Part shown: piece after piece, positions 1 through 63,753 of the stretch | Position numbering within the stretch: the stretch's first letter is position 1 | How the letters are laid out: each line of letters begins with the position of its first letter | Assembly (NCBI GenBank): GCA_028693395.1 | Contig: JAQUVJ010000002.1 | Location: 1 to 63,753, forward strand | Origin: Candidatus Nanoarchaeia archaeon | GTDB lineage: Archaea > Nanobdellota > Nanobdellia > Woesearchaeales > JAQUVJ01 | DNA length: 63,753 bases | Direction: 5' to 3' | Program-made: the position numbers and the translations under genes | The notes under the pieces: generated by a model | The model's input: the letters and a program-made list of their open reading frames with translations, nothing else | What the model was told of the DNA's origin: nothing | Database searches by the model: none

Positions 1-50
1 CCATTTTTATCCATATCAATAAATTCAATAATATGCAAAGTAGTTTTCAT
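1..50 (-). CDS. hypothetical protein, N-terminal fragment (continues past left edge)
   Basis: ATG at 50 (MKTTLHIIEFIDMDKN...) overlaps stop of upstream ORF as ATGA; open to window edge. Confidence 0.4.
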   Translation of the reverse strand, partial: MKTTLHIIEFIDMDKN

Positions 51-217
51 TTTGAATCCTTTTTATTAATAAAATCTTTTCCACAAACTGTACAGTGAGC
101 AATTTTATTATTAATAATAACATTATACTCATTAAACAGTCTGTTACCATCACCATATATCTTATCTTGACCTTCATGTTTGCAACTACACTTAGCAACA
201 AAACTATTCTGTGTCAT
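47..217 (-). CDS. small Cys-rich (CxC...CxxC) protein, 56 aa
   Basis: GAGGAG RBS upstream of ATG 217; below ORF-track size cutoff; translationally coupled to next ORF. Confidence 0.5.
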   Translation of the reverse strand: MTQNSFVAKCSCKHEGQDKIYGDGNRLFNEYNVIINNKIAHCTVCGKDFINKKDSK

Positions 218-303
218 AAAGCATCATCTCCTCATCTATCTTAATTAGATACTTATTATATCATAGAACCATAGATAAAGCAATACCTTTTAAAATTCCA
301 ATA

Positions 304-341
304 CAAAAAAAATCTTATGGATTGATCCATAAGATTTTTAG
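304..341. terminator. bidirectional intrinsic terminator
   Basis: 11-bp stem AATCTTATGGA/TCCATAAGATT (311-321/326-336) flanked by A-run and T-run. Confidence 0.7.
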
Positions 342-357
342 CTATCTTTTAATAATA

Positions 358-543
358 TTATTTCTTCATTACATCCAGTCCTTTAACAATATTATCATCT
401 TCCATATAAAAAATATCATGATTATTAATAGACGTAATTCTATTTACATTTGATAAAATTTGGCCCAATCTTTCGTCTGGTCTACTTTCCCAAAAAACTT
501 TAAGTGCTTCTAAAATTACTGGTATTCTATTAGGATCTCTCAT
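358..543 (-). CDS. small helical protein, DUF1040/YihD-like
   Basis: 61-aa ORF; RIPVILEALKVFWESRPDERLGQIL resembles YihD-type proteins (from memory); terminator follows. Confidence 0.5.
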   Translation of the reverse strand: MRDPNRIPVILEALKVFWESRPDERLGQILSNVNRITSINNHDIFYMEDDNIVKGLDVMKK

Positions 544-559
544 TTATAAAATCACCCTT

Positions 560-853
560 TTAATTTAAATTAAAATATTCATTAAATTCTTTCGGTGTAT
601 AAACTTTAAATTCCATTAAATTCGAATCGGGATCAACAAATGCAATATAACATTCTCGATTTTCAATACAAAAATAACTTCTTCCACTAAAAAAAGTATA
701 TACATTCTTTTCAGATGATTCAAACTCAAAATCTTCATAAGAATGGTACGAAATAAATTCTCTAATATCATTAACCATTTTCTTAACATTCTTAACATAT
801 AAATAAAAGATTTTTCTAGGTTTTGTAGATCCAACACTGCCACAATTTGTCAA
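560..853 (-). CDS. hypothetical protein
   Basis: 97-aa ORF with TTG start in track; start uncertain (internal ATG at 778). Confidence 0.5.
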   Translation of the reverse strand: MTNCGSVGSTKPRKIFYLYVKNVKKMVNDIREFISYHSYEDFEFESSEKNVYTFFSGRSYFCIENRECYIAFVDPDSNLMEFKVYTPKEFNEYFNLN

Positions 854-895
854 TCTAAAACCACACTTTCATTTAAAATTAGATCCAATTAAAAA

Positions 896-1234
896 TTATA
901 ATTCTTTTTCAATAAGAGATATTAATTTTTTTAAATCATTTATAACTGCGCTTTTATTTCCCCCAATCGAAATGTAACCTTTATATTGATCGGAAATAAG
1001 ACTTAATTGGATAAATAATGCATCTTCCAAATCACTAATTTCAATTATAGATTTTTTCTTAATTTCAGAATATTTCACTGTACCATTATTTTGATTTTTA
1101 GCTTTTTTTAAAATAAGATAAATAGTAGTCAAATTAATATATTTTGATGAAGAATAAATTTCACCTTTTAATTTTTCTTCAATTTCTTTCAATATAGATT
1201 TAAGATTACCGACATCATCATAGCTAGCAACCAT
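896..1234 (-). CDS. hypothetical protein
   Basis: 112-aa ORF, co-oriented tight packing. Confidence 0.6.
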   Translation of the reverse strand: MVASYDDVGNLKSILKEIEEKLKGEIYSSSKYINLTTIYLILKKAKNQNNGTVKYSEIKKKSIIEISDLEDALFIQLSLISDQYKGYISIGGNKSAVINDLKKLISLIEKEL

Positions 1235-1263
1235 ATTATATCACACCTATCTACATATGTCAA

Positions 1264-1719
1264 TCAACTAATCAAATAATAATTAACAATCCCATCTTTT
1301 TGAATTTCTTTACATAGATTAAATTTTAAACACCCATGAACAATATAATAAAGCCAATTTAAAAAAGACATATTACTCTTTTCAAAATACATGCTTTCAA
1401 CTAATTCAACAACACCATCATCTTGATACGGCTCTATCACTAAAGAATTATCAATGGATTTTAAATATTCCGCATCTTGTTTACTCAAAATAGCACTATC
1501 ATGTTGAAATTCAATATTTCTTATAAATATATTTTTAATAAGAGAAAATAATCTAAAAATGGCATTAAAAGGTTTCGGATCTATGTATGTATGATGGCAA
1601 TGAAATAAAGGATAAAATATATACATATTACCAGTATCAATTTCTTCTTTTACTATTATATGATATGACGGATCTTCACAATAACACTCAATTATTTTCA
1701 TATTATATTGACTATTCAT
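1264..1719 (-). CDS. hypothetical protein
   Basis: AAGAAGGAA RBS 7 nt before ATG 1719; track start 1737 is an upstream TTG. Confidence 0.6.
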   Translation of the reverse strand: MNSQYNMKIIECYCEDPSYHIIVKEEIDTGNMYIFYPLFHCHHTYIDPKPFNAIFRLFSLIKNIFIRNIEFQHDSAILSKQDAEYLKSIDNSLVIEPYQDDGVVELVESMYFEKSNMSFLNWLYYIVHGCLKFNLCKEIQKDGIVNYYLIS

Positions 1720-1871
1720 AAAAATTCCTTCTTTCAATTATTCTTATTCAATTATTTAACTTTTTTATAATTCATAATTTAAAATAGTTATTTATCATGA
1801 CTAATAGTAACAAATTAAAACTATTCTTGAATAATAAGAATAGCTTTATAAAAAAATAAATTTATAAACCA

Positions 1872-2303
1872 TTAATATTTGTATTTATCAATTAAAGAAC
1901 ATGCAGTACGCATCATAACAAACACATCTTCTGAAATTGGTATTGCACCATTACGAAAAGAACTATCAAGAAAATTATAAAGAGCTTCTAAAGATATAAA
2001 TAATTCATTTTTTTCCAATTCATTTTTTTCAATCAAAAACTGAATTTTAGCATCAAGATCCTCTGTATTTATTTCCTTTTCATCGGCATCATTCCATAAA
2101 GTCATTAAACGATAAGCATTGGATATATCCTCATCATCAATTAAATTCTTATTAATTCTATGATCGATGCGAGCTATAACCATTGGCTTATCATCTTTTA
2201 AAGCGCAAAGCTCTATGCATTCGATACCTTCACTTCTAAGATCATTCAAAACTATTTGACTTTTAGTATAACTTGACATGCCATTTATATTTTTCTTATC
2301 CAT
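1872..2303 (-). CDS. hypothetical protein
   Basis: AGAGGTG RBS 7 nt before ATG 2303 (track start 2309 is GTG). Confidence 0.6.
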   Translation of the reverse strand: MDKKNINGMSSYTKSQIVLNDLRSEGIECIELCALKDDKPMVIARIDHRINKNLIDDEDISNAYRLMTLWNDADEKEINTEDLDAKIQFLIEKNELEKNELFISLEALYNFLDSSFRNGAIPISEDVFVMMRTACSLIDKYKY

Positions 2304-2420
2304 TTTCACGCACCTCTTAATTATCTTTTATTCAACAATCTATTATAACACAAGAACAACCAAAAATCAAGGTTGAAAATTAAATCCTTATTAGTTTAAT
2401 TAAAATAATAACAAATTATA

Positions 2421-2453
2421 AAAAACTAGGGGTTTAAACCCCTAGTTTTTTTT
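2421..2453. terminator. bidirectional intrinsic terminator
   Basis: Perfect palindrome CTAGGGGTTTAAACCCCTAG (2426-2445) between A5 and T8; contains the TAG stop of 2442..4805. Confidence 0.75.
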
Positions 2454-4805
2454 GTCCAATAATCTTTCTATCTCCCTTATCCCATACAAAAGATTCTTAA
2501 AAAAGTTTCCATATTTTTTTCCATATTCTGACATAAGTGTTCCTTTTCCTTTTAATTCACCATGTCCTTTTTCTATTTTATTTGCTTTTTCTTCGAATTT
2601 AGATTTAATTCGTTCTAATCTATTATAAAAATCTGAAATAATATTTTTATACTGTTTTAGATGATATAAATAAGATTTTATATAAAATTTTATATCACTA
2701 TTTGTAAAATTATCAACATCTATATCTAAATATTCTCTTTCGCATTCATCCAACTCTGCTAATAAATTCTTATTTATTTTATGTAAATTATTTTTAATCA
2801 TATCGCTATGTTCTATACAAAAATTAACTATTTGAAGTTTTGAAGAATCATATCCATTTAAAAATTCCAAACCGTTGTTTATTGTATATGTTAAATTCGG
2901 AAATATTGAAGTTTCAAAATCTTTAAAAATAAGTTCTTCATTATCATTTACAATTTCTACTAATTGATTATAACTCTGATTCTGATTACTAAGATTTAAA
3001 GAACTAATATATTCATACATTACAACTAGATCTTTAAAATGTATATTAGAATTTTCTATTATATTTCTACCATGTTTAGACATTAATATATTAAATTTTA
3101 AATAATTACCATCTTCAGGTTTAAATCGCATAGCACTAATTAATTCTTCTAAATCATTACAAGAATTTTCAAACATTTCATCTCTAATGGATTTATCTTC
3201 AAATTCTAATACATTTAAAAATTTAATAGAATCCATAAATGATACAGTCTTGTATAAATCATTAAAAAATTTATGAGATGTTATTTCAAAAGGAATTTTA
3301 TATACTAATGAATGCTTAATTAAATTACTATTATGAATTAAAAAATTCATAAATTTAATTATATCTAAACTGGATGTAATATTATTGATAACAAAATTAT
3401 TAATATATCTTATATCTCTATATTTACTATTTTTAAAAACATTTATAAATATTTTTAAATAATCAAAATAATCTGGAATTTTATGACTATTCATAAAATT
3501 TTCAATTCTTTTATCATTATCAATAATATCATCTATACATTCTATATATTCATTGTTATAACCAACATATCTATTATATTCTTTAATTAAAGAAGCTATA
3601 TTTTTTCTATTTTCTATTAGCTCATAAATTCGATTTAAGCTTTTTTTATTCTCCGTTTCATCAATAAAAATGAATAATATTTCAAAATTTTCGGTTTTAT
3701 TGATAATTTTTTCCATAAAATCTTCGTGAAGTTTTAATATTTCAATAACATCTGGATCATTTACAATTAAATTTTCAATCTCAAATAATGATAATTTTTT
3801 TAAATTTTTAATATCATAAACACTCATATAATGTTTAGTGCTATCAGGATATAATTGAAATTTATCAAACATTTTTTTACGTTCATATCTACCTTGTAAT
3901 GATTTATCTTCTTGACGTTTAAGCCAATTATCAAAAGATTCATTAAATACATTTAATATATATTCCAAACAAGATCCATCCGAATAAACTCTTTTTTCAT
4001 TCACATATATAATATCTTTAAATTCATTTTGTTCTTTATTAGAATATAATACAAAAGGTTTAGCTAATAGTCTAGCATGAGGTTTAGGATTTTTTAAATC
4101 TTCCCCACCATCTTCAATCAAATATGCTATAATTGAACCACCAACTATATCACCTTTAAGAGAAGTATAATATGCACCGCCTTGCATATTTTCAGGATTA
4201 TAACCAGGTAATGACATACATGATACCCAACGTTGCCCGGAAGATGCCGCCAAAACATCAGCAGGGTGACAACTAATACATATTCTAAATTTTTTTTCAA
4301 ATATTTGAGAACTTGGCCTTGAACTAAAAACTTTAATAATTTCAGAATCTATATTAAGAGATTTATTATTCAAAAACTTAGATATGCTCATTTTTTGTCC
4401 TTTTTCATTGCTAACAAAACCTTCTAAATACTCTTTTACATTTTTTAATTCATATATACCTAATTTAGCACTTTTTAATTGATCGTCTGTAAATTTTTGA
4501 TAATTTTTTAACATTTTTTGGTATTTATCATTTTCAAAATCTCGTATTATTGTAGAAATTTGATAAAAATTTCCTTCGAATTTATATGGTAAATTTCTTG
4601 GATGTTCTAAATTTTTAATATCATATTCTAGATCAAGATATATTCTTCTTTTATCACCAAATAAAGACTTTAATCTTTCTTTAACTAAACTGGATCTTAA
4701 TTTAGTTAAACGAAGCATTTCTAAAGTTTTATCTTTAGTACCTTGAGCTTTCTCTTTTTCCCAATCTATCGCTGCTAATATCGCATCTAATTCTTTCACG
4801 TACAT
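2442..4805 (-). CDS. large hypothetical protein (787 aa)
   Basis: Longest ORF; GGTGG RBS; central block CISCHPADVLAASSGQRWVSCMS...GGAYYTSLKGDIVGGS, Asn/Ile-rich helical C-terminal half; no family recognised. Confidence 0.75.
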   Translation of the reverse strand: MYVKELDAILAAIDWEKEKAQGTKDKTLEMLRLTKLRSSLVKERLKSLFGDKRRIYLDLEYDIKNLEHPRNLPYKFEGNFYQISTIIRDFENDKYQKMLKNYQKFTDDQLKSAKLGIYELKNVKEYLEGFVSNEKGQKMSISKFLNNKSLNIDSEIIKVFSSRPSSQIFEKKFRICISCHPADVLAASSGQRWVSCMSLPGYNPENMQGGAYYTSLKGDIVGGSIIAYLIEDGGEDLKNPKPHARLLAKPFVLYSNKEQNEFKDIIYVNEKRVYSDGSCLEYILNVFNESFDNWLKRQEDKSLQGRYERKKMFDKFQLYPDSTKHYMSVYDIKNLKKLSLFEIENLIVNDPDVIEILKLHEDFMEKIINKTENFEILFIFIDETENKKSLNRIYELIENRKNIASLIKEYNRYVGYNNEYIECIDDIIDNDKRIENFMNSHKIPDYFDYLKIFINVFKNSKYRDIRYINNFVINNITSSLDIIKFMNFLIHNSNLIKHSLVYKIPFEITSHKFFNDLYKTVSFMDSIKFLNVLEFEDKSIRDEMFENSCNDLEELISAMRFKPEDGNYLKFNILMSKHGRNIIENSNIHFKDLVVMYEYISSLNLSNQNQSYNQLVEIVNDNEELIFKDFETSIFPNLTYTINNGLEFLNGYDSSKLQIVNFCIEHSDMIKNNLHKINKNLLAELDECEREYLDIDVDNFTNSDIKFYIKSYLYHLKQYKNIISDFYNRLERIKSKFEEKANKIEKGHGELKGKGTLMSEYGKKYGNFFKNLLYGIREIERLLDKKN

Positions 4806-4862
4806 TAATAAAAACCACCTTTAAAAACAGTTCTTTTAATTAATTTTCAAATTTGTATTAAA

Positions 4863-4906
4863 TAAAAAAACAGTCTTAAGAATGTTTTAAATTCAAAAGA
4901 CTGTTT
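4863..4906 (-). terminator. terminator-like hairpin in leader of 2442..4805
   Basis: Minus strand AACAGTCTT-19 nt-AAGACTGTT followed by T7. Confidence 0.55.
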
Positions 4907-4924
4907 ATATTAGCCATGATATTT

Positions 4925-5100
4925 ATAAAAACTTAGCCGAAAACCACTAGGTCTTTAGCCTAGTGGATGAAGGCTTATCCTACTGTCATAACCTTGGTTT
5001 TAAATATATTTTCCAATGATATTTTTTGACACATTACAGATGAAAGTGCAAGAAAGCTCCTCACTTTAGCGGGAGTAGTTCACCTACTCATAATATAACC
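4925..5100 (-). ncRNA. candidate structured leader RNA or sRNA
   Basis: ORF-free, locally G+C-enriched; hairpins GAGTAG/CTACTC (5073-5089), AAAGTG/CACTTT (5043-5067), CCACTAGG/CCTAGTGG (4944-4966) plus TTTT. Confidence 0.3.
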
Positions 5101-5115
5101 ATAAGCTTTCTATAA

Positions 5116-5340
5116 TTAATCAATAACAATTTTCAGAATATTGCTATCATTTTTCATATCACTAATAACATTATTTCTTATTTCTTTAAACTTGTCACTT
5201 ATAGTTTTAATTTTATTCACCAATTCTTTAAACTCTTCTTCTTTCAATACTTTATCATGAAAAGAATTATAACTAATTGTTCCTTCCAAATTATTTTGAA
5301 ATCCTACTATTCTTTTATTATCACCAATAGAATATATCAT
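5116..5340 (-). CDS. hypothetical protein
   Basis: 74-aa ORF. Confidence 0.55.
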   Translation of the reverse strand: MIYSIGDNKRIVGFQNNLEGTISYNSFHDKVLKEEEFKELVNKIKTISDKFKEIRNNVISDMKNDSNILKIVID

Positions 5341-5494
5341 ATCTTTATTTTTTTCATATCTTCTTAAAATTTCATCACTGTAATATATTTATTTTTTTCC
5401 GGTTTTGTTATTACTACATCACAGATACTACATACAGGAACATTTTCACATTCTATATTACTATCCGGAAATATTTTTTGAACGCATACAGTTT

Positions 5495-5764
5495 TCAAAA
5501 CATCACGTCCTTTACAGAAAGTGGTTTTACATCAACCAGTGAATCTTCAATTTCTTGTTGAACATCAATACAATATACATTCGCACATAATATAAGCCCA
5601 TGGACTTTATGATCTTCTACAACATACGCAATTGACTGAACAATATACGTTTTTGAATTAATATACACAATTTCACTCACTCTAGGGACAAATGTACAAT
5701 TCAGTAATGGCTCAATAATCCTCTCATTTTTCAATGTAATAAATTGAATAACAGACGTATTCAT
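5495..5764 (-). CDS. hypothetical protein
   Basis: 89-aa ORF, 4-nt overlap with upstream gene. Confidence 0.6.
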   Translation of the reverse strand: MNTSVIQFITLKNERIIEPLLNCTFVPRVSEIVYINSKTYIVQSIAYVVEDHKVHGLILCANVYCIDVQQEIEDSLVDVKPLSVKDVMF

Positions 5765-6012
5765 TCTTCTATCTCCTTTGCTTTTCGATGTAAAAATTCT
5801 TTTGTGATAGGAATATATATTGGAATACTAATAACTTGTCCAACATATATTCCATTTTTACTGATTTTATTATTCATCATAATATCATAAACAATTTTTC
5901 CAACATCTATAACATTTCCCATGTCTTTAAGGGTTATGTTATTAACAATATCCCATAATGTATCCCCCACACGTACTTTATAATCTTCAAATTTAATAAC
6001 CCAATCAAACAT
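5761..6012 (-). CDS. LysM-domain protein
   Basis: YKVRVGDTLWDIVNN...GIYVGQVISIPI matches the LysM pattern (Y.V..GDTLw.I...l..G..l.iP). Confidence 0.6.
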   Translation of the reverse strand: MFDWVIKFEDYKVRVGDTLWDIVNNITLKDMGNVIDVGKIVYDIMMNNKISKNGIYVGQVISIPIYIPITKEFLHRKAKEIEE

Positions 6013-6230
6013 TTCTTATATCTCCTTATTCCACAGGGTAACAATACGATAAGCGTTTTTTAAAGCTTCTTTATAACTATTTTTATCAAATATTGTATCT
6101 TCACCAACAAATACACAATTTACTTCCATAGAACAAATAATTTTATTATCATCTACAGTTCTTATAAATATTTCCCAACACCCATCTTCTTGAAAGTCTT
6201 ATCATCAATATATTATTGACTTCTTATATC

Positions 6231-6656
6231 TTAAAAGTTATATAACACCTTTTTATTTGCAGCATCTATACATTCTTTAATTCTTTCTCCATAATAACTT
6301 TGATTTTTTGGGTTAATATCTTTACCAAATAATTCACAATATGGAATATTTTTATTAAATGAAAAATGCCGACATTTATGAGAACAATATTTATCATTAT
6401 ATGACGAAGGTTCAATAAATTCTTCAAATAAAATAGATAATTCTTCATTTTCTTGTATTTCAATATTTTCTGTAGCTTTACAACATTTAAAATATCTTTC
6501 ACCACATCTATCTTCATCTAATGAAGATAATATTACACCAAAAAGTTTACAATAAGGATTCTTTTCACTATTCATATTCCAATATTTACAACGAATAGAA
6601 CAATATTTTTCATCCCAAGGTCTAATATATTTTATAATTAATATAGGAATATTCAT
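6231..6656 (-). CDS. Cys-rich protein with internal duplication
   Basis: Two copies of D.KYCS..C+.....N.PYC.LFG...C (zinc-binding-like). Confidence 0.6.
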   Translation of the reverse strand: MNIPILIIKYIRPWDEKYCSIRCKYWNMNSEKNPYCKLFGVILSSLDEDRCGERYFKCCKATENIEIQENEELSILFEEFIEPSSYNDKYCSHKCRHFSFNKNIPYCELFGKDINPKNQSYYGERIKECIDAANKKVLYNF

Positions 6657-6673
6657 TTTTATCTTCTTTCTAT

Positions 6674-6925
6674 TTAAAATGCATGATTTCTAAAACGATT
6701 GATTTGTACATCCATATCTTGCATAAGATCATATGATTCCATATATTTTTGCATAGCTTCTGGATTATTTCTTGCTGCTATAGCTCCTTTTCTAGTATCA
6801 TAAAATGCAGGATAATCTTCATAATCAAATGTATCGCACCAGATAATCATATATTTTTTACCTTCTTCAATTCCTCTCTTCGCCCATTCTTTAATATCTT
6901 CTCTTGTAGTAGACATATCAATCAT
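6674..6925 (-). CDS. hypothetical protein
   Basis: 83-aa ORF. Confidence 0.6.
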   Translation of the reverse strand: MIDMSTTREDIKEWAKRGIEEGKKYMIIWCDTFDYEDYPAFYDTRKGAIAARNNPEAMQKYMESYDLMQDMDVQINRFRNHAF

Positions 6926-6944
6926 TCATTTCAAAAAAAAAGTA

Positions 6945-7379
6945 TCACTCTTTTTCAAGAAGAGGGTTTAAACAATTCTTAAAACTTTCACTTTTTAAAA
7001 ATTCTAAATTATCACTGCTTAATGACATACTTACCATATGAAGTAGTGCTCTAAATTCCGACAATTTCTTTTCGGATCGACAAATAGCTTCATCATATCC
7101 AGCCATTATTGAATTAGCAAACCAACCTCTCATTGTATCCAGATTAACATTTGAATTAAATTTACAAAATTCTTCGGCCCATTTAGCAGCATCAATTTCT
7201 CTAATTTCATTAAAAATACGTGTTTTTCTATTTTCTTCTCTTAGTTCAGCTTCCCAACAATCTTGACATATTGTTCTATGAGTTTTTTTACTACTGAAAA
7301 AAGTCGTATATTCTTCAGTATAAAATTTTGAGCATGAACTACATTTTAAAATTGTTTTTACTTTCACCGATACAGACAT
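6945..7379 (-). CDS. hypothetical protein (N-terminal CxxC...CxxC)
   Basis: 144-aa ORF. Confidence 0.6.
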   Translation of the reverse strand: MSVSVKVKTILKCSSCSKFYTEEYTTFFSSKKTHRTICQDCWEAELREENRKTRIFNEIREIDAAKWAEEFCKFNSNVNLDTMRGWFANSIMAGYDEAICRSEKKLSEFRALLHMVSMSLSSDNLEFLKSESFKNCLNPLLEKE

Positions 7380-7399
7380 TTCTAATCCCTCAATTCAGT

Positions 7400-7741
7400 C
7401 TATTCCATACGATTTAAACGTGTTGCACTATTTATAATATATTTAGTGTTTTCCATTCCTTTTAAAATATCATATACAAATGACAAGACATGTTCTTCCA
7501 TTCTTTGATGAGTTACCGATATTAGAAAAGTAGTATAGTTATTACAAAAATCCTCCGAAACAATTTTAATAGTTCCACAATGACCATAAGGATCATAATC
7601 TTTATAAAAATCATAAAAGAAAGAATGTATATAATCTTTGTTCACTTCTTTATTGATCATTTCCAATATTTTATCAACATCATCATTATAGTTGTTACAA
7701 TGAATGTGAATATTCTTTGTTTCAGATATTGTTTTAATCAT
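7400..7741 (-). CDS. hypothetical protein
   Basis: 113-aa ORF. Confidence 0.6.
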   Translation of the reverse strand: MIKTISETKNIHIHCNNYNDDVDKILEMINKEVNKDYIHSFFYDFYKDYDPYGHCGTIKIVSEDFCNNYTTFLISVTHQRMEEHVLSFVYDILKGMENTKYIINSATRLNRME

Positions 7742-7742
7742 T

Positions 7743-8069
7743 TTACATTTTCTTAACCAATTCCCAGTCTATACTTTCATACCCAGCAATAACATCTTTC
7801 AATTTATGATGCTCTGTTATATAGAATGTTTTAGGTCGTCTATCCTCTTCATCCGTAAAATCATTAAATTCTCTTTCATTAAACGCCAGACCGCAAGCTG
7901 TAAAAAGACCATTATCAATAAGAACTAAAACAGCTTTTTTGTCTTTTCTAACTTCTTCCACAGCAATTTCTTTAGATACCTTTTCAGCATTAAGAGATAA
8001 CCATTCCTCTTTTATTATATTATTAGGATTGACATAATAGCCCATATTCAAATCCTCCATTTTTTTCAA
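7743..8069 (-). CDS. hypothetical protein
   Basis: 108-aa ORF abutting next gene. Confidence 0.6.
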   Translation of the reverse strand: MKKMEDLNMGYYVNPNNIIKEEWLSLNAEKVSKEIAVEEVRKDKKAVLVLIDNGLFTACGLAFNEREFNDFTDEEDRRPKTFYITEHHKLKDVIAGYESIDWELVKKM

Positions 8070-8269
8070 ATATTACTAATTATACACTACAATTCAATTC
8101 TTGTCAATAGAAATCATTCCACTTTTTCAAGAGTAATAATCATTCTATATTTTCCACAATTATCAAAACTTAATAACCCTAAAAATGATCTACAAAATTT
8201 TTCTATATCAATACCAGTACTTTCCAGTTTAAAAGTAAGTTTATCCCCTTTATCTGAAAATTCAACATT

Positions 8270-9391
8270 TTAATGATTAATAAGTGATTGACAAAATTTA
8301 TACATATAAGATAATCTATTATGATAATTACCTTTTACTATTTCCATTTTCGGATGAGCAGTAAAATCTCTAATATTGAAATTTTGATAATGTTCCAATA
8401 ATACTCCATCTAATTCATCCCGATAATCTTCATGTCTTCTTAGTCCATCACTCACCCATGGAACGCCCTCAAAAGAAAGGAAAAATCTATAATCATACAA
8501 ATCTTTATAATACGCATCATATATTGAATTAAAAAGATTCAATTCGGAGTCGGATATTTCATAAATATCATTTTCATTTTTATACAATCTATAATAGTAA
8601 TAAGTAACTACAATATCGGTATCAAAAAAACACAATCTATTGCAAGTTTTCAATGCATGGTCATTCGCTTCTATTTGCAATCTGATTATATTAAAATAAT
8701 CTTCATCGGTAATATATCTTTCATCATTTACATTTTGTTCTACATATATCCGACCCATTTCTTCGGCCCAAGATGTATGGAATATTTTAGCCAACATTTT
8801 TACCAGAGTAGTTTTTCCTGTTGATTCTGTACCAGTAATAAGAATCTTTTTTGCAAAGTGTTTTCTAGCTGACCCGCAAATATAGTCCCAATATTGCAAA
8901 GGATTTTTTCTTATTTGTGTAGCTGAAATAGGATATCTTGTCATAGAATAATCAAAATATTTAATATCGTACTCTGGAAAATAAGATTTATAAAATTCAA
9001 CATCATTCAATTCTCCAGTAAAAATAGTAAATTTAATATCCGTTGTATAAGGAGTACAATAATCATAAATAAAACTATTCAAGCATTTACTCCATTGAGG
9101 CCACCCAATGGGATATTCTGGCATATCATTAGGTTCCTTCATAATATGAATTTTTATATTATTAAAACCTTTTAATTCAGTTTTCAGCCAACGCAATCTT
9201 GTATCAGCGGAAATATATTTGATATTTGCTTCTTTACATAATCTCATATCTAACTGAATATTGTCGCAAATGATAATATTCAATTGATCACACTGAGAGT
9301 ATGCATTAAAAATATGAGTAAGATGTCCTCGATGTAAAGGAAAAAATTTTCCGACTAATATACCAACATGAAAATCATTATTGTTCATCAT
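8270..9391 (-). CDS. nadR: NadR-like bifunctional NMN adenylyltransferase / ribosylnicotinamide kinase (no HTH domain)
   Basis: GKFFPLHRGHL (HxGH), ISATQIRKNP (ISxxxxR), P-loop ITGTESTGKTTL with NadR-like context. Confidence 0.8.
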   Translation of the reverse strand: MMNNNDFHVGILVGKFFPLHRGHLTHIFNAYSQCDQLNIIICDNIQLDMRLCKEANIKYISADTRLRWLKTELKGFNNIKIHIMKEPNDMPEYPIGWPQWSKCLNSFIYDYCTPYTTDIKFTIFTGELNDVEFYKSYFPEYDIKYFDYSMTRYPISATQIRKNPLQYWDYICGSARKHFAKKILITGTESTGKTTLVKMLAKIFHTSWAEEMGRIYVEQNVNDERYITDEDYFNIIRLQIEANDHALKTCNRLCFFDTDIVVTYYYYRLYKNENDIYEISDSELNLFNSIYDAYYKDLYDYRFFLSFEGVPWVSDGLRRHEDYRDELDGVLLEHYQNFNIRDFTAHPKMEIVKGNYHNRLSYMYKFCQSLINH

Positions 9392-10250
9392 ATATTCTCC
9401 CTTTTTTTAAAATAGTCCATTCTCTTTTTTCTTTTGAATCTTCCGTCCATTTATAATAGCCATAAAAACTATTAATAAGAAAGCCAAGCCACATAAATAC
9501 AATCGGAAGTACCCAAGTAACAGAATTTCTATCATTTAATACAACCAGAATCCACATGAAAATAGTTATAATATTTGTAAGAATCCAAAATATCCATTGT
9601 TGTGAGTATGCCAACGTCATTAGAATCTGACCAATAATCTGTAATACTTCAGTAGATGAATCCAGAATTGGACCAAGTAATGTTATTCCAGTTATTGCTG
9701 TTATACTGGAATATATTGATTCATTTCTTTGCATAATATGAACAAACCAATGATCTACCATAGAAAGAAATATTCCGAATCCAATCAATGCTAGAATAGA
9801 AGTAATTGTAATAATAAATATACCTTGTTTTGTCAATTTTCTAGGCTTGATATATATTCTAGAAAATTTATCCATATGATATTTTTTCCATACAACCCAA
9901 CCAATAAATTGAAATGGCAGAAAAAAGAACCAATTTAAAATCCAATCACCATAATATCCGCTATACCAAGATATTGCTCCATACATAATAGCATTAATTA
10001 TACCCCAGTAGTAATTAGTAATATTTTCTTTTGCTACTAATACTACACATACTATTCCTGTTATAGCAGCTACGGGTGATATAATCCAATTCAATATAAC
10101 ATCAAAAAATGTATCATAAGGAGTTATATATGAAAAATAAAAAGTGGATCCCATAATAAGAGTAGTAATGAAGCCAACCAATATTTTTTCAAATACATTC
10201 CAAGAACTAAAATCCAAAGATTTTTGAATATATTGTATCATTATTTTCAT
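9378..10250 (-). CDS. pnuC: PnuC-like nicotinamide riboside transporter
   Basis: 290 aa, multiple TM helices rich in W/Y (SWYSGYYGDWILNWFFF); overlaps nadR-like gene by 14 nt. Confidence 0.7.
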   Translation of the reverse strand: MKIMIQYIQKSLDFSSWNVFEKILVGFITTLIMGSTFYFSYITPYDTFFDVILNWIISPVAAITGIVCVVLVAKENITNYYWGIINAIMYGAISWYSGYYGDWILNWFFFLPFQFIGWVVWKKYHMDKFSRIYIKPRKLTKQGIFIITITSILALIGFGIFLSMVDHWFVHIMQRNESIYSSITAITGITLLGPILDSSTEVLQIIGQILMTLAYSQQWIFWILTNIITIFMWILVVLNDRNSVTWVLPIVFMWLGFLINSFYGYYKWTEDSKEKREWTILKKGRIYDEQ

Positions 10251-10280
10251 CTTCTTCCATTTTCACTATTTAATATATCC

Positions 10281-10309
10281 ATTATACACTATGTCATTAA
10301 ATAAGTCAA
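10281..10309 (-). promoter_or_regulatory. sigma70-type promoter for pnuC-nadR
   Basis: Minus strand TTGACT-17 nt-TATAAT. Confidence 0.65.
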
Positions 10310-10364
10310 TGGACAATATTAAACTAGCAATTCAAACAATATAAGAATTTTTAGAATATGATTA

Positions 10365-10436
10365 AAAACTATTCACCACCCGGGCCGACAGTACGAGAAT
10401 TATCTGATTATTAAAAAACTATTCACCACCCGGGCC
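10365..10436 (+). repeat. tandem 50-bp duplication carrying two CCACCCGGGCC boxes
   Basis: AAAAACTATTCACCACCCGGGCC at 10365-10386 and 10415-10436. Confidence 0.85.
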
Positions 10437-10786
10437 AGCTTGGATTTTTATACAGAATATTCAGATAATAAATTACAATCTATTTATGAAAATGATGGCG
10501 ACGGAAAGACCAAGGTATGGATTGAAACATCGTTGGAGATAGCTCTAGAATGGCTTGTATCACATTATCCGTATCGATAAGGTAGTTCGATATGCTTCAC
10601 TGGTCAAGAACGATTCTGGGTCATTTTAGAGGTATGCGACTGAAAATTCCATAAAATCATTTCTATCATCCTTATAAAGCTCATGTCGTCGGATATAGCT
10701 CTAAAATCAACGCAGAGCTATATCCAGATGAAAGGTAATCTGATACGTCCTAATACAAGAAAATCATTCTACAAGTGTTTTAGAAT
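10437..10786. other. G+C-enriched ORF-free element bracketed by inverted CCACCCGGGCC boxes
   Basis: Boxes 10426-10436 and 10787-10797 (inverted); internal GGATATAGCTCT/AGAGCTATATCC 12-bp inverted repeat (10691-10725) plus third copy GGAGATAGCTCT (10545-10556). Confidence 0.5.
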
Positions 10787-10802
10787 GGCCCGGGTGGATA
10801 TA

Positions 10803-10842
10803 TGAAAATAAGAAGAGAGCGGCTTTTAGGGCCGCTCTCTTC
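10803..10842 (-). terminator. intrinsic terminator of cassette 1
   Basis: 12-bp stem GAAGAGAGCGGC/GCCGCTCTCTTC then T-rich run on minus strand. Confidence 0.8.
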
Positions 10843-10853
10843 ATTCATATTAG

Positions 10854-11459
10854 TTAGTTTATTGAGAAAAGAATGTCAAATCCGAATCCTTTCAACATGT
10901 CCAGAATCTTAGTGTTGGCGGGAGCATACCAAGCCTTGTTTTCAGGACTATACTTTCTTATCGGAAGAGTTTTGACATTCTGAAGAGTCTCCCTGTCAAA
11001 AGAAAACTCTATTTTCAGATAATTCATGTCATCTTTAGCTGACCGAACAAGAGATACCTTTTTGAATACTTCTTTGACAACAGTCTTTCCATCCTCAACA
11101 ACCTTTTTGGAAAAATCAATTTCAGCAAAATTCTTTATAATGCTCTTGGGTATCCACTGATCGACTTTGACGGCTTCGACCTCATCCCTGATCGTCTTGA
11201 CTTGATCTTCGGTAAGAGTTTCAAGAATGACATCCCTTGTTACCCATGAACCCAAGCATTCCGGCCCAATTCCCAGAAGTTTTGATCCTGGGTGAGTGAG
11301 TTTCCGGCCGCATCTAGCACAACGACCATCTTTGGGAATGATACCATTTCCTTTGACATAAACGGCCTTGTCAGATTCTTTCGTTATAACGCCGTTGATG
11401 TTATAAGGTACGTTCATTGCCCGTGCGATCCTCGTGCTGATAACAAAAATTTGATTCAT
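10854..11459 (-). CDS. DUF6011-motif protein with HARP-like C-terminal region
   Basis: True start ATG 11459 after AAGGGGGA SD (track start 11549 translates the leader); CARCGRKLTHPGSKLLGIGPEC; C-terminal KIEFSFDRETLQNVKTLPIRKYSPENKAWYAP. Confidence 0.6.
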   Translation of the reverse strand: MNQIFVISTRIARAMNVPYNINGVITKESDKAVYVKGNGIIPKDGRCARCGRKLTHPGSKLLGIGPECLGSWVTRDVILETLTEDQVKTIRDEVEAVKVDQWIPKSIIKNFAEIDFSKKVVEDGKTVVKEVFKKVSLVRSAKDDMNYLKIEFSFDRETLQNVKTLPIRKYSPENKAWYAPANTKILDMLKGFGFDILFSIN

Positions 11460-11520
11460 ATTAAAATCCCCCTTGGTAGATTGATGTTTGGTCGGGATTG
11501 CTCTTCCAACCAACAAGGAT

Positions 11521-11549
11521 ATTCTATCACGTATCAATCGATCCGTCAA
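11521..11549 (-). promoter_or_regulatory. cassette promoter P1
   Basis: TTGACG-17 nt-TGA-TAGAAT; member of 15-copy family. Confidence 0.75.
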
Positions 11550-11635
11550 TAGGGAAATATGATGTTTATATTTTCAGATAACTATCAACCACCCGGGCCA
11601 ACTCGGATTTTTATATAGAATATTCAGATAATAAA

Positions 11636-11785
11636 TTACTTTTTCCCAAGTACATCTTTATTGAATTTAATAGCTTTTTTAGCAAGATCATAAGCGGCGG
11701 AGGTATTTTCACCAATTTCCATAAAAAAACTATGCATTCCCACTATGAACATAAACCATAGAACATATGTAATATATTCTCGCAT
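11636..11785 (-). CDS. small membrane protein, 49 aa
   Basis: GAAAGGTGAT RBS; MREYITYVLWFMFIVGMHSFF...; below track cutoff. Confidence 0.45.
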   Translation of the reverse strand: MREYITYVLWFMFIVGMHSFFMEIGENTSAAYDLAKKAIKFNKDVLGKK

Positions 11786-11852
11786 TAGATATCACCTTTC
11801 TAATTTTCATAATATAAAGAGGGGAGTTTTCAAGACTCACCTCTATCGGATT

Positions 11853-12167
11853 TTAGACTATGAAAGTAATTCTCAGAAATTTCAGTTTGGCTCCATCAGG
11901 AAGAGTAGTGCTACCCTCGGCCAGTCTTGGACCGGAATATTGAACCACGAAAAGAGTGTCGTCCATGTCCAGTGTTACCGACTCCCTGTTGAACGTGAAT
12001 CCTTCCCAGGAAGAGGCCAGAGAATCGGCCAGTTCCTTATGACCGATAACACTCTTCGGGCTATTTTTTATAATCTCTTCAAGAGTAACAGTTTCAACAC
12101 TCATGCCGTAGTTGTTTTCCGAAATCATATTGAGAGAAAAAGCGTTGGAAACGAGAGTCTTTGCCAT
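11853..12167 (-). CDS. DUF1874 / AcrIII-1-like viral ring nuclease (candidate anti-type III CRISPR)
   Basis: True start ATG 12167 after AAGGAGGA SD; MAKTLVSNAFSLNM..., VIGHKE (catalytic His context), VVQYSGPRLAEG match STIV B116 / SIRV1 gp29 family. Confidence 0.8.
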   Translation of the reverse strand: MAKTLVSNAFSLNMISENNYGMSVETVTLEEIIKNSPKSVIGHKELADSLASSWEGFTFNRESVTLDMDDTLFVVQYSGPRLAEGSTTLPDGAKLKFLRITFIV

Positions 12168-12237
12168 TGTGAAATCCTCCTTAGAAATTGTATTTTGTCG
12201 GTCGGGTCGCCTGTTCGCTCTTCCAACCAACAAGGAT

Positions 12238-12266
12238 ATTCTATCACGTATCAATCAATCCGTCAA
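12238..12266 (-). promoter_or_regulatory. cassette promoter P2
   Basis: TTGACG-17 nt-TGA-TAGAAT. Confidence 0.75.
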
Positions 12267-12482
12267 GCATTAAAATCGATTTTTTTGATGATTAAATTTT
12301 CAAACAACTCAACATCCTTTCAATTATATAGTCTGCATATCGGTGAAAAAATATTTTATAGATAATTCTGAATAATCTAACCATCGCCGCCCCGGGCCAA
12401 CTCGGATTTTTTTGCAGAATATTCGTATAGATTGAAAGCAATAAAAAAGACAACTCCTTTTAAGAGTTGTCTTTATATTCTA

Positions 12483-12647
12483 TTATATTTCAGTCAATTT
12501 CAGAATATGATCTTCCGGGTTCTCGTTCGGTGCAGTATATTTCAACCATTCAAAAAAGTCTATATCATCGCCGTCGATAATTCCGGTAATAACTTCGTCC
12601 ATATAAAGATCCAGAAAGGGGCCAAACTTTATTATAATCGTTGTCAT
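12483..12647 (-). CDS. acidic mini-protein, 54 aa
   Basis: AAGGGGGA SD; MTTIIIKFGPFLDLYMDEVITGIIDGDDIDFFEWLKYTAPNENPEDHILKLTEI; terminator AAGACAACTC/GAGTTGTCTT follows. Confidence 0.6.
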   Translation of the reverse strand: MTTIIIKFGPFLDLYMDEVITGIIDGDDIDFFEWLKYTAPNENPEDHILKLTEI

Positions 12648-12708
12648 TTAAAAATCCCCCTTAGATATTAGATGTTTGGTCGGGATCGCTCTTCCAACCA
12701 ACAAGGAT

Positions 12709-12737
12709 ATTCTATCACGTATCAATCAATCCGTCAA
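12709..12737 (-). promoter_or_regulatory. cassette promoter P3
   Basis: TTGACG-17 nt-TGA-TAGAAT. Confidence 0.75.
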
Positions 12738-12830
12738 GCATTAAAATCGATTTTTTCTATGATTAAATAGTTAGATAATAGCTAAAATCGTTATTGAAGT
12801 AACCTCGGAAAAAACCTATTTTAGAACACA

Positions 12831-13020
12831 ACCACGTAAAGTCTTGCAAACACTGGATTCTTAGATTTCTTGTGAATAAGATAACATATTTATAAAGCCT
12901 TGCAAACACTAGCTTTTTTATACACGATCACTAATCTCCTATGTGTCGCAACGAAAAATGGATAAATGGTATAAAGCTACACTTGCAATCTAAAACCGCG
13001 ACAGGATTGAAATTAGGAAT
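12831..13020 (+). ncRNA. hairpin element copy a (candidate structured RNA)
   Basis: Two CGTAAAGYCTTGCAAACACTRG motifs then GATCACTAATCTCC...GCGACAGG...AATTAGG hairpin; paralog of 15542-15780 and 17815-18055. Confidence 0.4.
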
Positions 13021-13192
13021 TGTATATATTATTATAAACAATGCGGCCAGGGTGGATAAAATTGTATATGCTTTTAAAACAATTATGATTATATGAAAAT
13101 GATTATAATTGATATATATTCTAAAAAAACGATTATCAACCACCCGGGCCAGCTTGGATTTTTTCACAGAATATTCATACAAATTGAAGATA

Positions 13193-13240
13193 ATAAAAAA
13201 AAGACTGTTTATTTTTCTCGAAATAAACAGTCTGAAAAAA
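13193..13240. terminator. bidirectional intrinsic terminator
   Basis: AGACTGTTTAT/ATAAACAGTCT 11-bp stem between A8 and A-run. Confidence 0.75.
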
Positions 13241-13243
13241 CTA

Positions 13244-13417
13244 TTAAATTGCATATGTCATTTTTTCGGAAATAAGATAACTTGTATTAATACCTGGATA
13301 ATAAAATTCCATCCATTCCAAAAAACTAAAAATAGTCTCATTATCTTCTACTTCTTGAAGCCAATCATGATAATAATAACTATCTTCAAGAATCTGATAT
13401 GAAGAAGAGCTAGGCAT
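13244..13417 (-). CDS. acidic aromatic-rich mini-protein, 57 aa
   Basis: GGGGGG SD overlapping end of upstream ORF; MPSSSSYQILEDSYYYHDWLQEVEDNETIFSFLEWMEFYYPG... Confidence 0.55.
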   Translation of the reverse strand: MPSSSSYQILEDSYYYHDWLQEVEDNETIFSFLEWMEFYYPGINTSYLISEKMTYAI

Positions 13418-13418
13418 A

Positions 13419-13727
13419 TTAAAAACCCCCCTTATAAAGATTAGTCAGATTATTTTCTACAATTCTCTTGAAACGTCTGGCGAGATTACGATTCGCCATA
13501 TAACGACGTTTCACGGGATTGACAGACTTCTCCAATTTTTCTCTCTTTTTGCCCGTCCAATCCTCAGGGCGAACAAACTCACGACGGACCTGATGATTAG
13601 TGAGTTTCTTGTAATAAGAATTGTCAGAAATATCGTCAGTATTCCGAACAATTTTTTTTGTATCAGCTTTCACTTCGATGCCCATTCCGTCCGTAAAAAT
13701 ATAGCTCTTTCGATAAGTATTTGCCAT
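13419..13727 (-). CDS. basic hypothetical protein, 102 aa
   Basis: AAGGAGGG SD, first gene of P4 cassette. Confidence 0.7.
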   Translation of the reverse strand: MANTYRKSYIFTDGMGIEVKADTKKIVRNTDDISDNSYYKKLTNHQVRREFVRPEDWTGKKREKLEKSVNPVKRRYMANRNLARRFKRIVENNLTNLYKGGF

Positions 13728-13799
13728 ATTAAAAACCCTCCTTGAAAGATAGATGTTTGGTCGGGAACGCTTGACTTCGCTCTTCCAACCAACAAGGAT

Positions 13800-13828
13800 A
13801 TTCTACCATGCTTTATCGAATCCGTCAA
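13800..13828 (-). promoter_or_regulatory. cassette promoter P4
   Basis: TTGACG-17 nt-TGG-TAGAAT. Confidence 0.75.
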
Positions 13829-13910
13829 TAGGGAAATATGATGATTAAATTTTCAGATAATTTATATTCTGGATATTATATTCTGTATTCTGTATTCTGT
13901 ATACACAAAC

Positions 13911-14123
13911 GCGGAATAAATAAATTTTTCTTTTTAGGAGTATTGTGCGGAAAATATAAATTTTTATTAGATGGAATATTGTGCGGAAAATAAATTTTTA
14001 TTAGATGGATATTATGCAAAATAAATGAATTTTTATTAGATGGATAATTTATGCGAAATAAATGAATTTTTATTAGATGGGTATTTATGCGAAAAATATA
14101 AATTTTCGTGTTAGAGGTATGAT
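13911..14123 (+). repeat. six tandem 33-37-bp iteron-like repeats
   Basis: GCGRAAAATAAATGAATTTTTATTAGATGGATAWTTAT units head to tail, no spacers. Confidence 0.85.
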
Positions 14124-14139
14124 TAAAAAGATTCTAATC

Positions 14140-14194
14140 TTTTGCGTAACGTAGTGAAGCAAAAGAGTTTTTGCGTAACGCAGTGAAGCAAAAA
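14140..14194 (+). repeat. two tandem hairpin repeats
   Basis: TTTTGCGTAACGYAGTGAAGCAAAA twice (TTTTGC/GCAAAA stems). Confidence 0.8.
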
Positions 14195-14217
14195 CCTGAT
14201 CGGCTAAAATATTTTTG

Positions 14218-14354
14218 GTCGGCGCAATATATTTTCCTCCAAACTCTTTTTTAACGACTTATATTTTTTCAAACTATTTATAATTATTCAAACTATTTAT
14301 AATTTTTAAAGGCTAAGTACTTTTAACTTTATCATCTTTTTCTATTTTTACTAA
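14218..14354 (+). repeat. long direct repeat, copy 1
   Basis: GTCGGCGCAATATATTTTCCTCCAAACTCTTTTTTAACGACTTATATTTTTT... about 90 percent identical to 14580-14696. Confidence 0.85.
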
Positions 14355-14431
14355 TTCGTCAATTCGTAATATAGTTCTTAGGAATCATCTTTTTCGGTTA
14401 AAAGATGAGTCTTAGGAATCATCTTTTAGAC

Positions 14432-14461
14432 TTGACAAACTATACTATAGTATGATATAAT
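14432..14461 (+). promoter_or_regulatory. near-consensus sigma70 promoter with no downstream ORF
   Basis: TTGACA (14432-14437)-18 nt-TGA-TATAAT (14456-14461), points into ORF-free repeat DNA. Confidence 0.6.
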
Positions 14462-14579
14462 AATTAAAAAAAAACTTTTATTTTAGGAATATTTTTAGAA
14501 ATGCATTCAGAAGGTATGATATGAAATTTTTATAATCGTTCTCAAAATATAAAAATTGCGTCGACCAAAAATTTATCCA

Positions 14580-14696
14580 GTCGGCGCAATATATTTTCCT
14601 CCAAACTCTTTTTTAACGACTTATATTTTTTAAACTATTTATAAAATTTTAAAGGCAAGTACTTTTAACTTTATCATCTTTTTCTATTTTCACTAA
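14580..14696 (+). repeat. long direct repeat, copy 2
   Basis: Paralog of 14218-14354; followed by AATTCCTAAGA/TCTTAGGAATT 11-bp hairpin. Confidence 0.85.
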
Positions 14697-14773
14697 ATTA
14701 TACATAATTCCTAAGATTCATTTTTATATGAGTCTTAGGAATTATTTTATGAACAAAAATATTTCAGAAAATT

Positions 14774-14932
14774 TTAGCTATTATCAATCATATCTTGAGT
14801 ATAAAATGTCTTGCTAGTTTCATAATCACATTCCATACAAAATACTTTGACTGTTATGGAATTTTCTTCAGGATTAGCACAATAATCAAAATCTGTTTCT
14901 TTTCCGCATACAGGACAAAAAACACTATTCAC
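14774..14932 (-). CDS. zinc-ribbon mini-protein, 52 aa
   Basis: GAAAGGAG RBS, GTG start; CPVC...CMEC. Confidence 0.5.
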   Translation of the reverse strand: MNSVFCPVCGKETDFDYCANPEENSITVKVFCMECDYETSKTFYTQDMIDNS

Positions 14933-14956
14933 TACACAACACTCCTTTCAAAATAT

Positions 14957-14988
14957 AAAGAGGGAATTTTTTAGATAATTCCCTCTTT
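14957..14988 (-). terminator. intrinsic terminator
   Basis: AAAGAGGGAATT/AATTCCCTCTTT 12-bp stem. Confidence 0.7.
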
Positions 14989-14999
14989 CATATAAATTT

Positions 15000-15368
15000 C
15001 TATTCCTTGTTCAGTTCAATAGAATTGTAAGTATTATTTATGTCATTCAGATATCGAAGAATATTTGTTGCTTCTTTTGTATTCTTCTTTGTATTAGCAT
15101 CCAAAATAACTATTGGTATCATAATATCATTCTGAGCAACAATTCCCATGTCCCAGAGAGTATAAAGAGTAGTCAATTCCGAACCGTAATTCATTGACCA
15201 CAAAACCCCTTCTATTTCCGAAAAATGAAATACGACTGGTGAGTTCTTGTTGTCCAAAACAAATCTTTCAAACTTCTTGTTAATTTTGCAATCCAAATCC
15301 GTTTTAATGTCACCCTTTTTAATCATACTAGCTAAAGTACCGATGTTTAGAACCTTCGTCTTCATCAT
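15000..15368 (-). CDS. hypothetical protein, 122 aa
   Basis: AAGGGGGA SD 9 nt before ATG; P5 cassette. Confidence 0.7.
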   Translation of the reverse strand: MMKTKVLNIGTLASMIKKGDIKTDLDCKINKKFERFVLDNKNSPVVFHFSEIEGVLWSMNYGSELTTLYTLWDMGIVAQNDIMIPIVILDANTKKNTKEATNILRYLNDINNTYNSIELNKE

Positions 15369-15435
15369 CTGTGAAAATCCCCCTTATAAAGATATTTTGT
15401 CAGTCGGATCGTTTACTCTTCCCTCCGACTGCTAT

Positions 15436-15464
15436 ATATTATCACGGTTTTTTCAATCCGTCAA
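15436..15464 (-). promoter_or_regulatory. cassette promoter P5 (variant)
   Basis: TTGACG-17 nt-TGA-TAATAT; leader hairpin CAGTCGGA/TCCGACTG. Confidence 0.7.
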
Positions 15465-15541
15465 GTAGTATTTTTCATGATTAAATATTCTGATAAATAA
15501 AAACGTCGTATTGACCAAGGAAAATCGTTAATTTTTCAATG

Positions 15542-15780
15542 ACCACGTAAAGCCTTGCAAATACTGGGTTTTTATATTTCTTGTGAATGAAATATCAAAC
15601 TCGTAAACTGTTGCTACGACTACATTTTTTCTATACGATCACTAATCTCTTCTGTATCGGTCTGTTTTTCCATAAAACAGTATAACTGCACACGTCTAAA
15701 ATTTTCATTGCGACACAGAGGAGATTAGTAATGTTTAGACCGCTCTAACATTTATAAACTGTTGATATTACTGGATTTTT
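15542..15780 (+). ncRNA. hairpin element copy b (candidate structured RNA)
   Basis: 15-bp stem ACTAATCTCTTCTGT (15641-15655) / ACAGAGGAGATTAGT (15715-15729) with one U-G pair valid only on plus-strand RNA; flanked by three TTGCAA-type 22-mers. Confidence 0.45.
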
Positions 15781-15875
15781 CAAGTCGATAAATTCTAAAA
15801 AACATCATGCTAAAAAATCTCATTGACCCCCTGGCCTTCCCGAAGAATGCAGAATATTCCGTCATGTAGAATATA

Positions 15876-15912
15876 ATAAAAAAGACGGCTCTTTTATGGG
15901 AGTCGTCTTTAT
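15876..15912 (-). terminator. intrinsic terminator
   Basis: AAGACGGCTC/GAGTCGTCTT stem with flanking A/T runs. Confidence 0.65.
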
Positions 15913-15920
15913 ATTTTTAA

Positions 15921-16325
15921 TTAAAGAGTAATTTCAGCCATTTCGGGAATTTCAACCCTTACCTTCCTCGGTCTGCCTCTAGGTCTCTTTTCAGCCACCG
16001 GAGCATTCGGATCCACAGGCTTCCTCGGTCTACCTCTAGGTCTCTTCTCAGCCACAGGTGCATTCGGATCAATCATCTTCTTTGGTCTCCCCCTTCCTCT
16101 CTTTTCTACTACAAGAAACCCGCTATCAACCAATGTATTGACAAAATCAATTACATTCGGCATATTCAGAGTTGTAGCAATATTCTCAACAACTACCCCC
16201 TCGTCCTTTGGAACACTGAAAAATACCGCCTTGAAATTCTCGTCCTTATTAAAACGAGCATTTTGAATAAGATTGAAAGTATTCGCCTTATTTCCTCTCT
16301 TCACTACTGCCTTTACGTTCATCAT
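15921..16325 (-). CDS. AT-hook repeat DNA-binding protein
   Basis: Start ATG 16325 after AAGGAGG; three RGRP AT-hook cores (KRGRGRPKK, KRPRGRPRK twice) in tandem PVAEKRPRGRPRKxVDPNA repeats. Confidence 0.7.
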   Translation of the reverse strand: MMNVKAVVKRGNKANTFNLIQNARFNKDENFKAVFFSVPKDEGVVVENIATTLNMPNVIDFVNTLVDSGFLVVEKRGRGRPKKMIDPNAPVAEKRPRGRPRKPVDPNAPVAEKRPRGRPRKVRVEIPEMAEITL

Positions 16326-16400
16326 CACCATTACCTCCTTGAATTTTAATTTCTTTTCAATTTCTTTATGATTATATCTTATCATAAAGAAATTCGTTTG

Positions 16401-16718
16401 TCAAGCTCTTTTTTCAAACTTTTTAATCAATCCATCCAAAAAGCTATTTTCTCTAACTATTTTGGAGATTGCTGTTTCAATATGAGAATCCAACAATCCC
16501 TCCGCATAAATATCGTTGTAAAATTCTCTTTCCGATGTTACCTGATAATATTTGTTTACGGCCCAGAAAATATCCCAAGTGATTCTTTTTCTGAAATTCT
16601 GAAAATCCTTGGAATTAAAAACTTTTTCAATATGAGCCGCTGTTTCTGATGGATGTTTTCCTACAAAATCATTGATCTCATTTTTAATCTTCTCATAAAG
16701 TGTCTTGCTCATTTTCAT
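16401..16718 (-). CDS. hypothetical protein, 105 aa
   Basis: GAGGGGGA SD; first gene of P6 cassette. Confidence 0.7.
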   Translation of the reverse strand: MKMSKTLYEKIKNEINDFVGKHPSETAAHIEKVFNSKDFQNFRKRITWDIFWAVNKYYQVTSEREFYNDIYAEGLLDSHIETAISKIVRENSFLDGLIKKFEKRA

Positions 16719-16770
16719 TCAGAAATCCCCCTCTATTTTGTTTTCAAGTGTCTTCCGAACCAACAAGGAT

Positions 16771-16799
16771 ATTCTACCATGCTTCAATCAATCCGTCAA
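16771..16799 (-). promoter_or_regulatory. cassette promoter P6
   Basis: TTGACG-17 nt-TGG-TAGAAT. Confidence 0.75.
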
Positions 16800-16904
16800 T
16801 AGGTTATTTTCGATTTTCTTGTAGATTAAATTTTCAAACAACTTCCCACCACCCGGGCCAGACGTACAAAAATTTTTTCAATATTCAAATTATCAGAATA
16901 TAAG

Positions 16905-16941
16905 AAAAAAGCGACTCCCTTAAAAGAGTCGCTTTTTTTTC
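16905..16941. terminator. intrinsic terminator
   Basis: AGCGACTC/GAGTCGCT stem between A6 and T8. Confidence 0.75.
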
Positions 16942-16944
16942 TAT

Positions 16945-17298
16945 TTAAAATTCTCTTCTCAAATAATAAGTGCAACCAAAACCTTCACCCAATGTTTCAT
17001 CATCATTATAAGGATACAGAATACCTCTTACTTCCGTTATTCTTGCCGTAACTGTCCCCCAACAGGTTACATTCTGAGTTTTTTTACTATTCAATTTTCG
17101 AGAAGTGATTTTATACTGAAAAGCTGGATAGATGATATTTTTTGCGTTGTATCTAATTTCAAATTTAGTTCCAACAAAAGCTTGATCAACAAATACATTC
17201 GATTCTGTATTCCACTCATCACCCTTTACAGAATCGATCATCCAAACTTCCCCGGCGAACTCAACGATGGGTTTTTTGCTCATATCGATTTTTTTCAT
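16945..17298 (-). CDS. hypothetical protein, 117 aa
   Basis: True start ATG 17298 after AAGGGGGA SD; track start 17373 translates the conserved leader. Confidence 0.7.
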   Translation of the reverse strand: MKKIDMSKKPIVEFAGEVWMIDSVKGDEWNTESNVFVDQAFVGTKFEIRYNAKNIIYPAFQYKITSRKLNSKKTQNVTCWGTVTARITEVRGILYPYNDDETLGEGFGCTYYLRREF

Positions 17299-17363
17299 TA
17301 TAAAATCCCCCTTGAAAATAGATGTTTTGGTCGGGATCGCTCTCTCTCTCAACCAACAAGGAT

Positions 17364-17392
17364 ATTCTACCATAAAAAAATCAATACGTCAA
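17364..17392 (-). promoter_or_regulatory. cassette promoter P7
   Basis: TTGACG-17 nt-TGG-TAGAAT. Confidence 0.75.
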
Positions 17393-17449
17393 TAAGAAAA
17401 TATGATGTTTATATTTTCAAATAACTCCCCACCATAATAAACAGTACAA

Positions 17450-17737
17450 AAATTATCAAACTATTCAAAATAAAAATAATATATTAAAAAAACAAGTTAA
17501 TTGAAAAAACCCAAAATTTTTGAATACGTTAATTATACCTAAAATAGAAAAAACTATGAAAGTTAATTTAAAAAAACCTTTTTTTTTTGGTAAATTGTCA
17601 GATAATTTAGATTAGTCGGAAGATATTATTAAAAACAAAATTTTATCAATTATTTCATTATTTCATTAATTCATCATAAAAATATAAATTCTATAAAGAT
17701 TCAGATTATAGGATATATATTTTTTTGTCTTTAAATT
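17450..17737 (+). repeat. long dispersed direct repeat, copy 1
   Basis: Blocks AAACTATTCAAAATAAAAATAATATATTAAAAAAACAAGTTAATTGAAAAAACCC and TTCTATAAAGATTCAGATTATAGGATATATATTTTTTTGTCTTTAAATTC recur at 18810-19003. Confidence 0.8.
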
Positions 17738-17814
17738 CGGATAACTATCTCGTTCATTATACCATTTCAGATTTCAAAATTTCCCCTAGAAAAACCTATT
17801 TCATAATCTAATCT

Positions 17815-18055
17815 CGTAAAGCCTTGCAAACACTAGCTTTCTCAACTTCTCATTTTAAAAAATCCAACCTTGTAAAACCTTGCTATCACTAGCTTTTTTG
17901 ACCACGATCACTAATCTCTTCTGTACGGGGTTTTTAATACACATATCCATACAATCTTGCGTCTTCATTTCTAAAAACGCGACACAGAGCAAAATAGTAA
18001 TCGTAAGCCTTGTCTAACATTTATAAAACCTTGCAATTACTAGGTTTTTTATTTT
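17815..18055 (+). ncRNA. hairpin element copy c (candidate structured RNA)
   Basis: Same layout as copies a and b; arms 17910-17924 / 17984-17998 (12 of 15 pairs) plus inner CGGGGTTTTTA/TAAAAACGCG pairing. Confidence 0.4.
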
Positions 18056-18375
18056 TGATATTCCAGAAAAAAGATATATAAAAACTTTTACACCCGGGCC
18101 AAACGTACAAAAATTTTTTTAATATTCAGACTATCAAAATATAATAAAAAATGACCCTTTAAATTTTTCTTCTGAAAGAGCAGGGTCAGACTCTTCCAGC
18201 AACACTCATTTTTATAAATACTATGAATACCAAAATGAGAAAATATTCATAGCTTGAAACGATTCTTAAAAATTAAAATATTTAGATAATTGGAAATGCA
18301 GAATCAACATCTCCAATTACCTGTCTTTTTATAATACCTCATAAACAATAAAAGACAAAATGTTTACGGGATAAA

Positions 18376-18422
18376 TTAAAAAATTTTAATACGAGTAGAA
18401 AGGAGGATAACTACTCGTATTA
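18376..18422 (-). terminator. terminator downstream of tRNA-Leu
   Basis: 12-bp stem TAATACGAGTAG/CTACTCGTATTA then T-run on minus strand; second 13-bp hairpin at 18428-18461. Confidence 0.7.
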
Positions 18423-18547
18423 AAAGTGAAATGATTATTATTTCGAGCTAATAATCATTTCAATGGAACAAGAAATACCGTTGCGTTGTGCTTGTATCGC
18501 CGCATGGGGTCGGCAAAATTAAACTTTCTGATATTAAATTTTTTAAA

Positions 18548-18634
18548 TGGTGCGAGAGGGGGGACTCGAACCCCCAATCCCCTCCGGGCGAAGCATTTTA
18601 AGTGCTTTGCGTATCCCAATTCCGCCACTCTCGC
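18548..18634 (-). tRNA. tRNA-Leu (anticodon UAA), class II, CCA encoded
   Basis: Acceptor GCGAGAG/CTCTCGC, U8, D-arm GCGGAATTGGGATACGC, anticodon stem AAGCA/TGCTT with loop CTTAAAA, long variable arm, T-arm GGGGG-TTCGAGT-CCCCC, A-CCA end. Confidence 0.9.
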
Positions 18635-18681
18635 ACTTTTCTCTTTATTCACTTGTCAAGGTCGTTTCGCTCAACATGTAT

Positions 18682-18710
18682 ATAATACCATAGGATCAAT
18701 AAGATGTCAA
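18682..18710 (-). promoter_or_regulatory. promoter for tRNA-Leu
   Basis: TTGACA-17 nt-TGG-TATTAT, about 40 nt upstream of the tRNA 5' end. Confidence 0.65.
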
Positions 18711-18809
18711 TAACTAAAATCAATGTTTAAATTATCAAAAAACTTACTTACCCTTCAAACCATCCCGAAGAATGCAGAATATTCCGTCAACCACCCAGGC
18801 CATCGCCCA

Positions 18810-19003
18810 GAAATTATTAAACTATTCAAAATAAAAATAATATATTAAAAAACAAGTTAATTGAAAAAACCCTAAATTTCTTGAAAAATTGAATTGAATG
18901 GAAAATGACATAAAAATATAAATTGAAACAAAAAATATAAAATTTCATATTTATTCTATAAAGATTCAGATTATAGGATATATATTTTTTTGTCTTTAAA
19001 TTC
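18810..19003 (+). repeat. long dispersed direct repeat, copy 2
   Basis: Paralog of 17450-17737; bracketed by boxes at 18791-18801 and 19011-19021. Confidence 0.8.
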
Positions 19004-19055
19004 CCCTCATCCACCCGGGCCAACTAAATATAAATTTCAGATAATTTTCTATATA

Positions 19056-19094
19056 ATAAAAATGCGCTATCCCTCAAAGATAGCGCATTTTTTA
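19056..19094. terminator. intrinsic terminator
   Basis: ATGCGCTATC/GATAGCGCAT stem between A5 and T6. Confidence 0.75.
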
Positions 19095-19099
19095 GATTA

Positions 19100-19945
19100 T
19101 TAAACTATTTCATAATCCCATTTTTCCCAGTTATTTATATTGTACAATTTCCCTTTCCAATTAAACTTTATTTTATTATCCATATCAACTACAACAAATG
19201 TATCAGCTTTCTCTCCTGCAATCGTTACATAACCATTCAATATTCTAATTCTTTCACCATGATTCAATTTTCTCTTTTTTGTATTTTGTTTCATGGAAGT
19301 ACTGGAATATCCAGTCGTTTCAACCTTTTTTCTCCAATTATATGAACGCTCTTTTTCCTCATATGAATAATTATCAGCCAAATCCAAATTATCCAACTTA
19401 TTAAACATTTCCATCGGCATTCGTATTAAATGTTCAAATGTCAACGTATCCATATAATCAGAATACTCAGGAATCAAAGTAATATCAGCATTATGAATAG
19501 TTTTTTTAATTTTCATTTTCATCGCTGCTGCAACACGATTTCCCATAACATCCAAATACAAGATATAACCTTCACGACCACCCTTATGAATAAATATATC
19601 AATTATAATATTTTTTCCAAACAAATCCATTATAGCCTCTTTCAATGTCTTTCCCCTATAACTAACATTAAAACGAGAATTCAACCTATCATAAAACGTT
19701 TCAATAATTACTTCCCTTTTCTCTTCTCTCTTGGTACTAGTAGCTTTTTCATATCCCCTATAGCTACCAGGCATATATCCAGATACCAAATACTTTTTCA
19801 TTATACCATACTCTTCATTGAGCATCTTCATCATCTCGTCATTCCCACCACGATCAGGATGATGTATTCTTACTAATCTCCTATACTCATTCTTCAATAC
19901 AGAATCATCTTTGATCACAGAAGTATTAAAAAACTGCATCATCAT
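19100..19945 (-). CDS. J-domain (DnaJ-like) protein, 281 aa
   Basis: N-terminal YRRLVRIHHPDRGGNDEMMKMLNEEY with HPD tripeptide; rest unrecognised. Confidence 0.75.
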   Translation of the reverse strand: MMMQFFNTSVIKDDSVLKNEYRRLVRIHHPDRGGNDEMMKMLNEEYGIMKKYLVSGYMPGSYRGYEKATSTKREEKREVIIETFYDRLNSRFNVSYRGKTLKEAIMDLFGKNIIIDIFIHKGGREGYILYLDVMGNRVAAAMKMKIKKTIHNADITLIPEYSDYMDTLTFEHLIRMPMEMFNKLDNLDLADNYSYEEKERSYNWRKKVETTGYSSTSMKQNTKKRKLNHGERIRILNGYVTIAGEKADTFVVVDMDNKIKFNWKGKLYNINNWEKWDYEIV

Positions 19946-20178
19946 CGACCCCCCACAAGAATAAACTGATTCACTCTTTTCATCGGAATGACTGAACTAT
20001 TAAACTGTTCAATACTCATCCCAATTATCTCATCATCACTAACTACAATTACCTGATTGTTTTTATCATTGCTATATGTAAAACGAAATGACACCCTATC
20101 CGACCCCATTATCCCACGAAAAACTCCCCTAATTCTCGGATTCTTCGGATCAGTCTTTTTCATCTCATACTTCATCAT
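19942..20178 (-). CDS. hypothetical protein, 78 aa
   Basis: True start ATG 20178 after AGAGGAG; stop overlaps J-domain gene start (ATGA). Confidence 0.6.
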   Translation of the reverse strand: MMKYEMKKTDPKNPRIRGVFRGIMGSDRVSFRFTYSNDKNNQVIVVSDDEIIGMSIEQFNSSVIPMKRVNQFILVGGR

Positions 20179-20207
20179 CTCATCTCCTCTCATCAACCAA
20201 CAAGGAT

Positions 20208-20236
20208 ATTCTATCATATTAAAATCAATCCGTCAA
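20208..20236 (-). promoter_or_regulatory. cassette promoter P8
   Basis: TTGACG-17 nt-TGA-TAGAAT; leader truncated (no hairpin). Confidence 0.75.
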
Positions 20237-20272
20237 TAAGAAAATATGATGTTTATATTTTCAGATAACTTA

Positions 20273-20479
20273 AAAATGAACTTTTCCCTGATAGGTACTT
20301 AAAACTTTTTCCATTTGATTACTTTTCCCTGATAGGTACTTAAAACTTTTTCCAGCTTATAAACTATTCAAAATATCCAAAATTAAAGAAACCATTGCAA
20401 TTACCAGCTTTATCAAAATTTTACAACCCTTCTGAAAATAAAATGAACTTTTCCCTGATAGGTACTTATAAACTTTTTT
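20273..20479. repeat. three copies of a 33-40-nt CRISPR-repeat-like unit
   Basis: ACTTTTCCCTGATAGGTACTTAAAACTTTTTCC at 20280-20312, 20321-20353, 20447-20478; gaps 8 nt and about 93 nt. Confidence 0.8.
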
Positions 20480-20497
20480 AAAAATTTATAAATTCTT

Positions 20498-20629
20498 TGC
20501 AACAGTGTTGCATTTTAATATAAATTCTTTGCAACAGTGTTGCATTTTAATATAAATTTATATTAAAAAATAATATAAAACTCATAGACCGTTGCAAACA
20601 CTATATAAAAGTTTTGCAACAGTGTTGCA
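20498..20629. promoter_or_regulatory. three palindromic operator-like sites
   Basis: TGCAACAGTGTTGCA at 20498-20512, 20530-20544, 20615-20629. Confidence 0.6.
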
Positions 20630-20724
20630 TTAAAAGTCGGTGTGTATACAGAATACTTTACACAAAATTATCCACAAAAATATATTACACTATATGTAGC
20701 ATTAAAAAAAATATATTACACTAA

Positions 20725-21000
20725 TCCTTAGAGCATTATAGAGCTTAGAGCATCGTATAGAGCTATCCTTAGAGCATCGTATAGAGCTATCCTTAGAGCT
20801 TAGAGCTATCCTTAGAGCATCGTATAGAGCATTATAGAGCTTAGAGCATCGTATAGAGCATTATAGAGCTTAGAGCTATCCTTAGAGCATTGTATAGAGC
20901 TTAGAGCTATCCTTAGAGCATTGTATAGAGCTATCCTTAGAGTTATTTTTAGAGTATTGTATAAGGACGTATAGAGTATTGTATAGAGTATAAGATATAG
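20725..21000 (+). repeat. mosaic minisatellite built on TAGAGC
   Basis: 20 exact TAGAGC in about 215 bp, spaced 7/10/12 bp in units TTAGAGC, ATTATAGAGC, ATCGTATAGAGC, TATCCTTAGAGC; decays to TAGAG toward 21000. Confidence 0.9.
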
Positions 21001-21220
21001 AATTATTTAAAGAATTAGGTATATGTATTAAATTGTATGGATATTGATTATTGCTGTATTTGTTTAATTTATGGGAAATATTTGTTTTATATGGGAATTA
21101 GGTATATGTATTAAATTGTGTGGGGAGTTTTGTATACAATATAACCGTTGGAAACACTGATAAAATGCTGATAAAATGAAAATGGAATTTATTTTGAAAA
21201 AGTTTTTGTTTATATGAAAA

Positions 21221-21245
21221 AGAGCGGGTTTTGGGGACCCGCTCT
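21221..21245. terminator. intrinsic terminator (family copy 1 of 3)
   Basis: AGAGCGGGT/ACCCGCTCT stem, A5/T5 flanks; same hairpin at 22727-22751 and 25994-26018. Confidence 0.8.
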
Positions 21246-21291
21246 TTTTCTATCGTATATTATTTAGATTTAGATTTCAAAATTCTCTCCT

Positions 21292-21465
21292 TTATATTGA
21301 TGAACTGATTTCTTGTTTTACTTTTTCGTTAGAGTAGAACTGGCTCTTTATTTCTATATGATTGCAATTTTTATTCATACATATTTTTTTGTATGTAAAC
21401 TTATCTACTTTCTCCAGAATGGAATAGTCCATATTACTTTGACATGATGGGCATCTAAAAATCAT
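21292..21465 (-). CDS. zinc-ribbon mini-protein, 57 aa
   Basis: AAGGAGGAG RBS; MIFRCPSCQSN...CMNKNC; distal gene of hicA-like cassette. Confidence 0.55.
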   Translation of the reverse strand: MIFRCPSCQSNMDYSILEKVDKFTYKKICMNKNCNHIEIKSQFYSNEKVKQEISSSI

Positions 21466-21556
21466 TATTCTATCTCCTCCTTATATGTAAAACGATAAAA
21501 TCTATAAACTCTTCCAATGACATTTCCTGTATTTGTTTCTTAGTCATAATCATATC

Positions 21557-21778
21557 TTATTTATAGACCGCTTCAAACTCCTTCATATTAATTCCATTTT
21601 CTTTGAGAATCCGGCGAAGAAGTGTAGTCTTTACTTCGCCGCTTCTGGGAAATACAACCATTTTTGATGGATCGTATGTTTTTTTCATTTTTTGATGTCC
21701 GGTCCCTCCATTGTCGACATATCCGAGTTTTTCAAAAGCTTTTTTTACTCTGTCGCCGCGATAATCAAAACGTGCCAT
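21557..21778 (-). CDS. hicA: HicA-like mRNA interferase toxin, copy 1 (no HicB seen)
   Basis: 73 aa; KLGY..NGGTGHQKM...VVFPRSGEVKTTLLRRILKENGI fits HicA pattern (G.GSxH...P.H...l...l+.Ilkq.Gi). Confidence 0.7.
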   Translation of the reverse strand: MARFDYRGDRVKKAFEKLGYVDNGGTGHQKMKKTYDPSKMVVFPRSGEVKTTLLRRILKENGINMKEFEAVYK

Positions 21779-21833
21779 CTATATTACCCCCTCAAGATTT
21801 TATGTGTTGGTCGTTCTATCAACCAACAAGGAT

Positions 21834-21862
21834 AGTATATCACACTCTCGTCAATCCGTCAA
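21834..21862 (-). promoter_or_regulatory. cassette promoter P9
   Basis: TTGACG-17 nt-TGA-TATACT. Confidence 0.75.
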
Positions 21863-21967
21863 GAGCTTTTCTAAAGAATTTATTTTCAAAAAACTTTTCT
21901 TGTTTATACACTCATCATCATCAATTATATAGACTGTATATCGGTGAAAAAAAGTTATTTAATTATT

Positions 21968-22007
21968 GAAAAAGGGATGAATTTATTAAAAACTCATCCC
22001 TTTTTTT
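21968..22007. terminator. intrinsic terminator
   Basis: AAAGGGATGA/TCATCCCTTT stem then T7. Confidence 0.75.
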
Positions 22008-22013
22008 GATTAT

Positions 22014-22604
22014 TTATTCCATATAAACACTACCATCTTCGTAAAATTCAAACCCATTTTTATCCAAATATTTTATCAAATAAGAATCTGATGATTTATC
22101 TTTATATTTTTCTTTTAGAATGTCACCTACTACTAAAGTATAATAATGAAACAGTGAAAGAACTGCATTGACGAATTCATTTACATCATTTTCTATTGTA
22201 TATATATCTGCTTCTTCAAGAAGAATTTTAAAATTTCCAAGAGTTTCATACAACATAAAACTTCTTGAAGTGATAATAATATCAAAATCTTTAAATGCTC
22301 CTTCATAAAAATACCTTTTCATTTTATCTTTAATTCTAGCATGATCATTTGAAAGAATTTTCATTGCATCGGAAGCTTTAATTCTTCCATTAAAAGAGCA
22401 ATATGAAAGACTTTTTTTGTCCATAGTAAAAAATACATCTGCAATATGAACAACACTAGGAATATATGTAAGGGCGTGTTTTATATCCTCATTATCCAAT
22501 TCAATAGAATCAACACCGTATTTTTTAAATGTTTCAATCGCATAATTCTTTGCTTCGTCGGAAAGTTCATTGATGGTATACAGATCTAAAGTGATAGTTC
22601 TCAT
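22014..22604 (-). CDS. hypothetical protein, 196 aa
   Basis: GAGGAGG SD; P10 cassette; N-terminal LYTINELSDEAKNYAIE and C-terminal FEFYEDGSVY recall plasmid/phage accessory proteins, family not identified. Confidence 0.7.
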   Translation of the reverse strand: MRTITLDLYTINELSDEAKNYAIETFKKYGVDSIELDNEDIKHALTYIPSVVHIADVFFTMDKKSLSYCSFNGRIKASDAMKILSNDHARIKDKMKRYFYEGAFKDFDIIITSRSFMLYETLGNFKILLEEADIYTIENDVNEFVNAVLSLFHYYTLVVGDILKEKYKDKSSDSYLIKYLDKNGFEFYEDGSVYME

Positions 22605-22659
22605 TGTATTACCTCCTCAAAATTTTTATATGCTGGCCGTTTTATCAACCAACAAGGAT

Positions 22660-22688
22660 AGTATATCACACTCTCGTCAATCCGTCAA
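22660..22688 (-). promoter_or_regulatory. cassette promoter P10
   Basis: TTGACG-17 nt-TGA-TATACT. Confidence 0.75.
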
Positions 22689-22726
22689 GAACTTTTTTAA
22701 AGAATTTATTTTCAGATAATAAAAAA

Positions 22727-22751
22727 AGAGCGGGTTTTGGGGACCTGCTCT
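22727..22751. terminator. intrinsic terminator (family copy 2)
   Basis: AGAGCGGGT/ACCTGCTCT stem with A7/T5 flanks. Confidence 0.75.
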
Positions 22752-22827
22752 TTTTCACTATTCTTTTACAAAATCTTCAACAATTTCACAATTAATTTGT
22801 TTAAATTGATTAAAATGTACCATAAAT

Positions 22828-23001
22828 TCATCTATAGCTTTTAAAGTGTAAGGGATCATAACGATATCCCATATCTTTTGCTTTTTTTAAAACTTCTTGA
22901 ATTTTTTCATTATACTCTATCATAAAGGCTAACGAGCCTCTATAAATACAATCTTTTTGATATTCATTTAAATTTTGAAGATCAAGAATTTTATCACCCA
23001 T
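22828..23001 (-). CDS. hypothetical mini-protein, 57 aa
   Basis: ATG 23001 abuts upstream stop (TAAATG); a 33-aa ORF overlaps its 3' end out of frame, so a frameshifted longer gene is possible. Confidence 0.4.
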   Translation of the reverse strand: MGDKILDLQNLNEYQKDCIYRGSLAFMIEYNEKIQEVLKKAKDMGYRYDPLHFKSYR

Positions 23002-23289
23002 TTAATTTTTCTCCTTTTTTATTTGAATAAATTTTTCTAATTCTTTAATTTTTTCATATCGTTCTGTACATGTAGTCATTAGTTTCATTATTTCAGATTC
23101 CAAGAATTTTACTCGATTATTTAAAGTTTTAATTTCTTCATCTTTAATGTCTAGAATATTCTCCCATTGTCTATTATTATCGCTCTTATCTTTTTCCGTT
23201 TTTTCTTTCATTTCCATCATATTTATAGACATTTTTTGAATAAGATAATACATCGCCTTATCTTCTCTTCGCATTTCCATTATCATCAA
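23002..23289 (-). CDS. coiled-coil hypothetical protein
   Basis: 95-aa ORF. Confidence 0.6.
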   Translation of the reverse strand: MMIMEMRREDKAMYYLIQKMSINMMEMKEKTEKDKSDNNRQWENILDIKDEEIKTLNNRVKFLESEIMKLMTTCTERYEKIKELEKFIQIKKEKN

Positions 23290-23295
23290 TCCTTT

Positions 23296-23541
23296 CTATC
23301 TATTTGTAATTGTTTCAGCAAGAATTTCTGTTATTTTCCCATCACTACGTAATACACGAATATGTATCTGATTATCATGTATTACTTCGCCTTTAATGAT
23401 ATATTTTGTTTTACTGATATTCCCTTCTTCTCTGAAATTGAATTCTACTTCCATTTCACCACCTTTTGTTCTCGGCCCCGTTGCTTTTACTTCGTTACCA
23501 TCAATAAAAAGTTTTGTCCAGAAATTTCTAACAAATTTCAT
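23296..23541 (-). CDS. hypothetical protein
   Basis: 81-aa ORF, AAGGAGGA-type RBS. Confidence 0.65.
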   Translation of the reverse strand: MKFVRNFWTKLFIDGNEVKATGPRTKGGEMEVEFNFREEGNISKTKYIIKGEVIHDNQIHIRVLRSDGKITEILAETITNR

Positions 23542-23555
23542 AATTTTAGTCCTCC

Positions 23556-23870
23556 TTAGATATAATTTCCTATTTCAGATATAGACAGAATAAAATTTCT
23601 TGCCATTGTAATATTTTTAAAAAATATATTTTCTTTTATCATTTTATTATTCTTATCGTAAAAAGAGATATAGAAACCAAGTCCATCTTTAATAATCTGA
23701 AAAGTTCCATCGTGGGTTTTTTGTATATCAGTATATCCACAAGAAAGACCGTAGTTGCTTATGAAAATTCTACCATTTTTCTTTATATAAAATTTTCTAA
23801 TCATCTCATCTGACATTTTAGAACGGTCAATTTTAAAAGCATCTTCTGTAGAACGATTATTATAGCTCAT
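23556..23870 (-). CDS. hypothetical protein, 104 aa
   Basis: True start ATG 23870 after GAGAGGAG; P11 cassette. Confidence 0.65.
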   Translation of the reverse strand: MSYNNRSTEDAFKIDRSKMSDEMIRKFYIKKNGRIFISNYGLSCGYTDIQKTHDGTFQIIKDGLGFYISFYDKNNKMIKENIFFKNITMARNFILSISEIGNYI

Positions 23871-23895
23871 TTCTTCATCTCCTCTCAATGCAAGT

Positions 23896-23924
23896 AGTAT
23901 ACCATGTTTTCGTCAATACGTCAA
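23896..23924 (-). promoter_or_regulatory. cassette promoter P11
   Basis: TTGACG-17 nt-TGG-TATACT; overlaps 3' end of 23921..24388. Confidence 0.7.
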
Positions 23925-24388
23925 GCAGTTATTTTAAAATCTTTATTTTCAGATAATAAATTAGCTATATGATTTCTGTTATGTCCAAAATCAAAATCAA
24001 TGTCTCTTACATTTAATCCAAAACTTTGTATATTGTATTCTGTATACACTTCAACGTTTCCTTGAAAATTTTTATCATAAAAAAGATTTCCAATTTTAAT
24101 CATTCCATGAAATGACCAAGGAACTTCATGTCTAAAAGTAATAATTGTTTTTGCGTCTAGATTATTTTTTCTTGCAATTTTTTTCATAATAGCAGCATTT
24201 TCAAGACAACTCCAATATTTGGAGTTTATGCATTCATTAAAAGGACGGATATCATTTACTTTATTTTTAAAAATTTCCGGGCAATATACATTTATTTTTT
24301 TTCCATTTTGTGTTATTCCCCAATTAAGAAAAGCATTATTGAATAATTCGGAAATTTCATATTTAAAATTTTCTATACGATACATCAT
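23921..24388 (-). CDS. hypothetical protein (possible Cys-His-Asp papain-like fold)
   Basis: 155 aa; YWSCLENAAIM ... FHGMIKIG ... D; fold assignment is speculative. Confidence 0.55.
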   Translation of the reverse strand: MMYRIENFKYEISELFNNAFLNWGITQNGKKINVYCPEIFKNKVNDIRPFNECINSKYWSCLENAAIMKKIARKNNLDAKTIITFRHEVPWSFHGMIKIGNLFYDKNFQGNVEVYTEYNIQSFGLNVRDIDFDFGHNRNHIANLLSENKDFKITA

Positions 24389-24390
24389 TT

Positions 24391-24702
24391 TTATACAGCA
24401 ATTTTCTTATTTAAATTAAAAAGAATGTTATTTATATCAATTTTTTCTCCAATTTCATAAACATTATAGAAAATACAAGGGAATGTGAATTTATCATTAT
24501 ATTCATCTGCTTTTAATTGATATATAAATATATTAGTTTTTCGTATTTCTTTATTGCCATGTTTATTTTCTATAAATTTAATAAAATCACAAACATCATC
24601 CAATTCATCAAACTCGCATATAAATTGCCTTTGTTCTTTAAATATTTTATTTTCACTTATAATTACAAAAATTTCAGCTTTATATTTTGCATAAATTGTC
24701 AT
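24391..24702 (-). CDS. hypothetical protein
   Basis: 103-aa ORF. Confidence 0.6.
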   Translation of the reverse strand: MTIYAKYKAEIFVIISENKIFKEQRQFICEFDELDDVCDFIKFIENKHGNKEIRKTNIFIYQLKADEYNDKFTFPCIFYNVYEIGEKIDINNILFNLNKKIAV

Positions 24703-24709
24703 AATTTTA

Positions 24710-24967
24710 TCACCCTTCTATAAAATATAGTTGAGCTTTTTGTTCACCTGTATATCTATGATTATCAATAATTTTCAGAAGATAATAGCCGCCTGTATGA
24801 ATAGCGTCATATTCTTTAAAATCAATATTTTTTCCACGCCATGGGTTATTATTTAATCTTTCAAAATCTTCTATATAAAGTCTACCATTGCCATGTCTAA
24901 TATAAGCACGTCCTTGAGGTGTATGTGAAATTTTTGAGACTTTTCTAAATTTTTTAATATTCATCAT
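24710..24967 (-). CDS. hypothetical protein
   Basis: 85-aa ORF abutting neighbours. Confidence 0.6.
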   Translation of the reverse strand: MMNIKKFRKVSKISHTPQGRAYIRHGNGRLYIEDFERLNNNPWRGKNIDFKEYDAIHTGGYYLLKIIDNHRYTGEQKAQLYFIEG

Positions 24968-25300
24968 TTATCTTCCTTTCATATTAGTATATTCAAAATC
25001 ATCCAATAATACTCGTTCTTCACAACTGTATATATTATTACCATTAACAACAATCATATCATCCCTAGGTATATCCATCATATAAATTTCAAAATCTTCA
25101 TATGTATCGTCATTTAATATATTCACTATTTTTAGAGATAATCTACCATCAAATAAAATTGATTTTTCAGCATATATATATTCTGAGTTATATTTATCAT
25201 CAAATGAATTTATAATAAAATCTACACATTCATCAACATTATAACCATTCCATCGAAGAACTTGAATTGTTGTATTTTTAGGAACCATTGTCATTATCAT
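24968..25300 (-). CDS. hypothetical protein
   Basis: 110-aa ORF; AGAGGTG RBS. Confidence 0.6.
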   Translation of the reverse strand: MIMTMVPKNTTIQVLRWNGYNVDECVDFIINSFDDKYNSEYIYAEKSILFDGRLSLKIVNILNDDTYEDFEIYMMDIPRDDMIVVNGNNIYSCEERVLLDDFEYTNMKGR

Positions 25301-25326
25301 AAAAACACCTCTTTATTTTAAAATAG

Positions 25327-25358
25327 TATAGGGGGTTATATTATTTCAACCCCCTATA
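25327..25358 (-). terminator. terminator-like hairpin after ardA-like gene
   Basis: TATAGGGGG/CCCCCTATA stem. Confidence 0.6.
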
Positions 25359-25368
25359 TATAGTGTAA

Positions 25369-25872
25369 TTAAAATATTCTTATAACGTGACCATTTTCAG
25401 TTTCAATATATCCATCATGACCTAAATCTTTGCCTATTGCTTCATAATCAATATAACATTTTAGATTATCTGATACTTCACCAAACAATCCTTCATCGAC
25501 TAATTCTTCAGCAACTTCTTCCAAATCTGAATTAGCATAGAATTCATAATCACCATCATCATAAATTGCAAGTGCTGTATTCCAATCTTTTTCAACTTCA
25601 TATATTGCTTCAAGTCTATCTATCTCATCATTATCATCAATATTAGCAACACTTTCAAAAAAATTATTCAACTTTTCCAAATCTGTATCTTCTGTAATTT
25701 CATAATCATCAAGTTCAATTTCAGAATCTACGATAACAGCAGTAGTAACATCTTCGCATCCAAGAGTTTCAAGAGCTTCTTCCAATTCTGAATCTAAAAA
25801 AGGAAGATCCAACCAAATAATATTATCCTCAGTACGCTTATACATATTTGTCAAGGCTATTCTATTATTCAT
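25369..25872 (-). CDS. ardA: ArdA-like antirestriction protein (DNA mimic)
   Basis: True start ATG 25872 after GAGGAGG; highly acidic; C-terminal CYIDYEAIGKDLGHDGYIETENGHVIRIF matches ArdA YfDYEafaRDL...G..f motif. Confidence 0.7.
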   Translation of the reverse strand: MNNRIALTNMYKRTEDNIIWLDLPFLDSELEEALETLGCEDVTTAVIVDSEIELDDYEITEDTDLEKLNNFFESVANIDDNDEIDRLEAIYEVEKDWNTALAIYDDGDYEFYANSDLEEVAEELVDEGLFGEVSDNLKCYIDYEAIGKDLGHDGYIETENGHVIRIF

Positions 25873-25927
25873 AAATGTTACCTCCTCTAGATTTTGTGTG
25901 CCGGTCGTTTTATCAACCAACAAGGAT

Positions 25928-25956
25928 AGTATATCACATTCTCGTCAATCCGTCAA
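25928..25956 (-). promoter_or_regulatory. cassette promoter P12
   Basis: TTGACG-17 nt-TGA-TATACT. Confidence 0.75.
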
Positions 25957-25993
25957 GAACTTTTTTAAAGAATTTATTTTCAGATAATAAAAA

Positions 25994-26018
25994 AGAGCGG
26001 GTTTTGGAGACCCGCTCT
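25994..26018. terminator. intrinsic terminator (family copy 3)
   Basis: AGAGCGGGT/ACCCGCTCT stem, A/T flanks. Confidence 0.8.
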
Positions 26019-26026
26019 TTTTTTTG

Positions 26027-26248
26027 TTATTTATAGACCGCTTCAAACTCCTTCATACTAATTCCGTTTTCTCGAAGAATTCGGCGAAGAAGTGTTGTCT
26101 TTACTTCGCCGCTTCTGGGAAATACGACCATCTTACTTGGATCGTCGACTTTCTTCATTTTCTGATGCCCGGTCCCGCCATTATCTGAGTATCCGAGTTT
26201 TTCAAAAGCTTTCTTCACCCTATCTCCGCGATAATCAAAACGTGACAT
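26027..26248 (-). CDS. hicA: HicA-like mRNA interferase toxin, copy 2
   Basis: 73 aa, 7 substitutions versus 21557..21778; own promoter and terminator. Confidence 0.7.
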   Translation of the reverse strand: MSRFDYRGDRVKKAFEKLGYSDNGGTGHQKMKKVDDPSKMVVFPRSGEVKTTLLRRILRENGISMKEFEAVYK

Positions 26249-26306
26249 TTTTTATGCCCTCCTTAGAAATTAGTTTTTGTCGGTCGTCATTCTGTCCGAC
26301 TGCTAT

Positions 26307-26335
26307 ATAATATCATACTCTTATCAATCCGTCAA
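26307..26335 (-). promoter_or_regulatory. cassette promoter P13 (variant)
   Basis: TTGACG-17 nt-TGA-TATTAT; leader hairpin GTCGG/CCGAC. Confidence 0.7.
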
Positions 26336-26338
26336 GTA

Positions 26339-26710
26339 TCATTTAAATTTTGTCGGATTAGCAAAATAAAACCGATTGAAAATTTCCTCTTTAATATAAT
26401 TTCTCAAAAAATATTTATCAGCTAAATAGTTAGAATATTTTCCATTGATATAAACTGTCAACTCCTTATTTTTATTTGATGGTATATCTTTCCACAAATA
26501 AGCTGTAAAATCTACCCATCCACAATAATAACCATTTTCATCCATACAATGAAAGGAGCTTCTAATTTCAAAATTTTTCTTTTGTTCAGTAATTTCATGT
26601 TTAATGTCAAAGCCAGAACCATGAGGCAGACAGAAATCAAGAAATTCAATCTTGGTATCTGCATCCATATTTTTAATTGCATTGTATATATGTTTTAATT
26701 CTTTTGACAT
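26339..26710 (-). CDS. hypothetical protein, 123 aa
   Basis: AAAGGAG RBS then ATG 26710 (track start 26719 abuts the SD). Confidence 0.65.
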   Translation of the reverse strand: MSKELKHIYNAIKNMDADTKIEFLDFCLPHGSGFDIKHEITEQKKNFEIRSSFHCMDENGYYCGWVDFTAYLWKDIPSNKNKELTVYINGKYSNYLADKYFLRNYIKEEIFNRFYFANPTKFK

Positions 26711-26741
26711 ATTTACCATCTCCTTTTTAGTTGATAAAATG

Positions 26742-26770
26742 ATTATACCATAAATTTATCAATCCGTCAA
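26742..26770 (-). promoter_or_regulatory. cassette promoter P14
   Basis: TTGACG-17 nt-TGG-TATAAT. Confidence 0.75.
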
Positions 26771-26777
26771 GTAGCTT

Positions 26778-26975
26778 TTAATCCAAATACATTTTAATTT
26801 CTTCCATATCTTTGTTCATTATATAATTTCGTATCGACACCATAACGCCAATCCTAGTTCTATTCATATTTTTATCATTTTCATGTTTAAAAGGCAATTC
26901 ATTTTCTTTTAAAAGAGAATTGATCATTTTATCTATTATCTTCGCAATATGCATTTCAGCTTTTGTCATTTTCAA
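26778..26975 (-). CDS. hypothetical protein, 65 aa
   Basis: AAGGAGGAG SD 6 nt before TTG start. Confidence 0.55.
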   Translation of the reverse strand: MKMTKAEMHIAKIIDKMINSLLKENELPFKHENDKNMNRTRIGVMVSIRNYIMNKDMEEIKMYLD

Positions 26976-27008
26976 TTTTATCTCCTCCTTTATTTTTGAA
27001 ACACCATC

Positions 27009-27037
27009 ATGTTATCATAAATTCGTCAATCTGTCAA
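27009..27037 (-). promoter_or_regulatory. cassette promoter P15 (outermost)
   Basis: TTGACA-17 nt-TGA-TAACAT. Confidence 0.6.
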
Positions 27038-27079
27038 TAGAAAAATTGTAGGGATTATCTTATCCCTACAATTAATTTT

Positions 27080-27340
27080 TTACTTTTGTTCAATTGATTT
27101 TATTAAATTTTCTAAATCTTTATAATCTATTCCATCATGATGAATTATATTATTTTGAATTTCTTTAAGTTTTTGATACATTAAAACTGCCATCGAGAAG
27201 AAATGCGCATAATCTTCTTCTTTTTCAGTTTCACCACGTCTCCAAAATTCACAAATACTTTTATTATTTTCAACCAATTCTAAACTATTATGTACTTCAT
27301 CTTTAAATAATTTTATTGAATTATTAGGCATATTTCTCAT
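27080..27340 (-). CDS. hypothetical protein
   Basis: 86-aa ORF; terminator ATTGTAGGGA/TCCCTACAAT at 27046-27072. Confidence 0.6.
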   Translation of the reverse strand: MRNMPNNSIKLFKDEVHNSLELVENNKSICEFWRRGETEKEEDYAHFFSMAVLMYQKLKEIQNNIIHHDGIDYKDLENLIKSIEQK

Positions 27341-27867
27341 TCATTTATCACTTCCTTTATAAAAATACACTGAAGAATTAGATTTGATAAATAAAAGAAA
27401 CCAATGAAAAAAGTAATAATTAAAGGTGAAATGAATGTAAGGTATAAAGAAATCAAAAAATTTAGAAATTTAAAACTCATTTTTATTGTATAATCTTTTT
27501 TAGTTTCTACCTTTTTAATTACTTGATCAACTACAAAATTCCAATGCATATTAAATAATACTAGAATAAGTAAAGATATAATAATGTGAAATATTGACAG
27601 TCTATATATTTCAACATCTATTGTTTGCATAAAATATTTGGAAATTTTAAAAAATGATATTAATAATATAATAGTTATTGAAAGCATAATCATATTCACA
27701 GCAAAAATTTTAATTTTATTACCTTTTTTAGCTAATTTTTCATTAATTTCATTATGCTTCAATGCTAGTAGAAATATAATTAAACTACATATTGCAATTG
27801 ATGATATTGATAATGATACAGGTGAAAAATTATTAGTTAGATAATTTAAAATAATACTTATATCCAT
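27337..27867 (-). CDS. multi-pass membrane protein
   Basis: 176 aa, about 5 hydrophobic helices. Confidence 0.6.
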   Translation of the reverse strand: MDISIILNYLTNNFSPVSLSISSIAICSLIIFLLALKHNEINEKLAKKGNKIKIFAVNMIMLSITIILLISFFKISKYFMQTIDVEIYRLSIFHIIISLLILVLFNMHWNFVVDQVIKKVETKKDYTIKMSFKFLNFLISLYLTFISPLIITFFIGFFYLSNLILQCIFIKEVINE

Positions 27868-27870
27868 GAA

Positions 27871-29115
27871 TTACACCTTAAATTTAGAAAATACTGGGAA
27901 TCTTAAAGATTTATTACCATTTTTATCTTGTGAAATATCTTGATATTTTAGTTCAATAGAAGTTCCAATTAATTTATCTTTATTTTCCCATATAAATTCA
28001 CGCAATTCATCTGAAAAACCAGTACCAACATCTACACTAATATTATCATTATCTTCTAAAATGCAGCTTATAGAACCCATCATATTTTCATATTTTCCTT
28101 GCCCTTCATTTATTGATTTTACTTTCATATCAATTTCATTAAAAAATTTAACTTTTAATAAATTATTAGAACGTTTAAAATCATAGCTAATGTCAGGATT
28201 TCTTAACATACAACCTTCATATCCTTGTTCAACATATTCTTTAGTTAAATTTTCAATATCTTCCAAATTATTATTTATTTTTATTGCTTTAATAAATTGA
28301 ATGTTATTAAATGAATATGTCCTATCTAATTGCTCAATTCTTTTTTGCATTTCCTCAGTTGGTATAATTGTATCATTTATTCCCAAAGCAAAAATATTAT
28401 AACTTATTTTATTTTTATCACCAATATCATAATTAACATTTGACATTATAGAAGATTGAATACTGACAAAATTTTGATCTTTTGTAAATAATTCACCATC
28501 AAAGAATGTTATATCGTGTTCAGCATCTATGATTTTATGAATAGATTTTAAAATTTTATCAAAACCTGTAAATTCTTTTCCACTTCTTGACCATAAAATA
28601 TTAGGCGTATTTAATGTCCAAAAACATCTCAAACCATCCATTTTAGGAGTCGCATAAAAATATTCCGTATTGTAATTTCGTTCAGAATCGTATTTATTTG
28701 CTAATTGTACTTTAAATTCCGGGATAAATTCTTTTCCATATACTCTATTTATTAAAGAAGCACCTAGATTGCATTTTAAATCTCTTTTTAAAATCATTTT
28801 AAATACATCTTGTGTTTCTTTTGTATATGAAGAAAGTATTCCGTCAATAACATTTCTAGCTGTATTTCCAGTTATTTTTCTTTTAGATAGATTATGTAAA
28901 AGTTTAAATATATCATCTCCCTCATCTTCTATCGTTTTTGATCCTATCCCAGAAAAATTTTCAATATTTGTTATATAAAAATTATGATTAGGATTATATG
29001 TCCACCATAAAATATTTTTTAATATTTCATTTTTTTGTATTGATTTCAAAATAGATATTTTTTTATTAGTTTTAGGTTCCAGTCTTAGAATATCTAGATA
29101 TCCAAAAATCCTCAA
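27871..29115 (-). CDS. lig: ATP-dependent DNA ligase
   Basis: Motif I ATPKMDGLR (KxDG), motif IV EGCMLRNP, motif V LLKVKFF. Confidence 0.85.
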   Translation of the reverse strand: MRIFGYLDILRLEPKTNKKISILKSIQKNEILKNILWWTYNPNHNFYITNIENFSGIGSKTIEDEGDDIFKLLHNLSKRKITGNTARNVIDGILSSYTKETQDVFKMILKRDLKCNLGASLINRVYGKEFIPEFKVQLANKYDSERNYNTEYFYATPKMDGLRCFWTLNTPNILWSRSGKEFTGFDKILKSIHKIIDAEHDITFFDGELFTKDQNFVSIQSSIMSNVNYDIGDKNKISYNIFALGINDTIIPTEEMQKRIEQLDRTYSFNNIQFIKAIKINNNLEDIENLTKEYVEQGYEGCMLRNPDISYDFKRSNNLLKVKFFNEIDMKVKSINEGQGKYENMMGSISCILEDNDNISVDVGTGFSDELREFIWENKDKLIGTSIELKYQDISQDKNGNKSLRFPVFSKFKV

Positions 29116-29128
29116 ATTGAAATCTCCT

Positions 29129-29671
29129 TTATGAATATATTTTATTTAAAAAATTACTATTTTTAAAATCATCATTTTCGTTAGAATATCTTGTACATTC
29201 ATCACAATCATCACAATCATCTACTTCATCTACATCATCTATTTCATCTATTTCATCTTCATTAAATTCTTCTAAATCTTTTGTTAGATCCATAGCTGAC
29301 CACACATATTGTTTTGTTTCATTTTCAGCACCATTAACAAAAAACTCTTTTCTAATTTTTTTAGAATGCATGATATTTCTTACTTGTGAAGATAGTATTT
29401 TTTCTTTTTGTCTAAATTCGTTAAGATCATCCATTTGAAAGCCATAAATAATACTCATTAGTTCAGCAGTTATTTGATTCACTGTAGTATATCCATATCT
29501 CATTGATAAATATTTTGCAACAATTCTTACAACTTTACCTTTAATTTTATCATCCATCCAAAAAGAAGCAAAAACTTCATAAGCAGCATCTTTACAATCA
29601 CAAATTGCCATTTTATTCATTTTATTCATTTTATTCATAATTTTATACCATCCTTCACTATTGAATTTCAA
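29129..29671 (-). CDS. hypothetical protein with acidic Cys-containing tail
   Basis: 180 aa; MNK x3 from 9-bp tandem repeat; DEIDEIDDVDEVDDCDDCDEC. Confidence 0.6.
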   Translation of the reverse strand: MKFNSEGWYKIMNKMNKMNKMAICDCKDAAYEVFASFWMDDKIKGKVVRIVAKYLSMRYGYTTVNQITAELMSIIYGFQMDDLNEFRQKEKILSSQVRNIMHSKKIRKEFFVNGAENETKQYVWSAMDLTKDLEEFNEDEIDEIDDVDEVDDCDDCDECTRYSNENDDFKNSNFLNKIYS

Positions 29672-30845
29672 TAAGATATTTAATTGTATTTTGTTCTTCT
29701 TTATAGATAACTATCTCATCATTATAAAGAAATCCTGTTGCTTTATGTGCATACAAAGAATCGTAATCACCTTTTGCTCTCAATTTAAAAAAATCCATCT
29801 TACCCGATTCTTGAAAATGAGAATGAACATTATACGGATTTCCAGTATGTACATTATAAAGTGCCATAAATGCTTTTTTACTACTCCCTCTAGCCCAGTA
29901 TGATCCGTTTATAGATGTATAACCTTCTGATTTTTTAGCTGTTGGGGAATAGTACGTCCCATTTCCAAATAGTTTGCCGGTAATTACTGCATTAGGACGA
30001 AGAAGCAATCCTGTTTGAATAATTGACCACCAATTTTCATTTCTACTACCATGCCATAGTAAATCCATAGTTTTATTATTTGAAGTATCCCAATGTTTTT
30101 TAAACTTATCGTCAGTTTTTTTATTTGTAACTTCATAAGCATTTACAAATTTATGAGAAATTTCGCCTAATTTATTTTTAATTAATTGTATTGTTGTATT
30201 ATCTGAAATTAAAGAAATATTCAAATTCATAGCTTCAAGAATTGTCAACGAAGAATCTGATTCTTTTTCAATTTTCTCGTCTTTTATTTGAGTAGCAAAG
30301 TTATCTAACAAAGATTGTTCTCGCATATAAATTTCCATCAATTTATCTTTTGAAGTTTCATTATATAAGAAATAATTTACTTTGTTCATTTTTCTTGGAA
30401 TTATCTTAAATAAGTCAAGAAGTAAATTATTTATAGAATTCTTATCTTTATAATCTATATCATTTAACTTTATCATTATTTCTTGTGCATCATCTAATTG
30501 TAATTGTGTGGCTGTAGTAACATTATAGTTTTCTTTAACACTATCCCTACTAAAACTTTGCAATAATTTGACAAGTGAATTTACACTATTATCTAATATT
30601 TCTTTAAATCCAGTTTTAGATTCTTTAGTTGGAATTAGATATAAATGCGTAACATCTTCATAACCTTTATTTACTTTTTCATTATATTTTTTATCCCATT
30701 GTCTTATCGGATATCGTGTATTATCTGATTTTGCTCCAATTCTTCCCCATGTTGCAATAAATGTACCATCCCCATTATCTTGCATCTCATAAAATTTATT
30801 ATTATTGTTATTTGTAACCATCACTAACTTAACATAATTAGGCAA
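29658..30845 (-). CDS. PARP-like ADP-ribosyltransferase with WGR domain
   Basis: FYEMQDNGDGTFIATWGRIGAK (WGR); catalytic LWHGSR (H), GNGTYYSP (Y), LYNDEIVIY...KYLIEI (E) resembling the PARP1 H-Y-E signature. Confidence 0.8.
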   Translation of the reverse strand: MPNYVKLVMVTNNNNNKFYEMQDNGDGTFIATWGRIGAKSDNTRYPIRQWDKKYNEKVNKGYEDVTHLYLIPTKESKTGFKEILDNSVNSLVKLLQSFSRDSVKENYNVTTATQLQLDDAQEIMIKLNDIDYKDKNSINNLLLDLFKIIPRKMNKVNYFLYNETSKDKLMEIYMREQSLLDNFATQIKDEKIEKESDSSLTILEAMNLNISLISDNTTIQLIKNKLGEISHKFVNAYEVTNKKTDDKFKKHWDTSNNKTMDLLWHGSRNENWWSIIQTGLLLRPNAVITGKLFGNGTYYSPTAKKSEGYTSINGSYWARGSSKKAFMALYNVHTGNPYNVHSHFQESGKMDFFKLRAKGDYDSLYAHKATGFLYNDEIVIYKEEQNTIKYLIEIQ

Positions 30846-30851
30846 TTATTA

Positions 30852-31307
30852 TCACCTCCGATATTTTTCAATAATTCTTTTTGTGTCGTTTCTAATTTCA
30901 GAAATCATTTTCGTTGTAATTTCATTATTAGTATTAGTATTTAAATCAACTAAATACTGCCAAAAATCTAACCATGTATAATTATCTTCCATTGATGCAT
31001 CAAAATATAAATCATTTTCAACTTCTTTTCCAGATAAATAAAAATACCCTAATACAGTTAGTTTGAGACAATATACATTTCCTTTTTTAAACAAAGTTAA
31101 ATAATTTTTTAAAAACAAATCATCTATTTTTTCTTCAATTTCTTCTTTAGTAAATTCATAAAAATTATTTGAAAGTATAGAATCAATTAATTCTTTTCTT
31201 GCTAAACTATTATCATTTTGATATGCATTATCTATACCGACTAGAACAGCCCATTCTAAACTATCATTTCTTCTGCTTGTTTTCATGAGGGATTTTTGAC
31301 CATCCAT
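30852..31307 (-). CDS. hypothetical protein
   Basis: 151-aa ORF; start uncertain (ATG 31286 alternative); a 50-aa TM ORF 31264..31416 overlaps its 5' end. Confidence 0.55.
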   Translation of the reverse strand: MDGQKSLMKTSRRNDSLEWAVLVGIDNAYQNDNSLARKELIDSILSNNFYEFTKEEIEEKIDDLFLKNYLTLFKKGNVYCLKLTVLGYFYLSGKEVENDLYFDASMEDNYTWLDFWQYLVDLNTNTNNEITTKMISEIRNDTKRIIEKYRR

Positions 31308-31428
31308 GTATTTTATAATTTAAATATTCATTTTCCACCCAAACATAACCAATAGCAACTATTATAAGCATCGCAATAAGAACACAAGATAAAATTATAA
31401 TTAAATTTGTAGTCATAATTATTTCAAC

Positions 31429-32034
31429 TTAATTTAAATTCGTTTCTTCAAAATAGTCAATATATTTAAATCTTTTTGAATTGCGAAAAGGAAAATTTGT
31501 TTGATTAATATTACTTATTTCTTCAATACCTTCTGAAAAATCTAAAAGATATTCAATTGACTGAGGCTTATAATCCCAAGCATCTACACATACATTGATA
31601 ATTGTAGTATTATTTAATGATCTAATTTTTTGAAATATTCCATGAACATGACCACAGAACCAGAGAGTATTTTCTTTTTGAGCCCATGCAGGATCATGAG
31701 CTATATAAATATCTTGATTTTTATATTTAATCTTTAGATGACCATGAACAGCATTAAATCCAATATCATAATAATCATATACAGACAAATTATCATGATT
31801 GCCAGCAATAAGAATTTTTGTGCCATTTAATCTTTGAATAATTTCTTTTGTTTCACCTTTACTACAATTTAAACTAATATCACCAAGAATATAACATATA
31901 TCATCTTTTCCAACAATATTATTATATTCCTTGATAATATGCTTATTCATTTCAAATCTTGTTGTAAATGGACGATTGCAATATTTAATTATATTTTCAT
32001 GATAAAAATGGGGATCGGAAGTGAAATAGATCAT
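31429..32034 (-). CDS. calcineurin-like metallophosphoesterase
   Basis: DPHFYH, GDIS, GNHD, AHDP, GHVH motif series. Confidence 0.8.
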   Translation of the reverse strand: MIYFTSDPHFYHENIIKYCNRPFTTRFEMNKHIIKEYNNIVGKDDICYILGDISLNCSKGETKEIIQRLNGTKILIAGNHDNLSVYDYYDIGFNAVHGHLKIKYKNQDIYIAHDPAWAQKENTLWFCGHVHGIFQKIRSLNNTTIINVCVDAWDYKPQSIEYLLDFSEGIEEISNINQTNFPFRNSKRFKYIDYFEETNLN

Positions 32035-32047
32035 TAATAATTCCTTT

Positions 32048-32596
32048 CTAAATATATAAATCCAGCAATAAACCAGTTATTTCAAATTGATTATAAATAA
32101 ATCTATGCAGTTCTTCTGGCTCAATTATTCTTATTATTTGGTAGTTATCAGGAGTTTTCATATCAATACTTTGCACTAAAATGCATGGGTAATCAGAATA
32201 TTTGAAATTTTCAATAAAACATAAATTTATAGATTTCTTTTGCATTTCCTCATTTCTTCTCTCTATTGCTCTTCTAAAATCTTCCATAAATTTATTATAA
32301 TCTATTTTTAACATTTTACCATTTACTTCATTTAAAATATTAACTTTTTGGTATCCATTCACTATATCTTTCTCAATAAAGAATCTTTTCATTTCACCAC
32401 GAACTAATTTTGTTTGATATGTTGTATAGTTTTTATTTTTATTAAGTTCAATTAAAGAGCTATTAAAAATAGTTTTTCTTTTTCTATTTTCAGAATCCAT
32501 CTTGTATGTACTTCTTATTCTTATTATTTCATTATTGGAATATGAATTTCTTGAAAGTGTTGAGCTATTAATAACTGACTCTTGCATTAAAATCAC
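32048..32596 (-). CDS. hypothetical protein
   Basis: 182-aa ORF. Confidence 0.6.
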   Translation of the reverse strand: MILMQESVINSSTLSRNSYSNNEIIRIRSTYKMDSENRKRKTIFNSSLIELNKNKNYTTYQTKLVRGEMKRFFIEKDIVNGYQKVNILNEVNGKMLKIDYNKFMEDFRRAIERRNEEMQKKSINLCFIENFKYSDYPCILVQSIDMKTPDNYQIIRIIEPEELHRFIYNQFEITGLLLDLYI

Positions 32597-32832
32597 TCAC
32601 TTCCATATACAGCAAAAAGAATAAAAAGTGAACTGAATGCGCCATAAAGAACATGAGAAATAATAGCAAAAAATTCACTTATATCAACATAAAAAAGATA
32701 ACAAAGAAGACTGATAAAAACAGTAATTAAATATATTACTATTTGTAATTCTCTTTTTTGATATCTCATAAATTCATGAATGATTGCCAATGCACAACAC
32801 GAAAGAAATGTCAGAATTAGACTAATCAGCAT
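32593..32832 (-). CDS. small membrane protein
   Basis: ATG 32832 directly after upstream stop; track start 32874 would overlap by 41 nt. Confidence 0.55.
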   Translation of the reverse strand: MLISLILTFLSCCALAIIHEFMRYQKRELQIVIYLITVFISLLCYLFYVDISEFFAIISHVLYGAFSSLFILFAVYGSE

Positions 32833-32833
32833 T

Positions 32834-33157
32834 TTAATAACATGTTGGCATTTCCATGCCATGATATTCTTCATAAATTTCTAGAAATTTATCTTCATAA
32901 AGATGATTAAAAAATCCAACTTCATCTAAAAATATATAAGAATTTGGTGCTGCTGTACATTTTTGTGTTTTATTAAAATAATGTATTAGTGTTTTATCTC
33001 CAAGTTTTTCTAAAACTATAGTTTCTATAAAACTTTTACCCAGAAATTCTTTAACTTCTTCTAGATTCTCACCAGTCCATTTAATTGCTTCTATTGTCGG
33101 AATTTTTCTTTTGAATGTTCGAACATAATTTTCTTTATTATGCATAATATATATCAC
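32834..33157 (-). CDS. hypothetical protein
   Basis: 107-aa ORF. Confidence 0.6.
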   Translation of the reverse strand: MIYIMHNKENYVRTFKRKIPTIEAIKWTGENLEEVKEFLGKSFIETIVLEKLGDKTLIHYFNKTQKCTAAPNSYIFLDEVGFFNHLYEDKFLEIYEEYHGMEMPTCY

Positions 33158-33170
33158 CCTTTCATAATTT

Positions 33171-33407
33171 TTAAGAATGATCTATAAATTGAAAATGAGC
33201 AGAATTAAATGACCCGGATTTTTCTTTAAGAGTGAGTTTTGTATGCCATGATCTCACATCCACACTATCAATTGTATAATAATCATTTTTAACTAAGCCT
33301 TTTTTTATTGGATCATCATTAGATCCCCATTTAACTTGATCGGGATCATAATCAACAAATCTCACAACATCGCCAACTTTGAATTCATAATTATAATCTC
33401 TTTCCAA
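33171..33407 (-). CDS. hypothetical protein
   Basis: Track GTG 33419 lies inside the SD AAGGTGGAG; TTG 33407 is spaced 6 nt. Confidence 0.5.
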   Translation of the reverse strand: MERDYNYEFKVGDVVRFVDYDPDQVKWGSNDDPIKKGLVKNDYYTIDSVDVRSWHTKLTLKEKSGSFNSAHFQFIDHS

Positions 33408-33486
33408 TCCAATCTCCACCTTTCTATTATGTTATTATAACATAGAATTTAAAAAAAGTAAAGAGGGTAGTTTAACTACCCTCTTT

Positions 33487-34542
33487 TTAATTCTTCCATA
33501 GTGCTGAAGGCTTGAAAAGAGTAACCTTGGCTATTTCTTTCCAACCACTAGAACTAGTTTTTATAAAATTTGCGACTTGAAGAACAGTTCTAAGACTAAG
33601 TGATCTCAATTTTGTAGCATTATCATTAATCCAATCAACCATTTCACTTATTTGTTCCGGCTCCAAATTTAAATTATCAATCATATCAGTATTCATAATT
33701 ACATGATTAATTCTGATTAAAATTTCTTCAGCTTCATGAACGCCCAGATCAAGATAAATAGACCTTGACACCAGAGCAGAAAGATGAGGGGCCAATTTAT
33801 TTCCTTTACTAATCATCTTATCAAAATTAAGATTGCTTATAAAAACTACTGTACCATTAAATTCAAAACGATTAGGAATATCTGCTTCTTCCAGTGCTTT
33901 AGAGACAGTATTCCAGCTTATAACTCTTTTAAGACCAGAATCCAGAGCAGCTTTAAGGATATTCAAAGCAACATCATCATAAAATACAGAATCAGCATCA
34001 TCAAAAACAAGAACATTTCCTTCATCTTTATGTTCCCAAAGAGACATATACAACCCAATAGGCGAACACTGACCTTTGATAAATGTATATTTTTGAATTA
34101 TTCCATCTTCATGAGCTTTTTCAAGTTTTGTTTCAACACCATAGGTTTTACCAACACCAGGAGCAGCAGAAATAATTAAACTTTTAATAGAATTGTAAAT
34201 AATACCATCAGTCATTATATTCATTACATTAAAACGACTACTTATTCTTTCAATCATTTCACTTGGAGTTTCTTTTTTGGTATTGACAATATCAGCAGTT
34301 TCTTCTATATTAGATGAATCTGTATTATTATTATTATTTACCGCTTCTCTATCCGTATAATGAAAATCTGTCATATTTACCCAAATCCCTTTTGACTTTC
34401 CATTTATATTTACAAAAATCTTGCCATCTTTATCCGAATTTCCATTGGGGATAAATCTTGTTTCAACAAAATCTCTTACAACCTCAAATTCACCATTGAT
34501 AACTTGTCCGTAAGAAACTCCTTCTTTGATGTAAACTCGCAT
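33487..34542 (-). CDS. AAA+/P-loop ATPase
   Basis: Walker A SAAPGVGKTY, Walker B VLVFDDADS; N-terminal 110 aa unrecognised. Confidence 0.7.
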   Translation of the reverse strand: MRVYIKEGVSYGQVINGEFEVVRDFVETRFIPNGNSDKDGKIFVNINGKSKGIWVNMTDFHYTDREAVNNNNNTDSSNIEETADIVNTKKETPSEMIERISSRFNVMNIMTDGIIYNSIKSLIISAAPGVGKTYGVETKLEKAHEDGIIQKYTFIKGQCSPIGLYMSLWEHKDEGNVLVFDDADSVFYDDVALNILKAALDSGLKRVISWNTVSKALEEADIPNRFEFNGTVVFISNLNFDKMISKGNKLAPHLSALVSRSIYLDLGVHEAEEILIRINHVIMNTDMIDNLNLEPEQISEMVDWINDNATKLRSLSLRTVLQVANFIKTSSSGWKEIAKVTLFKPSALWKN

Positions 34543-34598
34543 GATTTTGTAACCTCCGTCGTTTTAAGATTTTTTTCTTCTTCGTCTCAACAGAAGCT

Positions 34599-34627
34599 AT
34601 TATATCACACGGTTTAAATAAAATCAA
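34599..34627 (-). promoter_or_regulatory. sigma70-type promoter for ATPase gene
   Basis: TTGATT-17 nt-TGA-TATAAT. Confidence 0.6.
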
Positions 34628-34649
34628 GCCGTTTTAACTTAAAACGGCT
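34627..34649 (-). terminator. terminator hairpin after 34687..35031
   Basis: AGCCGTTTTA/TAAAACGGCT stem. Confidence 0.6.
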
Positions 34650-34686
34650 CAACAAAGATAGATTGAATTTTTAGATTTTAAAATTC

Positions 34687-35031
34687 TTATAACCAACTTG
34701 CATCAATTATTTCAGGCGTTCCAAGAGCTTCAATAAGTTTTAAATATAAATTATGTGAGTTAAATGATCCCCATGATAAATTTAAAGAGTTATAAAATTC
34801 ATAGATATCACAATCCGTGTCCACATTACAAATTAGAAACTCATTGTTCTTTCCACTTATATACAATCCGCAATCTATTTGTTTAAATAAATCTTGCATC
34901 GATTTAGTTTTATTAAAATTTAAATTATTTTTATTCATATATTCTTTTATAATCATCATAACAGTATGATAATTCTTTTCATGCAATTCCCAACCTATTC
35001 CAAATATTGAATCAATATTACTATATTTCAT
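34687..35031 (-). CDS. hypothetical protein
   Basis: 114-aa ORF. Confidence 0.6.
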   Translation of the reverse strand: MKYSNIDSIFGIGWELHEKNYHTVMMIIKEYMNKNNLNFNKTKSMQDLFKQIDCGLYISGKNNEFLICNVDTDCDIYEFYNSLNLSWGSFNSHNLYLKLIEALGTPEIIDASWL

Positions 35032-35078
35032 TTAAAAAATCCTTTCTAAATTAAAAATTAATAAAGGGGGTGTTCTCA

Positions 35079-35372
35079 TTGATAAATTTAACAGGTATAT
35101 TTTGTATTAATAATTTATTAATTATTAGTTTGCTAATATGTATTACATTTGCATTACTTATGGTTCAAATTTCATTTACGAAATTTATGAAGACTAAAGA
35201 AAAGAAATTATTAATTCCCTTTGCTAATGGGGTTTTATATATTTTTATGAATATCGATTGGCTTATTACACAACAAACATTAGAAGTTGGTTATTTACGT
35301 GATATTATATGGAATATAATAGAATTATGTTTTATATATATTATAATTATTTTAATTAAAGATAATTATTAA
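35079..35372 (+). CDS. small membrane protein
   Basis: AAAGGGGG SD 8 nt before TTG 35079 (track GTG 35070 abuts the SD); 3 hydrophobic helices. Confidence 0.5.
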   Translation: MINLTGIFCINNLLIISLLICITFALLMVQISFTKFMKTKEKKLLIPFANGVLYIFMNIDWLITQQTLEVGYLRDIIWNIIELCFIYIIIILIKDNY

Positions 35373-35662
35373 TCTATTATAACATTTACCTGTGAATTTG
35401 AATTTAAAATATCATTTTTCATTTTTTCAATTTCTTTTAATTCGTCATATTTTTGTCTAATAATTTCTTGTTCTTTTTCATATAATGTCAATAAATCAAT
35501 TCCTTTATATGCCATTTTTTCAAGATTTTTTAATACGATATTAAAATCTGGTGCAAATTTTTCATATATATAACCAATTACATTCCCTGTATTATCTAAA
35601 AGCTGATAATGTTTATGATTATCAGCTTTATTTAATTTAAAAAAATAATCTTCTTCAGACAT
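35369..35662 (-). CDS. hypothetical protein
   Basis: 97-aa ORF. Confidence 0.6.
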   Translation of the reverse strand: MSEEDYFFKLNKADNHKHYQLLDNTGNVIGYIYEKFAPDFNIVLKNLEKMAYKGIDLLTLYEKEQEIIRQKYDELKEIEKMKNDILNSNSQVNVIID

Positions 35663-35744
35663 ATTTTAAAACCCTTTCTTTTTTTAGTTTTAAGTCACTT
35701 TTTAAAATCTTCATCAAAAAATTTAAAATTTTTTGAAAATAATT

Positions 35745-35987
35745 CTATTCTTTAAAAAATTCATTAAGCAAAGAATATAAATTTTTTAATTCTTCTAATG
35801 ATAATGAAATGCCTTTTCCAAAAATTTGTTTATATGGATCTTCATTTTCTTTCATTTTTCTAATATCATAATAAATTTTTGTGTCTTTAGTATCTGACAC
35901 TTCCAATTCAGAAAATTTTGTGACCCATCCAGATTTGTCTGATTTTGAAATATATCCAATAAGTGATTTTTCTTTAAATTCAGCCAT
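35745..35987 (-). CDS. PC4/YdbC-like ssDNA-binding protein
   Basis: GW.TKF...YYDIRKM...GKGISLSLEELKNLYSLL fits the bacterial PC4-like (YdbC) pattern. Confidence 0.6.
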   Translation of the reverse strand: MAEFKEKSLIGYISKSDKSGWVTKFSELEVSDTKDTKIYYDIRKMKENEDPYKQIFGKGISLSLEELKNLYSLLNEFFKE

Positions 35988-36000
35988 TTAAAATTCCCCT

Positions 36001-36576
36001 CTATTTCATTATGTTATTAACTTTATTTAAAATTGTTTGATTAAAATTATCAAATTCTTCTATTAAACTTTTAGAAAGTTCTGTTAGTGTAGCTTCTACT
36101 GCTTTTGGTATTGAACTTTTTATCAAACTTACATCAAAAATTAAATTTTTAACTTGTTCTTCAATTTCTCTATTTTTAAAATCTAAATTACCAATAATAT
36201 CTAAAATATTTACATCTGAAAATAATGAAATTTTTTCATTTATTTTGAACACCTTTGAATCTATTCTATCTAATCTACTATTCACTACATGATTATTCTT
36301 AATAAATTTATCTTTATCTAACAGCAATTGTTCTATTTTAGTATTTAAATTTCTAATTTGATTATTAATTTTAGTTATATCATCTTTAATTATATTATTT
36401 GATATAATAAGACATTGTATATCTTCTTTAATAAAATTTTTAGAATGAATTAAAGATTCTATTTTTTCATTTAATTCTTTGTTATTTTTTTTCAAATCAA
36501 TAATTGTAAATACAATTAACATTAATACCAAACTAATAATCATTATTACAACCAAATTAATATTTTCCATAATCAT
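36001..36576 (-). CDS. N-terminally anchored coiled-coil protein
   Basis: TM helix then heptad-rich Asn/Ile/Lys region. Confidence 0.6.
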   Translation of the reverse strand: MIMENINLVVIMIISLVLMLIVFTIIDLKKNNKELNEKIESLIHSKNFIKEDIQCLIISNNIIKDDITKINNQIRNLNTKIEQLLLDKDKFIKNNHVVNSRLDRIDSKVFKINEKISLFSDVNILDIIGNLDFKNREIEEQVKNLIFDVSLIKSSIPKAVEATLTELSKSLIEEFDNFNQTILNKVNNIMK

Positions 36577-36758
36577 TATCCTTTATAAAAATTTTGATAA
36601 TTCTGTTTAATTATTTTAGATTTTTCTTGAACATAACTATGACTGCTATTAACTTTAATAATCATTTCATTGACTGAATTTTTAAAATCAATTAAACTTC
36701 TTTTAAAATTTTCTGCCGCTAAATAAGATCTTCTCGTTAATTTTTTTAAGTTTTCCAT
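36576..36758 (-). CDS. hypothetical protein
   Basis: 60-aa ORF abutting both neighbours. Confidence 0.5.
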   Translation of the reverse strand: MENLKKLTRRSYLAAENFKRSLIDFKNSVNEMIIKVNSSHSYVQEKSKIIKQNYQNFYKG

Positions 36759-37222
36759 TATTGACCATCCTCAATTATTTTTTCGTATGCTTTTTTCAAT
36801 GAATCTTTAATATGACTAATATTAAAATTATAAGATTCGGTATTTTTTTCAAGTTCTTCTAGTTTTAAATTAATATTATTTATATTTTCTATTAAGTTTT
36901 TTAGAATTTCATCATCTAAATTTTCTGATTTATTAATTAAATCTACGCTTTCAATTAAAACTTGAAGTTCTTTATTATTATTTAAAATATATGTTTCTAA
37001 ATTTGTTTTAATATTAGAAATGTCATGATATTTCACTTGAAGATTAGAAACTTTCTCTTCTAAATAGTTAATTGTGCTTCTATCTTCATCTCTATCAATT
37101 TCAAGTAGTGTTATTTTTTTCTTTAAATTATTAAATATTGTATTAATCGCACAAAAACTCTGATAAACTATAATAGCTATTATAATTATACTAATAATCA
37201 CAAATTGCATAATTATCATCAT
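36758..37222 (-). CDS. N-terminally anchored coiled-coil protein
   Basis: Same architecture as 36001..36576. Confidence 0.6.
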   Translation of the reverse strand: MMIIMQFVIISIIIIAIIVYQSFCAINTIFNNLKKKITLLEIDRDEDRSTINYLEEKVSNLQVKYHDISNIKTNLETYILNNNKELQVLIESVDLINKSENLDDEILKNLIENINNINLKLEELEKNTESYNFNISHIKDSLKKAYEKIIEDGQ

Positions 37223-37673
37223 CTCCTTTTATACCTTGAAATTCTTTGCATATTTCCCATATAGTTATCGGTTTAGTAGTTAAAAATTTAACATAATGCG
37301 AATAGTTTTTAAAATGTAAAAAATCATAATGATCATACCCTAAAAGAGTTCTATTAGTTTTAAATATATAACTAGTTTTAAATTCTTTTAATTTTTCCAA
37401 TATTTGTTCTGAATAATTTAAATTTTTTAATATACGCGGCTTGAATATATTAGAGCCGTCGATATCAATGCTTTCAAAATGTTCTTTTAAAATCTTAACA
37501 TTGTCATATTCATAAAATTCAATAACATACATCTTTTTTTCATCATCATAATAAAGCGTCAATTCTTTATATTTAATTTCCGAGTTAAAAGATGTTAAAT
37601 TTTCAAAAGGCATAGGAATAATAATAATTTCTTCCCTTCTAATTTTAATTGCGCCAAAATCCGAATTATACAT
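37191..37673 (-). CDS. hypothetical protein
   Basis: 160-aa ORF. Confidence 0.6.
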   Translation of the reverse strand: MYNSDFGAIKIRREEIIIIPMPFENLTSFNSEIKYKELTLYYDDEKKMYVIEFYEYDNVKILKEHFESIDIDGSNIFKPRILKNLNYSEQILEKLKEFKTSYIFKTNRTLLGYDHYDFLHFKNYSHYVKFLTTKPITIWEICKEFQGIKGDDDNYAICDY

Positions 37674-37764
37674 TTCTTAATCAACCTTTCTTTAAAAACT
37701 ACAATCTCATTATTATCATTATAGCATAAAAACTATTCAATGTCAATAAAAAAAGACTTCTGAT

Positions 37765-38436
37765 TTAGAAGTCTTTTTTTGCTTTAATAAAATTCTTTTT
37801 TGTTTTGCTGAATGAATCTTGAAAAATAATCTGAAAACCTTTATATTCAAAAAAATTATCAGGTATGATATAATGATAAATCTTTTTAGAAAAAAATAAT
37901 TTTTTTTCCATATAATCAATTCCTAATTTATCATGGAAAGTGATCATAGAATTAGCTACAAATTCTGTGCATGACATTCTTTTATTACAATCAAAATTCA
38001 TTGAAAAATCATAAGGAATCCCAATAAAGCTTTTTGCATTATTAATAACAATTGAAATTTCCTCTGAATTTAAATTGGGTCTTGCAATTACTAACATGTC
38101 GCAACGTAAAAATCGATAAATACTTTCTTCAAAAACCCCATCTTGCATAGAATGTAGTACTTTACCATCACCGATATAAATTCCCACATGAGAGAATAGT
38201 CCTGGAATAAAATAAACATCTAAAAAATCAACATAACCTCGAATTAAAACATCACCTGGTTGAACAGTATTTAAAATTTTTAATTCATCTTGTTCATTTA
38301 AGCGATAGCCTTTAGGATTATAAACAATAAAAAATGGATATGGGAAAATTTTAATTCTACCAAAAATTTTAAGAAATGCTGACCAAATTGCATATAATTT
38401 CACTTTTAATACATTTTTTAAAAACTGTAATTTCAT
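37765..38436 (-). CDS. YiiX-like permuted papain-fold (C92) hydrolase
   Basis: PGDVLIRG...FSHVGIYIGDGKVLHS...RMSCTEFV pattern. Confidence 0.5.
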   Translation of the reverse strand: MKLQFLKNVLKVKLYAIWSAFLKIFGRIKIFPYPFFIVYNPKGYRLNEQDELKILNTVQPGDVLIRGYVDFLDVYFIPGLFSHVGIYIGDGKVLHSMQDGVFEESIYRFLRCDMLVIARPNLNSEEISIVINNAKSFIGIPYDFSMNFDCNKRMSCTEFVANSMITFHDKLGIDYMEKKLFFSKKIYHYIIPDNFFEYKGFQIIFQDSFSKTKKNFIKAKKDF

Positions 38437-38460
38437 AAAAATCTCCTAAAAATTAAATTA

Positions 38461-39240
38461 TTATCTATTATTTAAAAAATAATCTATGGTTACATCGTCT
38501 ATTTTCCCATCAAATCTCATATCAAATAATATTTGACTTAATTTAGAGATTAAATCATCAACATATTCAGAATCATTATTTTTAGAAATGGCTAAAAATG
38601 CCATTTCTTTTGCTAGCACCATGACAATTCTAGAGTGTGGCAACTCTTCATTTCTTGCTCTCATTTGCCATTCAGTGAACAAGATAGCTAAAATGTCATT
38701 AACGTAGACATCAATTACACCATCTCTTAGTTTTCTAACACCATCTAAATTATCAATAACGTCAACAACTTCATATATGTTTCTATCTTGAAATTCACGA
38801 ATAACCGGAAAATTAAATCCTTTATTAACTCCAATAGTTTTATTTTTAAATGATTGCGGCCACGGTTCAATAGGCAATTCCGTAAAATTTCTATTAATAA
38901 CTGCAACTAATCCCTCTTCCATTAAAAAAATGGAATAATCGACCCAAGGTCTTTCATCTGGTCTAAAATATGGAGGGAATAAAGCTAAAATTTCACCCGA
39001 TTCGAGTTTTTTAATACCTTCTGACCAACTAATAGGAACAAATTTAAAAGTGTAATCTTCTAACTTTTCATCAACAATTTTTAATAAATCAACATAAATG
39101 TCAGATGATTCATTATTTTCATTAACATATGCATATGGAGGATAACTTTCGTCATGATATAACTCAACTTCTATTATATTAGCAAATAAATTAATTGGAT
39201 AAATAAACAAAAATATAATCAAAAAAAATATTTTATACAC
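38461..39240 (-). CDS. secreted solute-binding-like protein (SBP family 3-like)
   Basis: Signal peptide MYKIFFLIIFLFIYPINLFA; YPPYAY...W.EG...L..G.. pattern. Confidence 0.45.
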   Translation of the reverse strand: MYKIFFLIIFLFIYPINLFANIIEVELYHDESYPPYAYVNENNESSDIYVDLLKIVDEKLEDYTFKFVPISWSEGIKKLESGEILALFPPYFRPDERPWVDYSIFLMEEGLVAVINRNFTELPIEPWPQSFKNKTIGVNKGFNFPVIREFQDRNIYEVVDVIDNLDGVRKLRDGVIDVYVNDILAILFTEWQMRARNEELPHSRIVMVLAKEMAFLAISKNNDSEYVDDLISKLSQILFDMRFDGKIDDVTIDYFLNNR

Positions 39241-39371
39241 TCTGCACTTCTCCTAAATTTAAGTTTAAACAATCATTTCTGCAATGACAGTTTCTACTTT
39301 ATTAAGTTTTATTTTAATATAAAAAAAGAGGAGCTAATATAGCTCCTCTTCTTAATTTAACCAATTTTTAA

Positions 39372-40826
39372 TTAAAAACTTACGTTAGTTTTAAATCTAA
39401 TTAGATGGTCGTCCGTTTTGTTAAGATTCTCAAATTTTAGATTATCATAACTAAGTTCAAATGATAGTGAAGGTGTATATTTATGAATAACACCAACTGA
39501 CCAATTTGTAACTTTTTGATCAACTGTATTTTCTTGTGTTACCAGTACATATCGACCAAATGTAGACCATGTATCAGACCATTTTTGTTCAAGTTTACCA
39601 AACCAAGCATTTGTTCTTTCATCAAATGCCATATTACTTCTACTTACAGCAAATACTACATCAGCACTATATTTTGCAAAAGGATCATTCTGAAGAACAA
39701 ATCCAGCATCCCAATTATTATATTCAACCCAAAGATTTGTATATTTTAGAGTTGACTGAGGAACAAAGAAACCTACTCTATAAGCGTTAGGATTAGATTC
39801 ATTTGTTACCATCCAGAAAGGATCAAGATTCTGTCTCCAATATTCACCAAATACTAGGAAATAATTTCTAAAATTATATCTAGAATTAATATTATATGCA
39901 GTTACATTATCATTAGTTCCTAGAGTAGTAGCATCTTTAAAATTCCAATGGAAATATTGTAGACCTATTTGGAAATTTTCTGTAGCAAAATCGGCTCTTG
40001 CACCATAAGCTAGAACATCACTATTTGGATCCATAAGATCTTTATTATGAGTATTTCCAAAATCTTCTCTATTTATAAAAGCAGATGCATAGAAATTAGC
40101 ATTGAAAACTTTTGTAAATAAGAAACCATCTTTTTGAACATCTGTAAACCAAGGTTTATTATCTACATGGTATCCCCAATCAAGAGTAAATCTACCAATA
40201 GTCATATCAAAATCAAATGGCATCTTTACTTTAATAAAGAAATTTTTCCAATATAGATTATCAAGATTAGTATCGTTATCAGCAGCTAGAGTTGCATGAA
40301 AACTTACTTTATCATCTACAATTTTTCCGAAATGCAGTTCAGCGGTATCAAATCTAAACTTTTCTTTATTTGAAAGGCCATATACTGAATCATTTTCACC
40401 AGCAAAATCCGCAAAAAATGTAAACTGACCTGATAGTTTCCATCCACCAAGATTATCTTCAAGAACTGCTACTCTGGAATCCAGTTCATTTACTTTTACA
40501 CCAAGTGCAACAAGTTCATTTTTAAATTCAATTACAAGTTGTTTTAGAAGTGCCACATCTTGTTTAGACGCTTTCATAAGATCTACATTTGCTAGAGTTC
40601 TGGCTACAACAGATGCTAATTCATATCTTGTAGCAGGTTTATTTCCCCTAAAAGTTCCATCCTCATATCCAGTTACAATGCCTCTTGCATTTAACTGTGA
40701 TACTGCATCATATGCCCAATTGCCTAGAGGTACATCAACAAAAGGATTAATATTACCAAATCCAATACTAGCAATACTAAATACCATAAATACTGATACT
40801 ACTACACTAAAAATTACTTTTTTCAA
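39372..40826 (-). CDS. SLH-domain outer-membrane porin
   Basis: Signal peptide; SLH motif FVDVPLGNWAYDAVSQLNARGIVTGYEDGTFRGNKPATRYELASVVAR; coiled-coil linker; alternating beta-strand C-terminal half ending in Phe. Confidence 0.75.
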   Translation of the reverse strand: MKKVIFSVVVSVFMVFSIASIGFGNINPFVDVPLGNWAYDAVSQLNARGIVTGYEDGTFRGNKPATRYELASVVARTLANVDLMKASKQDVALLKQLVIEFKNELVALGVKVNELDSRVAVLEDNLGGWKLSGQFTFFADFAGENDSVYGLSNKEKFRFDTAELHFGKIVDDKVSFHATLAADNDTNLDNLYWKNFFIKVKMPFDFDMTIGRFTLDWGYHVDNKPWFTDVQKDGFLFTKVFNANFYASAFINREDFGNTHNKDLMDPNSDVLAYGARADFATENFQIGLQYFHWNFKDATTLGTNDNVTAYNINSRYNFRNYFLVFGEYWRQNLDPFWMVTNESNPNAYRVGFFVPQSTLKYTNLWVEYNNWDAGFVLQNDPFAKYSADVVFAVSRSNMAFDERTNAWFGKLEQKWSDTWSTFGRYVLVTQENTVDQKVTNWSVGVIHKYTPSLSFELSYDNLKFENLNKTDDHLIRFKTNVSF

Positions 40827-41054
40827 GATTCAAAAACCCTCCAAAAATATATAATATTGTTTTTGAATTGTTTTAATATAAAAGTTGCCTCGTTTCCTTT
40901 TAATTAAATCAATTCTTCAAAAGACATAGGATTAATCCCATCATTTAATTTCTTAAACGTCATAGGATTTCTAATAGAAATTTGCGCTATTTTACTAATT
41001 ATTATAGAAATATCACCACACTTTCTTATGGAAAGAATTTTAGAATTTAAAATC

Positions 41055-41240
41055 CTATTCTTCTTCATTTATTTCCATATCTTCAAAAGTAATATCTACA
41101 TCATCTTGAATTGCTAGAGAATTAACTCCTTCTTTTTTCAGAAGATTAATAACTTTACCTTTAATCTTTTCAATTGCTTTACCATTGCCCGCTAGACTAA
41201 ATAGAATTCTCACATCATGGTTTTCAACTGTACTTTTCAC
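41055..41240 (-). CDS. hypothetical protein
   Basis: 61-aa ORF, GTG start after AAAGGATGA. Confidence 0.5.
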   Translation of the reverse strand: MKSTVENHDVRILFSLAGNGKAIEKIKGKVINLLKKEGVNSLAIQDDVDITFEDMEINEEE

Positions 41241-41264
41241 TTAAATCATCCTTTCAATATTAAC

Positions 41265-41309
41265 TTCTAAGATTTTTCTATTTTAACACATTGAAATCGT
41301 TTTGTCAAG
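41265..41309 (-). promoter_or_regulatory. duplicated promoter, copy A
   Basis: TTGACA-17 nt-TAAAAT; 45 bp identical to 42485-42529. Confidence 0.6.
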
Positions 41310-41714
41310 CTATTTTTTAAAATAAGATTCAAAGTCATTTTTAACTTTTTCTTCATCAAGAAAGTGTGGAAAATTTTTAATTATTAAGTCTAAAAAGTTT
41401 TTAAAAAGATTCAATAAATCAATTTCATTGTTCATTAAAATATTATTTGTTAAGATAAATGAATATGTTGGTATAGAAACTAAATCACCAGTATCATCTA
41501 ATTCTAGAATTGTTTTTTTAATGATAACACTACCAAAAAAACCTTTACGATCATGATTTTCAAAAATTGAAATAATAGTAGATATGGGAATATCATCATC
41601 TTTTACAATTTTAGAATATTCTTTTTTAAAAACTTCAAAAGCTTCATTATACTGCATTTTATCTGAACAATATACAGTAGTTTCTTTTTCATTAAATTCA
41701 ACATTAAATCCCAC
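41310..41714 (-). CDS. hypothetical protein
   Basis: 134-aa ORF, GTG start after AAAGGTGA. Confidence 0.6.
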   Translation of the reverse strand: MGFNVEFNEKETTVYCSDKMQYNEAFEVFKKEYSKIVKDDDIPISTIISIFENHDRKGFFGSVIIKKTILELDDTGDLVSIPTYSFILTNNILMNNEIDLLNLFKNFLDLIIKNFPHFLDEEKVKNDFESYFKK

Positions 41715-41746
41715 TATTCATCATCACCTTTCAAAAGAAGATTTAA

Positions 41747-42388
41747 CTAAACATTTAAATTAGTTAGTTCTTCTTTCATTGCTACTAAATCTCCTATTCC
41801 CAAATCTAAATTATCTTTATTCAAAAGTTTAGAATTTAAACCTATAAAATTTGGTGAAGATTTTTTTTCAAAATAATTTCCTTCGTCAAAAACTTTTCCG
41901 AAATTAAAAACAACTTTACAAAATTTGACTTTTTTAAGTTCTTCTGCAAAATTTAAAAATTCATTCAAATCTTTTAGAAAATCACTTTTATTAATGCCTA
42001 TTTTTTGAATTTCTTCTATTTCATAAGCTTTTTCAGTTGGAATTGTATCGTGCAAAAAGGCATTGTGTTTAATAAATCTAATTGCTATTTGATTGGATCT
42101 AACATTAGAACAATTAAAATGAAAAGGCCCAATGTTATAATTTAAAATCCAATTTCCACTATTATTAGTTGTTATAAGTGCTTTTTTTTGTTTAAAAAAA
42201 TCACGCATTGGTTGCAATTCTTTATCAACTAATTCACTTATTTTTGTGTCATTTAAATCTTTTCTTTTAGATTTAACATAATCAAAAAGAACTGATGGAT
42301 TAAAACCTGAGATGATGGTATTTTTCACATTTGATAGTTCTAAAATCTCATTTAACAACATCTTGTAATTCTTTTCCAATTTTAGCAA
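41747..42388 (-). CDS. hypothetical protein
   Basis: 213-aa ORF; start uncertain (TTG 42388 or ATG 42361). Confidence 0.55.
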   Translation of the reverse strand: MLKLEKNYKMLLNEILELSNVKNTIISGFNPSVLFDYVKSKRKDLNDTKISELVDKELQPMRDFFKQKKALITTNNSGNWILNYNIGPFHFNCSNVRSNQIAIRFIKHNAFLHDTIPTEKAYEIEEIQKIGINKSDFLKDLNEFLNFAEELKKVKFCKVVFNFGKVFDEGNYFEKKSSPNFIGLNSKLLNKDNLDLGIGDLVAMKEELTNLNV

Positions 42389-42484
42389 CTTCTTTCTTAG
42401 TTATCTTATAATTAATTTTATAATTTTAAATTAATTGATAAAATTTATAAGCCACTAAGTTTTTAACCAAGTGGCTTAATAATT

Positions 42485-42529
42485 TCTAAGATTTTTCTAT
42501 TTTAACACATTGAAATCGTTTTGTCAAGT
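42485..42529 (-). promoter_or_regulatory. duplicated promoter, copy B
   Basis: Identical 45-mer; followed by hairpin AAGCCACT/AGTGGCTT in the leader. Confidence 0.6.
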
Positions 42530-42720
42530 TATTTTTTAAGATAAACTTTTAATGCTTTTTTAACTAAATCATTTTCTAAATCTTCTGTTGAAACATCTTT
42601 GCATTGATTTAAACATGCACACATTCTTCTTGCTAGTTCTGGATCATCCGTTTCAAATAAAATTTTATCTTCTTCATCAATAACATTATCATCTTTGGTT
42701 AAAAATATAAATTCCGTCAT
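42529..42720 (-). CDS. hypothetical acidic protein
   Basis: 63-aa ORF. Confidence 0.55.
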   Translation of the reverse strand: MTEFIFLTKDDNVIDEEDKILFETDDPELARRMCACLNQCKDVSTEDLENDLVKKALKVYLKK

Positions 42721-42734
42721 AATTAAACCTTCTT

Positions 42735-43748
42735 TTAATCAATAGTATGTTTAAAAAATTCACTTCTCATAATTTCAGATGCTTCATTATTTACAAATTT
42801 CTGCAATCTTTTAGTTTCTTCATTTGTTAGATCAAAATTAAATTCTTTTTCAAAATCTTTAAGAATATCTAAATTATACTCTTTAAGCACATTACCAAAA
42901 TCTTTTTTTGATACTTCCCCAATATGAGATAATACATTATGAAGTCGATTTATTGTAATAAATTCAAGAATTGCTTCTCTTGCTTCATTTTCAGTATCAG
43001 ACATATTAATTTCTTTTACTACTTTAATTTTATTACTTTTCATTTTTTCAGAAAATTTATCATTCTTATTTTTAAGAATAACTCTTTGACCATTACCAAA
43101 TTGATGTTCAATAAGAGGTTTAATTACAACACCCTCAGTAATATTATTTTCAATAGATGGTAAATGAAAAAGTTTGTGTATCATATCAGGTTCATCATTC
43201 GGATAATTTAAACATTCATCAAGTGTTCCTACAAAAAGAGTAGGAGTAAAAAGAATATTACAATTTTCAAATACTTGTGTTGCTAATTCCCAATTCATAT
43301 ATTGATTTCCATTTTCAGTAGGCGTAGCAATATCAAATGCAATAAAATCATTATGAGGACAGTATTGAATTCTTCCTTGAATTTTTTTAGAACCTGGTAC
43401 TTTATTCACATCTGGGTGATTATATACACCACCAAAATTCTCACCAAATATAATAATGCTTTCAATATTATTTAACGGATACATTGACTGTACTTCTTTT
43501 AGAGCACACTGAAATCTTGTTCTATACTTTTCTAAATTATCTAGCATACAGTCAAAATTTGATCCATCCGTAACTACATCCGAACGTCTTGCTATTTTAA
43601 TATCATTTTTTGAAATAATATACGAACCATTTGAGCCATCTACTTTAGGAAGAACTACCCATTTTACATTTCTATCTACAACTTCTCTAATAAAAAATAA
43701 AGTTTTTTCTTGATATGAATTTTCTATTTCACTAAATTTTTTCCACAT
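42735..43748 (-). CDS. rnlB: RNA ligase 2 (T4 Rnl2 family)
   Basis: KFSEIENSY N-terminus, KVDGSN nucleotidyl-transfer motif, RVILKNKNDKFSEKMKS, ITINRLHNVLSHIGE...DFGNV parallel T4 Rnl2. Confidence 0.85.
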   Translation of the reverse strand: MWKKFSEIENSYQEKTLFFIREVVDRNVKWVVLPKVDGSNGSYIISKNDIKIARRSDVVTDGSNFDCMLDNLEKYRTRFQCALKEVQSMYPLNNIESIIIFGENFGGVYNHPDVNKVPGSKKIQGRIQYCPHNDFIAFDIATPTENGNQYMNWELATQVFENCNILFTPTLFVGTLDECLNYPNDEPDMIHKLFHLPSIENNITEGVVIKPLIEHQFGNGQRVILKNKNDKFSEKMKSNKIKVVKEINMSDTENEAREAILEFITINRLHNVLSHIGEVSKKDFGNVLKEYNLDILKDFEKEFNFDLTNEETKRLQKFVNNEASEIMRSEFFKHTID

Positions 43749-43773
43749 TTATCATCATCCTTTCTTTTAATCA

Positions 43774-43802
43774 ATTATAGCATATAATTAACAATTTGTC
43801 AA
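43774..43802 (-). promoter_or_regulatory. consensus sigma70 promoter for Rnl2 gene
   Basis: TTGACA-17 nt-TATAAT. Confidence 0.7.
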
Positions 43803-43805
43803 GGG

Positions 43806-43958
43806 TTAATGATCCATCTTTGACTTCCCATTTAAGTCTTCTATTTGATCATTTATTTTTTTAATAATCTCATCTGAGCAAAACCAGCAATCCCATCCAC
43901 ATCTTTTTGTAGGTGTACATCTTTGACAAATTTCTGAAAAAGTTTGACATTCAATCAT
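43806..43958 (-). CDS. Cys-rich mini-protein, 50 aa
   Basis: MIECQTFSEICQRCTPTKRCGWDCWFCSDE...; below track cutoff. Confidence 0.45.
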   Translation of the reverse strand: MIECQTFSEICQRCTPTKRCGWDCWFCSDEIIKKINDQIEDLNGKSKMDH

Positions 43959-43979
43959 AATTTTAATTAACCTTCTTTA

Positions 43980-44888
43980 TCATATAAATTTAAATTTTCT
44001 TGACATATGTATTTCTGGATAATTTTTAGAAAATATTAATAATTCTTGATTTTTTCCTTTTTGCTTTCCTAAATCTTCTTTACTAAATGCCATACTATAC
44101 GCCCATCCAGTTTCAATCATTTGATAATCTTTATATAATTCTTTTATTTGATTACTATTATTATATGACATTAACCACATAATATTAGTATTATCTAAAA
44201 TTTCTTTTAATTTATAATGATCAAAATTTTTATGAGTATTACCATTTTCACCATATAATCTATTATTTTTTTTAATTAACCAATATGGGGGATCTAAATA
44301 TATAAAATCAACAGAATTTTTATTTTTTATTAGCGATTCTTCAAAAGAACCTCCCTGTATTTTTATATTAATATTTTTATATATTGATAATCCATCTATT
44401 AATTGTTTTGTAAAATCTTTTCTATTTAATGCAGAATAACCTCCACTATAGCCAGTACCAGAAAAACTACATAAATTTACATAATAAAAGTATGCAGCAT
44501 TTGTTATATTTTTCTCAAAAGGAGTTTTTAATAATCTATAAAAATCCTCTTTTCCATAAGATAAACATTCATATAGATTTTTTATAAGATTATCATTATC
44601 ATGTATTAAATAATGATAAAAATTTAATAATCTATCATAAACATCATATGCATATACATTAACATTAAATGAAGATAACGCAAATTCTACTGAACCACCA
44701 CCACAAAAAGGACTTAACATTTGTTTTATATTATTTGGAATTAAAGACATTAATATTGATATAGCTCTAAATTTACCACCTGGATACCATATAGGAGATA
44801 TTAGATATTTTTTATTTTTATTTAAATCCCATATATTATTTTTTATATGAATATTTTCTATTTTTGTATTATTTATTTTAAAACCCAA
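43980..44888 (-). CDS. dam: DNA adenine methyltransferase (Dam/D12 class)
   Basis: WYPGGK near N-terminus, FCGGGSVEF AdoMet motif, catalytic DPPY. Confidence 0.85.
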   Translation of the reverse strand: MGFKINNTKIENIHIKNNIWDLNKNKKYLISPIWYPGGKFRAISILMSLIPNNIKQMLSPFCGGGSVEFALSSFNVNVYAYDVYDRLLNFYHYLIHDNDNLIKNLYECLSYGKEDFYRLLKTPFEKNITNAAYFYYVNLCSFSGTGYSGGYSALNRKDFTKQLIDGLSIYKNINIKIQGGSFEESLIKNKNSVDFIYLDPPYWLIKKNNRLYGENGNTHKNFDHYKLKEILDNTNIMWLMSYNNSNQIKELYKDYQMIETGWAYSMAFSKEDLGKQKGKNQELLIFSKNYPEIHMSRKFKFI

Positions 44889-44993
44889 ATTTTATCATCA
44901 TCCTTTCTTCAAAATTATAGCACACATTGAATTTTTATGCAACCTAAAATTAAAATTAATAATAAGGATTAAAAAATTAAAAAGGTTGTGTTT

Positions 44994-45164
44994 ATGTTGA
45001 ATGTAATTAAAGAATTAGATGTTATTTTATCTGAATATTATAAGAATGTAATTGAGATTGCATTTTGTGATAAATGCCATGAAGAAAGTAATGCAGAAGA
45101 TTTAATTTATTTAGATGATATTAAATTATGCAAAGATTGTTATGACAAAAAAGAAGGGGTTTAA
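44994..45164 (+). CDS. zinc-ribbon mini-protein, 56 aa
   Basis: CDKC...CKDC; ends in bidirectional terminator AAGAAGGGGTTTAAACCCCTTCTT. Confidence 0.5.
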   Translation: MLNVIKELDVILSEYYKNVIEIAFCDKCHEESNAEDLIYLDDIKLCKDCYDKKEGV

Positions 45165-45631
45165 ACCCCTTCTTTTTTAATTAAATTTTCAAATTGATTG
45201 CTAAATTCAATTTTTAAATTGTCAGAAATTTCTTTAGCTTTAATTAAAATTTCTCTGGCTTCTTCTTTTGAAACTTCTCTATCTGTATAGCTAAAAATTT
45301 CAGAAACTAATTTAGAATCTGGCAAACCTTTGTATTTAACATTACTTCCTCGATAATAAAAATTAAAATCATCAATAACAAAAAGTTTTTTTCCATTATA
45401 TAATAAATCTGTTCTTAATGAATAACTTTTAGTAGTTTCTTTTCTTATTTCAGATTTTAAACTAAATTTATCATTAATTAAAATATTTTTAGTGAACTCT
45501 CGAAGAAGTTTTTGTTGATCTTTCGGATTTAAATTTTCAAAATCACCTTTAAAATAATGACTTTTCTTATTGAGAATTTTAGATAGTAGTGCATTTATTT
45601 CTTTTACAATATTAACCATTTTATAAAACAC
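45161..45631 (-). CDS. hypothetical protein
   Basis: 156-aa ORF. Confidence 0.6.
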   Translation of the reverse strand: MFYKMVNIVKEINALLSKILNKKSHYFKGDFENLNPKDQQKLLREFTKNILINDKFSLKSEIRKETTKSYSLRTDLLYNGKKLFVIDDFNFYYRGSNVKYKGLPDSKLVSEIFSYTDREVSKEEAREILIKAKEISDNLKIEFSNQFENLIKKEGV

Positions 45632-45681
45632 CCTCTTAAAAAATTAATTATATAATTAATTTTTTAATTTTATTCATCTTT

Positions 45682-46650
45682 TTAAACTTCAACTCCTATA
45701 ACAGTACCATTTTCTTTTCCTGTATATCGAGGGTCTTCTAACTGTCTTCTTATATTTTCATTATTTTTTGCCATATAAACACCATATATAAATTTATAAA
45801 CATCATTTTTATTTGCTTTATCCAATTCCAGATTATCATTTTCAAGCATTCTATTTATAAAAGGTATTGAACTAATTATAAGATTTATACATGCAGCATA
45901 CATTTTTCGATTTAAAGTAAATAATGTACCAAATCTCATGCTATCATAATAAGTATCTGAATATTGTTTCCAATCTTTAAAATTACAATTTCTAATAAAA
46001 TCACGATTTAATGAAAATAAATTCATATAATTATCATAATAGTTATATGAAATATCAGATATATTAAAATTTATTGCATTATTAGAATATAGATATGTAA
46101 TAATATGATTTCCTTCATTAAGAAGCATCTCATATACTTGTCTAGAAAATTTATTATCTTCCACATAATAATATTCTAAATTGCTATTATTAAAATGATT
46201 TTTATTTTCAATCAATGTTATTTGATAATGTTCTTCTAGTAATGCTGTATATTGTAATATAAAATGAAAAACATCTATAATTTCTTCACAAATTAAAAGA
46301 CTTGAATTATATAAGTCTTCTTTGTTTTTATAAAATTTTACTTTGTTATAATAGTTATTGACTGCATCTTGTACTTCAAATATCTCATCATTCATTGCAA
46401 TATAATTATGATTATAAATATGTTGATATAAACATTTAATTAGTTCATAACCTTTTACATCATTATTAAAATGTCTTTTTTTAATCATATTAGAATTTAA
46501 ATTATTTCTCATCATATCATATTGTGTTTTAAGACATTGTGATAATACATAGCCAGCTAATTGTGAATGTGAATCAAAATTATAAGATTCTAATTCTTTA
46601 ATTTTTTCTATAATGATATTTTTATTTTGTAAAATTGATAGCATACTCAT
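45682..46650 (-). CDS. hypothetical protein (possible all-alpha NTP pyrophosphohydrolase-like)
   Basis: 322 aa; EEIIDVFHFILQ resembles MazG/dimeric-dUTPase metal-binding helices; weak. Confidence 0.35.
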   Translation of the reverse strand: MSMLSILQNKNIIIEKIKELESYNFDSHSQLAGYVLSQCLKTQYDMMRNNLNSNMIKKRHFNNDVKGYELIKCLYQHIYNHNYIAMNDEIFEVQDAVNNYYNKVKFYKNKEDLYNSSLLICEEIIDVFHFILQYTALLEEHYQITLIENKNHFNNSNLEYYYVEDNKFSRQVYEMLLNEGNHIITYLYSNNAINFNISDISYNYYDNYMNLFSLNRDFIRNCNFKDWKQYSDTYYDSMRFGTLFTLNRKMYAACINLIISSIPFINRMLENDNLELDKANKNDVYKFIYGVYMAKNNENIRRQLEDPRYTGKENGTVIGVEV

Positions 46651-46652
46651 CT

Positions 46653-46874
46653 CTATTTTTCCTCATTATTTTTAAAAAATTCTTTTTTTAAGTTTTTATA
46701 TACTTCTAAGTTTTTGTTAGCAGTTTCCCATAATCCAATTTTCATAGATCTATAAACTTCATCATCACCAAATTTATCTTTATATAATTTAGTTGTACAT
46801 AACTTATCTAAATTATGTATTAATTCTAGCACTAAATTGGAATTTTCACTCAAAAAATTTTTCAGCGAAGACAT
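46653..46874 (-). CDS. hypothetical protein
   Basis: 73-aa ORF. Confidence 0.55.
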   Translation of the reverse strand: MSSLKNFLSENSNLVLELIHNLDKLCTTKLYKDKFGDDEVYRSMKIGLWETANKNLEVYKNLKKEFFKNNEEK

Positions 46875-46876
46875 AT

Positions 46877-48049
46877 TTAATCAACCTTCTCTAATCCATC
46901 AGGATCATAAGGAACTTCTATACCTTCTTCCGATGCTGCTTTTATTGTTTCTTCAGAAATTTCATCATCTAACATTAATTTAGTTACTTTTGATATATTT
47001 TTATTAACAAATTCTTCGGATTCTAGCAGAATTTTTTCATAATAATCTTTATCTTCCAGAAGTCTTTTGGCAAAATCTTTTTTATAGAATTTTTTAACTT
47101 CTTTAATTGCATCTTTTTCTTTCATATCTGGATTATCTCTCATTACATCTTTAACATCAGAATTTAAATAACACCATGCACCAGCTTGACATAAAATTTC
47201 TGTTGTTACAAGAAATTCACAAAAAGATTCTAATATATTTTCTTCTGTAAATCCTAATGAATAATCAAATTGAATAACTGTATTTTGAAATGGTCTAAAT
47301 AATCTATTTTTTGTAGGTGTTGAAAGTTTAACACCTTGACCTTTTTCATCAGGTTTTATTTTATTTATTCTTACAATAATATCAGCAGTATGATGAAGTG
47401 CATAGCCACCAGGCATATTAAATATATCACCATAACGATCTTGATTAGCTCTAGCTTGATTGATAAAAATAATGCCAGCATTCATTTTTTTAACTTTAGT
47501 TCTAATACGTCTTAAATTCCTAGTCAGAACTTTGGATTGCGCTGCAATTTCTATTTGCTCAGCACTTCTTGAAACCTCGTCATTTGTAGGTGTTGCTGCA
47601 ATAGAATCCCATATAATAATAATAGGCTCTTCTAAAGTATTAGCATCAAGTTTTGCTTTATAAATATCTTCAATAATTGAAAAGCATTCTTCCATTGTAT
47701 CCGGTGCTGCATAAATCATATTGTCTAAATCTACATTAAATTGTTTAATACGAGGTTTTGTCATTGAACGTTCTGTATCTAAAAATACAGTTTCAATTTT
47801 TTGCTTTTGAATTTCAGAAATTAATTGTAAAACTAAACTTGTTTTTGAGGCTCCTTCAGGCCCATATAAACATATCATCTTACCTGATAATGGAATTCCT
47901 CCAGTTTTAGGTTTACCTGATAGTAAATAATTAATAGTTGGTATTCCAGTATTAACAAACTGAACTTCTGTAAGAATATCTACATTAATTGCATTTGGGT
48001 ATTTTTTTGTAAGAAAACTTTTAATATCTTTAGCCATTTGTATTTTCAA
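46877..48049 (-). CDS. RecA/UvsX-family recombinase
   Basis: Walker A YGPEGASKTS; QSKVLTRNLRRI, IIFINQ, TPTKNRLFRPFQ parallel RecA motifs. Confidence 0.75.
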   Translation of the reverse strand: MKIQMAKDIKSFLTKKYPNAINVDILTEVQFVNTGIPTINYLLSGKPKTGGIPLSGKMICLYGPEGASKTSLVLQLISEIQKQKIETVFLDTERSMTKPRIKQFNVDLDNMIYAAPDTMEECFSIIEDIYKAKLDANTLEEPIIIIWDSIAATPTNDEVSRSAEQIEIAAQSKVLTRNLRRIRTKVKKMNAGIIFINQARANQDRYGDIFNMPGGYALHHTADIIVRINKIKPDEKGQGVKLSTPTKNRLFRPFQNTVIQFDYSLGFTEENILESFCEFLVTTEILCQAGAWCYLNSDVKDVMRDNPDMKEKDAIKEVKKFYKKDFAKRLLEDKDYYEKILLESEEFVNKNISKVTKLMLDDEISEETIKAASEEGIEVPYDPDGLEKVD

Positions 48050-48332
48050 CTTCCTTTAATAGATTATTTATTTTTTTAATTTTATTTTCTTCAACTTTTG
48101 CTTCAAAAATTTTACCAAACATAACTTTAAGTTGTTGTATCATAATTTCAACATCGCCTAGTTCTTCTATAATTTCTTCAATAGAATTAGGTCGTTTTCT
48201 AACATAGTGCGATAATGCAACTGTCAATTCAGCACATTCTTCCATAGCTTGATGGCATTGTGAATCTTTTCCTCTTATTTCAATTATTTTCTTATATAAT
48301 TCAATATTATCAATCATTTTTAAACACCTCAC
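48030..48332 (-). CDS. MazG-like nucleotide pyrophosphohydrolase
   Basis: AMEECAELTVAL ... EELGDVEIMIQQL (ExxE...ExxD helices). Confidence 0.7.
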   Translation of the reverse strand: MRCLKMIDNIELYKKIIEIRGKDSQCHQAMEECAELTVALSHYVRKRPNSIEEIIEELGDVEIMIQQLKVMFGKIFEAKVEENKIKKINNLLKEVENTNG

Positions 48333-48431
48333 TTGTTATTGAAATTATATCACAAAATATTTTTTTTGTAAAGTACCTACATAAAATAAAAATTAATTAT
48401 GATTATATAACTTAAGGGTAGGCTTATTGAT

Positions 48432-49217
48432 ATGAAAATGACAAAAGATATTTTAGATAAATTATTTGGTGAAAAATTATTTAATAAATATATCACTGTG
48501 CCCATAGTATTAGCAACGATGATTAGTTTAGGCGCATTAGGTTTTAATATACAATTAATTCAAGAGTTTGAATACTCTAAAATAACTTTATTGATAATGA
48601 ATATATTATTAATTATATTCGGTTTTATCATAATAATTGCTAAAATAAATGAAATTAATTCAAATGTAAATATTAATAAAACTTATTTAGAAGAATTTAA
48701 TAATTTAATTGAAAATATAAATAATAATTATGATAGTATAATTCATAAGATAGAAATTTTGTTAGTTAATAATGGTGATATGATTGTTATTTTAAAAGAA
48801 ATAAATGAAGAGTTAAAAGGTATACCTAATATTAAAGCTTTACATTTAATTTTAGAACTTAAAAATAAAGGGTTATGGAATGAACTATTTAATGATTGTT
48901 TAAATTACACTTTAACATATAATCAAAATAATGCAAAAATAATAGACAGACAATTTGAAGATCACACTAAAAAGACCATTAAAAATTATATGGATTTTGT
49001 TAAAAAAAATATAAAATTATATCGACTTAATCCAAAAATGCTACCAGAAATAGAAACAGTTATTGCAAAACATAAGAAATTGATTAATGATGAAATTAGT
49101 AAAGATAAAAGAATTGATGAGAAATTATATACCATTTCAAATTTATTACAAGCTATGCATGATGATATCAACGCATTGGTTGAACGAAATTTACGCGAGC
49201 AACAGACAAATATTTAA
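48432..49217 (+). CDS. membrane-anchored coiled-coil protein
   Basis: Two TM helices then helical domain; upstream of PAS-GAF gene. Confidence 0.6.
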   Translation: MKMTKDILDKLFGEKLFNKYITVPIVLATMISLGALGFNIQLIQEFEYSKITLLIMNILLIIFGFIIIIAKINEINSNVNINKTYLEEFNNLIENINNNYDSIIHKIEILLVNNGDMIVILKEINEELKGIPNIKALHLILELKNKGLWNELFNDCLNYTLTYNQNNAKIIDRQFEDHTKKTIKNYMDFVKKNIKLYRLNPKMLPEIETVIAKHKKLINDEISKDKRIDEKLYTISNLLQAMHDDINALVERNLREQQTNI

Positions 49218-49231
49218 AGGGGTCAGAAATT

Positions 49232-50680
49232 ATGGATAAAATTTCGATGATCATAGTTTATTTTTTATTTTTTATTATATTTTTATTTTTTATTCAATAC
49301 ATTTTAAATATTAATAAAGATAAAAATAATTGTAAGATTATTAAATATTATAAAAATTTACCAAAACCAGTAATTATAATTGATATATTACATAATCGAA
49401 TTGCTGATTATAATGATGATGCTGAAAATCTGTTTAATTTGAATATTGAATATGTTAAAAATTTAAGCATATTTGATAATTTTGACGATTATCTTGCAAT
49501 TAAAAATAATATTAGAGATTCAATTGAAGGAGATTTTATAACACAAAATATAATGCTTAAAAACTCTTTATATAGTATTCATTATACTATTATAAGAGAG
49601 AATAATAAAAAATTTTTATGTATTCTTTTTGATGATATCTCTAATAAATTTGATTATTTAAAAAATTTAGGAATATTTTCATCCATAATTGAAGAAAGCC
49701 CTGATGGAATTATATTAGCAAAATATATAGATTATAATAAATCTCCTATTATTATTTATATGAATAAAACATTAGAAGAAATTACTGGTTATAATAGATT
49801 TGATGTTATTCAAAAACCTCTTAATAGTTTATTTGAAATGAATGTAGATGAAAAAACATTACAAAATATTGAAAAAAATATATATTCATTACGCCCAAGT
49901 ACTTTGGATTATCAATATATAAATAAATTTGGTGAAATAAATTGGGTTGTGACTGATATTATTCCTGTAAATAATATAAACATTTCCAATTCTTTAAAAG
50001 TTCTAGATAAAATGAACATACTTAAAAAGATTGAAGGTTATAATAATATTGATAATTTAGGAATTGACATTTTTATTTCCATACATCAAAAAGATATTAC
50101 TGATGTTAAACATTATGAAAATTCTTCAAAATCTTTTATATCCAGATTACAAAATACTTTAAAAGAAAAAATAACTTTTCATGAAAATATAGTTAGAAGT
50201 ATTATATCAATTTTAAATACAAATGTCAATAACACGATGATTATAAACGATGTTCTAAAAATAATAGGTGAGCTTTTCAATGCTGATCGTTGTTATATTT
50301 TTAAATTATATGAAAAGAAAGATTATTTATATATGGATTATTTATATGAATGGGTCGAAGAAGGAATTACTCCAGAAATAAACAATCCAACTTTAAGCAA
50401 TATATCATTTTCAGACGTTGGCGCGTATGATTTATATGCAAATTTAATAAGCAATAGAATTTCTAAAATTATAGTTTCGGATATTAAAGACCCTGCATTG
50501 AAATTCACTTTGGATGCACAAAATATTAAATCTATGATAGCTTGTCCTATATTTAAAGAAGAAAAATTAGTGGGATATATTGGAATTGATGATTGTACAA
50601 ATGAAGATAGAAATTGGGATACTCAAGTTGAATTAGTCTTAAGAAAAGTGAGTGACAGTTTAAGTAATTTTATACATTAA
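49232..50680 (+). CDS. membrane-anchored PAS-GAF sensor protein without output domain
   Basis: N-terminal TM; PAS-like IIEESPDGIILAKY...IIYMNKTLEEITGYNRFDVIQKPLNSLF; GAF-like LKIIGELFNADRCYIFKLYE...MIACPIFKEEKLVGYIGIDDC. Confidence 0.65.
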   Translation: MDKISMIIVYFLFFIIFLFFIQYILNINKDKNNCKIIKYYKNLPKPVIIIDILHNRIADYNDDAENLFNLNIEYVKNLSIFDNFDDYLAIKNNIRDSIEGDFITQNIMLKNSLYSIHYTIIRENNKKFLCILFDDISNKFDYLKNLGIFSSIIEESPDGIILAKYIDYNKSPIIIYMNKTLEEITGYNRFDVIQKPLNSLFEMNVDEKTLQNIEKNIYSLRPSTLDYQYINKFGEINWVVTDIIPVNNINISNSLKVLDKMNILKKIEGYNNIDNLGIDIFISIHQKDITDVKHYENSSKSFISRLQNTLKEKITFHENIVRSIISILNTNVNNTMIINDVLKIIGELFNADRCYIFKLYEKKDYLYMDYLYEWVEEGITPEINNPTLSNISFSDVGAYDLYANLISNRISKIIVSDIKDPALKFTLDAQNIKSMIACPIFKEEKLVGYIGIDDCTNEDRNWDTQVELVLRKVSDSLSNFIH

Positions 50681-50739
50681 AAAATAGTCTTGCGGATTAG
50701 GTTCTGCAAGACTATTATTTTAAATTATATTAAAATCTA

Positions 50740-51246
50740 TTATTTTAAAACAATAGCCAATGTCAAAACTCCGACTGCTGTTTTAGAAGAAGAATCATCT
50801 ATTTGTGATACTGCAAAAGCTCCTAATCCTAAAGTAAATAATTTATCCATTAATGTTTTTTGCTTTTGTTTTCTTACTTCTTCCGCTTTTACATCATATA
50901 GCATTTTATAATTATTTACATTCATATCTTTATATTCAATAATCTGATCTTTTAAATCAACTGTCTTTTTTAATACATCAATTCTTTCATCTTGAATAAT
51001 ATTTCTTTCTTGATGCAGTTTTCTTAATTCTTCTATCGTCTTATTTAAATACTCACTATCTTCTTTATACTGATCCAATAGTTTTTGACTGGTTACTAAA
51101 TCATTGAATATATCTTCTCTTACTGCTATATAGTTATTATTCAATTTATATACAGGTTTTTCATTACTATAAGACATTCCTGCAAAATATGAGAAAAAGT
51201 TAACTAAAAAGACTAAAAAAACTGCTATTTTTACTTTTTTATTCAT
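50740..51246 (-). CDS. secreted/anchored coiled-coil protein
   Basis: AGGTG RBS then ATG 51246; signal-like MNKKVKIAVFLVFLV, hydrophobic C-terminus. Confidence 0.55.
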   Translation of the reverse strand: MNKKVKIAVFLVFLVNFFSYFAGMSYSNEKPVYKLNNNYIAVREDIFNDLVTSQKLLDQYKEDSEYLNKTIEELRKLHQERNIIQDERIDVLKKTVDLKDQIIEYKDMNVNNYKMLYDVKAEEVRKQKQKTLMDKLFTLGLGAFAVSQIDDSSSKTAVGVLTLAIVLK

Positions 51247-51273
51247 TTCTATATACACCTACTTTATTTTAAA

Positions 51274-52317
51274 TTATCTAATTTTATATCTTATTATTAC
51301 TATTCCAGAACCGCCGTTGCCACCTACTGTTGGAGTTCCTCTCCACGCACCGCCACCACCGCCCCCGCCTGTATTTTGAGTTGCTGATGCAGCTATAATT
51401 GTTTCAGTATTTCCTGATGCGTGACCTCCATTACCACCACCACCTAAACCTCCGTATCCAATAGTTCCAGTTCCAGAACCAATATATTGGCTACCGCCTC
51501 CACCACCAGCATAATAAGTTAAAGTACCATTTATTTTAGATTGTAAACCATTACCACCATTACCGCTTATATTATTAGAAGTTGCATTTTTACCTATTTC
51601 TCCTGCTCCACCTCCACCTCCACTACCATACGGATTAGGCTGGCCTAATCCACCAGAAAAACCTTGAGTCGTAGTTCCAGTTCCACCAGTACCAACATTA
51701 GTTCCTTCTGAAGACCCTGCACCACCACCAGAACCGCCTGATTTTCCATTTTTTAAAGAACTTGCAGTTTCACCATATACACCACCACCCCCACCGCCAA
51801 TAGAAATTATATTATTAAAAGATGAATTTGATCCATTAATTCCTCTAGTTGCTTCTGTATTTCTAGTTAAACCACTAACAGGACCATTACCGCCAGCACC
51901 AATGACTACAGAATAATTTCCTTTATTAATAAACATGGGAGATTCTGGTTGACTATTTCCACCTGATAATTCACCTTTTACATTAGAACGATAACCTCCT
52001 GCACCTCCACCACCAGCTAAATCACCACCACCGCCACCACCACCAGCAACAACTAAATATTCAATTTCACCTTCACCACTTAATATTTCAAAATTACTAC
52101 TACTAGTAAAAGTATGAACTTTATAAGTTATACCATTATCAGTAAATTCAGTAATTATACCACCAATAGCATTAATAAATGATTTTTTATTATTTTCAAT
52201 TAAATAATCATTAGTAAGCCATATTCTGGAATCACTAGTTATTTCTTCATTACTAATAATTCCACCATATAACGATTTAAATTTATCAATTCCTAATATA
52301 CTACCGCTGAATTTCAT
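51274..52317 (-). CDS. glycine-rich tail-fibre-like protein
   Basis: Repeated GGGGGG/GGxGG runs over 250 aa as in phage glycine-rich fibre proteins. Confidence 0.6.
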   Translation of the reverse strand: MKFSGSILGIDKFKSLYGGIISNEEITSDSRIWLTNDYLIENNKKSFINAIGGIITEFTDNGITYKVHTFTSSSNFEILSGEGEIEYLVVAGGGGGGGDLAGGGGAGGYRSNVKGELSGGNSQPESPMFINKGNYSVVIGAGGNGPVSGLTRNTEATRGINGSNSSFNNIISIGGGGGGVYGETASSLKNGKSGGSGGGAGSSEGTNVGTGGTGTTTQGFSGGLGQPNPYGSGGGGGAGEIGKNATSNNISGNGGNGLQSKINGTLTYYAGGGGGSQYIGSGTGTIGYGGLGGGGNGGHASGNTETIIAASATQNTGGGGGGGAWRGTPTVGGNGGSGIVIIRYKIR

Positions 52318-52322
52318 AAGAA

Positions 52323-52661
52323 CTAAATAATATCATATTCAGTTAAAGATAATATTAAATCTACTTTATCGTTACCATTTGATAAAGCTTGTAATATATC
52401 ATTTTCCATTATAATAGCTCCTACTAAATCGCCTAAAGGTTTGGCAGAAGCATTTGCAGGGATATTCAAATCTTTAACAAAATAAAAACTATTTTCTCCT
52501 TTTTTTAAATTAATAGATAATGGTACATCTTCATTTGTTAAATTTGAAGCTTGTATATGTGTTATTTTAGCTGCTTTATTTACAGAACATGTATAAATAT
52601 TCTGTTCTGTATCCGTTAAATGAACAGCAAAATTTTTAATTCCATTTATTTTAATAGTCAT
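52323..52661 (-). CDS. hypothetical virion-associated protein
   Basis: 112-aa ORF between two fibre-like genes. Confidence 0.55.
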   Translation of the reverse strand: MTIKINGIKNFAVHLTDTEQNIYTCSVNKAAKITHIQASNLTNEDVPLSINLKKGENSFYFVKDLNIPANASAKPLGDLVGAIIMENDILQALSNGNDKVDLILSLTEYDII

Positions 52662-52678
52662 AATCTCTAATCATCCTT

Positions 52679-53266
52679 TTAATATGATTCAATAAAATTT
52701 ATAGTTAAAATAGTTTCTTCTTTAACAAAGTCATTTATATCACCAGTTCTAACTACATCGGTTATATCACCAGTTCTAACTACATCGGTTATATCACCAG
52801 TTCTAACTACATCGGATATATCATCTTGAGTTATAACATTTGTATTAACTAAAGTGTTTATTTCTGTTACATTTACCCATCCATATTCAATTCCTTGATA
52901 AACAAAAAGACCGCCAGAATTAGGGATATCTAAAACAATATCTTCTTCACTACTTTCAATCTTTTTACCATTTCTATCAATAGTTTGAGTACCAGATAAA
53001 TTTTTCCATCCGATTTGATCACCAATTTCTGGATTTAAAGGTAATGTTAAAGTAATATCACCATGCATAAGATATCCTGTATTGGATTCAGCATCGGTAG
53101 AAATTGTTATGTATTCCCATGATAGACCACCTTTGCCTCCTCCAGTATTTAATTCTTCAACATTAACACCATTTATTTTACTTACATATATATCTTTCCA
53201 CTTTTTTTGAATTGTTCCTAATGTTTGTAAATTATCGACGTTAGGAACAATATTTCTATAATCCAT
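52679..53266 (-). CDS. tail-fibre-like protein with 9-aa tandem repeats
   Basis: GGGGA RBS 7 nt before ATG 53266; DITDVVRTG x3 from 27-bp DNA repeats at 52739-52820. Confidence 0.55.
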   Translation of the reverse strand: MDYRNIVPNVDNLQTLGTIQKKWKDIYVSKINGVNVEELNTGGGKGGLSWEYITISTDAESNTGYLMHGDITLTLPLNPEIGDQIGWKNLSGTQTIDRNGKKIESSEEDIVLDIPNSGGLFVYQGIEYGWVNVTEINTLVNTNVITQDDISDVVRTGDITDVVRTGDITDVVRTGDINDFVKEETILTINFIESY

Positions 53267-53347
53267 AAAATAATCCCCACTTCCATAAAAAATCATTCTA
53301 TTATTAATTTTGATTTTTTCTTTCTATTTACTTTTTAAAAAAACTTG

Positions 53348-53376
53348 TTGACTTCTTAAATAATCTATGATATAAT
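53348..53376 (+). promoter_or_regulatory. sigma70-type promoter
   Basis: TTGACT-17 nt-TGA-TATAAT. Confidence 0.7.
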
Positions 53377-53413
53377 CATTTTGTTATAACAAATTGAAAG
53401 GAAGTTGATTGTG

Positions 53414-53587
53414 ATGAATGTAGTAACAGCAGGAGAAAAAGGTAAGGCCGGAGTTCTAGTAGGGGAATTTGAAAATCTAAAATACAGTAAAATGAAAGCT
53501 GGAATGGCAAGAAAATCTTATGGTTCGGGTGGATGGTCGGAAATTAAAACTCCTGATGGTGAAGTTATTAGAGTAGATAATCCTTAA
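53414..53587 (+). CDS. hypothetical protein, 57 aa
   Basis: AGGAAG RBS 9 nt before ATG 53414. Confidence 0.5.
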   Translation: MNVVTAGEKGKAGVLVGEFENLKYSKMKAGMARKSYGSGGWSEIKTPDGEVIRVDNP

Positions 53588-53599
53588 AACTTGAACTTA

Positions 53600-53631
53600 A
53601 AACTCTCTCATTTAAACGAGAGAGTTTTTTT
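53600..53631 (+). terminator. intrinsic terminator
   Basis: AACTCTCTC/GAGAGAGTT stem then T7. Confidence 0.8.
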
Positions 53632-53639
53632 ATATCCTA

Positions 53640-53668
53640 TTTACTTTTTTTAGAAACTATGATATAAT
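53640..53668 (+). promoter_or_regulatory. sigma70-type promoter
   Basis: TTTACT-17 nt-TGA-TATAAT. Confidence 0.6.
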
Positions 53669-53694
53669 AGATATATGAAAGGATTTGATTAAAT

Positions 53695-54027
53695 ATGAAA
53701 AAACTAGATATAATTGATGTTGTTAAAGATTTAATTGATAGCACAAAAATTCTTTTAAAAAAAGATTTTAAAAATACATGTTCTCATGATGAAGTTTATA
53801 GAGGTGGTGCAATTTGGACTATTTGTAGTCAATGTGGAAAAAAATGGGCTGATGATGAAGGTGGAATGTCAGAATATCAAGATCCAGAAGAATGGGATGA
53901 TGCTCAAAAAGCTATTGATAATGGTGAAGAATTATTAAAACGACTAGAAGAATTTGTTAAAGCTAGATATGGCATTTCTTATAGAGCTATTACAAAAAAT
54001 GATGGAAAGGACTGTTTAAATGACTAG
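53695..54027 (+). CDS. hypothetical protein (CxxC)
   Basis: 110-aa ORF. Confidence 0.6.
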   Translation: MKKLDIIDVVKDLIDSTKILLKKDFKNTCSHDEVYRGGAIWTICSQCGKKWADDEGGMSEYQDPEEWDDAQKAIDNGEELLKRLEEFVKARYGISYRAITKNDGKDCLND

Positions 54028-54811
54028 TGCAAATTATGAAATGTGTACTGATCCTCTTGATATGGAAAATTCTGAAATATTAGGTGATGGTGAAGATATT
54101 TATACTGAAGAAGAAATAGAAGAACTTAATAAAAAGGAAAAAGAAGCGGCATTTTCTGAATATTTTAATAAGCTAAATAATATTCCTATTAGTGATGATT
54201 TTAAGCATAAACTAATTGAAGTTGTTTTAATGTTACTTAATAAAGGGCATAGTGGTAGTTCATATGATTATACAGTTAGTAGGATTTTATATTATCTATA
54301 TAAAAATATTTCTTTAGAAAAAATTAAAACGGACTTACCTGAATATTATAAAGAAGATGCTGATTCATTTGAAAGAACAATTGCAGAAAATATTATTGAT
54401 GTAATAGAAAAATTTAGGTCTTATTTTAATAATCCACAATATTCAATGTTTTTTATTGATCTTCTTCAGAAATTATTTTATCATAATCCAATTAATAAAT
54501 ATATTACATTTGAAGATGATAAATGGGGAGAGAATACTTTTAATCTTGATAAATCTGTTAAACATTCACTTTATCAGCATAAGGAATCTAGTGATGTTTT
54601 TAAAGAAGTTGATGAAGATGGTAAAATAAATATTTTCCAGATAGGTTATTTTATTTTTGAAGATGAAGATGGTTATACGTATACCAATGGGAATAGCATA
54701 ATTGATTTAAATGATTATGATTATTGGCATCCACATTCTATATTAGTAACAAAAGATATTGTTCAAAGATTAATAAACGAATATAGAAGTCATAATGTTC
54801 TATTTAATTAA
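54020..54811 (+). CDS. hypothetical protein
   Basis: 263-aa ORF. Confidence 0.6.
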   Translation: MTSANYEMCTDPLDMENSEILGDGEDIYTEEEIEELNKKEKEAAFSEYFNKLNNIPISDDFKHKLIEVVLMLLNKGHSGSSYDYTVSRILYYLYKNISLEKIKTDLPEYYKEDADSFERTIAENIIDVIEKFRSYFNNPQYSMFFIDLLQKLFYHNPINKYITFEDDKWGENTFNLDKSVKHSLYQHKESSDVFKEVDEDGKINIFQIGYFIFEDEDGYTYTNGNSIIDLNDYDYWHPHSILVTKDIVQRLINEYRSHNVLFN

Positions 54812-54826
54812 AAGGGGGACTTTAAT

Positions 54827-55381
54827 ATGATAGAAAGTTTACAGCGTGATGATTGTTTAGTAGTGATTGATTATCAAAAAGATTTTGTAGATGGTCTTCT
54901 TCCATGTAATCAGCCAGCTAAAGATATTGAAAATTTTATAATTGAATGTGTAGAAGAATTTCACAGTATTAATAATGAAGGAAATGTTATTATTACATTG
55001 GATACTCATGAAATTCCTAAATATACAATTTCAAATGAAGGTAAATATTATCCAAAACATTGCGAAAAATATACCGAAGGTTGGTTGCCTTATGGTAAAC
55101 TAAAAAATTATATGAATTATACAAATACACATGTAATAGAAAAAGATACTTTTGGATCTATTCATTTAGTTAATTACCTTCATACTAACATGAAATTTAA
55201 AAATATTTATGTTACTGGTGTTGCAACTAATGTGTGTGTTTTGCATAATGTAATTTTAATGTATAATATGCTTCCAGATGTTAAAATTAATGTTCTAGCT
55301 AAAGGGTGCGCCTCTTTTGATGAAACATTGCATAAACAAGCATTAAAATTAATGGAAGGTTTTGTTAACGTAATTTATTAG
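54827..55381 (+). CDS. pncA: nicotinamidase / isochorismatase-family hydrolase
   Basis: LVVIDYQKDFV (Asp), later Lys, VTGVATNVCVLHN (nucleophile Cys). Confidence 0.7.
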   Translation: MIESLQRDDCLVVIDYQKDFVDGLLPCNQPAKDIENFIIECVEEFHSINNEGNVIITLDTHEIPKYTISNEGKYYPKHCEKYTEGWLPYGKLKNYMNYTNTHVIEKDTFGSIHLVNYLHTNMKFKNIYVTGVATNVCVLHNVILMYNMLPDVKINVLAKGCASFDETLHKQALKLMEGFVNVIY

Positions 55382-55434
55382 ATTATTATAAGGGTTGAAA
55401 TTTAAATTTCAACCCTTATAATTTTTAGAAAGGG

Positions 55435-56376
55435 TTGATGAAATTGATTAAAATAAATGGAAATGTTATTGAAAACACAAATTATCCTAATGGTGAAATT
55501 AAATTAAATACAAAAAGTATCGTAGATTTTATATATGATTCTCGTATGATATCATCAAACTCTGAAAATAAGAATATAATTAGTTTTTATCCATACAATC
55601 CTAATGATATTTTAGAATTAGTATTTACTACTAATTATATAAAACAATGTTATAATAATATATTTTCTGAATTTATACTTGATATTAAATATTTACCATA
55701 TTCGAGAATGGATAGAATTAAAAATCTAAAAAATGATGTATTTTCTTTAAAATATTATTGCGATATAATCAATAATCTAGGTTATAGTAAAATACAAGTA
55801 GAAGATTGTCATTCTGATGTTGGGGTTGCATTACTAAATAATAGTATAAATGTGAATTCATTTATGTATAAATTTAAAAATACATATTTAAATGTATATG
55901 ATGAATCTTTATTAAAAGGTGATTTTTATATTGATGCTGAAAGATTAAATATACATGAAATTATGCAAAAACATACTTATATAGTTTATCCAGATACTAC
56001 TGCAATTAAAAGATATAGTGAAATGTTTAAAGAATATAAAAAAATAATTTCATTTAAAAATAGAAATTGGGAAACTGGAAAAATTGAATCTATCGAAGTT
56101 ATAAATAGTAATAAGGAATCTATAACTAAAAATTCAATTGCTTGTATTGTTGATGATATATGTAGTTATGGTGGAACTTTTATTGGAGTTTCTGAAAAGT
56201 TGCGTGAAATGGGTTTTGGAACTATAGTATTAGCTGTTACACATTGTGAAAATAGTATATTTTCAGGAAACATATTTAATGAAAATTCATATATAAATTA
56301 TGTAATTACTTCCAATTCTATATTGAATCCAAAAAATGTTGAATGCTTAAATAAATTAACAATAATGGAAATTTAA
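55435..56376 (+). CDS. ribose-phosphate pyrophosphokinase-like (Prs or ADPR-pyrophosphokinase)
   Basis: YPNGE, YLPYSRMDR, EDCHSD, PRPP-loop IVDDICSYGGTF; divergent from housekeeping Prs; start TTG 55435 or ATG 55438. Confidence 0.7.
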   Translation: MMKLIKINGNVIENTNYPNGEIKLNTKSIVDFIYDSRMISSNSENKNIISFYPYNPNDILELVFTTNYIKQCYNNIFSEFILDIKYLPYSRMDRIKNLKNDVFSLKYYCDIINNLGYSKIQVEDCHSDVGVALLNNSINVNSFMYKFKNTYLNVYDESLLKGDFYIDAERLNIHEIMQKHTYIVYPDTTAIKRYSEMFKEYKKIISFKNRNWETGKIESIEVINSNKESITKNSIACIVDDICSYGGTFIGVSEKLREMGFGTIVLAVTHCENSIFSGNIFNENSYINYVITSNSILNPKNVECLNKLTIMEI

Positions 56377-56392
56377 TGGAAAGGTCTGATTA

Positions 56393-57886
56393 TTGATGTT
56401 TGATTACAACCCAATGCTTTTGACAGACTTTTATAAAACAATACATTATAAATTATACCCAGAAAATTCTAATAAAATATATTCTTATTGGATACCAAGA
56501 CAAAGTAGATTAGAATATGATAAAGTTGTAGTTTTTGGTATTCAAGCATTTATTCAAGAATATTTAATTGATTATTTTAATAAATATTTTTTTGAAAAAG
56601 ATATAAATGAAATTTTACGAGAGTATATGAGATTAATAGAATATACTTTTAATTCAAATATTATTATTGAAGATTTAAATCATATTAAAAAACTTCATAA
56701 ATTGGGATATCTACCATTAGAAATTAAAGCTATTAAAGAGGGATCGTTAGTAAATATAGGAATACCAATTATTGAAGTAAGTAATACAGATAATGAATAT
56801 TTTTGGCTTGTTAATTATTTAGAAACTTTATTATCTTCTTCTATTTGGCATCCTATGACATCAGCAACTATATCATATATGTTTAGAAATATTGTAAATA
56901 AATATTATAATATTTCATCTGATATTAAAACTAAACATGGTGCTATGGGTGATTTTTCTTTAAGAGGTCAAACATCTATTAATTCGGGTATAGCTTCAAG
57001 TGCAGCATTTTTAACATCATTTTCTAAAACAGCAACGATACCTTCAATTCTATATCTTGAAAAATATTACAATTGCGATATTAAAAGTGAAATTGTTGGT
57101 ACGGGAACACCTTCTACTGAACACTCCGTAATGTGTTCTTATGGTAAAGAAAATGAATTTGAAGTATATGAAAAAATACTAGATATCTATAAATCTGGTC
57201 CTATAAGTATAGTTTCAGATACTTATGATTATTGGAATGTTTTAACTAATTTTATTCCTAGATTAAAAGATAAAATAATGTTAAGAAAGGGTAAAGTTTT
57301 AATACGTGGTGATAGTGGTAACCCTGTTGATATTGTATGTGGCAATGAATATTCAGATAATATTAATGAAAGAAAAGGAACGGTGGAAATTTTATGGGAT
57401 TTATTTGGTGGCACAATAAATTCAAAAGGATATAAAGTTTTAGATTCACATATAGGGTGTATTTATGGCGACGCAATTACTTTACAAAGAGCAGAAGAAA
57501 TATATACAAAATTGATAAATAAAGGTTTCTCTGTTGAAAATGTAGCTTTAGGTGTTGGTTCTTATAGTTTACAATACGTAACTAGAGATACTTTTGGGTT
57601 TGCTATGAAAGCTACACATCTTGAATATAAAAATAACGAATTTATAGCATTATTTAAAGACCCAATAACAAGTAAAGATACAGTAAAAAAATCTCCAAAA
57701 GGAATATGCTATGTATATAAAATTGGAGAGCAATATCATTTAATGGATAATTTTAATTCTGAAAGTATTAAATTAGTAGAATACAATAATCAATTAGAAA
57801 CTATTTTTAAGAATGGTGTTATAATGAGAAAACAATCATTAAAAAATATTAGAAATATTTTACATTCATACTCTGGAGGATTTTAA
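56393..57886 (+). CDS. nadV: nicotinamide phosphoribosyltransferase-like (NAMPT/NadV or Namat)
   Basis: NPMLLTDFYKTIHY N-terminus typical of NAMPT; about 495 aa; GDFSLRGQTS; adjacent to Prs-like gene. Confidence 0.8.
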   Translation: MMFDYNPMLLTDFYKTIHYKLYPENSNKIYSYWIPRQSRLEYDKVVVFGIQAFIQEYLIDYFNKYFFEKDINEILREYMRLIEYTFNSNIIIEDLNHIKKLHKLGYLPLEIKAIKEGSLVNIGIPIIEVSNTDNEYFWLVNYLETLLSSSIWHPMTSATISYMFRNIVNKYYNISSDIKTKHGAMGDFSLRGQTSINSGIASSAAFLTSFSKTATIPSILYLEKYYNCDIKSEIVGTGTPSTEHSVMCSYGKENEFEVYEKILDIYKSGPISIVSDTYDYWNVLTNFIPRLKDKIMLRKGKVLIRGDSGNPVDIVCGNEYSDNINERKGTVEILWDLFGGTINSKGYKVLDSHIGCIYGDAITLQRAEEIYTKLINKGFSVENVALGVGSYSLQYVTRDTFGFAMKATHLEYKNNEFIALFKDPITSKDTVKKSPKGICYVYKIGEQYHLMDNFNSESIKLVEYNNQLETIFKNGVIMRKQSLKNIRNILHSYSGGF

Positions 57887-57887
57887 A

Positions 57888-58631
57888 ATGATAGTAAATT
57901 TTGAACTTGTTAAAAAGATTAAAAGTTGGATTAAAGAATATTTTGATAACAATTCAAATAGTCAAGTAGGTCCAAAAGCTATTATTGGTATTTCTGGTGG
58001 TAAAGATAGTGCTGTATGCGCTAAACTATTGTGTGATACAATTGGCCCAGAAAACGTGACATGTGTATTGATGATGTCAGAAGAAACAAAAAAAGATATG
58101 GATTATGCAATTGAATTTGTTACTTCTTATTTAAAAGCTAATATTGTTTTAATTGATCCAAAATATATTTCTGAATTAAAAAAATTATTTAAAATGACAA
58201 TAGATGATAATTTATCAGAACAAGCATCTATTAATATTACACCTAGAATACGAATGACTATTCTTTATATGTTAGCAAGTACTTTACATGCTAGAGTATG
58301 TGGGACTGGTAACTTGTCTGAAAGAACTGTTGGTTATTTTACAAAATGGGGCGATGGAGCTTGTGATTTTAATCCTATTGGCAATTTAACATGCACAGAA
58401 GTTTTAGAAATTGGTAATATTTTAGAAATTCCATCTTATATAATGAATAGACAACCAGAAGATGGTGTTTCTGGAAAAACAGATGAAGAAAACATGGGAT
58501 TTTCTTATAAAGAATTAGATGATTATATAAGAAAAACTAATTTTGCTTCATTTAATTATCCAAAAATACTTATTATGGAAAAAGCAAATCGTCATAAAAA
58601 TAATCCAATTCCAATGTTTGAAATTAATTAA
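57888..58631 (+). CDS. nadE: NH3-dependent NAD+ synthetase
   Basis: PP-loop GISGGKDSAV; FTKWGDGACDFNPIG typical of NadE. Confidence 0.8.
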   Translation: MIVNFELVKKIKSWIKEYFDNNSNSQVGPKAIIGISGGKDSAVCAKLLCDTIGPENVTCVLMMSEETKKDMDYAIEFVTSYLKANIVLIDPKYISELKKLFKMTIDDNLSEQASINITPRIRMTILYMLASTLHARVCGTGNLSERTVGYFTKWGDGACDFNPIGNLTCTEVLEIGNILEIPSYIMNRQPEDGVSGKTDEENMGFSYKELDDYIRKTNFASFNYPKILIMEKANRHKNNPIPMFEIN

Positions 58632-58640
58632 GATTTGAAA

Positions 58641-58670
58641 AAGTAGATTCTTTAGGGGTCTACTTTTTTT
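58641..58670 (+). terminator. intrinsic terminator
   Basis: AAGTAGA/TCTACTT stem then T7. Confidence 0.7.
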
Positions 58671-58671
58671 A

Positions 58672-58700
58672 TTGACAGATTACTAATTTTATGATATAAT
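58672..58700 (+). promoter_or_regulatory. consensus sigma70 promoter
   Basis: TTGACA-17 nt-TGA-TATAAT. Confidence 0.75.
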
Positions 58701-58725
58701 CTATATAGAAAGGAAGTGTTTGAAA

Positions 58726-59817
58726 TTGAATTCTAAAGATTATTTGAATATCCCTACATATGATGAGTGTATGTCATTAGTAGAATCAAACCCAGATGCT
58801 TTTATAACCAAAGATGAAAATGTAGATGGTATTGATGTAACTACATTCGGTTATCGACTTGCATCATATTCTGATTTTACTCTTAATGGTGCTAGAAATA
58901 TGAGAGGAATTACATTTAGAAAAGACACTAAAAAACTCATTGCTCTTCCTTTTCATAAGTTTTTTAATTATAATGAGAATCCTTATACAATGGACGAATC
59001 AATTAAAAATAAAAATATTGTGAGAATTACAGAAAAATATGATGGCTCTCTTATTTATTTTTTTATAATAAATGGAAAACTATATGCTAAAACAAAAATG
59101 AATTGTTTTAGTGAACAATCTGAATGGGCCATGAAAATTGTAGAAAACATTTCCTTGCTTAAAAAGGGCATTATTGATCTTATAAATAAAGGATTCACAC
59201 CTATGTTTGAATTTATCTCGCCTAGAAATCAAATAGTTATTCTTTATTCATCAGAAGAACTTGTATATCTCGGTGCTAGAAATATGAATACAGGCGAATA
59301 TAATTTTGAATATAAAATGAAAGATTGTAAAAATGCCGAATATCTTCCTTTTGATTCTATTGAAACTTTAAATAAAATTCTTAAAGATTATTATGGTCAT
59401 GAAGGTGTTGTTGTAACTTTTGAAGATGGTGATATGGTAAAATTCAAAACATCTGAATATTTTAATCTTCATAAAGTTAAAGAAAATATTTATAATGAAA
59501 AGGCTATAGCTAATCTAATTCTTAATGAAAAAATAGATGATATAAAAGCTGCATTTTCGACATCGAAAGAATTAGTTGATTATATTGAAGATATGGAATT
59601 TAAAATTAAAAAACATTATTTTAAATTAATTAATCATGCACAGAAGTTTTATAATTTTAATAAAGAACTTGATAGGAAAAATTATGCTATCAATGGTCAA
59701 AAAGAACTTTCTAAAATAGAATTTGGTCTTGCTATGGAATTTTATCTTAATGGAATGTATGATATTGAAAAATTTAAGGAACGATTTATTGATAAAAAAA
59801 TGTGGGAAGAAGAATAA
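58726..59817 (+). CDS. rnlA: RNA ligase 1 (T4 RnlA family)
   Basis: FGYRLASYSDF, NMRGITF, FHKFFNYNENPYTM, TEKYDGSL (ligase Lys), PMFEFISPRNQIVILY parallel T4 Rnl1; TTG 58726 is better spaced from AGGAAG than the track start 58720. Confidence 0.85.
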   Translation: MNSKDYLNIPTYDECMSLVESNPDAFITKDENVDGIDVTTFGYRLASYSDFTLNGARNMRGITFRKDTKKLIALPFHKFFNYNENPYTMDESIKNKNIVRITEKYDGSLIYFFIINGKLYAKTKMNCFSEQSEWAMKIVENISLLKKGIIDLINKGFTPMFEFISPRNQIVILYSSEELVYLGARNMNTGEYNFEYKMKDCKNAEYLPFDSIETLNKILKDYYGHEGVVVTFEDGDMVKFKTSEYFNLHKVKENIYNEKAIANLILNEKIDDIKAAFSTSKELVDYIEDMEFKIKKHYFKLINHAQKFYNFNKELDRKNYAINGQKELSKIEFGLAMEFYLNGMYDIEKFKERFIDKKMWEEE

Positions 59818-59834
59818 TTGAAAGGTAGTGATAA

Positions 59835-60326
59835 TTGATGAATATTGATAGTATGGATTATTCAAAACGGATTAAATTTCTTGAAACATATTTAGTTTTG
59901 ACAGGTAATGAATCGCATTTAAATAATTATGTATCAAAATTTTCTTTAAGTAAAAAAGAAAAGTTTAAAGTTAATGCTATTTTAATGGAAAATTGGCTTA
60001 AAAAATCTTCTGATGAAATTAAATTTATTAAAAAAGAACTTAAAAATCTTGTTCTCATAATGAAAAAACACTCACGTCGAAATGGATTTGACGTACAATA
60101 TTATAATTATAAAAAACAATTTTCAGATTGTCAAAGTAAATTGTCTAAAATACAAAAAGAGCATCGTCTTGTTTCAGTTCTTCATTGTGTTTATTGGAAT
60201 AATTTTATTCCAGAGATTAATGCAAAAAAGAATTTGAATTGGATTCATCTAGCAATGTATACTCAAGATTTAAAAATTGATAATATTGACCGAATTAAAA
60301 ATTTTATTAAACAATTAAAATCATGA
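59835..60326 (+). CDS. hypothetical protein
   Basis: 163-aa ORF. Confidence 0.6.
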   Translation: MMNIDSMDYSKRIKFLETYLVLTGNESHLNNYVSKFSLSKKEKFKVNAILMENWLKKSSDEIKFIKKELKNLVLIMKKHSRRNGFDVQYYNYKKQFSDCQSKLSKIQKEHRLVSVLHCVYWNNFIPEINAKKNLNWIHLAMYTQDLKIDNIDRIKNFIKQLKS

Positions 60327-60679
60327 TTAAAATAAACGAAGCATCTCTTAAACCTAAACGCATTATTTCTTATTATTATGACGGAAATATGAAAAATTTA
60401 GAAGAATTTATAACTTTAATCAATAAACGAGCAGATCCTAGTGCTTTAAGATTTTTTATTGATAAAAGTGAAAATGAAATTATAAATGATTCTATTTTAG
60501 ATAACTGTCATTATTGGTGTTGTTCTTTTGTGAAAGGTCAATATATTTGTGCTGACTTTAAAGATTTAGATTTTGATTTATGTTCAGATAGTTATTATCG
60601 TGATGTTAATATATTTTCTATTGATGAAGATGAATTTAATTGGCGTTATGATATTAAAAAAAGTAAATGGACAGAATAA
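60323..60679 (+). CDS. hypothetical protein
   Basis: 118-aa ORF, ATGA overlap. Confidence 0.6.
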   Translation: MIKINEASLKPKRIISYYYDGNMKNLEEFITLINKRADPSALRFFIDKSENEIINDSILDNCHYWCCSFVKGQYICADFKDLDFDLCSDSYYRDVNIFSIDEDEFNWRYDIKKSKWTE

Positions 60680-60696
60680 GAAAGGATTGATTAATT

Positions 60697-60864
60697 ATGA
60701 GTTTCACTACTTTTAGACTTATTTTTGCAATAATTAGTATTATTATAATTTCTATTAAATTACATCATTTAGCTATTAAACGTAATGAAAATGTAAATAT
60801 TATATATTCATTTTTTGGTGGTTTATCTATAGGTTTTCTTTTTGGAATGTTAACGATTGGTTAA
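60697..60864 (+). CDS. small membrane protein, 55 aa
   Basis: AAAGGA RBS; two hydrophobic segments; below track cutoff. Confidence 0.5.
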   Translation: MSFTTFRLIFAIISIIIISIKLHHLAIKRNENVNIIYSFFGGLSIGFLFGMLTIG

Positions 60865-60921
60865 AATTTATTAATTTTTGTTAAATCATTGAAACTGATT
60901 AAGAAAGGTGTTGAATTATAA

Positions 60922-61290
60922 ATGAGATTTCAGAGTGTTTACGATGAAAAAGGATTTTTAATTTTTGATAATAAGATAATTATTAACAAATTATGTTATG
61001 AGTCAGATGATATTGATAAACTGATTCACAACTTAACACTTTTTGAAAATGATATTGGTGCTTATGGAAAAGTTTTTGAAGGATATGAATGTGGGATGGG
61101 TTGGGATGAAATACAAGAAATTGCATTTATAGAAACGCCTGATATAATTATAATTGGAACTGGATGGGTGACAAATCAAATATTTTTTGATATTTTAAAT
61201 GAATTTTTTGATGAAAAGTTAACAGATTATTTAATTGATATTAATGATGATGGTAATTTATATTGGAGTTTAAATCCTGATGGAAACTAA
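60922..61290 (+). CDS. hypothetical protein
   Basis: 122-aa ORF. Confidence 0.6.
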   Translation: MRFQSVYDEKGFLIFDNKIIINKLCYESDDIDKLIHNLTLFENDIGAYGKVFEGYECGMGWDEIQEIAFIETPDIIIIGTGWVTNQIFFDILNEFFDEKLTDYLIDINDDGNLYWSLNPDGN

Positions 61291-61513
61291 AATTTATTAT
61301 ACTTTAGATTATATTGGACAAAACATTAAAGAATGCCAAGAACTAGAAAAGCAAGGAAAATTAGAAGAAGCAAAAAATAAAGAAAAAGAAATGATTGGAA
61401 AAATAACAAATTCTGAAGGAATATATATTGGATATAATTTATATATGATTGGTAATGGAAAAGTTAGGACTGTTAAAGAAATTGAATTCATAAAAAATAA
61501 AGGTGGAATTTAA
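61280..61513 (+). CDS. hypothetical protein
   Basis: 77-aa ORF. Confidence 0.55.
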   Translation: METKIYYTLDYIGQNIKECQELEKQGKLEEAKNKEKEMIGKITNSEGIYIGYNLYMIGNGKVRTVKEIEFIKNKGGI

Positions 61514-61515
61514 AA

Positions 61516-62013
61516 GTGAAAAAATTTATCATTGCAATTATGTTTGTTATGATGATTTCTAGTACAGCTTTTGGACATGATTATTGCGGTCAAAAATGTA
61601 AAGAAGTTTATAAAGAAAAAAATGATGAAAATACTTATTTTTATGTAGCAGAAGGTTGTGCTGCACATAGAGCATTTCAAGAATTTAAATTATATGAAAT
61701 GGATATAGGCGGTGTTGATGTAGGCTATTTTGTAGATAAAATTAATGAAATTCCTAATCAAACAAATGCTACTGTGATGTGGTTAGCACAAACTCCTAAT
61801 TCAAAGAAACCATTATATGTTAAAATAACTCTTATTCTTCTTGATTTTCCACAGCCAAACATGCAAATGGGAATTGTTATGGATGTTCAATTTAAAAATG
61901 ATGATTATGTGAATTTTGATGTTAAAACAACTTCTGAACTTAGTGGTCGTGGTTATAGGACAAGTACAGTTTATGGATTTTTTGATTTTATGATAGATTA
62001 TCTAGCTGAATAA
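61516..62013 (+). CDS. secreted hypothetical protein
   Basis: Signal peptide MKKFIIAIMFVMMISSTAFG. Confidence 0.6.
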   Translation: MKKFIIAIMFVMMISSTAFGHDYCGQKCKEVYKEKNDENTYFYVAEGCAAHRAFQEFKLYEMDIGGVDVGYFVDKINEIPNQTNATVMWLAQTPNSKKPLYVKITLILLDFPQPNMQMGIVMDVQFKNDDYVNFDVKTTSELSGRGYRTSTVYGFFDFMIDYLAE

Positions 62014-62023
62014 GAAGGGGTGT

Positions 62024-62347
62024 ATGTTAATTTTGGGACATTTTCTTAATAAATTAGCAGATATATATTGTTATTTTTTTGATCATAAAGTTCATACACT
62101 TTTTCATACTGTAATTTATGATGGAAAATTCCCAAAGCATATTTTTGAAACAATTAAAAAAAATGCTTATTGGTCTCCAGAAGAAATAATTGAAGGATGC
62201 TTACAGATTGAAAAAGATGAATTTATAAACTCAAATAATTCTAAAGTTAAAGTTATCTGTAAAGAATGTATTCGTTGTGGAAAGATTTTTGTGGAAGCGG
62301 AAATTTTGGATGATAATGAATTAAAACTACAAGAACCTATTAGTTAA
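62024..62347 (+). CDS. hypothetical protein
   Basis: 107-aa ORF. Confidence 0.55.
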   Translation: MLILGHFLNKLADIYCYFFDHKVHTLFHTVIYDGKFPKHIFETIKKNAYWSPEEIIEGCLQIEKDEFINSNNSKVKVICKECIRCGKIFVEAEILDDNELKLQEPIS

Positions 62348-62375
62348 TAATTTTATTTTTAAAAGGGGTTTTTTT

Positions 62376-63278
62376 ATGAAATATTTTGTTTATGATATTA
62401 AGAATGAAGAATTTATTTTTACGACGACTTCTTTTAAAGATAAAATTTTTCCCGATCTGGTTTTTCCTGGTTGGCATAACTTTAATTATTGTGTTCCTAA
62501 TAGTACTTATTATACTCCATATATGATTTATCTTGAAAAATACAAATACATTAGACTTGCATTTGGTAAGAATTATCATATTAGATTAAATGAGCTTGCA
62601 CATTGTATTAATGATTATCAAAAAAATAAATTAAAAAGATTTATTATTATTGATTCTTTTGATCGAGTTATTCATGCTGATGTATTTAGAAATATATTTA
62701 TTGAAAATTATAATAATGGTTATTATAATGATAGATTTTATAATAAAATTTCTCAAAATATGATATTTAACAAACGAAAAAGGAATTATATTAAAGCTAT
62801 AAATGCAAACCAAGAAGGAAATGAAATTAAATTTTATAGTAATTATTGGAAATGTGATAAATTGACATATTCTTTTAGAAATGATTCTGTTCCTGGAATT
62901 CGTCATAGTAAGAATTATCATCATTTTAGAAAAGTTAGAACTTTAAATGAACTTAAAAATGTATTTGACGAAAAAGATTTAAATTCTCAACTTGATGAAT
63001 TTATTAAAGATGATTCGTTGCTTGAATGGTCAGACGATAGTGAAATTATTGAAAAAGAATATAATTATGAAGATTATAATATTAAAACATCACCAAATTT
63101 TAAAATAGTTGTAAATAAAAGGATTGCTAGAAAAAGAAATATTCCTACATATTGGGATGATGTATATATTCATAATGAAAAGAATTGGAAGCGAAATAGT
63201 AAAGCCAGAAAATCTTGGGGAAAACATATTTTGAAAGGACGTGTAAAAAATATTGAATACAGCGATATTGAGTTATAA
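62376..63278 (+). CDS. hypothetical basic protein
   Basis: 300-aa ORF, AAAGGGG RBS. Confidence 0.65.
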   Translation: MKYFVYDIKNEEFIFTTTSFKDKIFPDLVFPGWHNFNYCVPNSTYYTPYMIYLEKYKYIRLAFGKNYHIRLNELAHCINDYQKNKLKRFIIIDSFDRVIHADVFRNIFIENYNNGYYNDRFYNKISQNMIFNKRKRNYIKAINANQEGNEIKFYSNYWKCDKLTYSFRNDSVPGIRHSKNYHHFRKVRTLNELKNVFDEKDLNSQLDEFIKDDSLLEWSDDSEIIEKEYNYEDYNIKTSPNFKIVVNKRIARKRNIPTYWDDVYIHNEKNWKRNSKARKSWGKHILKGRVKNIEYSDIEL

Positions 63279-63753
63279 TCATATATTAGTTTTACTTGTA
63301 ATTATTATTTTTTCATTTATTGGGTTTGGATTTTTTATATTTAATGCAGTGACAAATACAATGAAATATAATCATAAGCAATTAAAAGATATTCATACTT
63401 CTATATTTGATAATCACATGGAATTAAAAGACCAAATATTACAAAATGAATTAATGATGGATGAAAAAGATTATAAAATAAAAGAAGAACTTAAAAATAA
63501 AATTGAATTAAGATATAAAGATAGTTGTAATTTTGTTTCATCTATTTCAAAGGAAAATAAAGAAAGATTTGATCCATTAGAAAAATTTATACTTGATTTT
63601 TTTGCGGGTGCTAAAAATGATATTCATAAACTATATGAAAATTATGATAAATTAAATGAAAATCATGAATCTTTCGATCAATTAATTAATTATCTAGATA
63701 ATAAAATTGATCACGTTATTGATATATTAGAAAAATATAAAAAAGATGTAATA
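63268..63753 (+). CDS. N-terminally anchored coiled-coil protein, partial (runs off right edge)
   Basis: Open frame to window end; TTG 63268 precedes a TM helix LVLLVIIIFSFIGFGFFIF; start uncertain; same architecture as 36001..36576. Confidence 0.5.
   Translation, partial: MSYNHILVLLVIIIFSFIGFGFFIFNAVTNTMKYNHKQLKDIHTSIFDNHMELKDQILQNELMMDEKDYKIKEELKNKIELRYKDSCNFVSSISKENKERFDPLEKFILDFFAGAKNDIHKLYENYDKLNENHESFDQLINYLDNKIDHVIDILEKYKKDVI

What the first reader, a model, noticed from the sequence alone, without database searches (positions are those of the whole stretch)
11853..12167. AcrIII-1-like (DUF1874) viral ring nuclease in cassette 2
The corrected ORF is MAKTLVSNAFSLNMISENNYGMSVETVTLEEIIKNSPKSVIGHKELADSL...VVQYSGPRLAEG...LRITFIV. 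It reproduces the landmarks of STIV B116 / SIRV1 gp29: NAFS(I/L)NM at the N-terminus, the IGH catalytic-His context and the RLxEG segment. This family is established as a cyclic tetra-adenylate ring nuclease that disables type III CRISPR signalling. Its presence supports reading the array as anti-defence and predicts a host with a cA4-dependent type III system.
Basis: partly seen in the sequence, partly recalled or inferred. Interest (0 to 1): 0.7.

Follow-up and report, generated by a model that had tools for sequence, protein, structure and literature searches.

The report
Phage ring nuclease gene (AcrIII-1 family)
This is a real 104-residue gene of a novel low-GC phage that belongs to the known AcrIII-1/DUF1874 family of enzymes, which destroy the cyclic tetra-adenylate alarm signal of type III CRISPR; it is a correct but fairly ordinary annotation, and its main interest is a shared early promoter that also drives an anti-restriction gene.

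Summary
Window 11853..12167 (minus strand) encodes exactly the quoted 104-aa protein, with an AAGGAGG ribosome-binding site. It is under strong purifying selection (dN/dS about 0.08 against a 77%-identical orthologue).

Family membership is solid. The single-sequence Pfam hit to PF08960 falls below the curated cut-off (19.8 vs 26 bits). A profile of its homologues, however, matches the solved DUF1874 proteins (E 1e-10) and canonical members by hhalign (99.8%, E 8e-28). The AlphaFold model hits only DUF1874 structures; the best hit is the THSA-485A protein that blocks cA4-dependent type III immunity.

The catalytic His and all near-invariant cA4-contact residues are kept. Two semi-conserved contacts differ (S49/T50 become E45/L46).

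The gene has its own sigma-A-type extended -10 promoter and a 5' hairpin leader. This module recurs at least 13 times and also drives ArdA. The cassette is compositionally foreign, and its region is absent at this site in related phages.

Enzyme activity, early timing and the host's type III system remain inferred. Verdict: new member of a known kind, with modest interest.

The parts
12238..12266 (-). Sigma-A/sigma-70-type promoter of the gene: TTGACG, a 17-nt spacer ending in TGA (extended -10), then TAGAAT
   Evidence: Consensus scan and pattern scan. It belongs to a family of at least 13 near-identical minus-strand promoters between 11.5 and 26.3 kb.
12197..12231 (-). 5'-proximal leader hairpin (9-bp stem GUUGGUUGG/CCGACCGAC) at the predicted start of the transcript
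   Evidence: RNA folding gives -16.9 kcal/mol and z = -2.6. An equivalent hairpin is predicted in all 12 leaders folded, with different but complementary stem sequences. This includes the two cassettes of L001.
12176..12182 (-). Shine-Dalgarno sequence AAGGAGG, 8 nt before the ATG
   Evidence: Read directly from the sequence.
11853..12167 (-). CDS of the 104-aa DUF1874 / AcrIII-1-family ring nuclease homologue (stop codon included)
11808..11844 (-). Terminator-like hairpin (9 pairs with one mismatch) followed by UUUAUAUUAU. It is weak, so read-through into the next small ORF is possible.
   Evidence: RNA folding. The simple terminator scan did not call it. The sequence is similar to the terminator called at 14957..14988 (repeat D20).
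11636..11785 (-). Downstream 49-aa ORF with a hydrophobic N-terminus. It has no promoter of the family of its own and may be co-transcribed. Function unknown.
   Evidence: no Pfam or PHROG hit.
11570..11639 (.). Inter-cassette repeat (CACCACCCGGGCCAACTCGGATTTTT...AGAATATTC) that separates this cassette from the next one
   Evidence: Repeat families D4 and D6. The short hairpin plus T-run reads as a terminator only on the + strand.

Best explanation
The gene encodes a viral ring nuclease of the AcrIII-1 (DUF1874) family.

By homology, it should form a homodimer that binds cyclic tetra-adenylate (cA4) at the dimer interface. N8, S11, N13, R61 and Q76 would contact the ligand. R81 and E84 sit on a loop that closes over it. 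H43 would act as general acid, cutting the ring on both sides into linear A2>P.

The gene has its own consensus-like, host-RNA-polymerase-type promoter, a 5'-terminal hairpin leader and a strong ribosome-binding site. It is therefore probably made in quantity as soon as the phage DNA enters the cell. That would drain cA4 before cA4-activated effectors, typically the ancillary nucleases or proteases of type III CRISPR, can act.

What is shown:
- the ORF exists and is under purifying selection;
- it belongs to the family by sequence and by predicted fold;
- the catalytic and ligand-binding residues are conserved;
- the promoter, leader and SD anatomy is as described;
- it lies in a phage;
- the cassette is compositionally foreign and sits in a variable region.

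What is inferred:
- dimerisation;
- cA4 cleavage;
- early timing of expression;
- that the host signals with cA4.

My estimates: family membership about 0.97, cA4 ring-nuclease activity about 0.8, and a real anti-type III role in natural infection about 0.6.
For: Sequence:
- PHROG 5063, E 6.5e-8.
- phmmer against PDB hits only SIRV1 gp29 (2x4i, 1e-4) and its cA4 complex (6scf, 5e-4).
- THSA-485A DUF1874, 39% identity, E 2e-11.
- A profile of 19 homologues hits AFV3-109, gp29 and B116 at 1e-10 to 5e-8.
- hhalign against the canonical members gives 99.8%, E 8e-28.

Structure:
- AF2 model, pLDDT 81.8.
- The 17 best Foldseek PDB hits are all DUF1874 proteins (TM about 0.65-0.69 for the significant ones); the 17th is already non-significant (E 1.6) and unrelated folds follow (E > 2).
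- The best viral hit is the THSA-485A protein: TM 0.78/0.80, rmsd 2.6 A.

Function of the nearest characterised relative:
- The THSA-485A gene abolished cA4-dependent but not cA6-dependent type III immunity. H47 of gp29 is the catalytic acid.

Residues:
- In a 68-sequence family alignment, N8, H47 and R66 are invariant.
- S11, N13, Q81, R85 and E88 are present in 60-66 of 68.
- The query keeps all eight.

Expression:
- Promoter TTGACG-17(TG)-TAGAAT, 5' hairpin, AAGGAGG.
- The same module drives ArdA.

Accessory nature:
- Gene GC is 43.8% and GC3 46.7%, against GC3 of 10-20% in core genes.
- Related phages lose homology exactly upstream of PnuC and lack the array there.
- An orthologue sits in a similar promoter-hairpin-terminator cassette on L001.

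Constraint:
- dN/dS about 0.08.
Against: - The single-sequence Pfam score (19.8 bits) is below the curated cut-off of 26.
- Two semi-conserved cA4 contacts of gp29 differ. S49 becomes E45. T50, which is T in 58 of 68 family members, becomes L46. The query clade also has a one-residue insertion in the helix after the catalytic His. This could change affinity or specificity.
- The C-terminal lid is a beta-strand in the model rather than the helix of the archaeal proteins. THSA-485A is the best structural match (TM 0.78-0.80) and is active, so it probably shares this arrangement; its secondary structure was not inspected.
- No biochemical data exist for this clade.
- The host is unknown, so a cA4-producing system in it is unverified.
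- A family member (SIRV2 gp37) is not an Acr in native infection and has another role.
- 'Early' timing is inferred from promoter sequence only.
Confidence: 0.75

Rival explanations
1. It is a true DUF1874 protein, but inhibiting type III CRISPR is not its main job in this phage. It might degrade or sequester a different cyclic oligonucleotide, such as another cOA species or a signal of a non-CRISPR defence system. Or it might act by binding a host protein, as SIRV2 gp37 does with a lysine methyltransferase.
For: - SIRV2 gp37 has no Acr activity in native infection, and it inhibits a host methyltransferase.
- Many archaeal viral ring nuclease genes lie outside anti-defence islands.
- The query clade replaces T50 with Leu and S49 with Glu and has a one-residue insertion next to the active-site His.
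- DUF1874 also occurs in cellular and integrated-element contexts, for example YddF of B. subtilis.
Against: - All invariant and near-invariant catalytic and cA4-binding residues are kept.
- The nearest characterised relative is cA4-specific in vivo.
- The methyltransferase partner is restricted to Crenarchaeota.
- Unlike gp37, this gene has a strong host-type promoter shared with ArdA.
Confidence: 0.17
2. It acts as a Crn2-type 'off switch' and not as an anti-CRISPR. In this reading it tunes cA4 levels for a type III system carried by the phage or by its host.
For: The same family is used by cells as Crn2 and is fused to Csx1 in Marinitoga.
Against: - The window shows no cas gene or CRISPR array. 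The large ORFs tested gave no PADLOC hit apart from one weak ShosT match. Rfam found only a tRNA.
- The surroundings are phage genes: DNA ligase, polymerase, UvsX, RNA ligases.
- Crn2 is rare in CRISPR loci (7 loci), whereas the viral form is the commonest phage ring nuclease.
Confidence: 0.04
3. It is a chance ORF or a decaying pseudogene. The real feature would then be the antisense 206-aa ORF (11745..12365, + strand) or non-coding repeat DNA.
For: - A longer ORF exists on the opposite strand.
- The region is full of repeats.
Against: - dN/dS is about 0.08 against the L001 orthologue.
- There are 34 homologues in the word-indexed search and 2,813 clusters in the full search.
- The model is confident and has the expected fold.
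- The + strand ORF runs through the promoter and leader repeat. The peptide it gives there (SSNQQGYSITYQSIRQ) recurs in every cassette's antisense ORFs, which marks repeated non-coding DNA.
Confidence: 0.02

Closest known systems
AcrIII-1 of Thermoanaerobacterium phage THSA-485A (Tsac_2833, DUF1874)
   Same: - A bacterial (Firmicute) phage protein of about 102 aa.
- 39% identity over 93% of the query.
- Best structural match: TM 0.78-0.80, rmsd 2.6 A.
- Same C-terminal segment, (R)L(P/A)EGSTTLP...KF..(I/V)T.
- Shown to abolish cA4-dependent but not cA6-dependent type III immunity.
   Different: - THSA-485A has GHADTA after the catalytic His. The query has GHKELAD, with E and L in place of D and T plus one extra residue.
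- The THSA gene sits within a run of same-strand genes in a 42-kb phage genome. It is not in a stand-alone promoter-bearing cassette.
SIRV1 gp29 (PDB 2x4i; 6scf with cA4) and STIV B116 (2j85), the founding AcrIII-1 structures
   Same: - Same fold (Foldseek E about 2e-5, TM 0.65-0.69).
- N8, S11, N13, H47, R66, Q81, R85 and E88 are all conserved in the query.
   Different: - Only about 25% identity.
- They come from archaeal viruses.
- Their lid loop is followed by an alpha-helix, whereas the query model ends in a beta-strand.
- S49 and T50 are replaced.
- The close SIRV2 homologue gp37 is a middle/late gene and does not act as an Acr in native infection.
Crn2 and Csx1-Crn2 (cellular DUF1874 ring nucleases, e.g. 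Marinitoga, PDB 8y7g)
   Same: Same domain and presumably the same chemistry. The structural match has probability 1.00 and TM about 0.65.
   Different: Those proteins are encoded in or fused to type III CRISPR loci and act as self-limiting switches. This gene is a stand-alone gene in a lytic-type phage genome, with no cas genes nearby.
P_ADE, the shared anti-defence promoter of crenarchaeal viruses
   Same: One strong early promoter is reused in front of many anti-defence genes. Here, one promoter-leader module is reused at least 13 times and fronts both the ring nuclease and ArdA.
   Different: - The organisms and promoter types differ. Here it is a bacterial sigma-A-like extended -10 promoter plus a 5' hairpin.
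- Only 2 of 24 crenarchaeal viral ring nuclease genes are under P_ADE.
- The regulon character of the module in this phage is inferred and has not been measured.

Membership tests
AcrIII-1 / Crn2 (DUF1874, Pfam PF08960 STIV_B116-like) | Single-sequence match to PF08960 above Pfam's gathering score | tested here: inconclusive
   The hit is the only Pfam family found and covers 8-86 of the protein and 5-87/101 of the model. It scores 19.8 bits, E 9e-4, against a cut-off of 26. The database's precomputed Pfam column lists PF08960 for this protein and for almost all of its homologues.
AcrIII-1 / Crn2 (DUF1874, Pfam PF08960 STIV_B116-like) | Profile-level homology to experimentally studied members | tested here: met
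   - Profile of 19 homologues against PDB: AFV3-109 1.1e-10, SIRV1 gp29 1.7e-10, gp29 H47A 1.2e-8, STIV B116 5.3e-8, and nothing else.
- hhalign against gp29, B116, AFV3-109 and THSA-485A: probability 99.8%, E 8.2e-28, 101 columns.
AcrIII-1 / Crn2 (DUF1874, Pfam PF08960 STIV_B116-like) | The DUF1874 fold | tested here: met
   - AF2 model with pLDDT 81.8 and pTM 0.76.
- Foldseek PDB ranks 1-17 are all DUF1874 chains: 2j85, 6scf, 2x4i, 2j6b and Csx1-Crn2 (8y7f, 8y7g, 8y6z). Ranks 1-16 have E 1.7e-5 to 2.4e-2; rank 17 (8y6z) has E 1.6. The first unrelated fold has E 2.4.
- BFVD top hit is THSA-485A, TM 0.78/0.80.
AcrIII-1 / Crn2 (DUF1874, Pfam PF08960 STIV_B116-like) | Absolutely conserved catalytic histidine (H47 of SIRV1 gp29) | tested here: met
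   H43 of the query aligns with H47. The column is His in 68 of 68 sequences.
AcrIII-1 / Crn2 (DUF1874, Pfam PF08960 STIV_B116-like) | Conserved cA4-contact side chains (N8, S11, N13, R66, Q81, R85) and E88 | tested here: met
   The query has N8, S11, N13, R61, Q76, R81 and E84. Column frequencies are 68, 66, 60, 68, 62, 66 and 66 of 68.
AcrIII-1 / Crn2 (DUF1874, Pfam PF08960 STIV_B116-like) | Semi-conserved contacts S49 and T50 (not invariant in the family, so not strictly defining) | tested here: inconclusive
   The query has E45 and L46. The T50 column is T in 58 of 68 and L, I or V in 8. The S49 column is D in 48, S in 11 and E in 2. The effect on binding is unknown.
AcrIII-1 / Crn2 (DUF1874, Pfam PF08960 STIV_B116-like) | Homodimer with the ligand site at the interface | not testable with these tools
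   Only monomer prediction is offered. Dimerisation is inferred from homology.
AcrIII-1 / Crn2 (DUF1874, Pfam PF08960 STIV_B116-like) | Rapid, specific cleavage of cA4 to A2>P | not testable with these tools
   This needs a biochemical assay.
AcrIII-1 (the viral, anti-CRISPR use of the family) | Encoded by a virus or mobile element and not in a type III CRISPR locus | tested here: met
   - The window carries phage DNA ligase, polymerase, UvsX-like recombinase, RNA ligases and Nampt.
- No CRISPR or cas signal among the ORFs tested or in Rfam.
- There is only one DUF1874 ORF in the window.
AcrIII-1 (the viral, anti-CRISPR use of the family) | Expression early enough to pre-empt cA4 signalling | tested here: inconclusive
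   The gene has its own TTGACG-17(TG)-TAGAAT promoter, a 5' hairpin leader and a strong SD, and shares this module with ArdA. This is consistent with immediate-early transcription by host RNA polymerase. Timing was not measured.
AcrIII-1 (the viral, anti-CRISPR use of the family) | Inhibits cA4-dependent type III CRISPR immunity in vivo, and the host has such a system | not testable with these tools
   The host is unidentified. A Firmicute or Clostridia-like host is suggested by about 26% GC, an SLH-domain protein and an orthologue binned in a Clostridia MAG.

The most novel reading that the evidence does not exclude
The promoter plus 5'-hairpin leader module in front of this gene could mark a phage 'anti-defence regulon', a bacterial counterpart of the crenarchaeal P_ADE.

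The module occurs at least 13 times between 11.5 and 26.3 kb. It also fronts ArdA and two HicA-like genes. It lies in a compositionally foreign region that is absent at this site in related phages.

If this reading is right, the roughly ten small genes of unknown function under the same module are candidates for new counter-defence proteins. The conserved flanks could also serve as recombination handles for swapping cassettes between phages.

A smaller, separate possibility concerns the GHKELAD variant of the active-site helix (T50 to L, S49 to E, one extra residue). It might shift ligand preference away from cA4.
Probability: 0.3. Interest if true: 0.6.

Novelty: new member of a known kind. 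Interest (0 to 1): 0.33.

Why it matters
The AcrIII-1 family is already well characterised, and adding one more member changes little.

Three things give this copy some value.
- It comes from a bacterial phage lineage with no close relative in the phage databases searched.
- Unlike the SIRV2 homologue, whose late expression prevents Acr function, this gene carries its own strong host-type promoter shared with a known anti-restriction gene. That makes it a good bacterial test case for whether viral ring nucleases really work as anti-CRISPRs in native infections.
- It anchors a promoter-defined set of small unknown genes that could be mined for new counter-defence functions.

It also gives a testable prediction about the unknown host: that it uses cA4-based signalling.

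Tried and rejected
- blastn (distant mode) of the cassette array 10300-18200 against 50,697 phage records found no match. A first attempt failed because the query was one base too long.
- An exact-sequence look-up of the window's own protein found no contig on record.
- A search of IMG/VR with a 14-nt leader motif gave only single chance matches, because the pattern was too short. A 20-nt promoter-leader pattern found nothing in IMG/VR.
- The same 20-nt pattern found six metagenome contigs. None was similar to the window by blastn, and none carried the promoter pattern (one search was a script error).
- Rfam has no family for the leader hairpin; it found only the tRNA.
- PADLOC models gave nothing for the gene or for the large neighbouring ORFs, apart from a weak ShosT-like hit on a probable phosphoribosyl-transfer enzyme.
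- The TTG start at 12254 was rejected because it lies within the promoter.
- The antisense 206-aa ORF at 11745..12365 was rejected because it reads through repeated promoter DNA.
- The closest IMG/VR homologue (L004, 50% identity, 204-kb contig) sits in an unrelated context and has an N-terminal extension, so it was not informative about the cassette.
- Host identification through PnuC homologues gave related phage contigs but no named organisms.

Full report
**1. The observation**

The mechanical ORF list extends it to a TTG at 12254. That codon lies inside a promoter (first hexamer at 12266, second ending at 12238). The ATG at 12167 has AAGGAGG eight bases upstream.

The ORF is a real gene.
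- A 77%-identical orthologue exists on a 1.5-kb contig binned in a Clostridia MAG (P0003/L001).
- Comparison of the two genes gives dN 0.146, dS about 1.8 (near saturation) and dN/dS about 0.08.
- The 206-aa ORF on the opposite strand reads through the repeated promoter DNA. It yields the same peptide (SSNQQGYSITYQSIRQ) that appears in the antisense ORFs of every cassette. It is an artefact.

**2. What the protein is**

Single-sequence searches are weak but specific.
- Pfam gives PF08960 (STIV_B116-like) as the only family, at E 9e-4 and 19.8 bits. This is under the gathering score of 26.
- PHROG 5063, of unknown function, scores E 6.5e-8.
- phmmer against all PDB chains returns only SIRV1 gp29 (2x4i) and its H47A-cA4 complex (6scf) below E 1e-3.
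- tblastn against phage genomes finds the DUF1874 gene of Thermoanaerobacterium phage THSA-485A (39% identity, E 2e-11) and a Methanobacteriales virus.

Profile and structure searches are much stronger.
- The protein database holds 34 homologues by the word-indexed search.
- A profile of 19 of them (A1) hits AFV3-109, gp29 and B116 at 1e-10 to 5e-8, and nothing else in the PDB.
- hhalign of that profile against gp29, B116, AFV3-109 and THSA-485A gives 99.8% probability and E 8e-28 over 101 columns.
- An exhaustive HMM search finds 2,813 clusters (50% identity) at E <= 1e-3. This is a large family.
- The AlphaFold model (pLDDT 81.8) matches only DUF1874 structures in the PDB with any significance: B116, gp29 with and without cA4, AFV3-109 and Csx1-Crn2, at TM 0.61-0.69. 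A last Csx1-Crn2 entry (E 1.6) and then unrelated folds (E > 2) follow.
- In the viral structure library the top hit is the THSA-485A protein: TM 0.78/0.80, rmsd 2.6 A.

**3. Active site**

The original AcrIII-1 paper names H47 as the absolutely conserved general acid. It lists N8, S11, N13, S49, T50, R66, Q81 and R85 as cA4-contacting side chains. It also shows that the THSA-485A gene abolishes cA4-dependent but not cA6-dependent type III immunity.

I aligned 68 sequences: the query, loci, THSA-485A and the three PDB proteins.
- N8, H47 and R66 are invariant.
- S11, N13, Q81, R85 and E88 are present in 60-66 of 68.
- The query keeps all of them, as N8, S11, N13, H43, R61, Q76, R81 and E84.

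Two semi-conserved contacts differ. T50 (T in 58 of 68) is L46, and S49/D is E45. The query and its two closest relatives also carry one extra residue in the helix after the His (GHKELAD versus GHADTA). The model ends in a beta-strand (94-103), whereas archaeal proteins have a lid helix there. THSA-485A, which is active, is the best structural match and shares the C-terminal sequence pattern, so it probably has the same arrangement; I did not inspect its secondary structure.

I conclude that membership is secure and ring-nuclease chemistry is likely. A change in affinity or specificity cannot be excluded.

**4. Surroundings and expression**

The window is a fragment of a very AT-rich (26% GC) large phage. 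It carries DNA ligase, a polymerase, a UvsX-like recombinase, two RNA ligases, Nampt, NadR, PnuC, a Dam-type methylase and an SLH-domain protein. Its relatives among sequenced phages are only distant: about 30% identity to the recombinases of Bacillus and Moorella phages, and no DNA match.

Between 11.5 and 26.3 kb the minus strand carries at least 13 copies of one promoter type: TTGACG, 17 nt ending in TGn, then TAGAAT or TATACT. Most of them (9 of the 13) run into the conserved leader ATCCTTGTTGGTTG; those at 15464 and 26335 have a variant leader (ATAGCAGTCGG...) and 23924 has a different, short one. Where the leader is long it continues with a complementary CCGACCAA-type arm and then a strong SD.

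All 12 leaders folded form a 5'-proximal hairpin of 5-9 bp. The stem sequences differ but stay complementary: GUUGGUUG with CGACCAAC, CGGCCAGC or CGACCGGC; GUCGG with CCGAC; and CAGUCG with CGACUG in L001.

The ring nuclease gene is the second of these units. Its promoter is at 12266..12238, its hairpin at 12231..12197 (-16.9 kcal/mol) and its SD at 12182..12176. A weak terminator-like hairpin follows at 11844..11818, then a 49-aa ORF of unknown function.

The same module fronts an ArdA anti-restriction gene (25369..25872, Pfam E 3.9e-12) and two HicA-toxin-like paralogues. The other cassette genes have no informative hits. From general knowledge of Firmicute phages and mRNAs, repeated strong host-type promoters with short genes recall the SPO1 host-takeover module, and 5'-terminal hairpins stabilise mRNAs. 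This is a resemblance from memory and was not tested.

The cassette looks like an accessory element.
- It is compositionally foreign: 43.8% GC and GC3 46.7%, against GC3 of 10-20% in replication genes. The neighbouring cassettes up to about 16.4 kb show the same bias.
- Related phages share PnuC-NadR at 81% DNA identity. They lose all similarity exactly upstream of the PnuC start (window 10244) and carry a metallophosphatase and a 117-aa gene there in place of the array.
- The orthologue on L001 sits in a similar promoter-hairpin-SD-gene-terminator cassette, next to a second such cassette.

**5. Mechanism and rivals**

The best explanation is an early-expressed dimeric ring nuclease that hydrolyses cA4 and so blunts cA4-activated effectors, chiefly those of type III CRISPR. 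The ORF, the homology, the fold, the conserved residues and the regulatory anatomy are shown. Dimerisation, catalysis, timing and the host's signalling system are inferred.

The main rival is that the protein has another primary role or ligand. The close SIRV1 gp29 homologue SIRV2 gp37 is a middle/late gene. It has no Acr activity in native infection and inhibits a host lysine methyltransferase. Only 2 of 24 crenarchaeal viral ring nuclease genes sit under the shared anti-defence promoter P_ADE.

The present gene differs on exactly that point, because it shares a strong promoter module with ArdA. I therefore rate a genuine anti-defence role as more likely here than for gp37, though it remains unproven.

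A Crn2-like regulatory role is unlikely, because no cas genes were found. A chance ORF is excluded.

**6. Comparison and novelty**

The closest known protein is THSA-485A AcrIII-1, followed by SIRV1 gp29 and STIV B116. Cellular Crn2 and Csx1-Crn2 share the domain but not the context.

AcrIII-1 was found in 36 of 28,114 cultured phage genomes and is the commonest phage ring nuclease. A further copy is therefore unremarkable: it is a new member of a known kind.

What is mildly interesting is the expression context and the set of unknown genes under the same module. Attempts to find close relatives or the host led nowhere.

**7. Verdict**

Interest is 0.33.

Noticed in passing
window 11521-26335, minus strand (first hexamers at 11549, 12266, 12737, 13828, 15464, 16799, 17392, 20236, 21862, 22688, 23924, 25956, 26335): A family of near-identical extended -10 promoters (TTGACG-17(TGn)-TAGAAT or TATACT). 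Most run into the conserved leader ATCCTTGTTGGTTG; where the leader is long it forms a 5'-terminal hairpin with compensatory stem variants, followed by a strong SD. The orthologue contig L001 has two cassettes built the same way. There is no Rfam family for it, and no match in IMG/VR with a 20-nt pattern.
   Followed up: partly
window 25369-25872 (-): An ArdA anti-restriction protein (Pfam PF07275, E 3.9e-12) under the same promoter-leader module as the ring nuclease gene.
   Followed up: partly
window 21557-21778 (-) and 26027-26248 (-): Two paralogous 73-aa HicA-toxin-like genes (PF07927, E 1.8e-7 for the first). Each has a promoter of the family, and no obvious HicB partner was seen next to either.
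   Followed up: no
window 10854-16385: The cassette genes here have GC 36-44% and GC3 37-47%, apart from 15000-15368 (GC 32.5%, GC3 37%). Core phage genes have GC3 of 10-20%. This block of compositionally foreign DNA probably arrived by horizontal transfer.
   Followed up: partly
window 10244 (PnuC start); loci L203-L208: Related phage contigs share PnuC-NadR at 81% DNA identity, and the similarity stops exactly upstream of PnuC. At that point they carry a metallophosphatase, a 117-aa gene and a homologue of window ORF 1264-1737. The cassette array is therefore a variable or rearranged region.
   Followed up: partly
window 10407-10476, 11570-11639, 12369-12438, 13121-13190 (also near 16850, 18091, 18984): An inter-cassette repeat, CACCACCCGGGCCARCTYGGATTTTT...CAGAATATTC. 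The small hairpin plus T-run would terminate only + strand (antisense) transcription. The palindromic core GAATATTC also occurs between the cassettes of L001. Its function is unknown; it could be an operator, an antisense terminator or a recombination site.
   Followed up: no
window 13860-14760: A non-coding stretch of about 900 bp. It contains 5.5 iteron-like 36-bp tandem repeats (13911-14106), a duplicated module of about 130 bp (14206-14354 and 14568-14696), and repeated TCTTAGGAAT boxes around a perfect 12/12 consensus + strand promoter (14432-14461). It may be a replication origin or a regulatory switch.
   Followed up: no
window 8270-10250 (-), 55435-57886 (+): An NAD salvage set: PnuC NMN transporter, a NadR-like protein (only the AAA_28 domain hit in Pfam), Nampt/NadV, and an adjacent protein with a weak ShosT (phosphoribosyltransferase-like) match in PADLOC. 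From my own knowledge, phage Nampt plus Nmnat pathways can counter NAD-depleting defences. This was not tested here.
   Followed up: no
window 42735-43748 (-), 58720-59817 (+): Two RNA ligase genes (PHROG 548, and PHROG 562 which is T4 gp63/Rnl1-like). Such genes are typical of phages that repair tRNAs cut by anticodon nucleases.
   Followed up: no
window 18548-18634 (-): A tRNA-Leu(UAA) gene inside the array, preceded by its own TTGACA-17-TATTAT promoter at 18710..18682.
   Followed up: no
window 15921-16385 (-), repeat at 15963-16076: A 154-aa protein with AT-hook motifs (PF02178). It is encoded partly by a 57-nt direct repeat that gives PRGRPRK...DPNAPVAEKR twice. It is probably a DNA-binding early protein.
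   Followed up: no
window 39372-40826 (-), 43980-44888 (-), 49232-50680 (+): An SLH-domain protein, which hints at a host with an S-layer, i.e. Firmicute-type. Also a Dam-class N6-adenine methyltransferase and a PAS-GAF sensor-like protein.
   Followed up: no
proteins P0035, P0037, P0038, P0039: Some family members of 214-259 aa contain two DUF1874 stretches. These are tandem-fused 'pseudo-dimers' of the ring nuclease domain.
   Followed up: no

Follow-up and report, generated by a model that had tools for sequence, protein, structure and literature searches.

What are the three repeated non-coding elements that lie in an array of early gene cassettes of an uncultivated large phage with low G+C content and Gram-positive-type ribosome-binding sites? 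We investigated this question in a 63.7-kb stretch of DNA (the window, meaning the whole stretch analysed), for which a sequence-only reading had proposed three paralogous plus-strand copies of a structured RNA. The copies were confirmed by a three-way alignment (mean column identity 74%), by a repeat finder (79% and 70% identity across the first 118 nt), by BLAST of copy against copy (E = 3e-29 and 8e-18) and by a profile made from all three, which matched exactly these places in the 63.7-kb window and revealed no fourth copy there. Element a occupies positions 12831 to 13030, element b 15542 to 15785 and element c 17811 to 18055, all on the plus strand and approximately 190 to 245 nt long. 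Homology went approximately 25 nt further left than the starts first given to the copies (GGAAAAACC...); between c and its counterpart in a related phage contig, L121, homology continued rightwards up to the box. The absence of reading frames noted earlier was borne out, since no conserved ORF was found in the elements and substitutions at codon positions 1, 2 and 3 numbered 17, 20 and 21, with no codon periodicity. Elements a, b and c are a real paralogous non-coding family that holds one relative slot in three cassettes.

Each element sits between the minus-strand early promoter of its cassette, on the low-coordinate side, and the next box, on the high-coordinate side, in agreement with the earlier claim of a shared slot in three modules. 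The promoters lie on the minus strand at 12709 to 12737 for a (TTGACG-17-TAGAAT), 15436 to 15464 for b and 17364 to 17392 for c. The box of a, CCACCCGGGCCAGCTTGG followed by a T run, is a small plus-strand hairpin at 13138 to 13163, and the boxes of b and c start at approximately 15828 and 18091. The surrounding array contains ten copies of one promoter/5'UTR module, together with boxes and terminators, small cassette genes of unknown function, a consensus plus-strand promoter at 14432 to 14461 and further repeated spacer segments detected by the repeat finder, such as 17447 to 17574 and 18808 to 18935.

Within the elements, two or three direct copies of a repeat, the R unit, accompany one quasi-palindrome of approximately 25 bp, with an additional TCTAACATTTATAAA block in b and c. 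The R unit spans approximately 26 bp (TAAAgcC-TTGCWAnnACTRG-cTTTTT), and its asymmetric, nearly invariant 13-bp core, TTGCWAnnACTRG, is bounded by a short A run on one side and a T run on the other. The 22-mer with at most 3 mismatches occurred 5 times against 0 expected, CGATCACTAATCTCTTCTGT occurred 3 times against 0 expected, and a looser 22-mer pattern gave 8 matches within the elements as well as weak matches at 20395 and 20592, every one of them on the plus strand. Copy b is the most regular, with R1 (15546 to 15571), R2 (15602 to 15627; TTGCTACGACTAC, then T6), a quasi-palindrome with 15 contiguous pairs, TCTAACATTTATAAA and R3 (15753 to 15778; TTGATATTACTGG, then T5). Copy c has the same layout (c1, 17815 to 17840; c2, 17871 to 17896, then T6; c3, 18022 to 18047, then T6) and four mismatches in its palindrome. 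In copy a, R1 (12835 to 12860; CGTAAAGTCTTGCAAACACTGGATTC) is followed by a second repeat (12891 to 12916, then T6) and a decayed quasi-palindrome; because that second 22-mer bears a left flank of the third type (AACATATTTATAAA) and no third 22-mer is present, this copy is rearranged or truncated. The layout described previously therefore stood overall but not in two details, ATTTCTTGTGAAT being found only in a and b and the second 22-mer being of the TTGCTA type in b and c.

A fourth, diverged copy occupies the orthologous site in L121, lying upstream of the gene homologous to the 122-aa gene. Because this copy persists beside a protein with only 59% identity, the element appears to be under constraint. 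The L121 element is 73% identical to c, the closest window copy, and 67% identical to b; its R1 equals c1 over 26 nt, and it retains GCGATCA, GCGACACA, TAGTAAT and TAACAT.TATAAAC. Non-coding DNA of L121 is approximately 70 to 80% identical to the window overall, and the element is not more conserved than these surroundings. Near-identical copies of b were found in three further contigs (L118, L119 and L120), and in these near relatives the element had changed by 1.6%, versus 3.0% for the adjacent gene and 5.9% for the promoter/UTR, all from small counts. We consider it doubtful that the elements are decaying, functionless duplicates, that is, spacer DNA copied along with the cassettes by recombination, and no less doubtful that the palindrome and repeats are only an inheritance from one ancestor. 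The restriction of the three copies to the array, the truncation and rearrangement of a, the decay of the stems in three of four copies and the patchwork of other repeated spacers in the array are all in keeping with such an origin, but L121 keeps perfectly conserved blocks at an adjacent-protein identity where neutral DNA should be unalignable, and the lower rate of change among near relatives also argues against it.

The reading that we favour, tentatively and with a probability of roughly 35%, sees in the elements a cis-acting module for protein recognition within a shuffled, PeSL-like promoter/terminator cassette array; from their sequence they look like regulatory DNA or a protein-recognition module. 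A phage-encoded or host protein would read the conserved blocks as sequence, binding to double-stranded DNA or else to the loop exposed by a weak hairpin, and the module would exert a local effect from its place upstream of early promoters, whether by regulating, by insulating or as an origin-like site. Homologous recombination, as in PeSLs, between the promoter and box sequences, which are highly conserved and border each cassette, may have multiplied the module, truncated it in copy a and moved it between cassettes. An array of promoter modules, boxes, terminators, small genes and repeated spacers is the architecture described for the promoter-early stem-loop (PeSL) cassettes of T4-like phages, in which the PeSLs are terminator-plus-promoter units of approximately 50 to 100 nt (Arbiol et al. 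2010, PMC2839356; Comeau et al. 2014, PMC4122927). Both systems have conserved composite promoter/terminator sequences that border small, functionally uncharacterised genes within a hyperplastic early region, in both these sequences exceed the flanked genes in conservation, and shuffling by homologous recombination has been proposed for both. In contrast to PeSLs, a, b and c are extra inserts of 190 to 245 nt that separate the promoter part from the box/terminator part, carry their own repeats and a quasi-palindrome and run against the direction of transcription; their sequences are not similar to PeSLs, and this low-G+C phage with its Gram-positive-type ribosome-binding sites is unrelated.

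The proposed structured RNA was examined through the quasi-palindrome. Its left arm lies at 15635 to 15659 in b (plus strand; 12924 to 12948 in a and 17904 to 17928 in c) and holds a 15-mer, ACGATCACTAATCTC, that is invariant across the three copies, whereas the right arm (15711 to 15735, plus strand, in b; 12999 to 13023 in a; 17980 to 18004 in c) drifts among them. The 15-bp stem with one T.G pair described for copy b is real, a retains TGTCGC/GCGACA and c has GTTTTTA/TAAAAAC. Selection for pairing in copy b would explain the perfect 15-bp stem there. The long stem is intact in b only, and the changes in a, c and L121 break pairs without compensation. Across these four copies, 12 to 14 of the 24 pairs departed solely through broken cells and a single one was compensated, no better than in shuffles; the observed covariation score was matched by 83 of 500 shuffles on the plus strand and by 257 of 500 on the minus strand, and this absence of covariation is weak evidence because only four independent sequences, a, b, c and L121, exist. 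Paired cells made up 79% on the plus strand versus 78% on the minus strand. Folding z-scores on the plus and minus strands were -2.8 and -3.5 for b, -0.6 and -2.9 for c, and +0.2 and -0.3 for a, so that plus-strand folding of a and c was no better than in shuffles. The argument that the U-G pair in b implies a plus-strand RNA fails: this T.G pair favours the plus strand, but a C.A mismatch common to b, c and L121, plus an A.C in b, become G.U pairs on the minus strand. The R-unit hairpins fold weakly (0 to -7 kcal/mol) and are predicted to be too weak for terminators. With a long stem in b only, broken pairs, equal strands and weak hairpins, a structured plus-strand hairpin RNA is not supported, and what is conserved is short sequence motifs rather than folded RNA, with sequence blocks kept without upkeep of pairing.

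A small plus-strand RNA is also unlikely. Each element would encode at least one small RNA from a weak promoter divergent from the cassette promoter, and there is a similarly low chance that the R hairpins serve as protein- or target-recognition loops and the T runs as 3' ends. The plus strand carries every R unit and T run, and there the T run that follows each R unit resembles a transcript 3' end; the next box is a plus-strand hairpin with a T run, and the promoter at 14432 to 14461 shows plus-strand transcription elsewhere in the array. The flanks of the R units are partly compensated (T8 always with A23, G6-C19 in b2, and U-A versus U.G at positions 7 and 18, the R/G alternation at 18 opposite T7 suiting either pair on the plus strand), a pattern also compatible with a hairpin of RNA or single-stranded DNA. 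At the left edges of the elements the promoter scan listed no sigma-70-type promoter, and the -35/-10-like hexamers seen by eye 9 to 10 nt upstream of CGTAAAG (TTGAAG-17-TATTTT in a, TTCAAA-18-TATTTC in c and GTGAAT-18-TAAAAT in L121) are weak, all below the scan threshold, with b lacking proper spacing. Like phage and plasmid small RNAs with a stem-loop and U tract, the elements place a hairpin before a T run on one strand and are intergenic and divergent from a strong promoter, but their R hairpins fall far short of the phage's own terminators in strength and number three per element, and the elements lack a credible promoter, covariation or a match in Rfam. The Rfam search returned no family, in line with the earlier reading, which could not place them in any known RNA class.

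Considerably less probable is that the R units form hairpins read on single-stranded DNA through a conserved loop, serving an HUH-type nuclease or a primase as nick or priming sites or acting as ends of non-autonomous IS200/IS605-like elements (PATEs). The repeats all point the same way on a single strand, no terminal inverted repeats were found in the elements, and loops are conserved with flanks partly compensated; the loop variants TGATATTAC and GCTACGAC presumably resemble known nick sites. Hairpins with the same loop and different stems also occur in L172, L123 and the L146 group, but these were pre-selected by the search pattern and their number is near chance expectation. A third, internal repeat is present, neither HUH nor Y1 nor TnpB genes were seen among the window ORFs scanned, and the elements had no copies beyond the array and no significant match, only borderline short ones, in phage and plasmid collections. 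PATEs and MITEs are of similar size, with similar hairpin-forming units near both ends on the same strand, but here no transposase or TnpB was present among those ORFs, three copies share one array and one slot, homology passes the supposed ends, and neither a conserved target nor a target duplication was seen. Of the earlier suggestion that the elements are mobile or modular, modular is the better fit.

Equally improbable is a minus-strand RNA or a relic of a minus-strand mini-cassette. In such a relic, the conserved arm could only with low probability be a ribosome-binding site and start codon (AGGAGAT..GTG/ATG ATC), and it is just as improbable that the other arm sequesters this start site ahead of a micro-ORF. 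Folding is better on the minus strand, where the shared C.A mismatch turns into G.U, the start codon keeps its position (GTG in the window, ATG in L121) and L121 has an open frame of 128 codons. However, the ORFs of 13, 3, 18 and 63 codons are not conserved, substitutions lack codon periodicity, the 56-nt spacing puts R units in different frames, no minus promoter was seen between the upstream terminator and the element, and the element is upstream, not downstream, of the next cassette promoter. The elements are not retrons, tracrRNAs or omega or bridge RNAs, classes in which the earlier reading could not place them either, since no reverse transcriptase, Cas or TnpB gene was present among the window ORFs scanned.

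Returning to the protein-recognition module, iteron-type origins and operator arrays (e.g. lambda ori) likewise combine direct repeats of approximately 20 bp, partly dyad-symmetric within themselves, with A/T tracts and a palindrome next to them, and the weak R-like units at 20395 and 20592 fall in a repeat-rich non-coding stretch (20.3 to 21.3 kb) with a DnaA box. Unlike iterons, the repeats here lie 56 and 151 bp apart, without tight or helical-turn phasing, three whole-module copies occur within 5 kb, a, b and c have no DnaA box inside, and no initiator gene was identified. Three R-like units were also found in a 1.3-kb non-coding region of an unrelated phage contig, L154; under a matrix derived from the window and L121 units alone, one of the three scored 28.2 bits, versus 21.7 for the best control in 10.7 Mb of shuffled sequence.

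The window has a G+C content of about 26% and a gene content typical of a large lytic phage, including an NAD salvage set (NadR-like protein, PnuC, NAMPT, and NAD synthase), a PARP-like enzyme, an ATP-dependent ligase, a UvsX-like recombinase, two RNA ligases, a Dam methylase, ArdA, a Tad3-like protein, and HicA (21557-21778). Among sequenced phages, the closest relatives are uncultivated contigs that reach several hundred kilobases, with only 37 to 48% identity in one conserved protein. From approximately 10 to 26 kb (10300-26000), every gene is small, mostly without annotation, and encoded on the minus strand, and each is equipped with its own copy of a promoter/5'UTR, a strong ribosome-binding site, and a long terminator, the latter found by a terminator scan to be strong, with 11 to 16 pairs. 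The promoter/5'UTR module, a sigma-70-type TTGACGG-17-TAGAAT followed by CCTTGTTGGTTGG...CCGACCAA, is strongly conserved in ten copies between 11507 and 25933. A box normally comes after each promoter region and reads CCACCCGGGCCARCTYGG plus a T run on the plus strand; one CCACCCGGGCC box is present in each cassette of the array. When scanned on the plus strand, antisense to the genes, the box appeared as a 5-bp G+C-rich hairpin and then a T run (for example at 11593-11606, 12392-12405, and 13144-13157). Its spacing is constant relative to the terminator of the preceding gene, not relative to the next promoter. Near-identical promoter and box sequences bracket every cassette, and the array's spacers are mosaics of several repeated segments. 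This layout is similar to that of the PeSL cassettes of T4-like phages, in which a promoter-plus-stem-loop unit is repeated around small early genes and for which shuffling by homologous recombination has been proposed (PMC2839356, PMC4122927); the likeness applies to the setting and not to the elements described below. Counter-defense and metabolic genes lie around the array at 8270-10250, 25369-25923, 42735-43748, and 54020-59817, and these clusters include NadR-like, PnuC, ArdA, RNA ligase 2, a Tad3-like Thoeris inhibitor, isochorismatase, a phosphoribosyltransferase-like protein, NAMPT, NAD synthase, and RNA ligase 1. An AT-hook protein is encoded at 15921-16325.

Three paralogous noncoding elements, a (12831-13030), b (15542-15785), and c (17811-18055), are present on the plus strand of this array, each in the interval that separates a cassette promoter from the next box, in agreement with the copies and the slot proposed in the sequence-only reading. 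The alignment of the three has a mean column identity of 74%, BLAST comparisons among them gave E values of 3e-29 and 8e-18, and a profile search recovered exactly these three copies from the window and no copy from 1.8 Mb of related-phage loci. Homology reaches approximately 25 nt to the left of the starts first assigned to the copies. A 22-mer repeat occurs five times and a 20-mer of the arms, the two halves of a quasi-palindrome within each element, occurs three times, with an expectation of 0 for each. The shared layout first described holds in general, with two amendments: ATTTCTTGTGAAT is confined to a and b, and copy a is truncated or rearranged, lacking the third repeat and having a second repeat with a third-type flank. 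The repeat, which we call the R unit, has a conserved core (TTGCWAnnACTRG) with A and T flanks in 8 window units and in 3 units of L121, a diverged relative. The 15-mer ACGATCACTAATCTC is invariant across a, b, and c, and GCGACA, TAGTAAT, and TCTAACATTTATAAA are further conserved blocks. The elements are a conserved, unclassified noncoding module of a little-known phage.

Relatives were reached through homologues of a neighboring 122-aa protein. One contig proved to be the same phage from sample SRR22315505 (100% identical), two (L119 and L120) are close strains (96 to 98% identical), and L121 (NCBI assembly GCA_036681025.1) is the diverged relative, with 59% identity in the neighboring protein. 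An element is present at the orthologous place in L121, with 73% identity to c and 67% to b; its R1 is the same as the first R unit of c over 26 nt, and several further blocks are intact. Scanning IMG/VR, JGI metagenomes, and GTDB genomes for DNA patterns yielded no true relative. The invariant 15-mer had 37 matches in IMG/VR, all of them chance matches with no similarity beyond the seed, and a degenerate 22-mer had none in IMG/VR or genomes and 3 in the JGI metagenomes, close to chance expectation and in unrelated contexts. The 20- and 23-mers of the cassette promoter were found in neither IMG/VR nor GTDB genomes. The element was absent from all loci encoding relatives of the PARP-like protein (40 to 48% identity), and relatives of PnuC (70 to 88% identity) had another gene order without the cassette array. 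Exact look-ups of the window proteins returned only the same phage from SRR22315505, and a chimeric query of nine cassette proteins gave no match.

We tentatively read the elements as a cis-acting, sequence-recognized module of the recombining early-cassette array, and assign this a probability of about 35%. Their primary sequence is conserved and indifferent to pairing, which points to sequence recognition by a protein. By analogy with the proposal for PeSL cassettes, the element would have been multiplied through homologous recombination between the near-identical promoter and box sequences. If it is a protein recognition site, it marks an unrecognized layer of control that could act on early transcription, antisense insulation, or the start of replication, situated among packed small early genes beside ArdA, the Tad3-like protein, NAD salvage, and RNA ligases. 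The picture of phage early regions as shuffled regulatory cassettes, so far based on T4-like phages of Gram-negative hosts, would also be extended to a distant low-G+C phage.

The sequence-only reading had instead proposed a family of plus-strand hairpin RNAs. This is only partly supported: the elements are a real noncoding family outside Rfam, but we consider such RNAs unlikely. At gathering thresholds, Rfam matched only the tRNA-Leu at 18551-18634 and none of its families reached threshold on the elements. In E-value mode, a search of 12700-18500 gave no match overlapping any element core; one match (E = 7) lay at the right edge of c, and the rest were mostly gene terminators or other spacer DNA. 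The long hairpin represents an inherited quasi-palindrome, with 79% of cells paired in its given register versus 31 to 50% in slid registers. Compensatory maintenance of pairs was not observed across the four independent sequences, a number that provides low power, since only 1 of 24 pairs was compensated and 12 to 14 of the 24 change only by breaking. The covariation score of these four sequences on the plus strand was reached by 83 of 500 shuffles; for the mirror structure on the minus strand, 78% of cells pair and 257 of 500 shuffles reach the score. Fifteen contiguous pairs are found in copy b only, and mismatches counted by eye in the pair-count register number four in c and six in L121. 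For genome annotation, the practical point is that a perfect hairpin in one paralogue is no evidence for an RNA when the stems of the other paralogues decay. The strand had been assigned from a single U-G pair in b, and this argument fails: the T.G favors the plus strand, and opposing mismatches, C.A in b, c, and L121 and A.C in b, become G.U pairs when read on the minus strand. Folding z-scores were better for the minus than for the plus strand in all three copies (-3.54 versus -2.78 for b, -2.87 versus -0.56 for c, and -0.30 versus +0.21 for a). A promoter scan listed none at the left edge of any element; weak -35/-10-like hexamers could be seen by eye upstream of a, c, and the L121 element, not b. 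Hairpins of the R units measure 0 to -6.8 kcal/mol, far below the phage's own terminators, and with this weak folding and none listed by the terminator scan, we rejected a reading of the 22-mer and its T run as an intrinsic terminator. Predicted duplexes between the elements and the cassette 5'UTRs were no better than those of shuffled controls.

That the elements are functionless, decaying duplicates is about as improbable as the plus-strand RNA. Neutral DNA should not align at 59% protein identity, yet the L121 element does, and it is therefore constrained. Divergence from L119 and L120, based on small counts, was 1.6% in the element versus 3.0% in the gene and 5.9% in the promoter/UTR. As a caution, all noncoding DNA of L121 is approximately 70 to 80% identical to the window, and the element is therefore no more conserved than its surroundings.

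We also considered whether R-like units occur in other phages. In IMG/VR, a search with a two-unit pattern recovered chiefly tandem repeats in coding sequence, and one unrelated phage contig stood out, L154 (IMGVR_UViG_3300033148_004867, 37% G+C), in which a 1.3-kb noncoding region (5690-6980) has three R-like units (5934, 5985, and 6223). One of these, unforced by the pattern, scored 28.2 bits with a matrix built solely from window and L121 units, versus a best score of 21.7 in 10.7 Mb of block-shuffled controls, and this region also matches TCTAACATTTATAAA at 15 of 15 positions. The flanks of the R units are partly compensated (T8 with A23; G6-C19 in the second unit of b; U-A or U.G at 7/18), so that they may form a weak hairpin presenting the core on RNA or single-stranded DNA. 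It is conceivable, if rather improbable, that the R unit consists of a variable short stem around a conserved loop or core, TTGCWAnnACTRG, and is a new motif common to unrelated phages and possibly plasmids, read on RNA or single-stranded DNA by a conserved protein, perhaps for nicking, priming, or RNA binding; in that case the three elements would be motif arrays with a counter-defense or replication role in the first-expressed region. The L154 noncoding region also contains three TGTTAGA-containing repeats (5764-5896), together with an inverted repeat of 35 nt (5958-5992 with 6193-6227), and in outline its layout is similar to that of the window elements. Matches in L158, L123, L172, L150, C. 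difficile plasmids, and a Streptococcus phage were weaker or selected by the pattern and individually no better than chance; L172 had a single match versus approximately 3 expected. Matches in the group of L146, L150, and L169 lie in a noncoding stretch of a G+C-rich lambda-like phage, immediately upstream of its terminase genes and probably a cos site, and were treated as coincidental.

Two further readings are still less probable, and about equally so. One is a hairpin site recognized on single-stranded DNA. The other is a minus-strand RNA or the relic of a mini-cassette, with which the folding z-scores agree and for which the conserved arm, read on the minus strand, resembles a ribosome-binding site and start codon (AGGAGAT..GTG/ATG ATC); the minus-strand micro-ORFs that follow have 13, 3, 18, and 63 codons. 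A protein-coding gene or pseudogene was rejected, as there is no conserved frame and no third-position excess: the R units are in differing reading frames, and substitutions between c and L121 fall 17, 20, and 21 times on codon positions 1, 2, and 3. A gene caller predicts a 128-residue product across the L121 element (1-387), in a frame open for 128 codons, and this prediction is probably spurious because the substitutions are without coding signal.

Of the suggestions that the elements may be mobile or modular, the second fits better with the array's patchwork of repeated spacers. A MITE or IS remnant was rejected: R1 and R3, the units at the ends, are in direct rather than inverted orientation, and homology continues past both ends. 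No target-site duplication was seen at the element edges, and no copies were found outside the array, all 3 being in one array. Searches of phage and plasmid collections gave no significant match; the distant mode of BLAST gave only borderline matches of approximately 40 nt (E = 0.07 to 0.3), to C. difficile plasmids and a Streptococcus phage. The proposed check for neighboring nuclease or reverse transcriptase genes was carried out with Pfam and PHROGs on approximately 60 window ORFs and found no transposase, TnpA(Y1), TnpB, HUH nuclease, reverse transcriptase, or Cas protein, which speaks against a retron, an IS200/IS605-derived element, and an omega-RNA locus. A CRISPR mini-array or tracrRNA was dismissed, as repeats within an element differ considerably (the first versus the second of b), the "spacer" is conserved between a and b, and cas genes were not found. 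Of the features of an iteron origin, the elements have direct repeats and A/T tracts, and neither an initiator gene nor a DnaA box was found there. Likenesses to IHF sites, MotA boxes, SPO1 late promoters, phi29 p4 sites, cre boxes, T7-like promoters, and type I toxin-antitoxin loci were dropped for poor fit.

Several other noncoding regions of the window stood out. In a stretch of approximately 950 nt (13830-14770), a repeat of about 36 nt occurs five times in tandem (13918-14122), a 150-nt segment is present twice (14206-14354 and 14568-14696), and the plus strand carries a promoter that matches the consensus perfectly, TTGACA-18-TATAAT with TG, at 14432-14461. The segment spanning this promoter (14192-14483) aligns with L121 at 73%, the promoter hexamers being retained there, and the stretch may be a plus-strand noncoding transcription unit. 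A repeat-rich noncoding region of approximately 1 kb (20260-21280) is a possible replication origin. The palindrome TGCAACAGTGTTGCA occurs in it three times (20498-20512, 20530-20544, and 20615-20629), as does ACTTTTCCCTGATAGGTACTTA, and it also contains the only DnaA box found (TTATCCACA, 20668-20676), tandem repeats of about 12 to 24 nt (20725-20943), and two weak R-like units (20395 and 20592). The right edge of copy a has a promoter-like TTGAAA-17-TATTAT on the plus strand (13007-13035), followed at 13043-13055 by an inverted partial box copy, GCGGCCAGGGTGG, that could pair with the true box at 13140-13150. Adjoining element c, the region 18280-18710 includes a minus-strand tRNA-Leu(UAA) cassette (18548-18634) with its own promoter, TTGACA-17-TATTAT, at 18682-18710; the tRNA is followed by approximately 250 nt of structured noncoding sequence and then terminator-like hairpins. 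An A+T-rich spacer segment is repeated at 17447-17574 and 18808-18935 with 71% identity, each time after a box or degenerate box, and the spacer containing c therefore looks like two fused intergenic regions.

Follow-up and report, generated by a model that had tools for sequence, protein, structure and literature searches.

Positions 20273 to 20479 of a phage contig carry three closely spaced copies of a short sequence that resembles part of a CRISPR repeat, and the first-pass annotation of this DNA had taken them for solitary repeat units with a possible role as an RNA-based anti-CRISPR. Do these units mimic a CRISPR repeat, or is that likeness incidental to elements with another function, or with none?

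The window, that is, the whole stretch of DNA analysed, comprises the first 63.7 kb of a 73-kb contig with a GC content of 26.6%, versus ~21–22% in the other contigs of its bin. The contig is a misbinned large lytic bacterial phage, whereas the bin is archaeal and is therefore not the host. It encodes NadR-like, PnuC, NAMPT and Prs proteins, an ATP-dependent DNA ligase, a WGR-PARP protein, RNA ligases 1 and 2, a UvsX-like recombinase and a tRNA-Leu gene; the phage ligase is only ~29% identical to the ligases of SPO1-like phages. The phage also has an SLH-anchored porin; among named cellular homologues, the closest are those of Synergistota (~40% identity), and copies with 50–60% identity occur on related phage contigs. 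Two such relatives (L054 and L055) lack the units, no CRISPR array was detected in the bin, and its order-level relatives yielded only chance-level single matches. Between 10 and 27 kb, all genes lie on the minus strand in short operons, each behind a paralogous sigma70 promoter cassette (TTGACGGAT, 17 nt, TG-extended −10) that recurs in ~12–15 copies, and a conserved terminator closes many of these operons. This early island also holds a self-contained tRNA gene with its own promoter.

Inspection of the locus revealed an exact 33-mer, ACTTTTCCCTGATAGGTACTTAAAACTTTTTCC, at 20280–20312 and again at 20321–20353, the two copies being separated by the 8-nt ATTTGATT. Copy 3 starts at 20447, 93 nt after copy 2, and matches the others over its first 22–23 nt only (ACTTTTCCCTGATAGGTACTTA), beyond which a 1-nt insertion and further changes result in TAAACTTTTTTAA. 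The heptamer AAAATGA directly precedes copies 1 and 3, which with it span 20273–20312 and 20440–20479, respectively. On the minus strand the unit reads GTTTTAAGTACCTATCAGGGAAAAGT, and the 22-nt block that is invariant in all three copies reads TAAGTACCTATCAGGGAAAAGT, mapping to 20280–20301, 20321–20342 and 20447–20468. The spacing, the heptamer ahead of two copies and the minus-strand reading thus agree with what had been annotated; so does the count of three, with the reservation that the third copy is identical over 22–23 nt rather than throughout. Up to three mismatches being allowed, the core 20-mer of the unit has three matches as compared with 0.00 expected from 100 shuffles, and no fourth copy with up to five substitutions occurs in the whole 1.12-Mb assembly. 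Identity between copies 1 and 2 falls from 100% inside the unit to ~50% in the following 8 nt, and the flanks form a mosaic in which copy 1 agrees with copy 3 on one side and with copy 2 on the other. Because identity drops so sharply at its edge, the unit is a discrete element and not a mere fresh tandem duplication. Start-to-start distances are 41 bp between copies 1 and 2 (~4 helical turns) and 126 bp between copies 2 and 3 (12.0 helical turns).

The units are located in a 1,074-bp gap (20218–21291) that has no ORF of at least 37 aa and no plausible gene, with the conserved terminator at one end and a sigma70 early-promoter cassette at the other. In the direction of transcription (minus strand), the gap presents in turn the terminator, two 29-mers, a TAGAGC minisatellite, two 17-mers, a DnaA box, three palindromes around an all-AT palindrome, unit 3, the 93-nt stretch, units 2 and 1, and the promoter cassette. 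Besides the units, the gap has at least five other local repeat families, and all of these repeat families are confined to it. The intrinsic terminator (21216–21250, minus strand; GAGCGGGT...ACCCGCTC with flanking A and T runs) closes the operon upstream, with further copies at 22728 and 25995. Two copies of the 29-mer (GAATTAGGTATATGTATTAAATTGT.TGG), 83 bp apart, map to 21012–21123 on the plus strand, which is almost devoid of C there, followed on the same strand by the mosaic 265-bp minisatellite (20725–20990; units CTTAGAGC, ATCGTATAGAGC and TATCC), two exact copies of the 17-mer AAAAATATATTACACTA 31 bp apart (20676–20723), and the DnaA box TTATCCACA (20668–20676). No other perfect DnaA box exists in the 63.7-kb window, whichever strand is read, and by our estimate one such box per 64 kb is about what chance would provide. 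Three perfect 15-bp palindromes, TGCAACAGTGTTGCA, map to 20498–20512, 20530–20544 and 20615–20629, two of them inside a perfect 32-bp tandem repeat; they are unique to the gap and look like operators. A perfect 24-bp palindrome of A and T only (TTTTAATATAAA/TTTATATTAAAA; 20545–20568) marks the lowest-GC point of the gap and is a candidate for an easily melted segment.

As to transcription signals, the cassette next to the units (20188–20278, minus strand) comprises an upstream A/T element, a −35 box TTGACG (20236–20231), a TG-extended −10 box TAGAAT (20213–20208) and a leader. Homology to the other cassettes stops precisely where the units start, and the units extend from about −79 to −267 relative to an inferred transcription start at ~20201, the invariant block of copy 1 lying at about −79 to −100. 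A sigma70-like match on the minus strand (TTGCAA-16-TATTAT, 9/12; 20570–20597) is the sole one that could drive minus-strand transcription through the units; promoter-like matches here number 15, versus 12.3 in shuffles. On the plus strand, two terminator-like hairpins with T runs (20498–20554) lie just downstream of the units, and no promoter was found on that strand to their left. RNAs of the units fold worse than shuffled sequences on both strands (z = +0.96 to +1.39 on the minus strand) and form only a 3-bp stem, and a comparison with Rfam retrieved no family for them.

The first gene behind the promoter (19942–20178, minus strand) likely starts at the ATG at 20178, after GAGGAG, and encodes 78 aa; we preferred this start because the listed 91-aa ORF begins upstream of the inferred transcription start. 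Its product has no family match. The second gene of the operon (19100–19945, minus strand) encodes a 281-aa protein with an N-terminal J-domain (HPD motif, IHHPDRGGN), the sole relative of which, 66% identical, resides on a 1.3-kb contig without the gap; its AlphaFold model (pLDDT 38) is unusable. The last gene before the gap is a 57-aa CxxC...CxxC zinc-ribbon ORF (21292–21465, minus strand). Among the neighbouring ORFs, family searches recovered no DNA-binding family and no replication initiator was recognised.

We hold with middling confidence that the units are cis-acting, same-orientation, iteron-like binding sites for a sequence-specific DNA-binding protein in a control or origin-like hub of the phage. 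Invariance of the 22-nt block between flanks of ~50% identity points to constraint on a discrete element. Docking of a protein is further suggested by the spacing near whole helical turns and the abutment of the units on the promoter cassette, by their location downstream of a strong terminator without a dedicated strong promoter, by the lack of plausible ORFs in the gap, and by units that have no Rfam match and fold poorly as RNA. It is also suggested by the crowding of repeats, palindromes and a DnaA box into the same gap and by a similar second gap of 1.1 kb (13.87–15.0 kb), which harbors a 36-nt direct repeat in five copies at the equivalent place upstream of another cassette. Such a reading treats the likeness of the unit core to a widespread type I-B repeat family as a coincidence.

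From this arrangement we infer that a protein binds the units, what kind of protein it is and what binding leads to. An early phage protein or a host protein would recognise the 22-nt invariant block at the three sites; these would lie on one face of the helix (41 and 126 bp, ~4 and ~12 turns), which would let bound copies interact cooperatively or bring the intervening DNA into a loop. A nucleoprotein complex might assemble on the units and their neighbours, namely the operator-like palindromes, the all-AT palindrome, the DnaA box and the TAGAGC array; it would either mark a replication origin or regulate the early promoter beside it and how the early region is handled. On a rough split, an origin-like role and a promoter or architectural control are each rather unlikely when taken singly, to the same degree, and other DNA-level roles are less probable by about half. 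Several observations speak against binding sites, or against one form of them: fourteen other promoter cassettes do without these units, none of the neighbouring ORFs is a binder by family match, and an origin would have to make do with a single DnaA box and no initiator gene nearby. Cumulative GC skew has no large-scale turning point at 20–21 kb, only a local sign change inside the gap.

Iteron-type origins such as lambda ori and those of iteron plasmids contain repeats of 17–22 bp. Like these, the units point in one direction, are phased with the helix and have a very AT-rich segment and a DnaA box nearby, here the 24-bp all-AT palindrome and the one perfect box, about the number that chance would provide. 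On the other hand, the units are longer (22–33 bp versus 17–22 bp), only three in number and unevenly spaced, with neither a recognised initiator gene beside them nor a skew signal. The closest parallel is provided by the pre-early genes of phage T5, which are interspersed with untranslated regions of 0.2–1.2 kb, the injection stop signal region among them, that are crowded with direct and inverted repeats, palindromes and DnaA boxes (Davison, bioRxiv 10.1101/866236). The gap fits this description, being likewise a kilobase-scale ORF-free stretch among early genes with several repeat families, palindromes and a consensus DnaA box, and in both cases a role as cis-acting DNA is presumed. However, the two are not similar in sequence, the DnaA boxes of T5 are eight in number and paired while the gap has a single perfect one, and the T5 regions are conserved across 25 relatives while the gap is known from one contig fragment.

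Alternatively, the units may be a functionless by-product of local copying, through slippage or recombination in non-essential spacer DNA, of which they would be the youngest surviving copies. We consider this unlikely, even though the region is full of copied modules (cassettes, terminators, the 32-bp tandem repeat and the minisatellite), the units are found nowhere else, and no promoter, structure or ORF signal was detected at them. A plain recent duplication would have brought its flanks along, whereas the flanks here are mosaic and the edges of the units are marked by a sudden loss of identity, from 100% to background. Similarly, neither the 93 nt of unrelated sequence between copies 2 and 3 nor spacing by whole helical turns would be anticipated from such copying.

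The likeness to CRISPR repeats deserves closer scrutiny. The annotation had likened the unit core to a type I-B/III repeat, GTTTTTATCGTACCTATGAGGAATTGAAAC, and this is indeed the published type I-B repeat of Clostridium thermocellum (PMC3737339), which is cleaved to leave the 8-nt tag AUUGAAAC (PMC3479195; PMC3737339). For further relatives, we sought two unit cores 25–55 nt apart in 185,579 species genomes and 241 million metagenome records, the scans being based on the unit core. They returned real CRISPR arrays along with unrelated coding or tandem repeats. The repeats compared with the unit were the closest ones from these scans plus the C. thermocellum repeat. A closer natural variant, GTTTTTAG(A/C)GTACCTATCAGGAATTGAAAC, contains the exact core GTACCTATCAGG and forms type I-B arrays with a period of 65–67 bp in Syntrophomonas wolfei, in a Syntrophomonadaceae MAG and in many fermenter metagenomes; these arrays adjoin type I-B cas genes (Cas6, Cas8b, Cas7, Cas5, Cas3, Cas4 and Cas1b). 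The segment TACCTATNAGG is the conserved centre of the family, and arrays with it occur in 84 of 401 genomes of one phylum, as compared with none for a control pattern. Every variant listed keeps the core and the 3′ (A/G)AT(T/G)GAAAC tag, while the 5′ part is variable; the tag is also kept in all four viral contigs that carry the repeat family.

Unit and variant have 12–13 contiguous nt in common, and a gapped alignment to repeat nt 1–23 matches 21 of 24 columns (87.5% identity). The core (A)GTACCTATCAGG, with its CCT...AGG mini-stem, is identical to that of the type I-B family of 30-nt repeats to which those of C. thermocellum and S. wolfei (GTTTTTAGCGTACCTATCAGGAATTGAAAC) belong, and the unit has a GTTTT start that lies nearer to this core, by 2 nt, than that of the real repeat. 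Unlike these repeats, the unit does not keep AG(C/A)(C/G) before the core, and it lacks the (A/G)ATTGAAAC tag, GAAAAGT following the core instead; the absence of the 3′ handle had been annotated correctly. By blastn-short, the best ungapped match covers 13 of 30 nt (43% coverage, 26.3 bits, A variant), the S. wolfei repeat scores 24.3 bits, and with the C. thermocellum repeat as query the units are not the top match in the window. The gapped score of the unit is 18, a value reached by 0.7–4.7 × 10⁻⁵ of random 30-mers, which corresponds to 0.12–0.83 chance matches against 17,823 known repeats. Flanks of the unit contribute little on the 5′ side (p = 0.04) and are at chance level on the 3′ side (p = 0.5–0.9). 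By sequence comparison, then, the CRISPR likeness of the unit amounts to a short core match within the range of chance: the core is that of real type I-B repeats, as the annotation had noticed, but the flanks add little or nothing to it.

Could the units nonetheless act as RNA? The annotation had pointed to phage-borne repeat units that sequester Cas proteins. In that scenario the units are handle-less mimics of the Racr kind, and a minus-strand RNA with three sites that Cas6 would bind, and might even cleave into products useless to any effector complex, titrates Cas6, each unit presenting the type I-B/III GUACCUAUCAGGGA mini-hairpin region without the AUUGAAAC tag and hence yielding no usable crRNA. 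We judge this improbable, and attach the same low probability to the notion that such a decoy acts beside an AcrIII-1-like ring nuclease, perhaps switched by the upstream operator-like palindromes. In its favor, the core GTACCTATCAGG is identical to that of real type I-B repeats and the gapped alignment matches 21 of 24 columns, the common segment is the conserved centre of the family, and its orientation agrees with the coding strand. Racrs are known from the neighbourhood of acr genes and work by way of Cas6 and Cas7 (PMC10651486). The AcrIII-1-like gene that had been reported ~8 kb away corresponds to an ORF at 11853–12254, the Pfam match of which, to STIV_B116-like proteins, is under the gathering score (E = 0.0016, 18.9 bits); ArdA is encoded in the same early island. 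In addition, the tag left after cleavage in C. thermocellum (PMC3479195; PMC3737339) places the core in the part that only Cas6 would see. The idea stays alive because the shared segment is exactly the mini-hairpin part that adjoins the Cas6 cut site and because a type III countermeasure is present.

Most other data run counter to it. SRUFinder requires at least 90% identity, coverage of at least 50% (partial) or 90% (full) and 41.1 bits (PMC10651486), and at 43% coverage and 26.3 bits the units remain below these cut-offs. Nor are the units solitary, as had been proposed: there are three, and copies 1 and 2 lie 41 bp apart, within the 100 bp in which SRUFinder allows no further copy. They are intergenic, and within the 250 bp upstream in which that program looks for a promoter they have only the 9/12 sigma70-like match at 20597–20570, of a kind that occurs at chance frequency, with the terminator further upstream. 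Like the solitary repeat units of viruses (Camara-Wilpert et al. 2023, Nature 623:601, PMC10651486), the present ones are intergenic, occur in a phage with anti-defence genes and share the central segment of a real repeat, oriented with the coding strand; the former differ in having one copy rather than three, a promoter directly upstream and the 3′ handle part, and in matching with at least 90% identity, at least 50–90% coverage and at least 41.1 bits instead of 12–13 contiguous nt.

Other points weigh in the same direction. The tag kept by every real variant listed and by the viral copies is absent from the units, and no array repeat in the genome and metagenome scans continues like the unit past the core. 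The pattern of invariance among the copies is at odds with the CRISPR-like part: GAAAAGT, which is not CRISPR-like, is constant, whereas GTTTT varies in copy 3. No RNA structure beyond the 3-bp stem, and no convincing promoter, would support production of the mimic. None of the 1,099 unique spacers of the matching arrays matches the phage contig or its relatives, and no match is longer than 16–19 nt. The contigs that carry these arrays have 37–46% GC, although a GC gap alone is a weak argument, T4 being far below Escherichia coli in GC. A working array is likewise excluded, as had been annotated, by spacings of 8 and 93 nt between the 33-nt units, as compared with ~36-nt spacers in type I-B arrays and ~30–40 nt in a mini-array; furthermore, none of the phage ORFs scanned is a cas gene. 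Collectively, short coverage, a low score, the lack of a convincing promoter and poor RNA folding lend no support to an RNA anti-CRISPR function, which is weakened though not refuted.

A different RNA role is more doubtful still. Here the units would belong to a small RNA or long leader starting from 20597–20570, or to a plus-strand antisense RNA ending at 20498–20554, and the block would bind a protein other than Cas6. The sigma70-like match 100 nt upstream on the minus strand, the two terminator-like hairpins just downstream on the plus strand and the precedent of a self-contained tRNA gene with its own promoter in the island are compatible with such transcripts. Nevertheless, promoter-like matches occur here at chance frequency, no plus-strand promoter lies left of the units, folding is weaker than that of shuffles on both strands, and Rfam offers no match. 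Two further candidates were rejected: a plus-strand mini-ORF in copies 1 and 3 (ATG AAC TTT TCC CTG ATA GGT ACT TA(A/T)) has no ribosome-binding site, is out of frame in copy 2 and runs antisense to all neighbouring genes, and a phage-specific promoter is incompatible with a block that occurs nowhere else in the 73 kb.

We also looked for the locus in other genomes. The exact 20-mer of the unit is absent from the viral contig collection, in which the promoter-cassette patterns were not found either, and the unit region has no blastn match among phages or plasmids. Searching for the locus by the product of the downstream 281-aa gene returned nothing, and the exact proteins of the flanking genes are not on record. 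Since no relative with the region appeared in any collection searched, conservation is not usable as evidence for or against any of the readings.

If the units are DNA docking sites, as we favor, they add one more poorly understood non-coding repeat hub among the early genes of large lytic phages, and their main use would be as an entry point to the origin or the early-gene switch in a family of uncultivated phages. If the decoy were real after all, a shortened repeat would suffice for phages to neutralise Cas6, and the handle-less units would be a new kind of RNA anti-CRISPR; finders of Racrs reject such units by their coverage, score and solitariness filters, and RNA anti-CRISPRs would then be under-counted. 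Either way, the locus provides a calibration: a 12–13-nt core match noticed by eye to a very common CRISPR repeat family is close to chance, and should not be named a mimic without a host link or RNA evidence. As a minor observation, the best ungapped match between the units and the 36-nt tandem repeat of the second gap (13.94–14.12 kb) is 21 of 29 nt; kinship between the two is only suggestive, as shuffled queries reach at least 21 within the window in 9% of trials.

The gap that hosts the CRISPR-repeat-like units, an ORF-free, repeat-packed stretch of 1.07 kb (20218-21291), also carries three perfect 15-bp palindromes, TGCAACAGTGTTGCA, between positions 20498 and 20629. Two of the three are enclosed by a perfect 32-bp tandem repeat, and no further copy was found in the assembly outside this interval. 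The palindromes look like operators of a dimeric repressor, and Aca-like control of these sites would fit the anti-defence island. Runs of T succeed them on the plus strand, a combination that resembles weak terminators.

Within the same gap, the only perfect DnaA box in 63.7 kb, TTATCCACA, maps to 20668-20676, about 100 bp from a perfect 24-bp palindrome made exclusively of A/T (20545-20568), and the local GC skew changes sign around 20.6-20.7 kb. Further along, a TAGAGC minisatellite (20725-20990) contains six copies of TTAGAGCTAT, a string also present in the S. pyogenes type II-A repeat (GTTTTAGAGCTATG...), where it makes up 10 nt. This match illustrates that short CRISPR look-alikes are easily generated by chance in the gap.

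A second repeat-rich gap of 1.1 kb extends over 13870-15000, encompassing a 36-nt tandem array of 5.5 copies (13911-14122) directly upstream of the early sigma70 promoter cassette at 13.8 kb, a duplicated module of ~150 nt (about 14220-14410 and 14570-14720) and hairpin terminators. Comparison of the 36-nt array unit with the CRISPR-repeat-like unit revealed 21 of 29 positions alike, which is within chance at the window-wide level. Both repeat-rich gaps (2/2) are preceded by a small minus-strand ORF encoding a CxxC...CxxC zinc ribbon, of 57 aa at 21292-21465 and of about 52 aa at about 14776-14934, respectively; the two proteins are candidate binders of the gap repeats.

The gene behind the units (19100-19945, minus strand) encodes a 281-aa protein with a clear J-domain (IHHPDRGGN), which would therefore recruit the host DnaK; its AlphaFold model (pLDDT 38) was unusable. 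The neighboring 91-aa ORF, as listed (19942-20217), has its first codon ahead of the inferred transcription start, and thus its likely start is 20178 (78 aa). Its homologue on contig L057 (1-324) is the C-terminal portion of a longer ORF bearing a LVNTRWAEDDISG motif, reminiscent of terminase large-subunit ATPases.

In three viral contigs from IMG/VR (L059, L060 and L061), full-length repeats of the I-B family, the 30-nt type I-B CRISPR repeats that share their core with the unit, are present once or twice per contig beside degenerate copies. Such genuine mini-array or SRU-like loci would be usable as positive comparators for this family. The contig under study, with its sigma70 promoters, SLH porin, phage enzymes and GC content of 26.6%, is a bacterial phage placed in the bin of a ~21% GC archaeal genome; bin-based host assignment would therefore be wrong. 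A Syntrophomonas-type type I-B array likewise lies on a contig of a Candidatus Micrarchaeota MAG (L014, JAHKLX010000099.1), probably another binning error, and its first listed spacer contexts are identical to those of metagenome contig Ga0334889_1000192 (L021).
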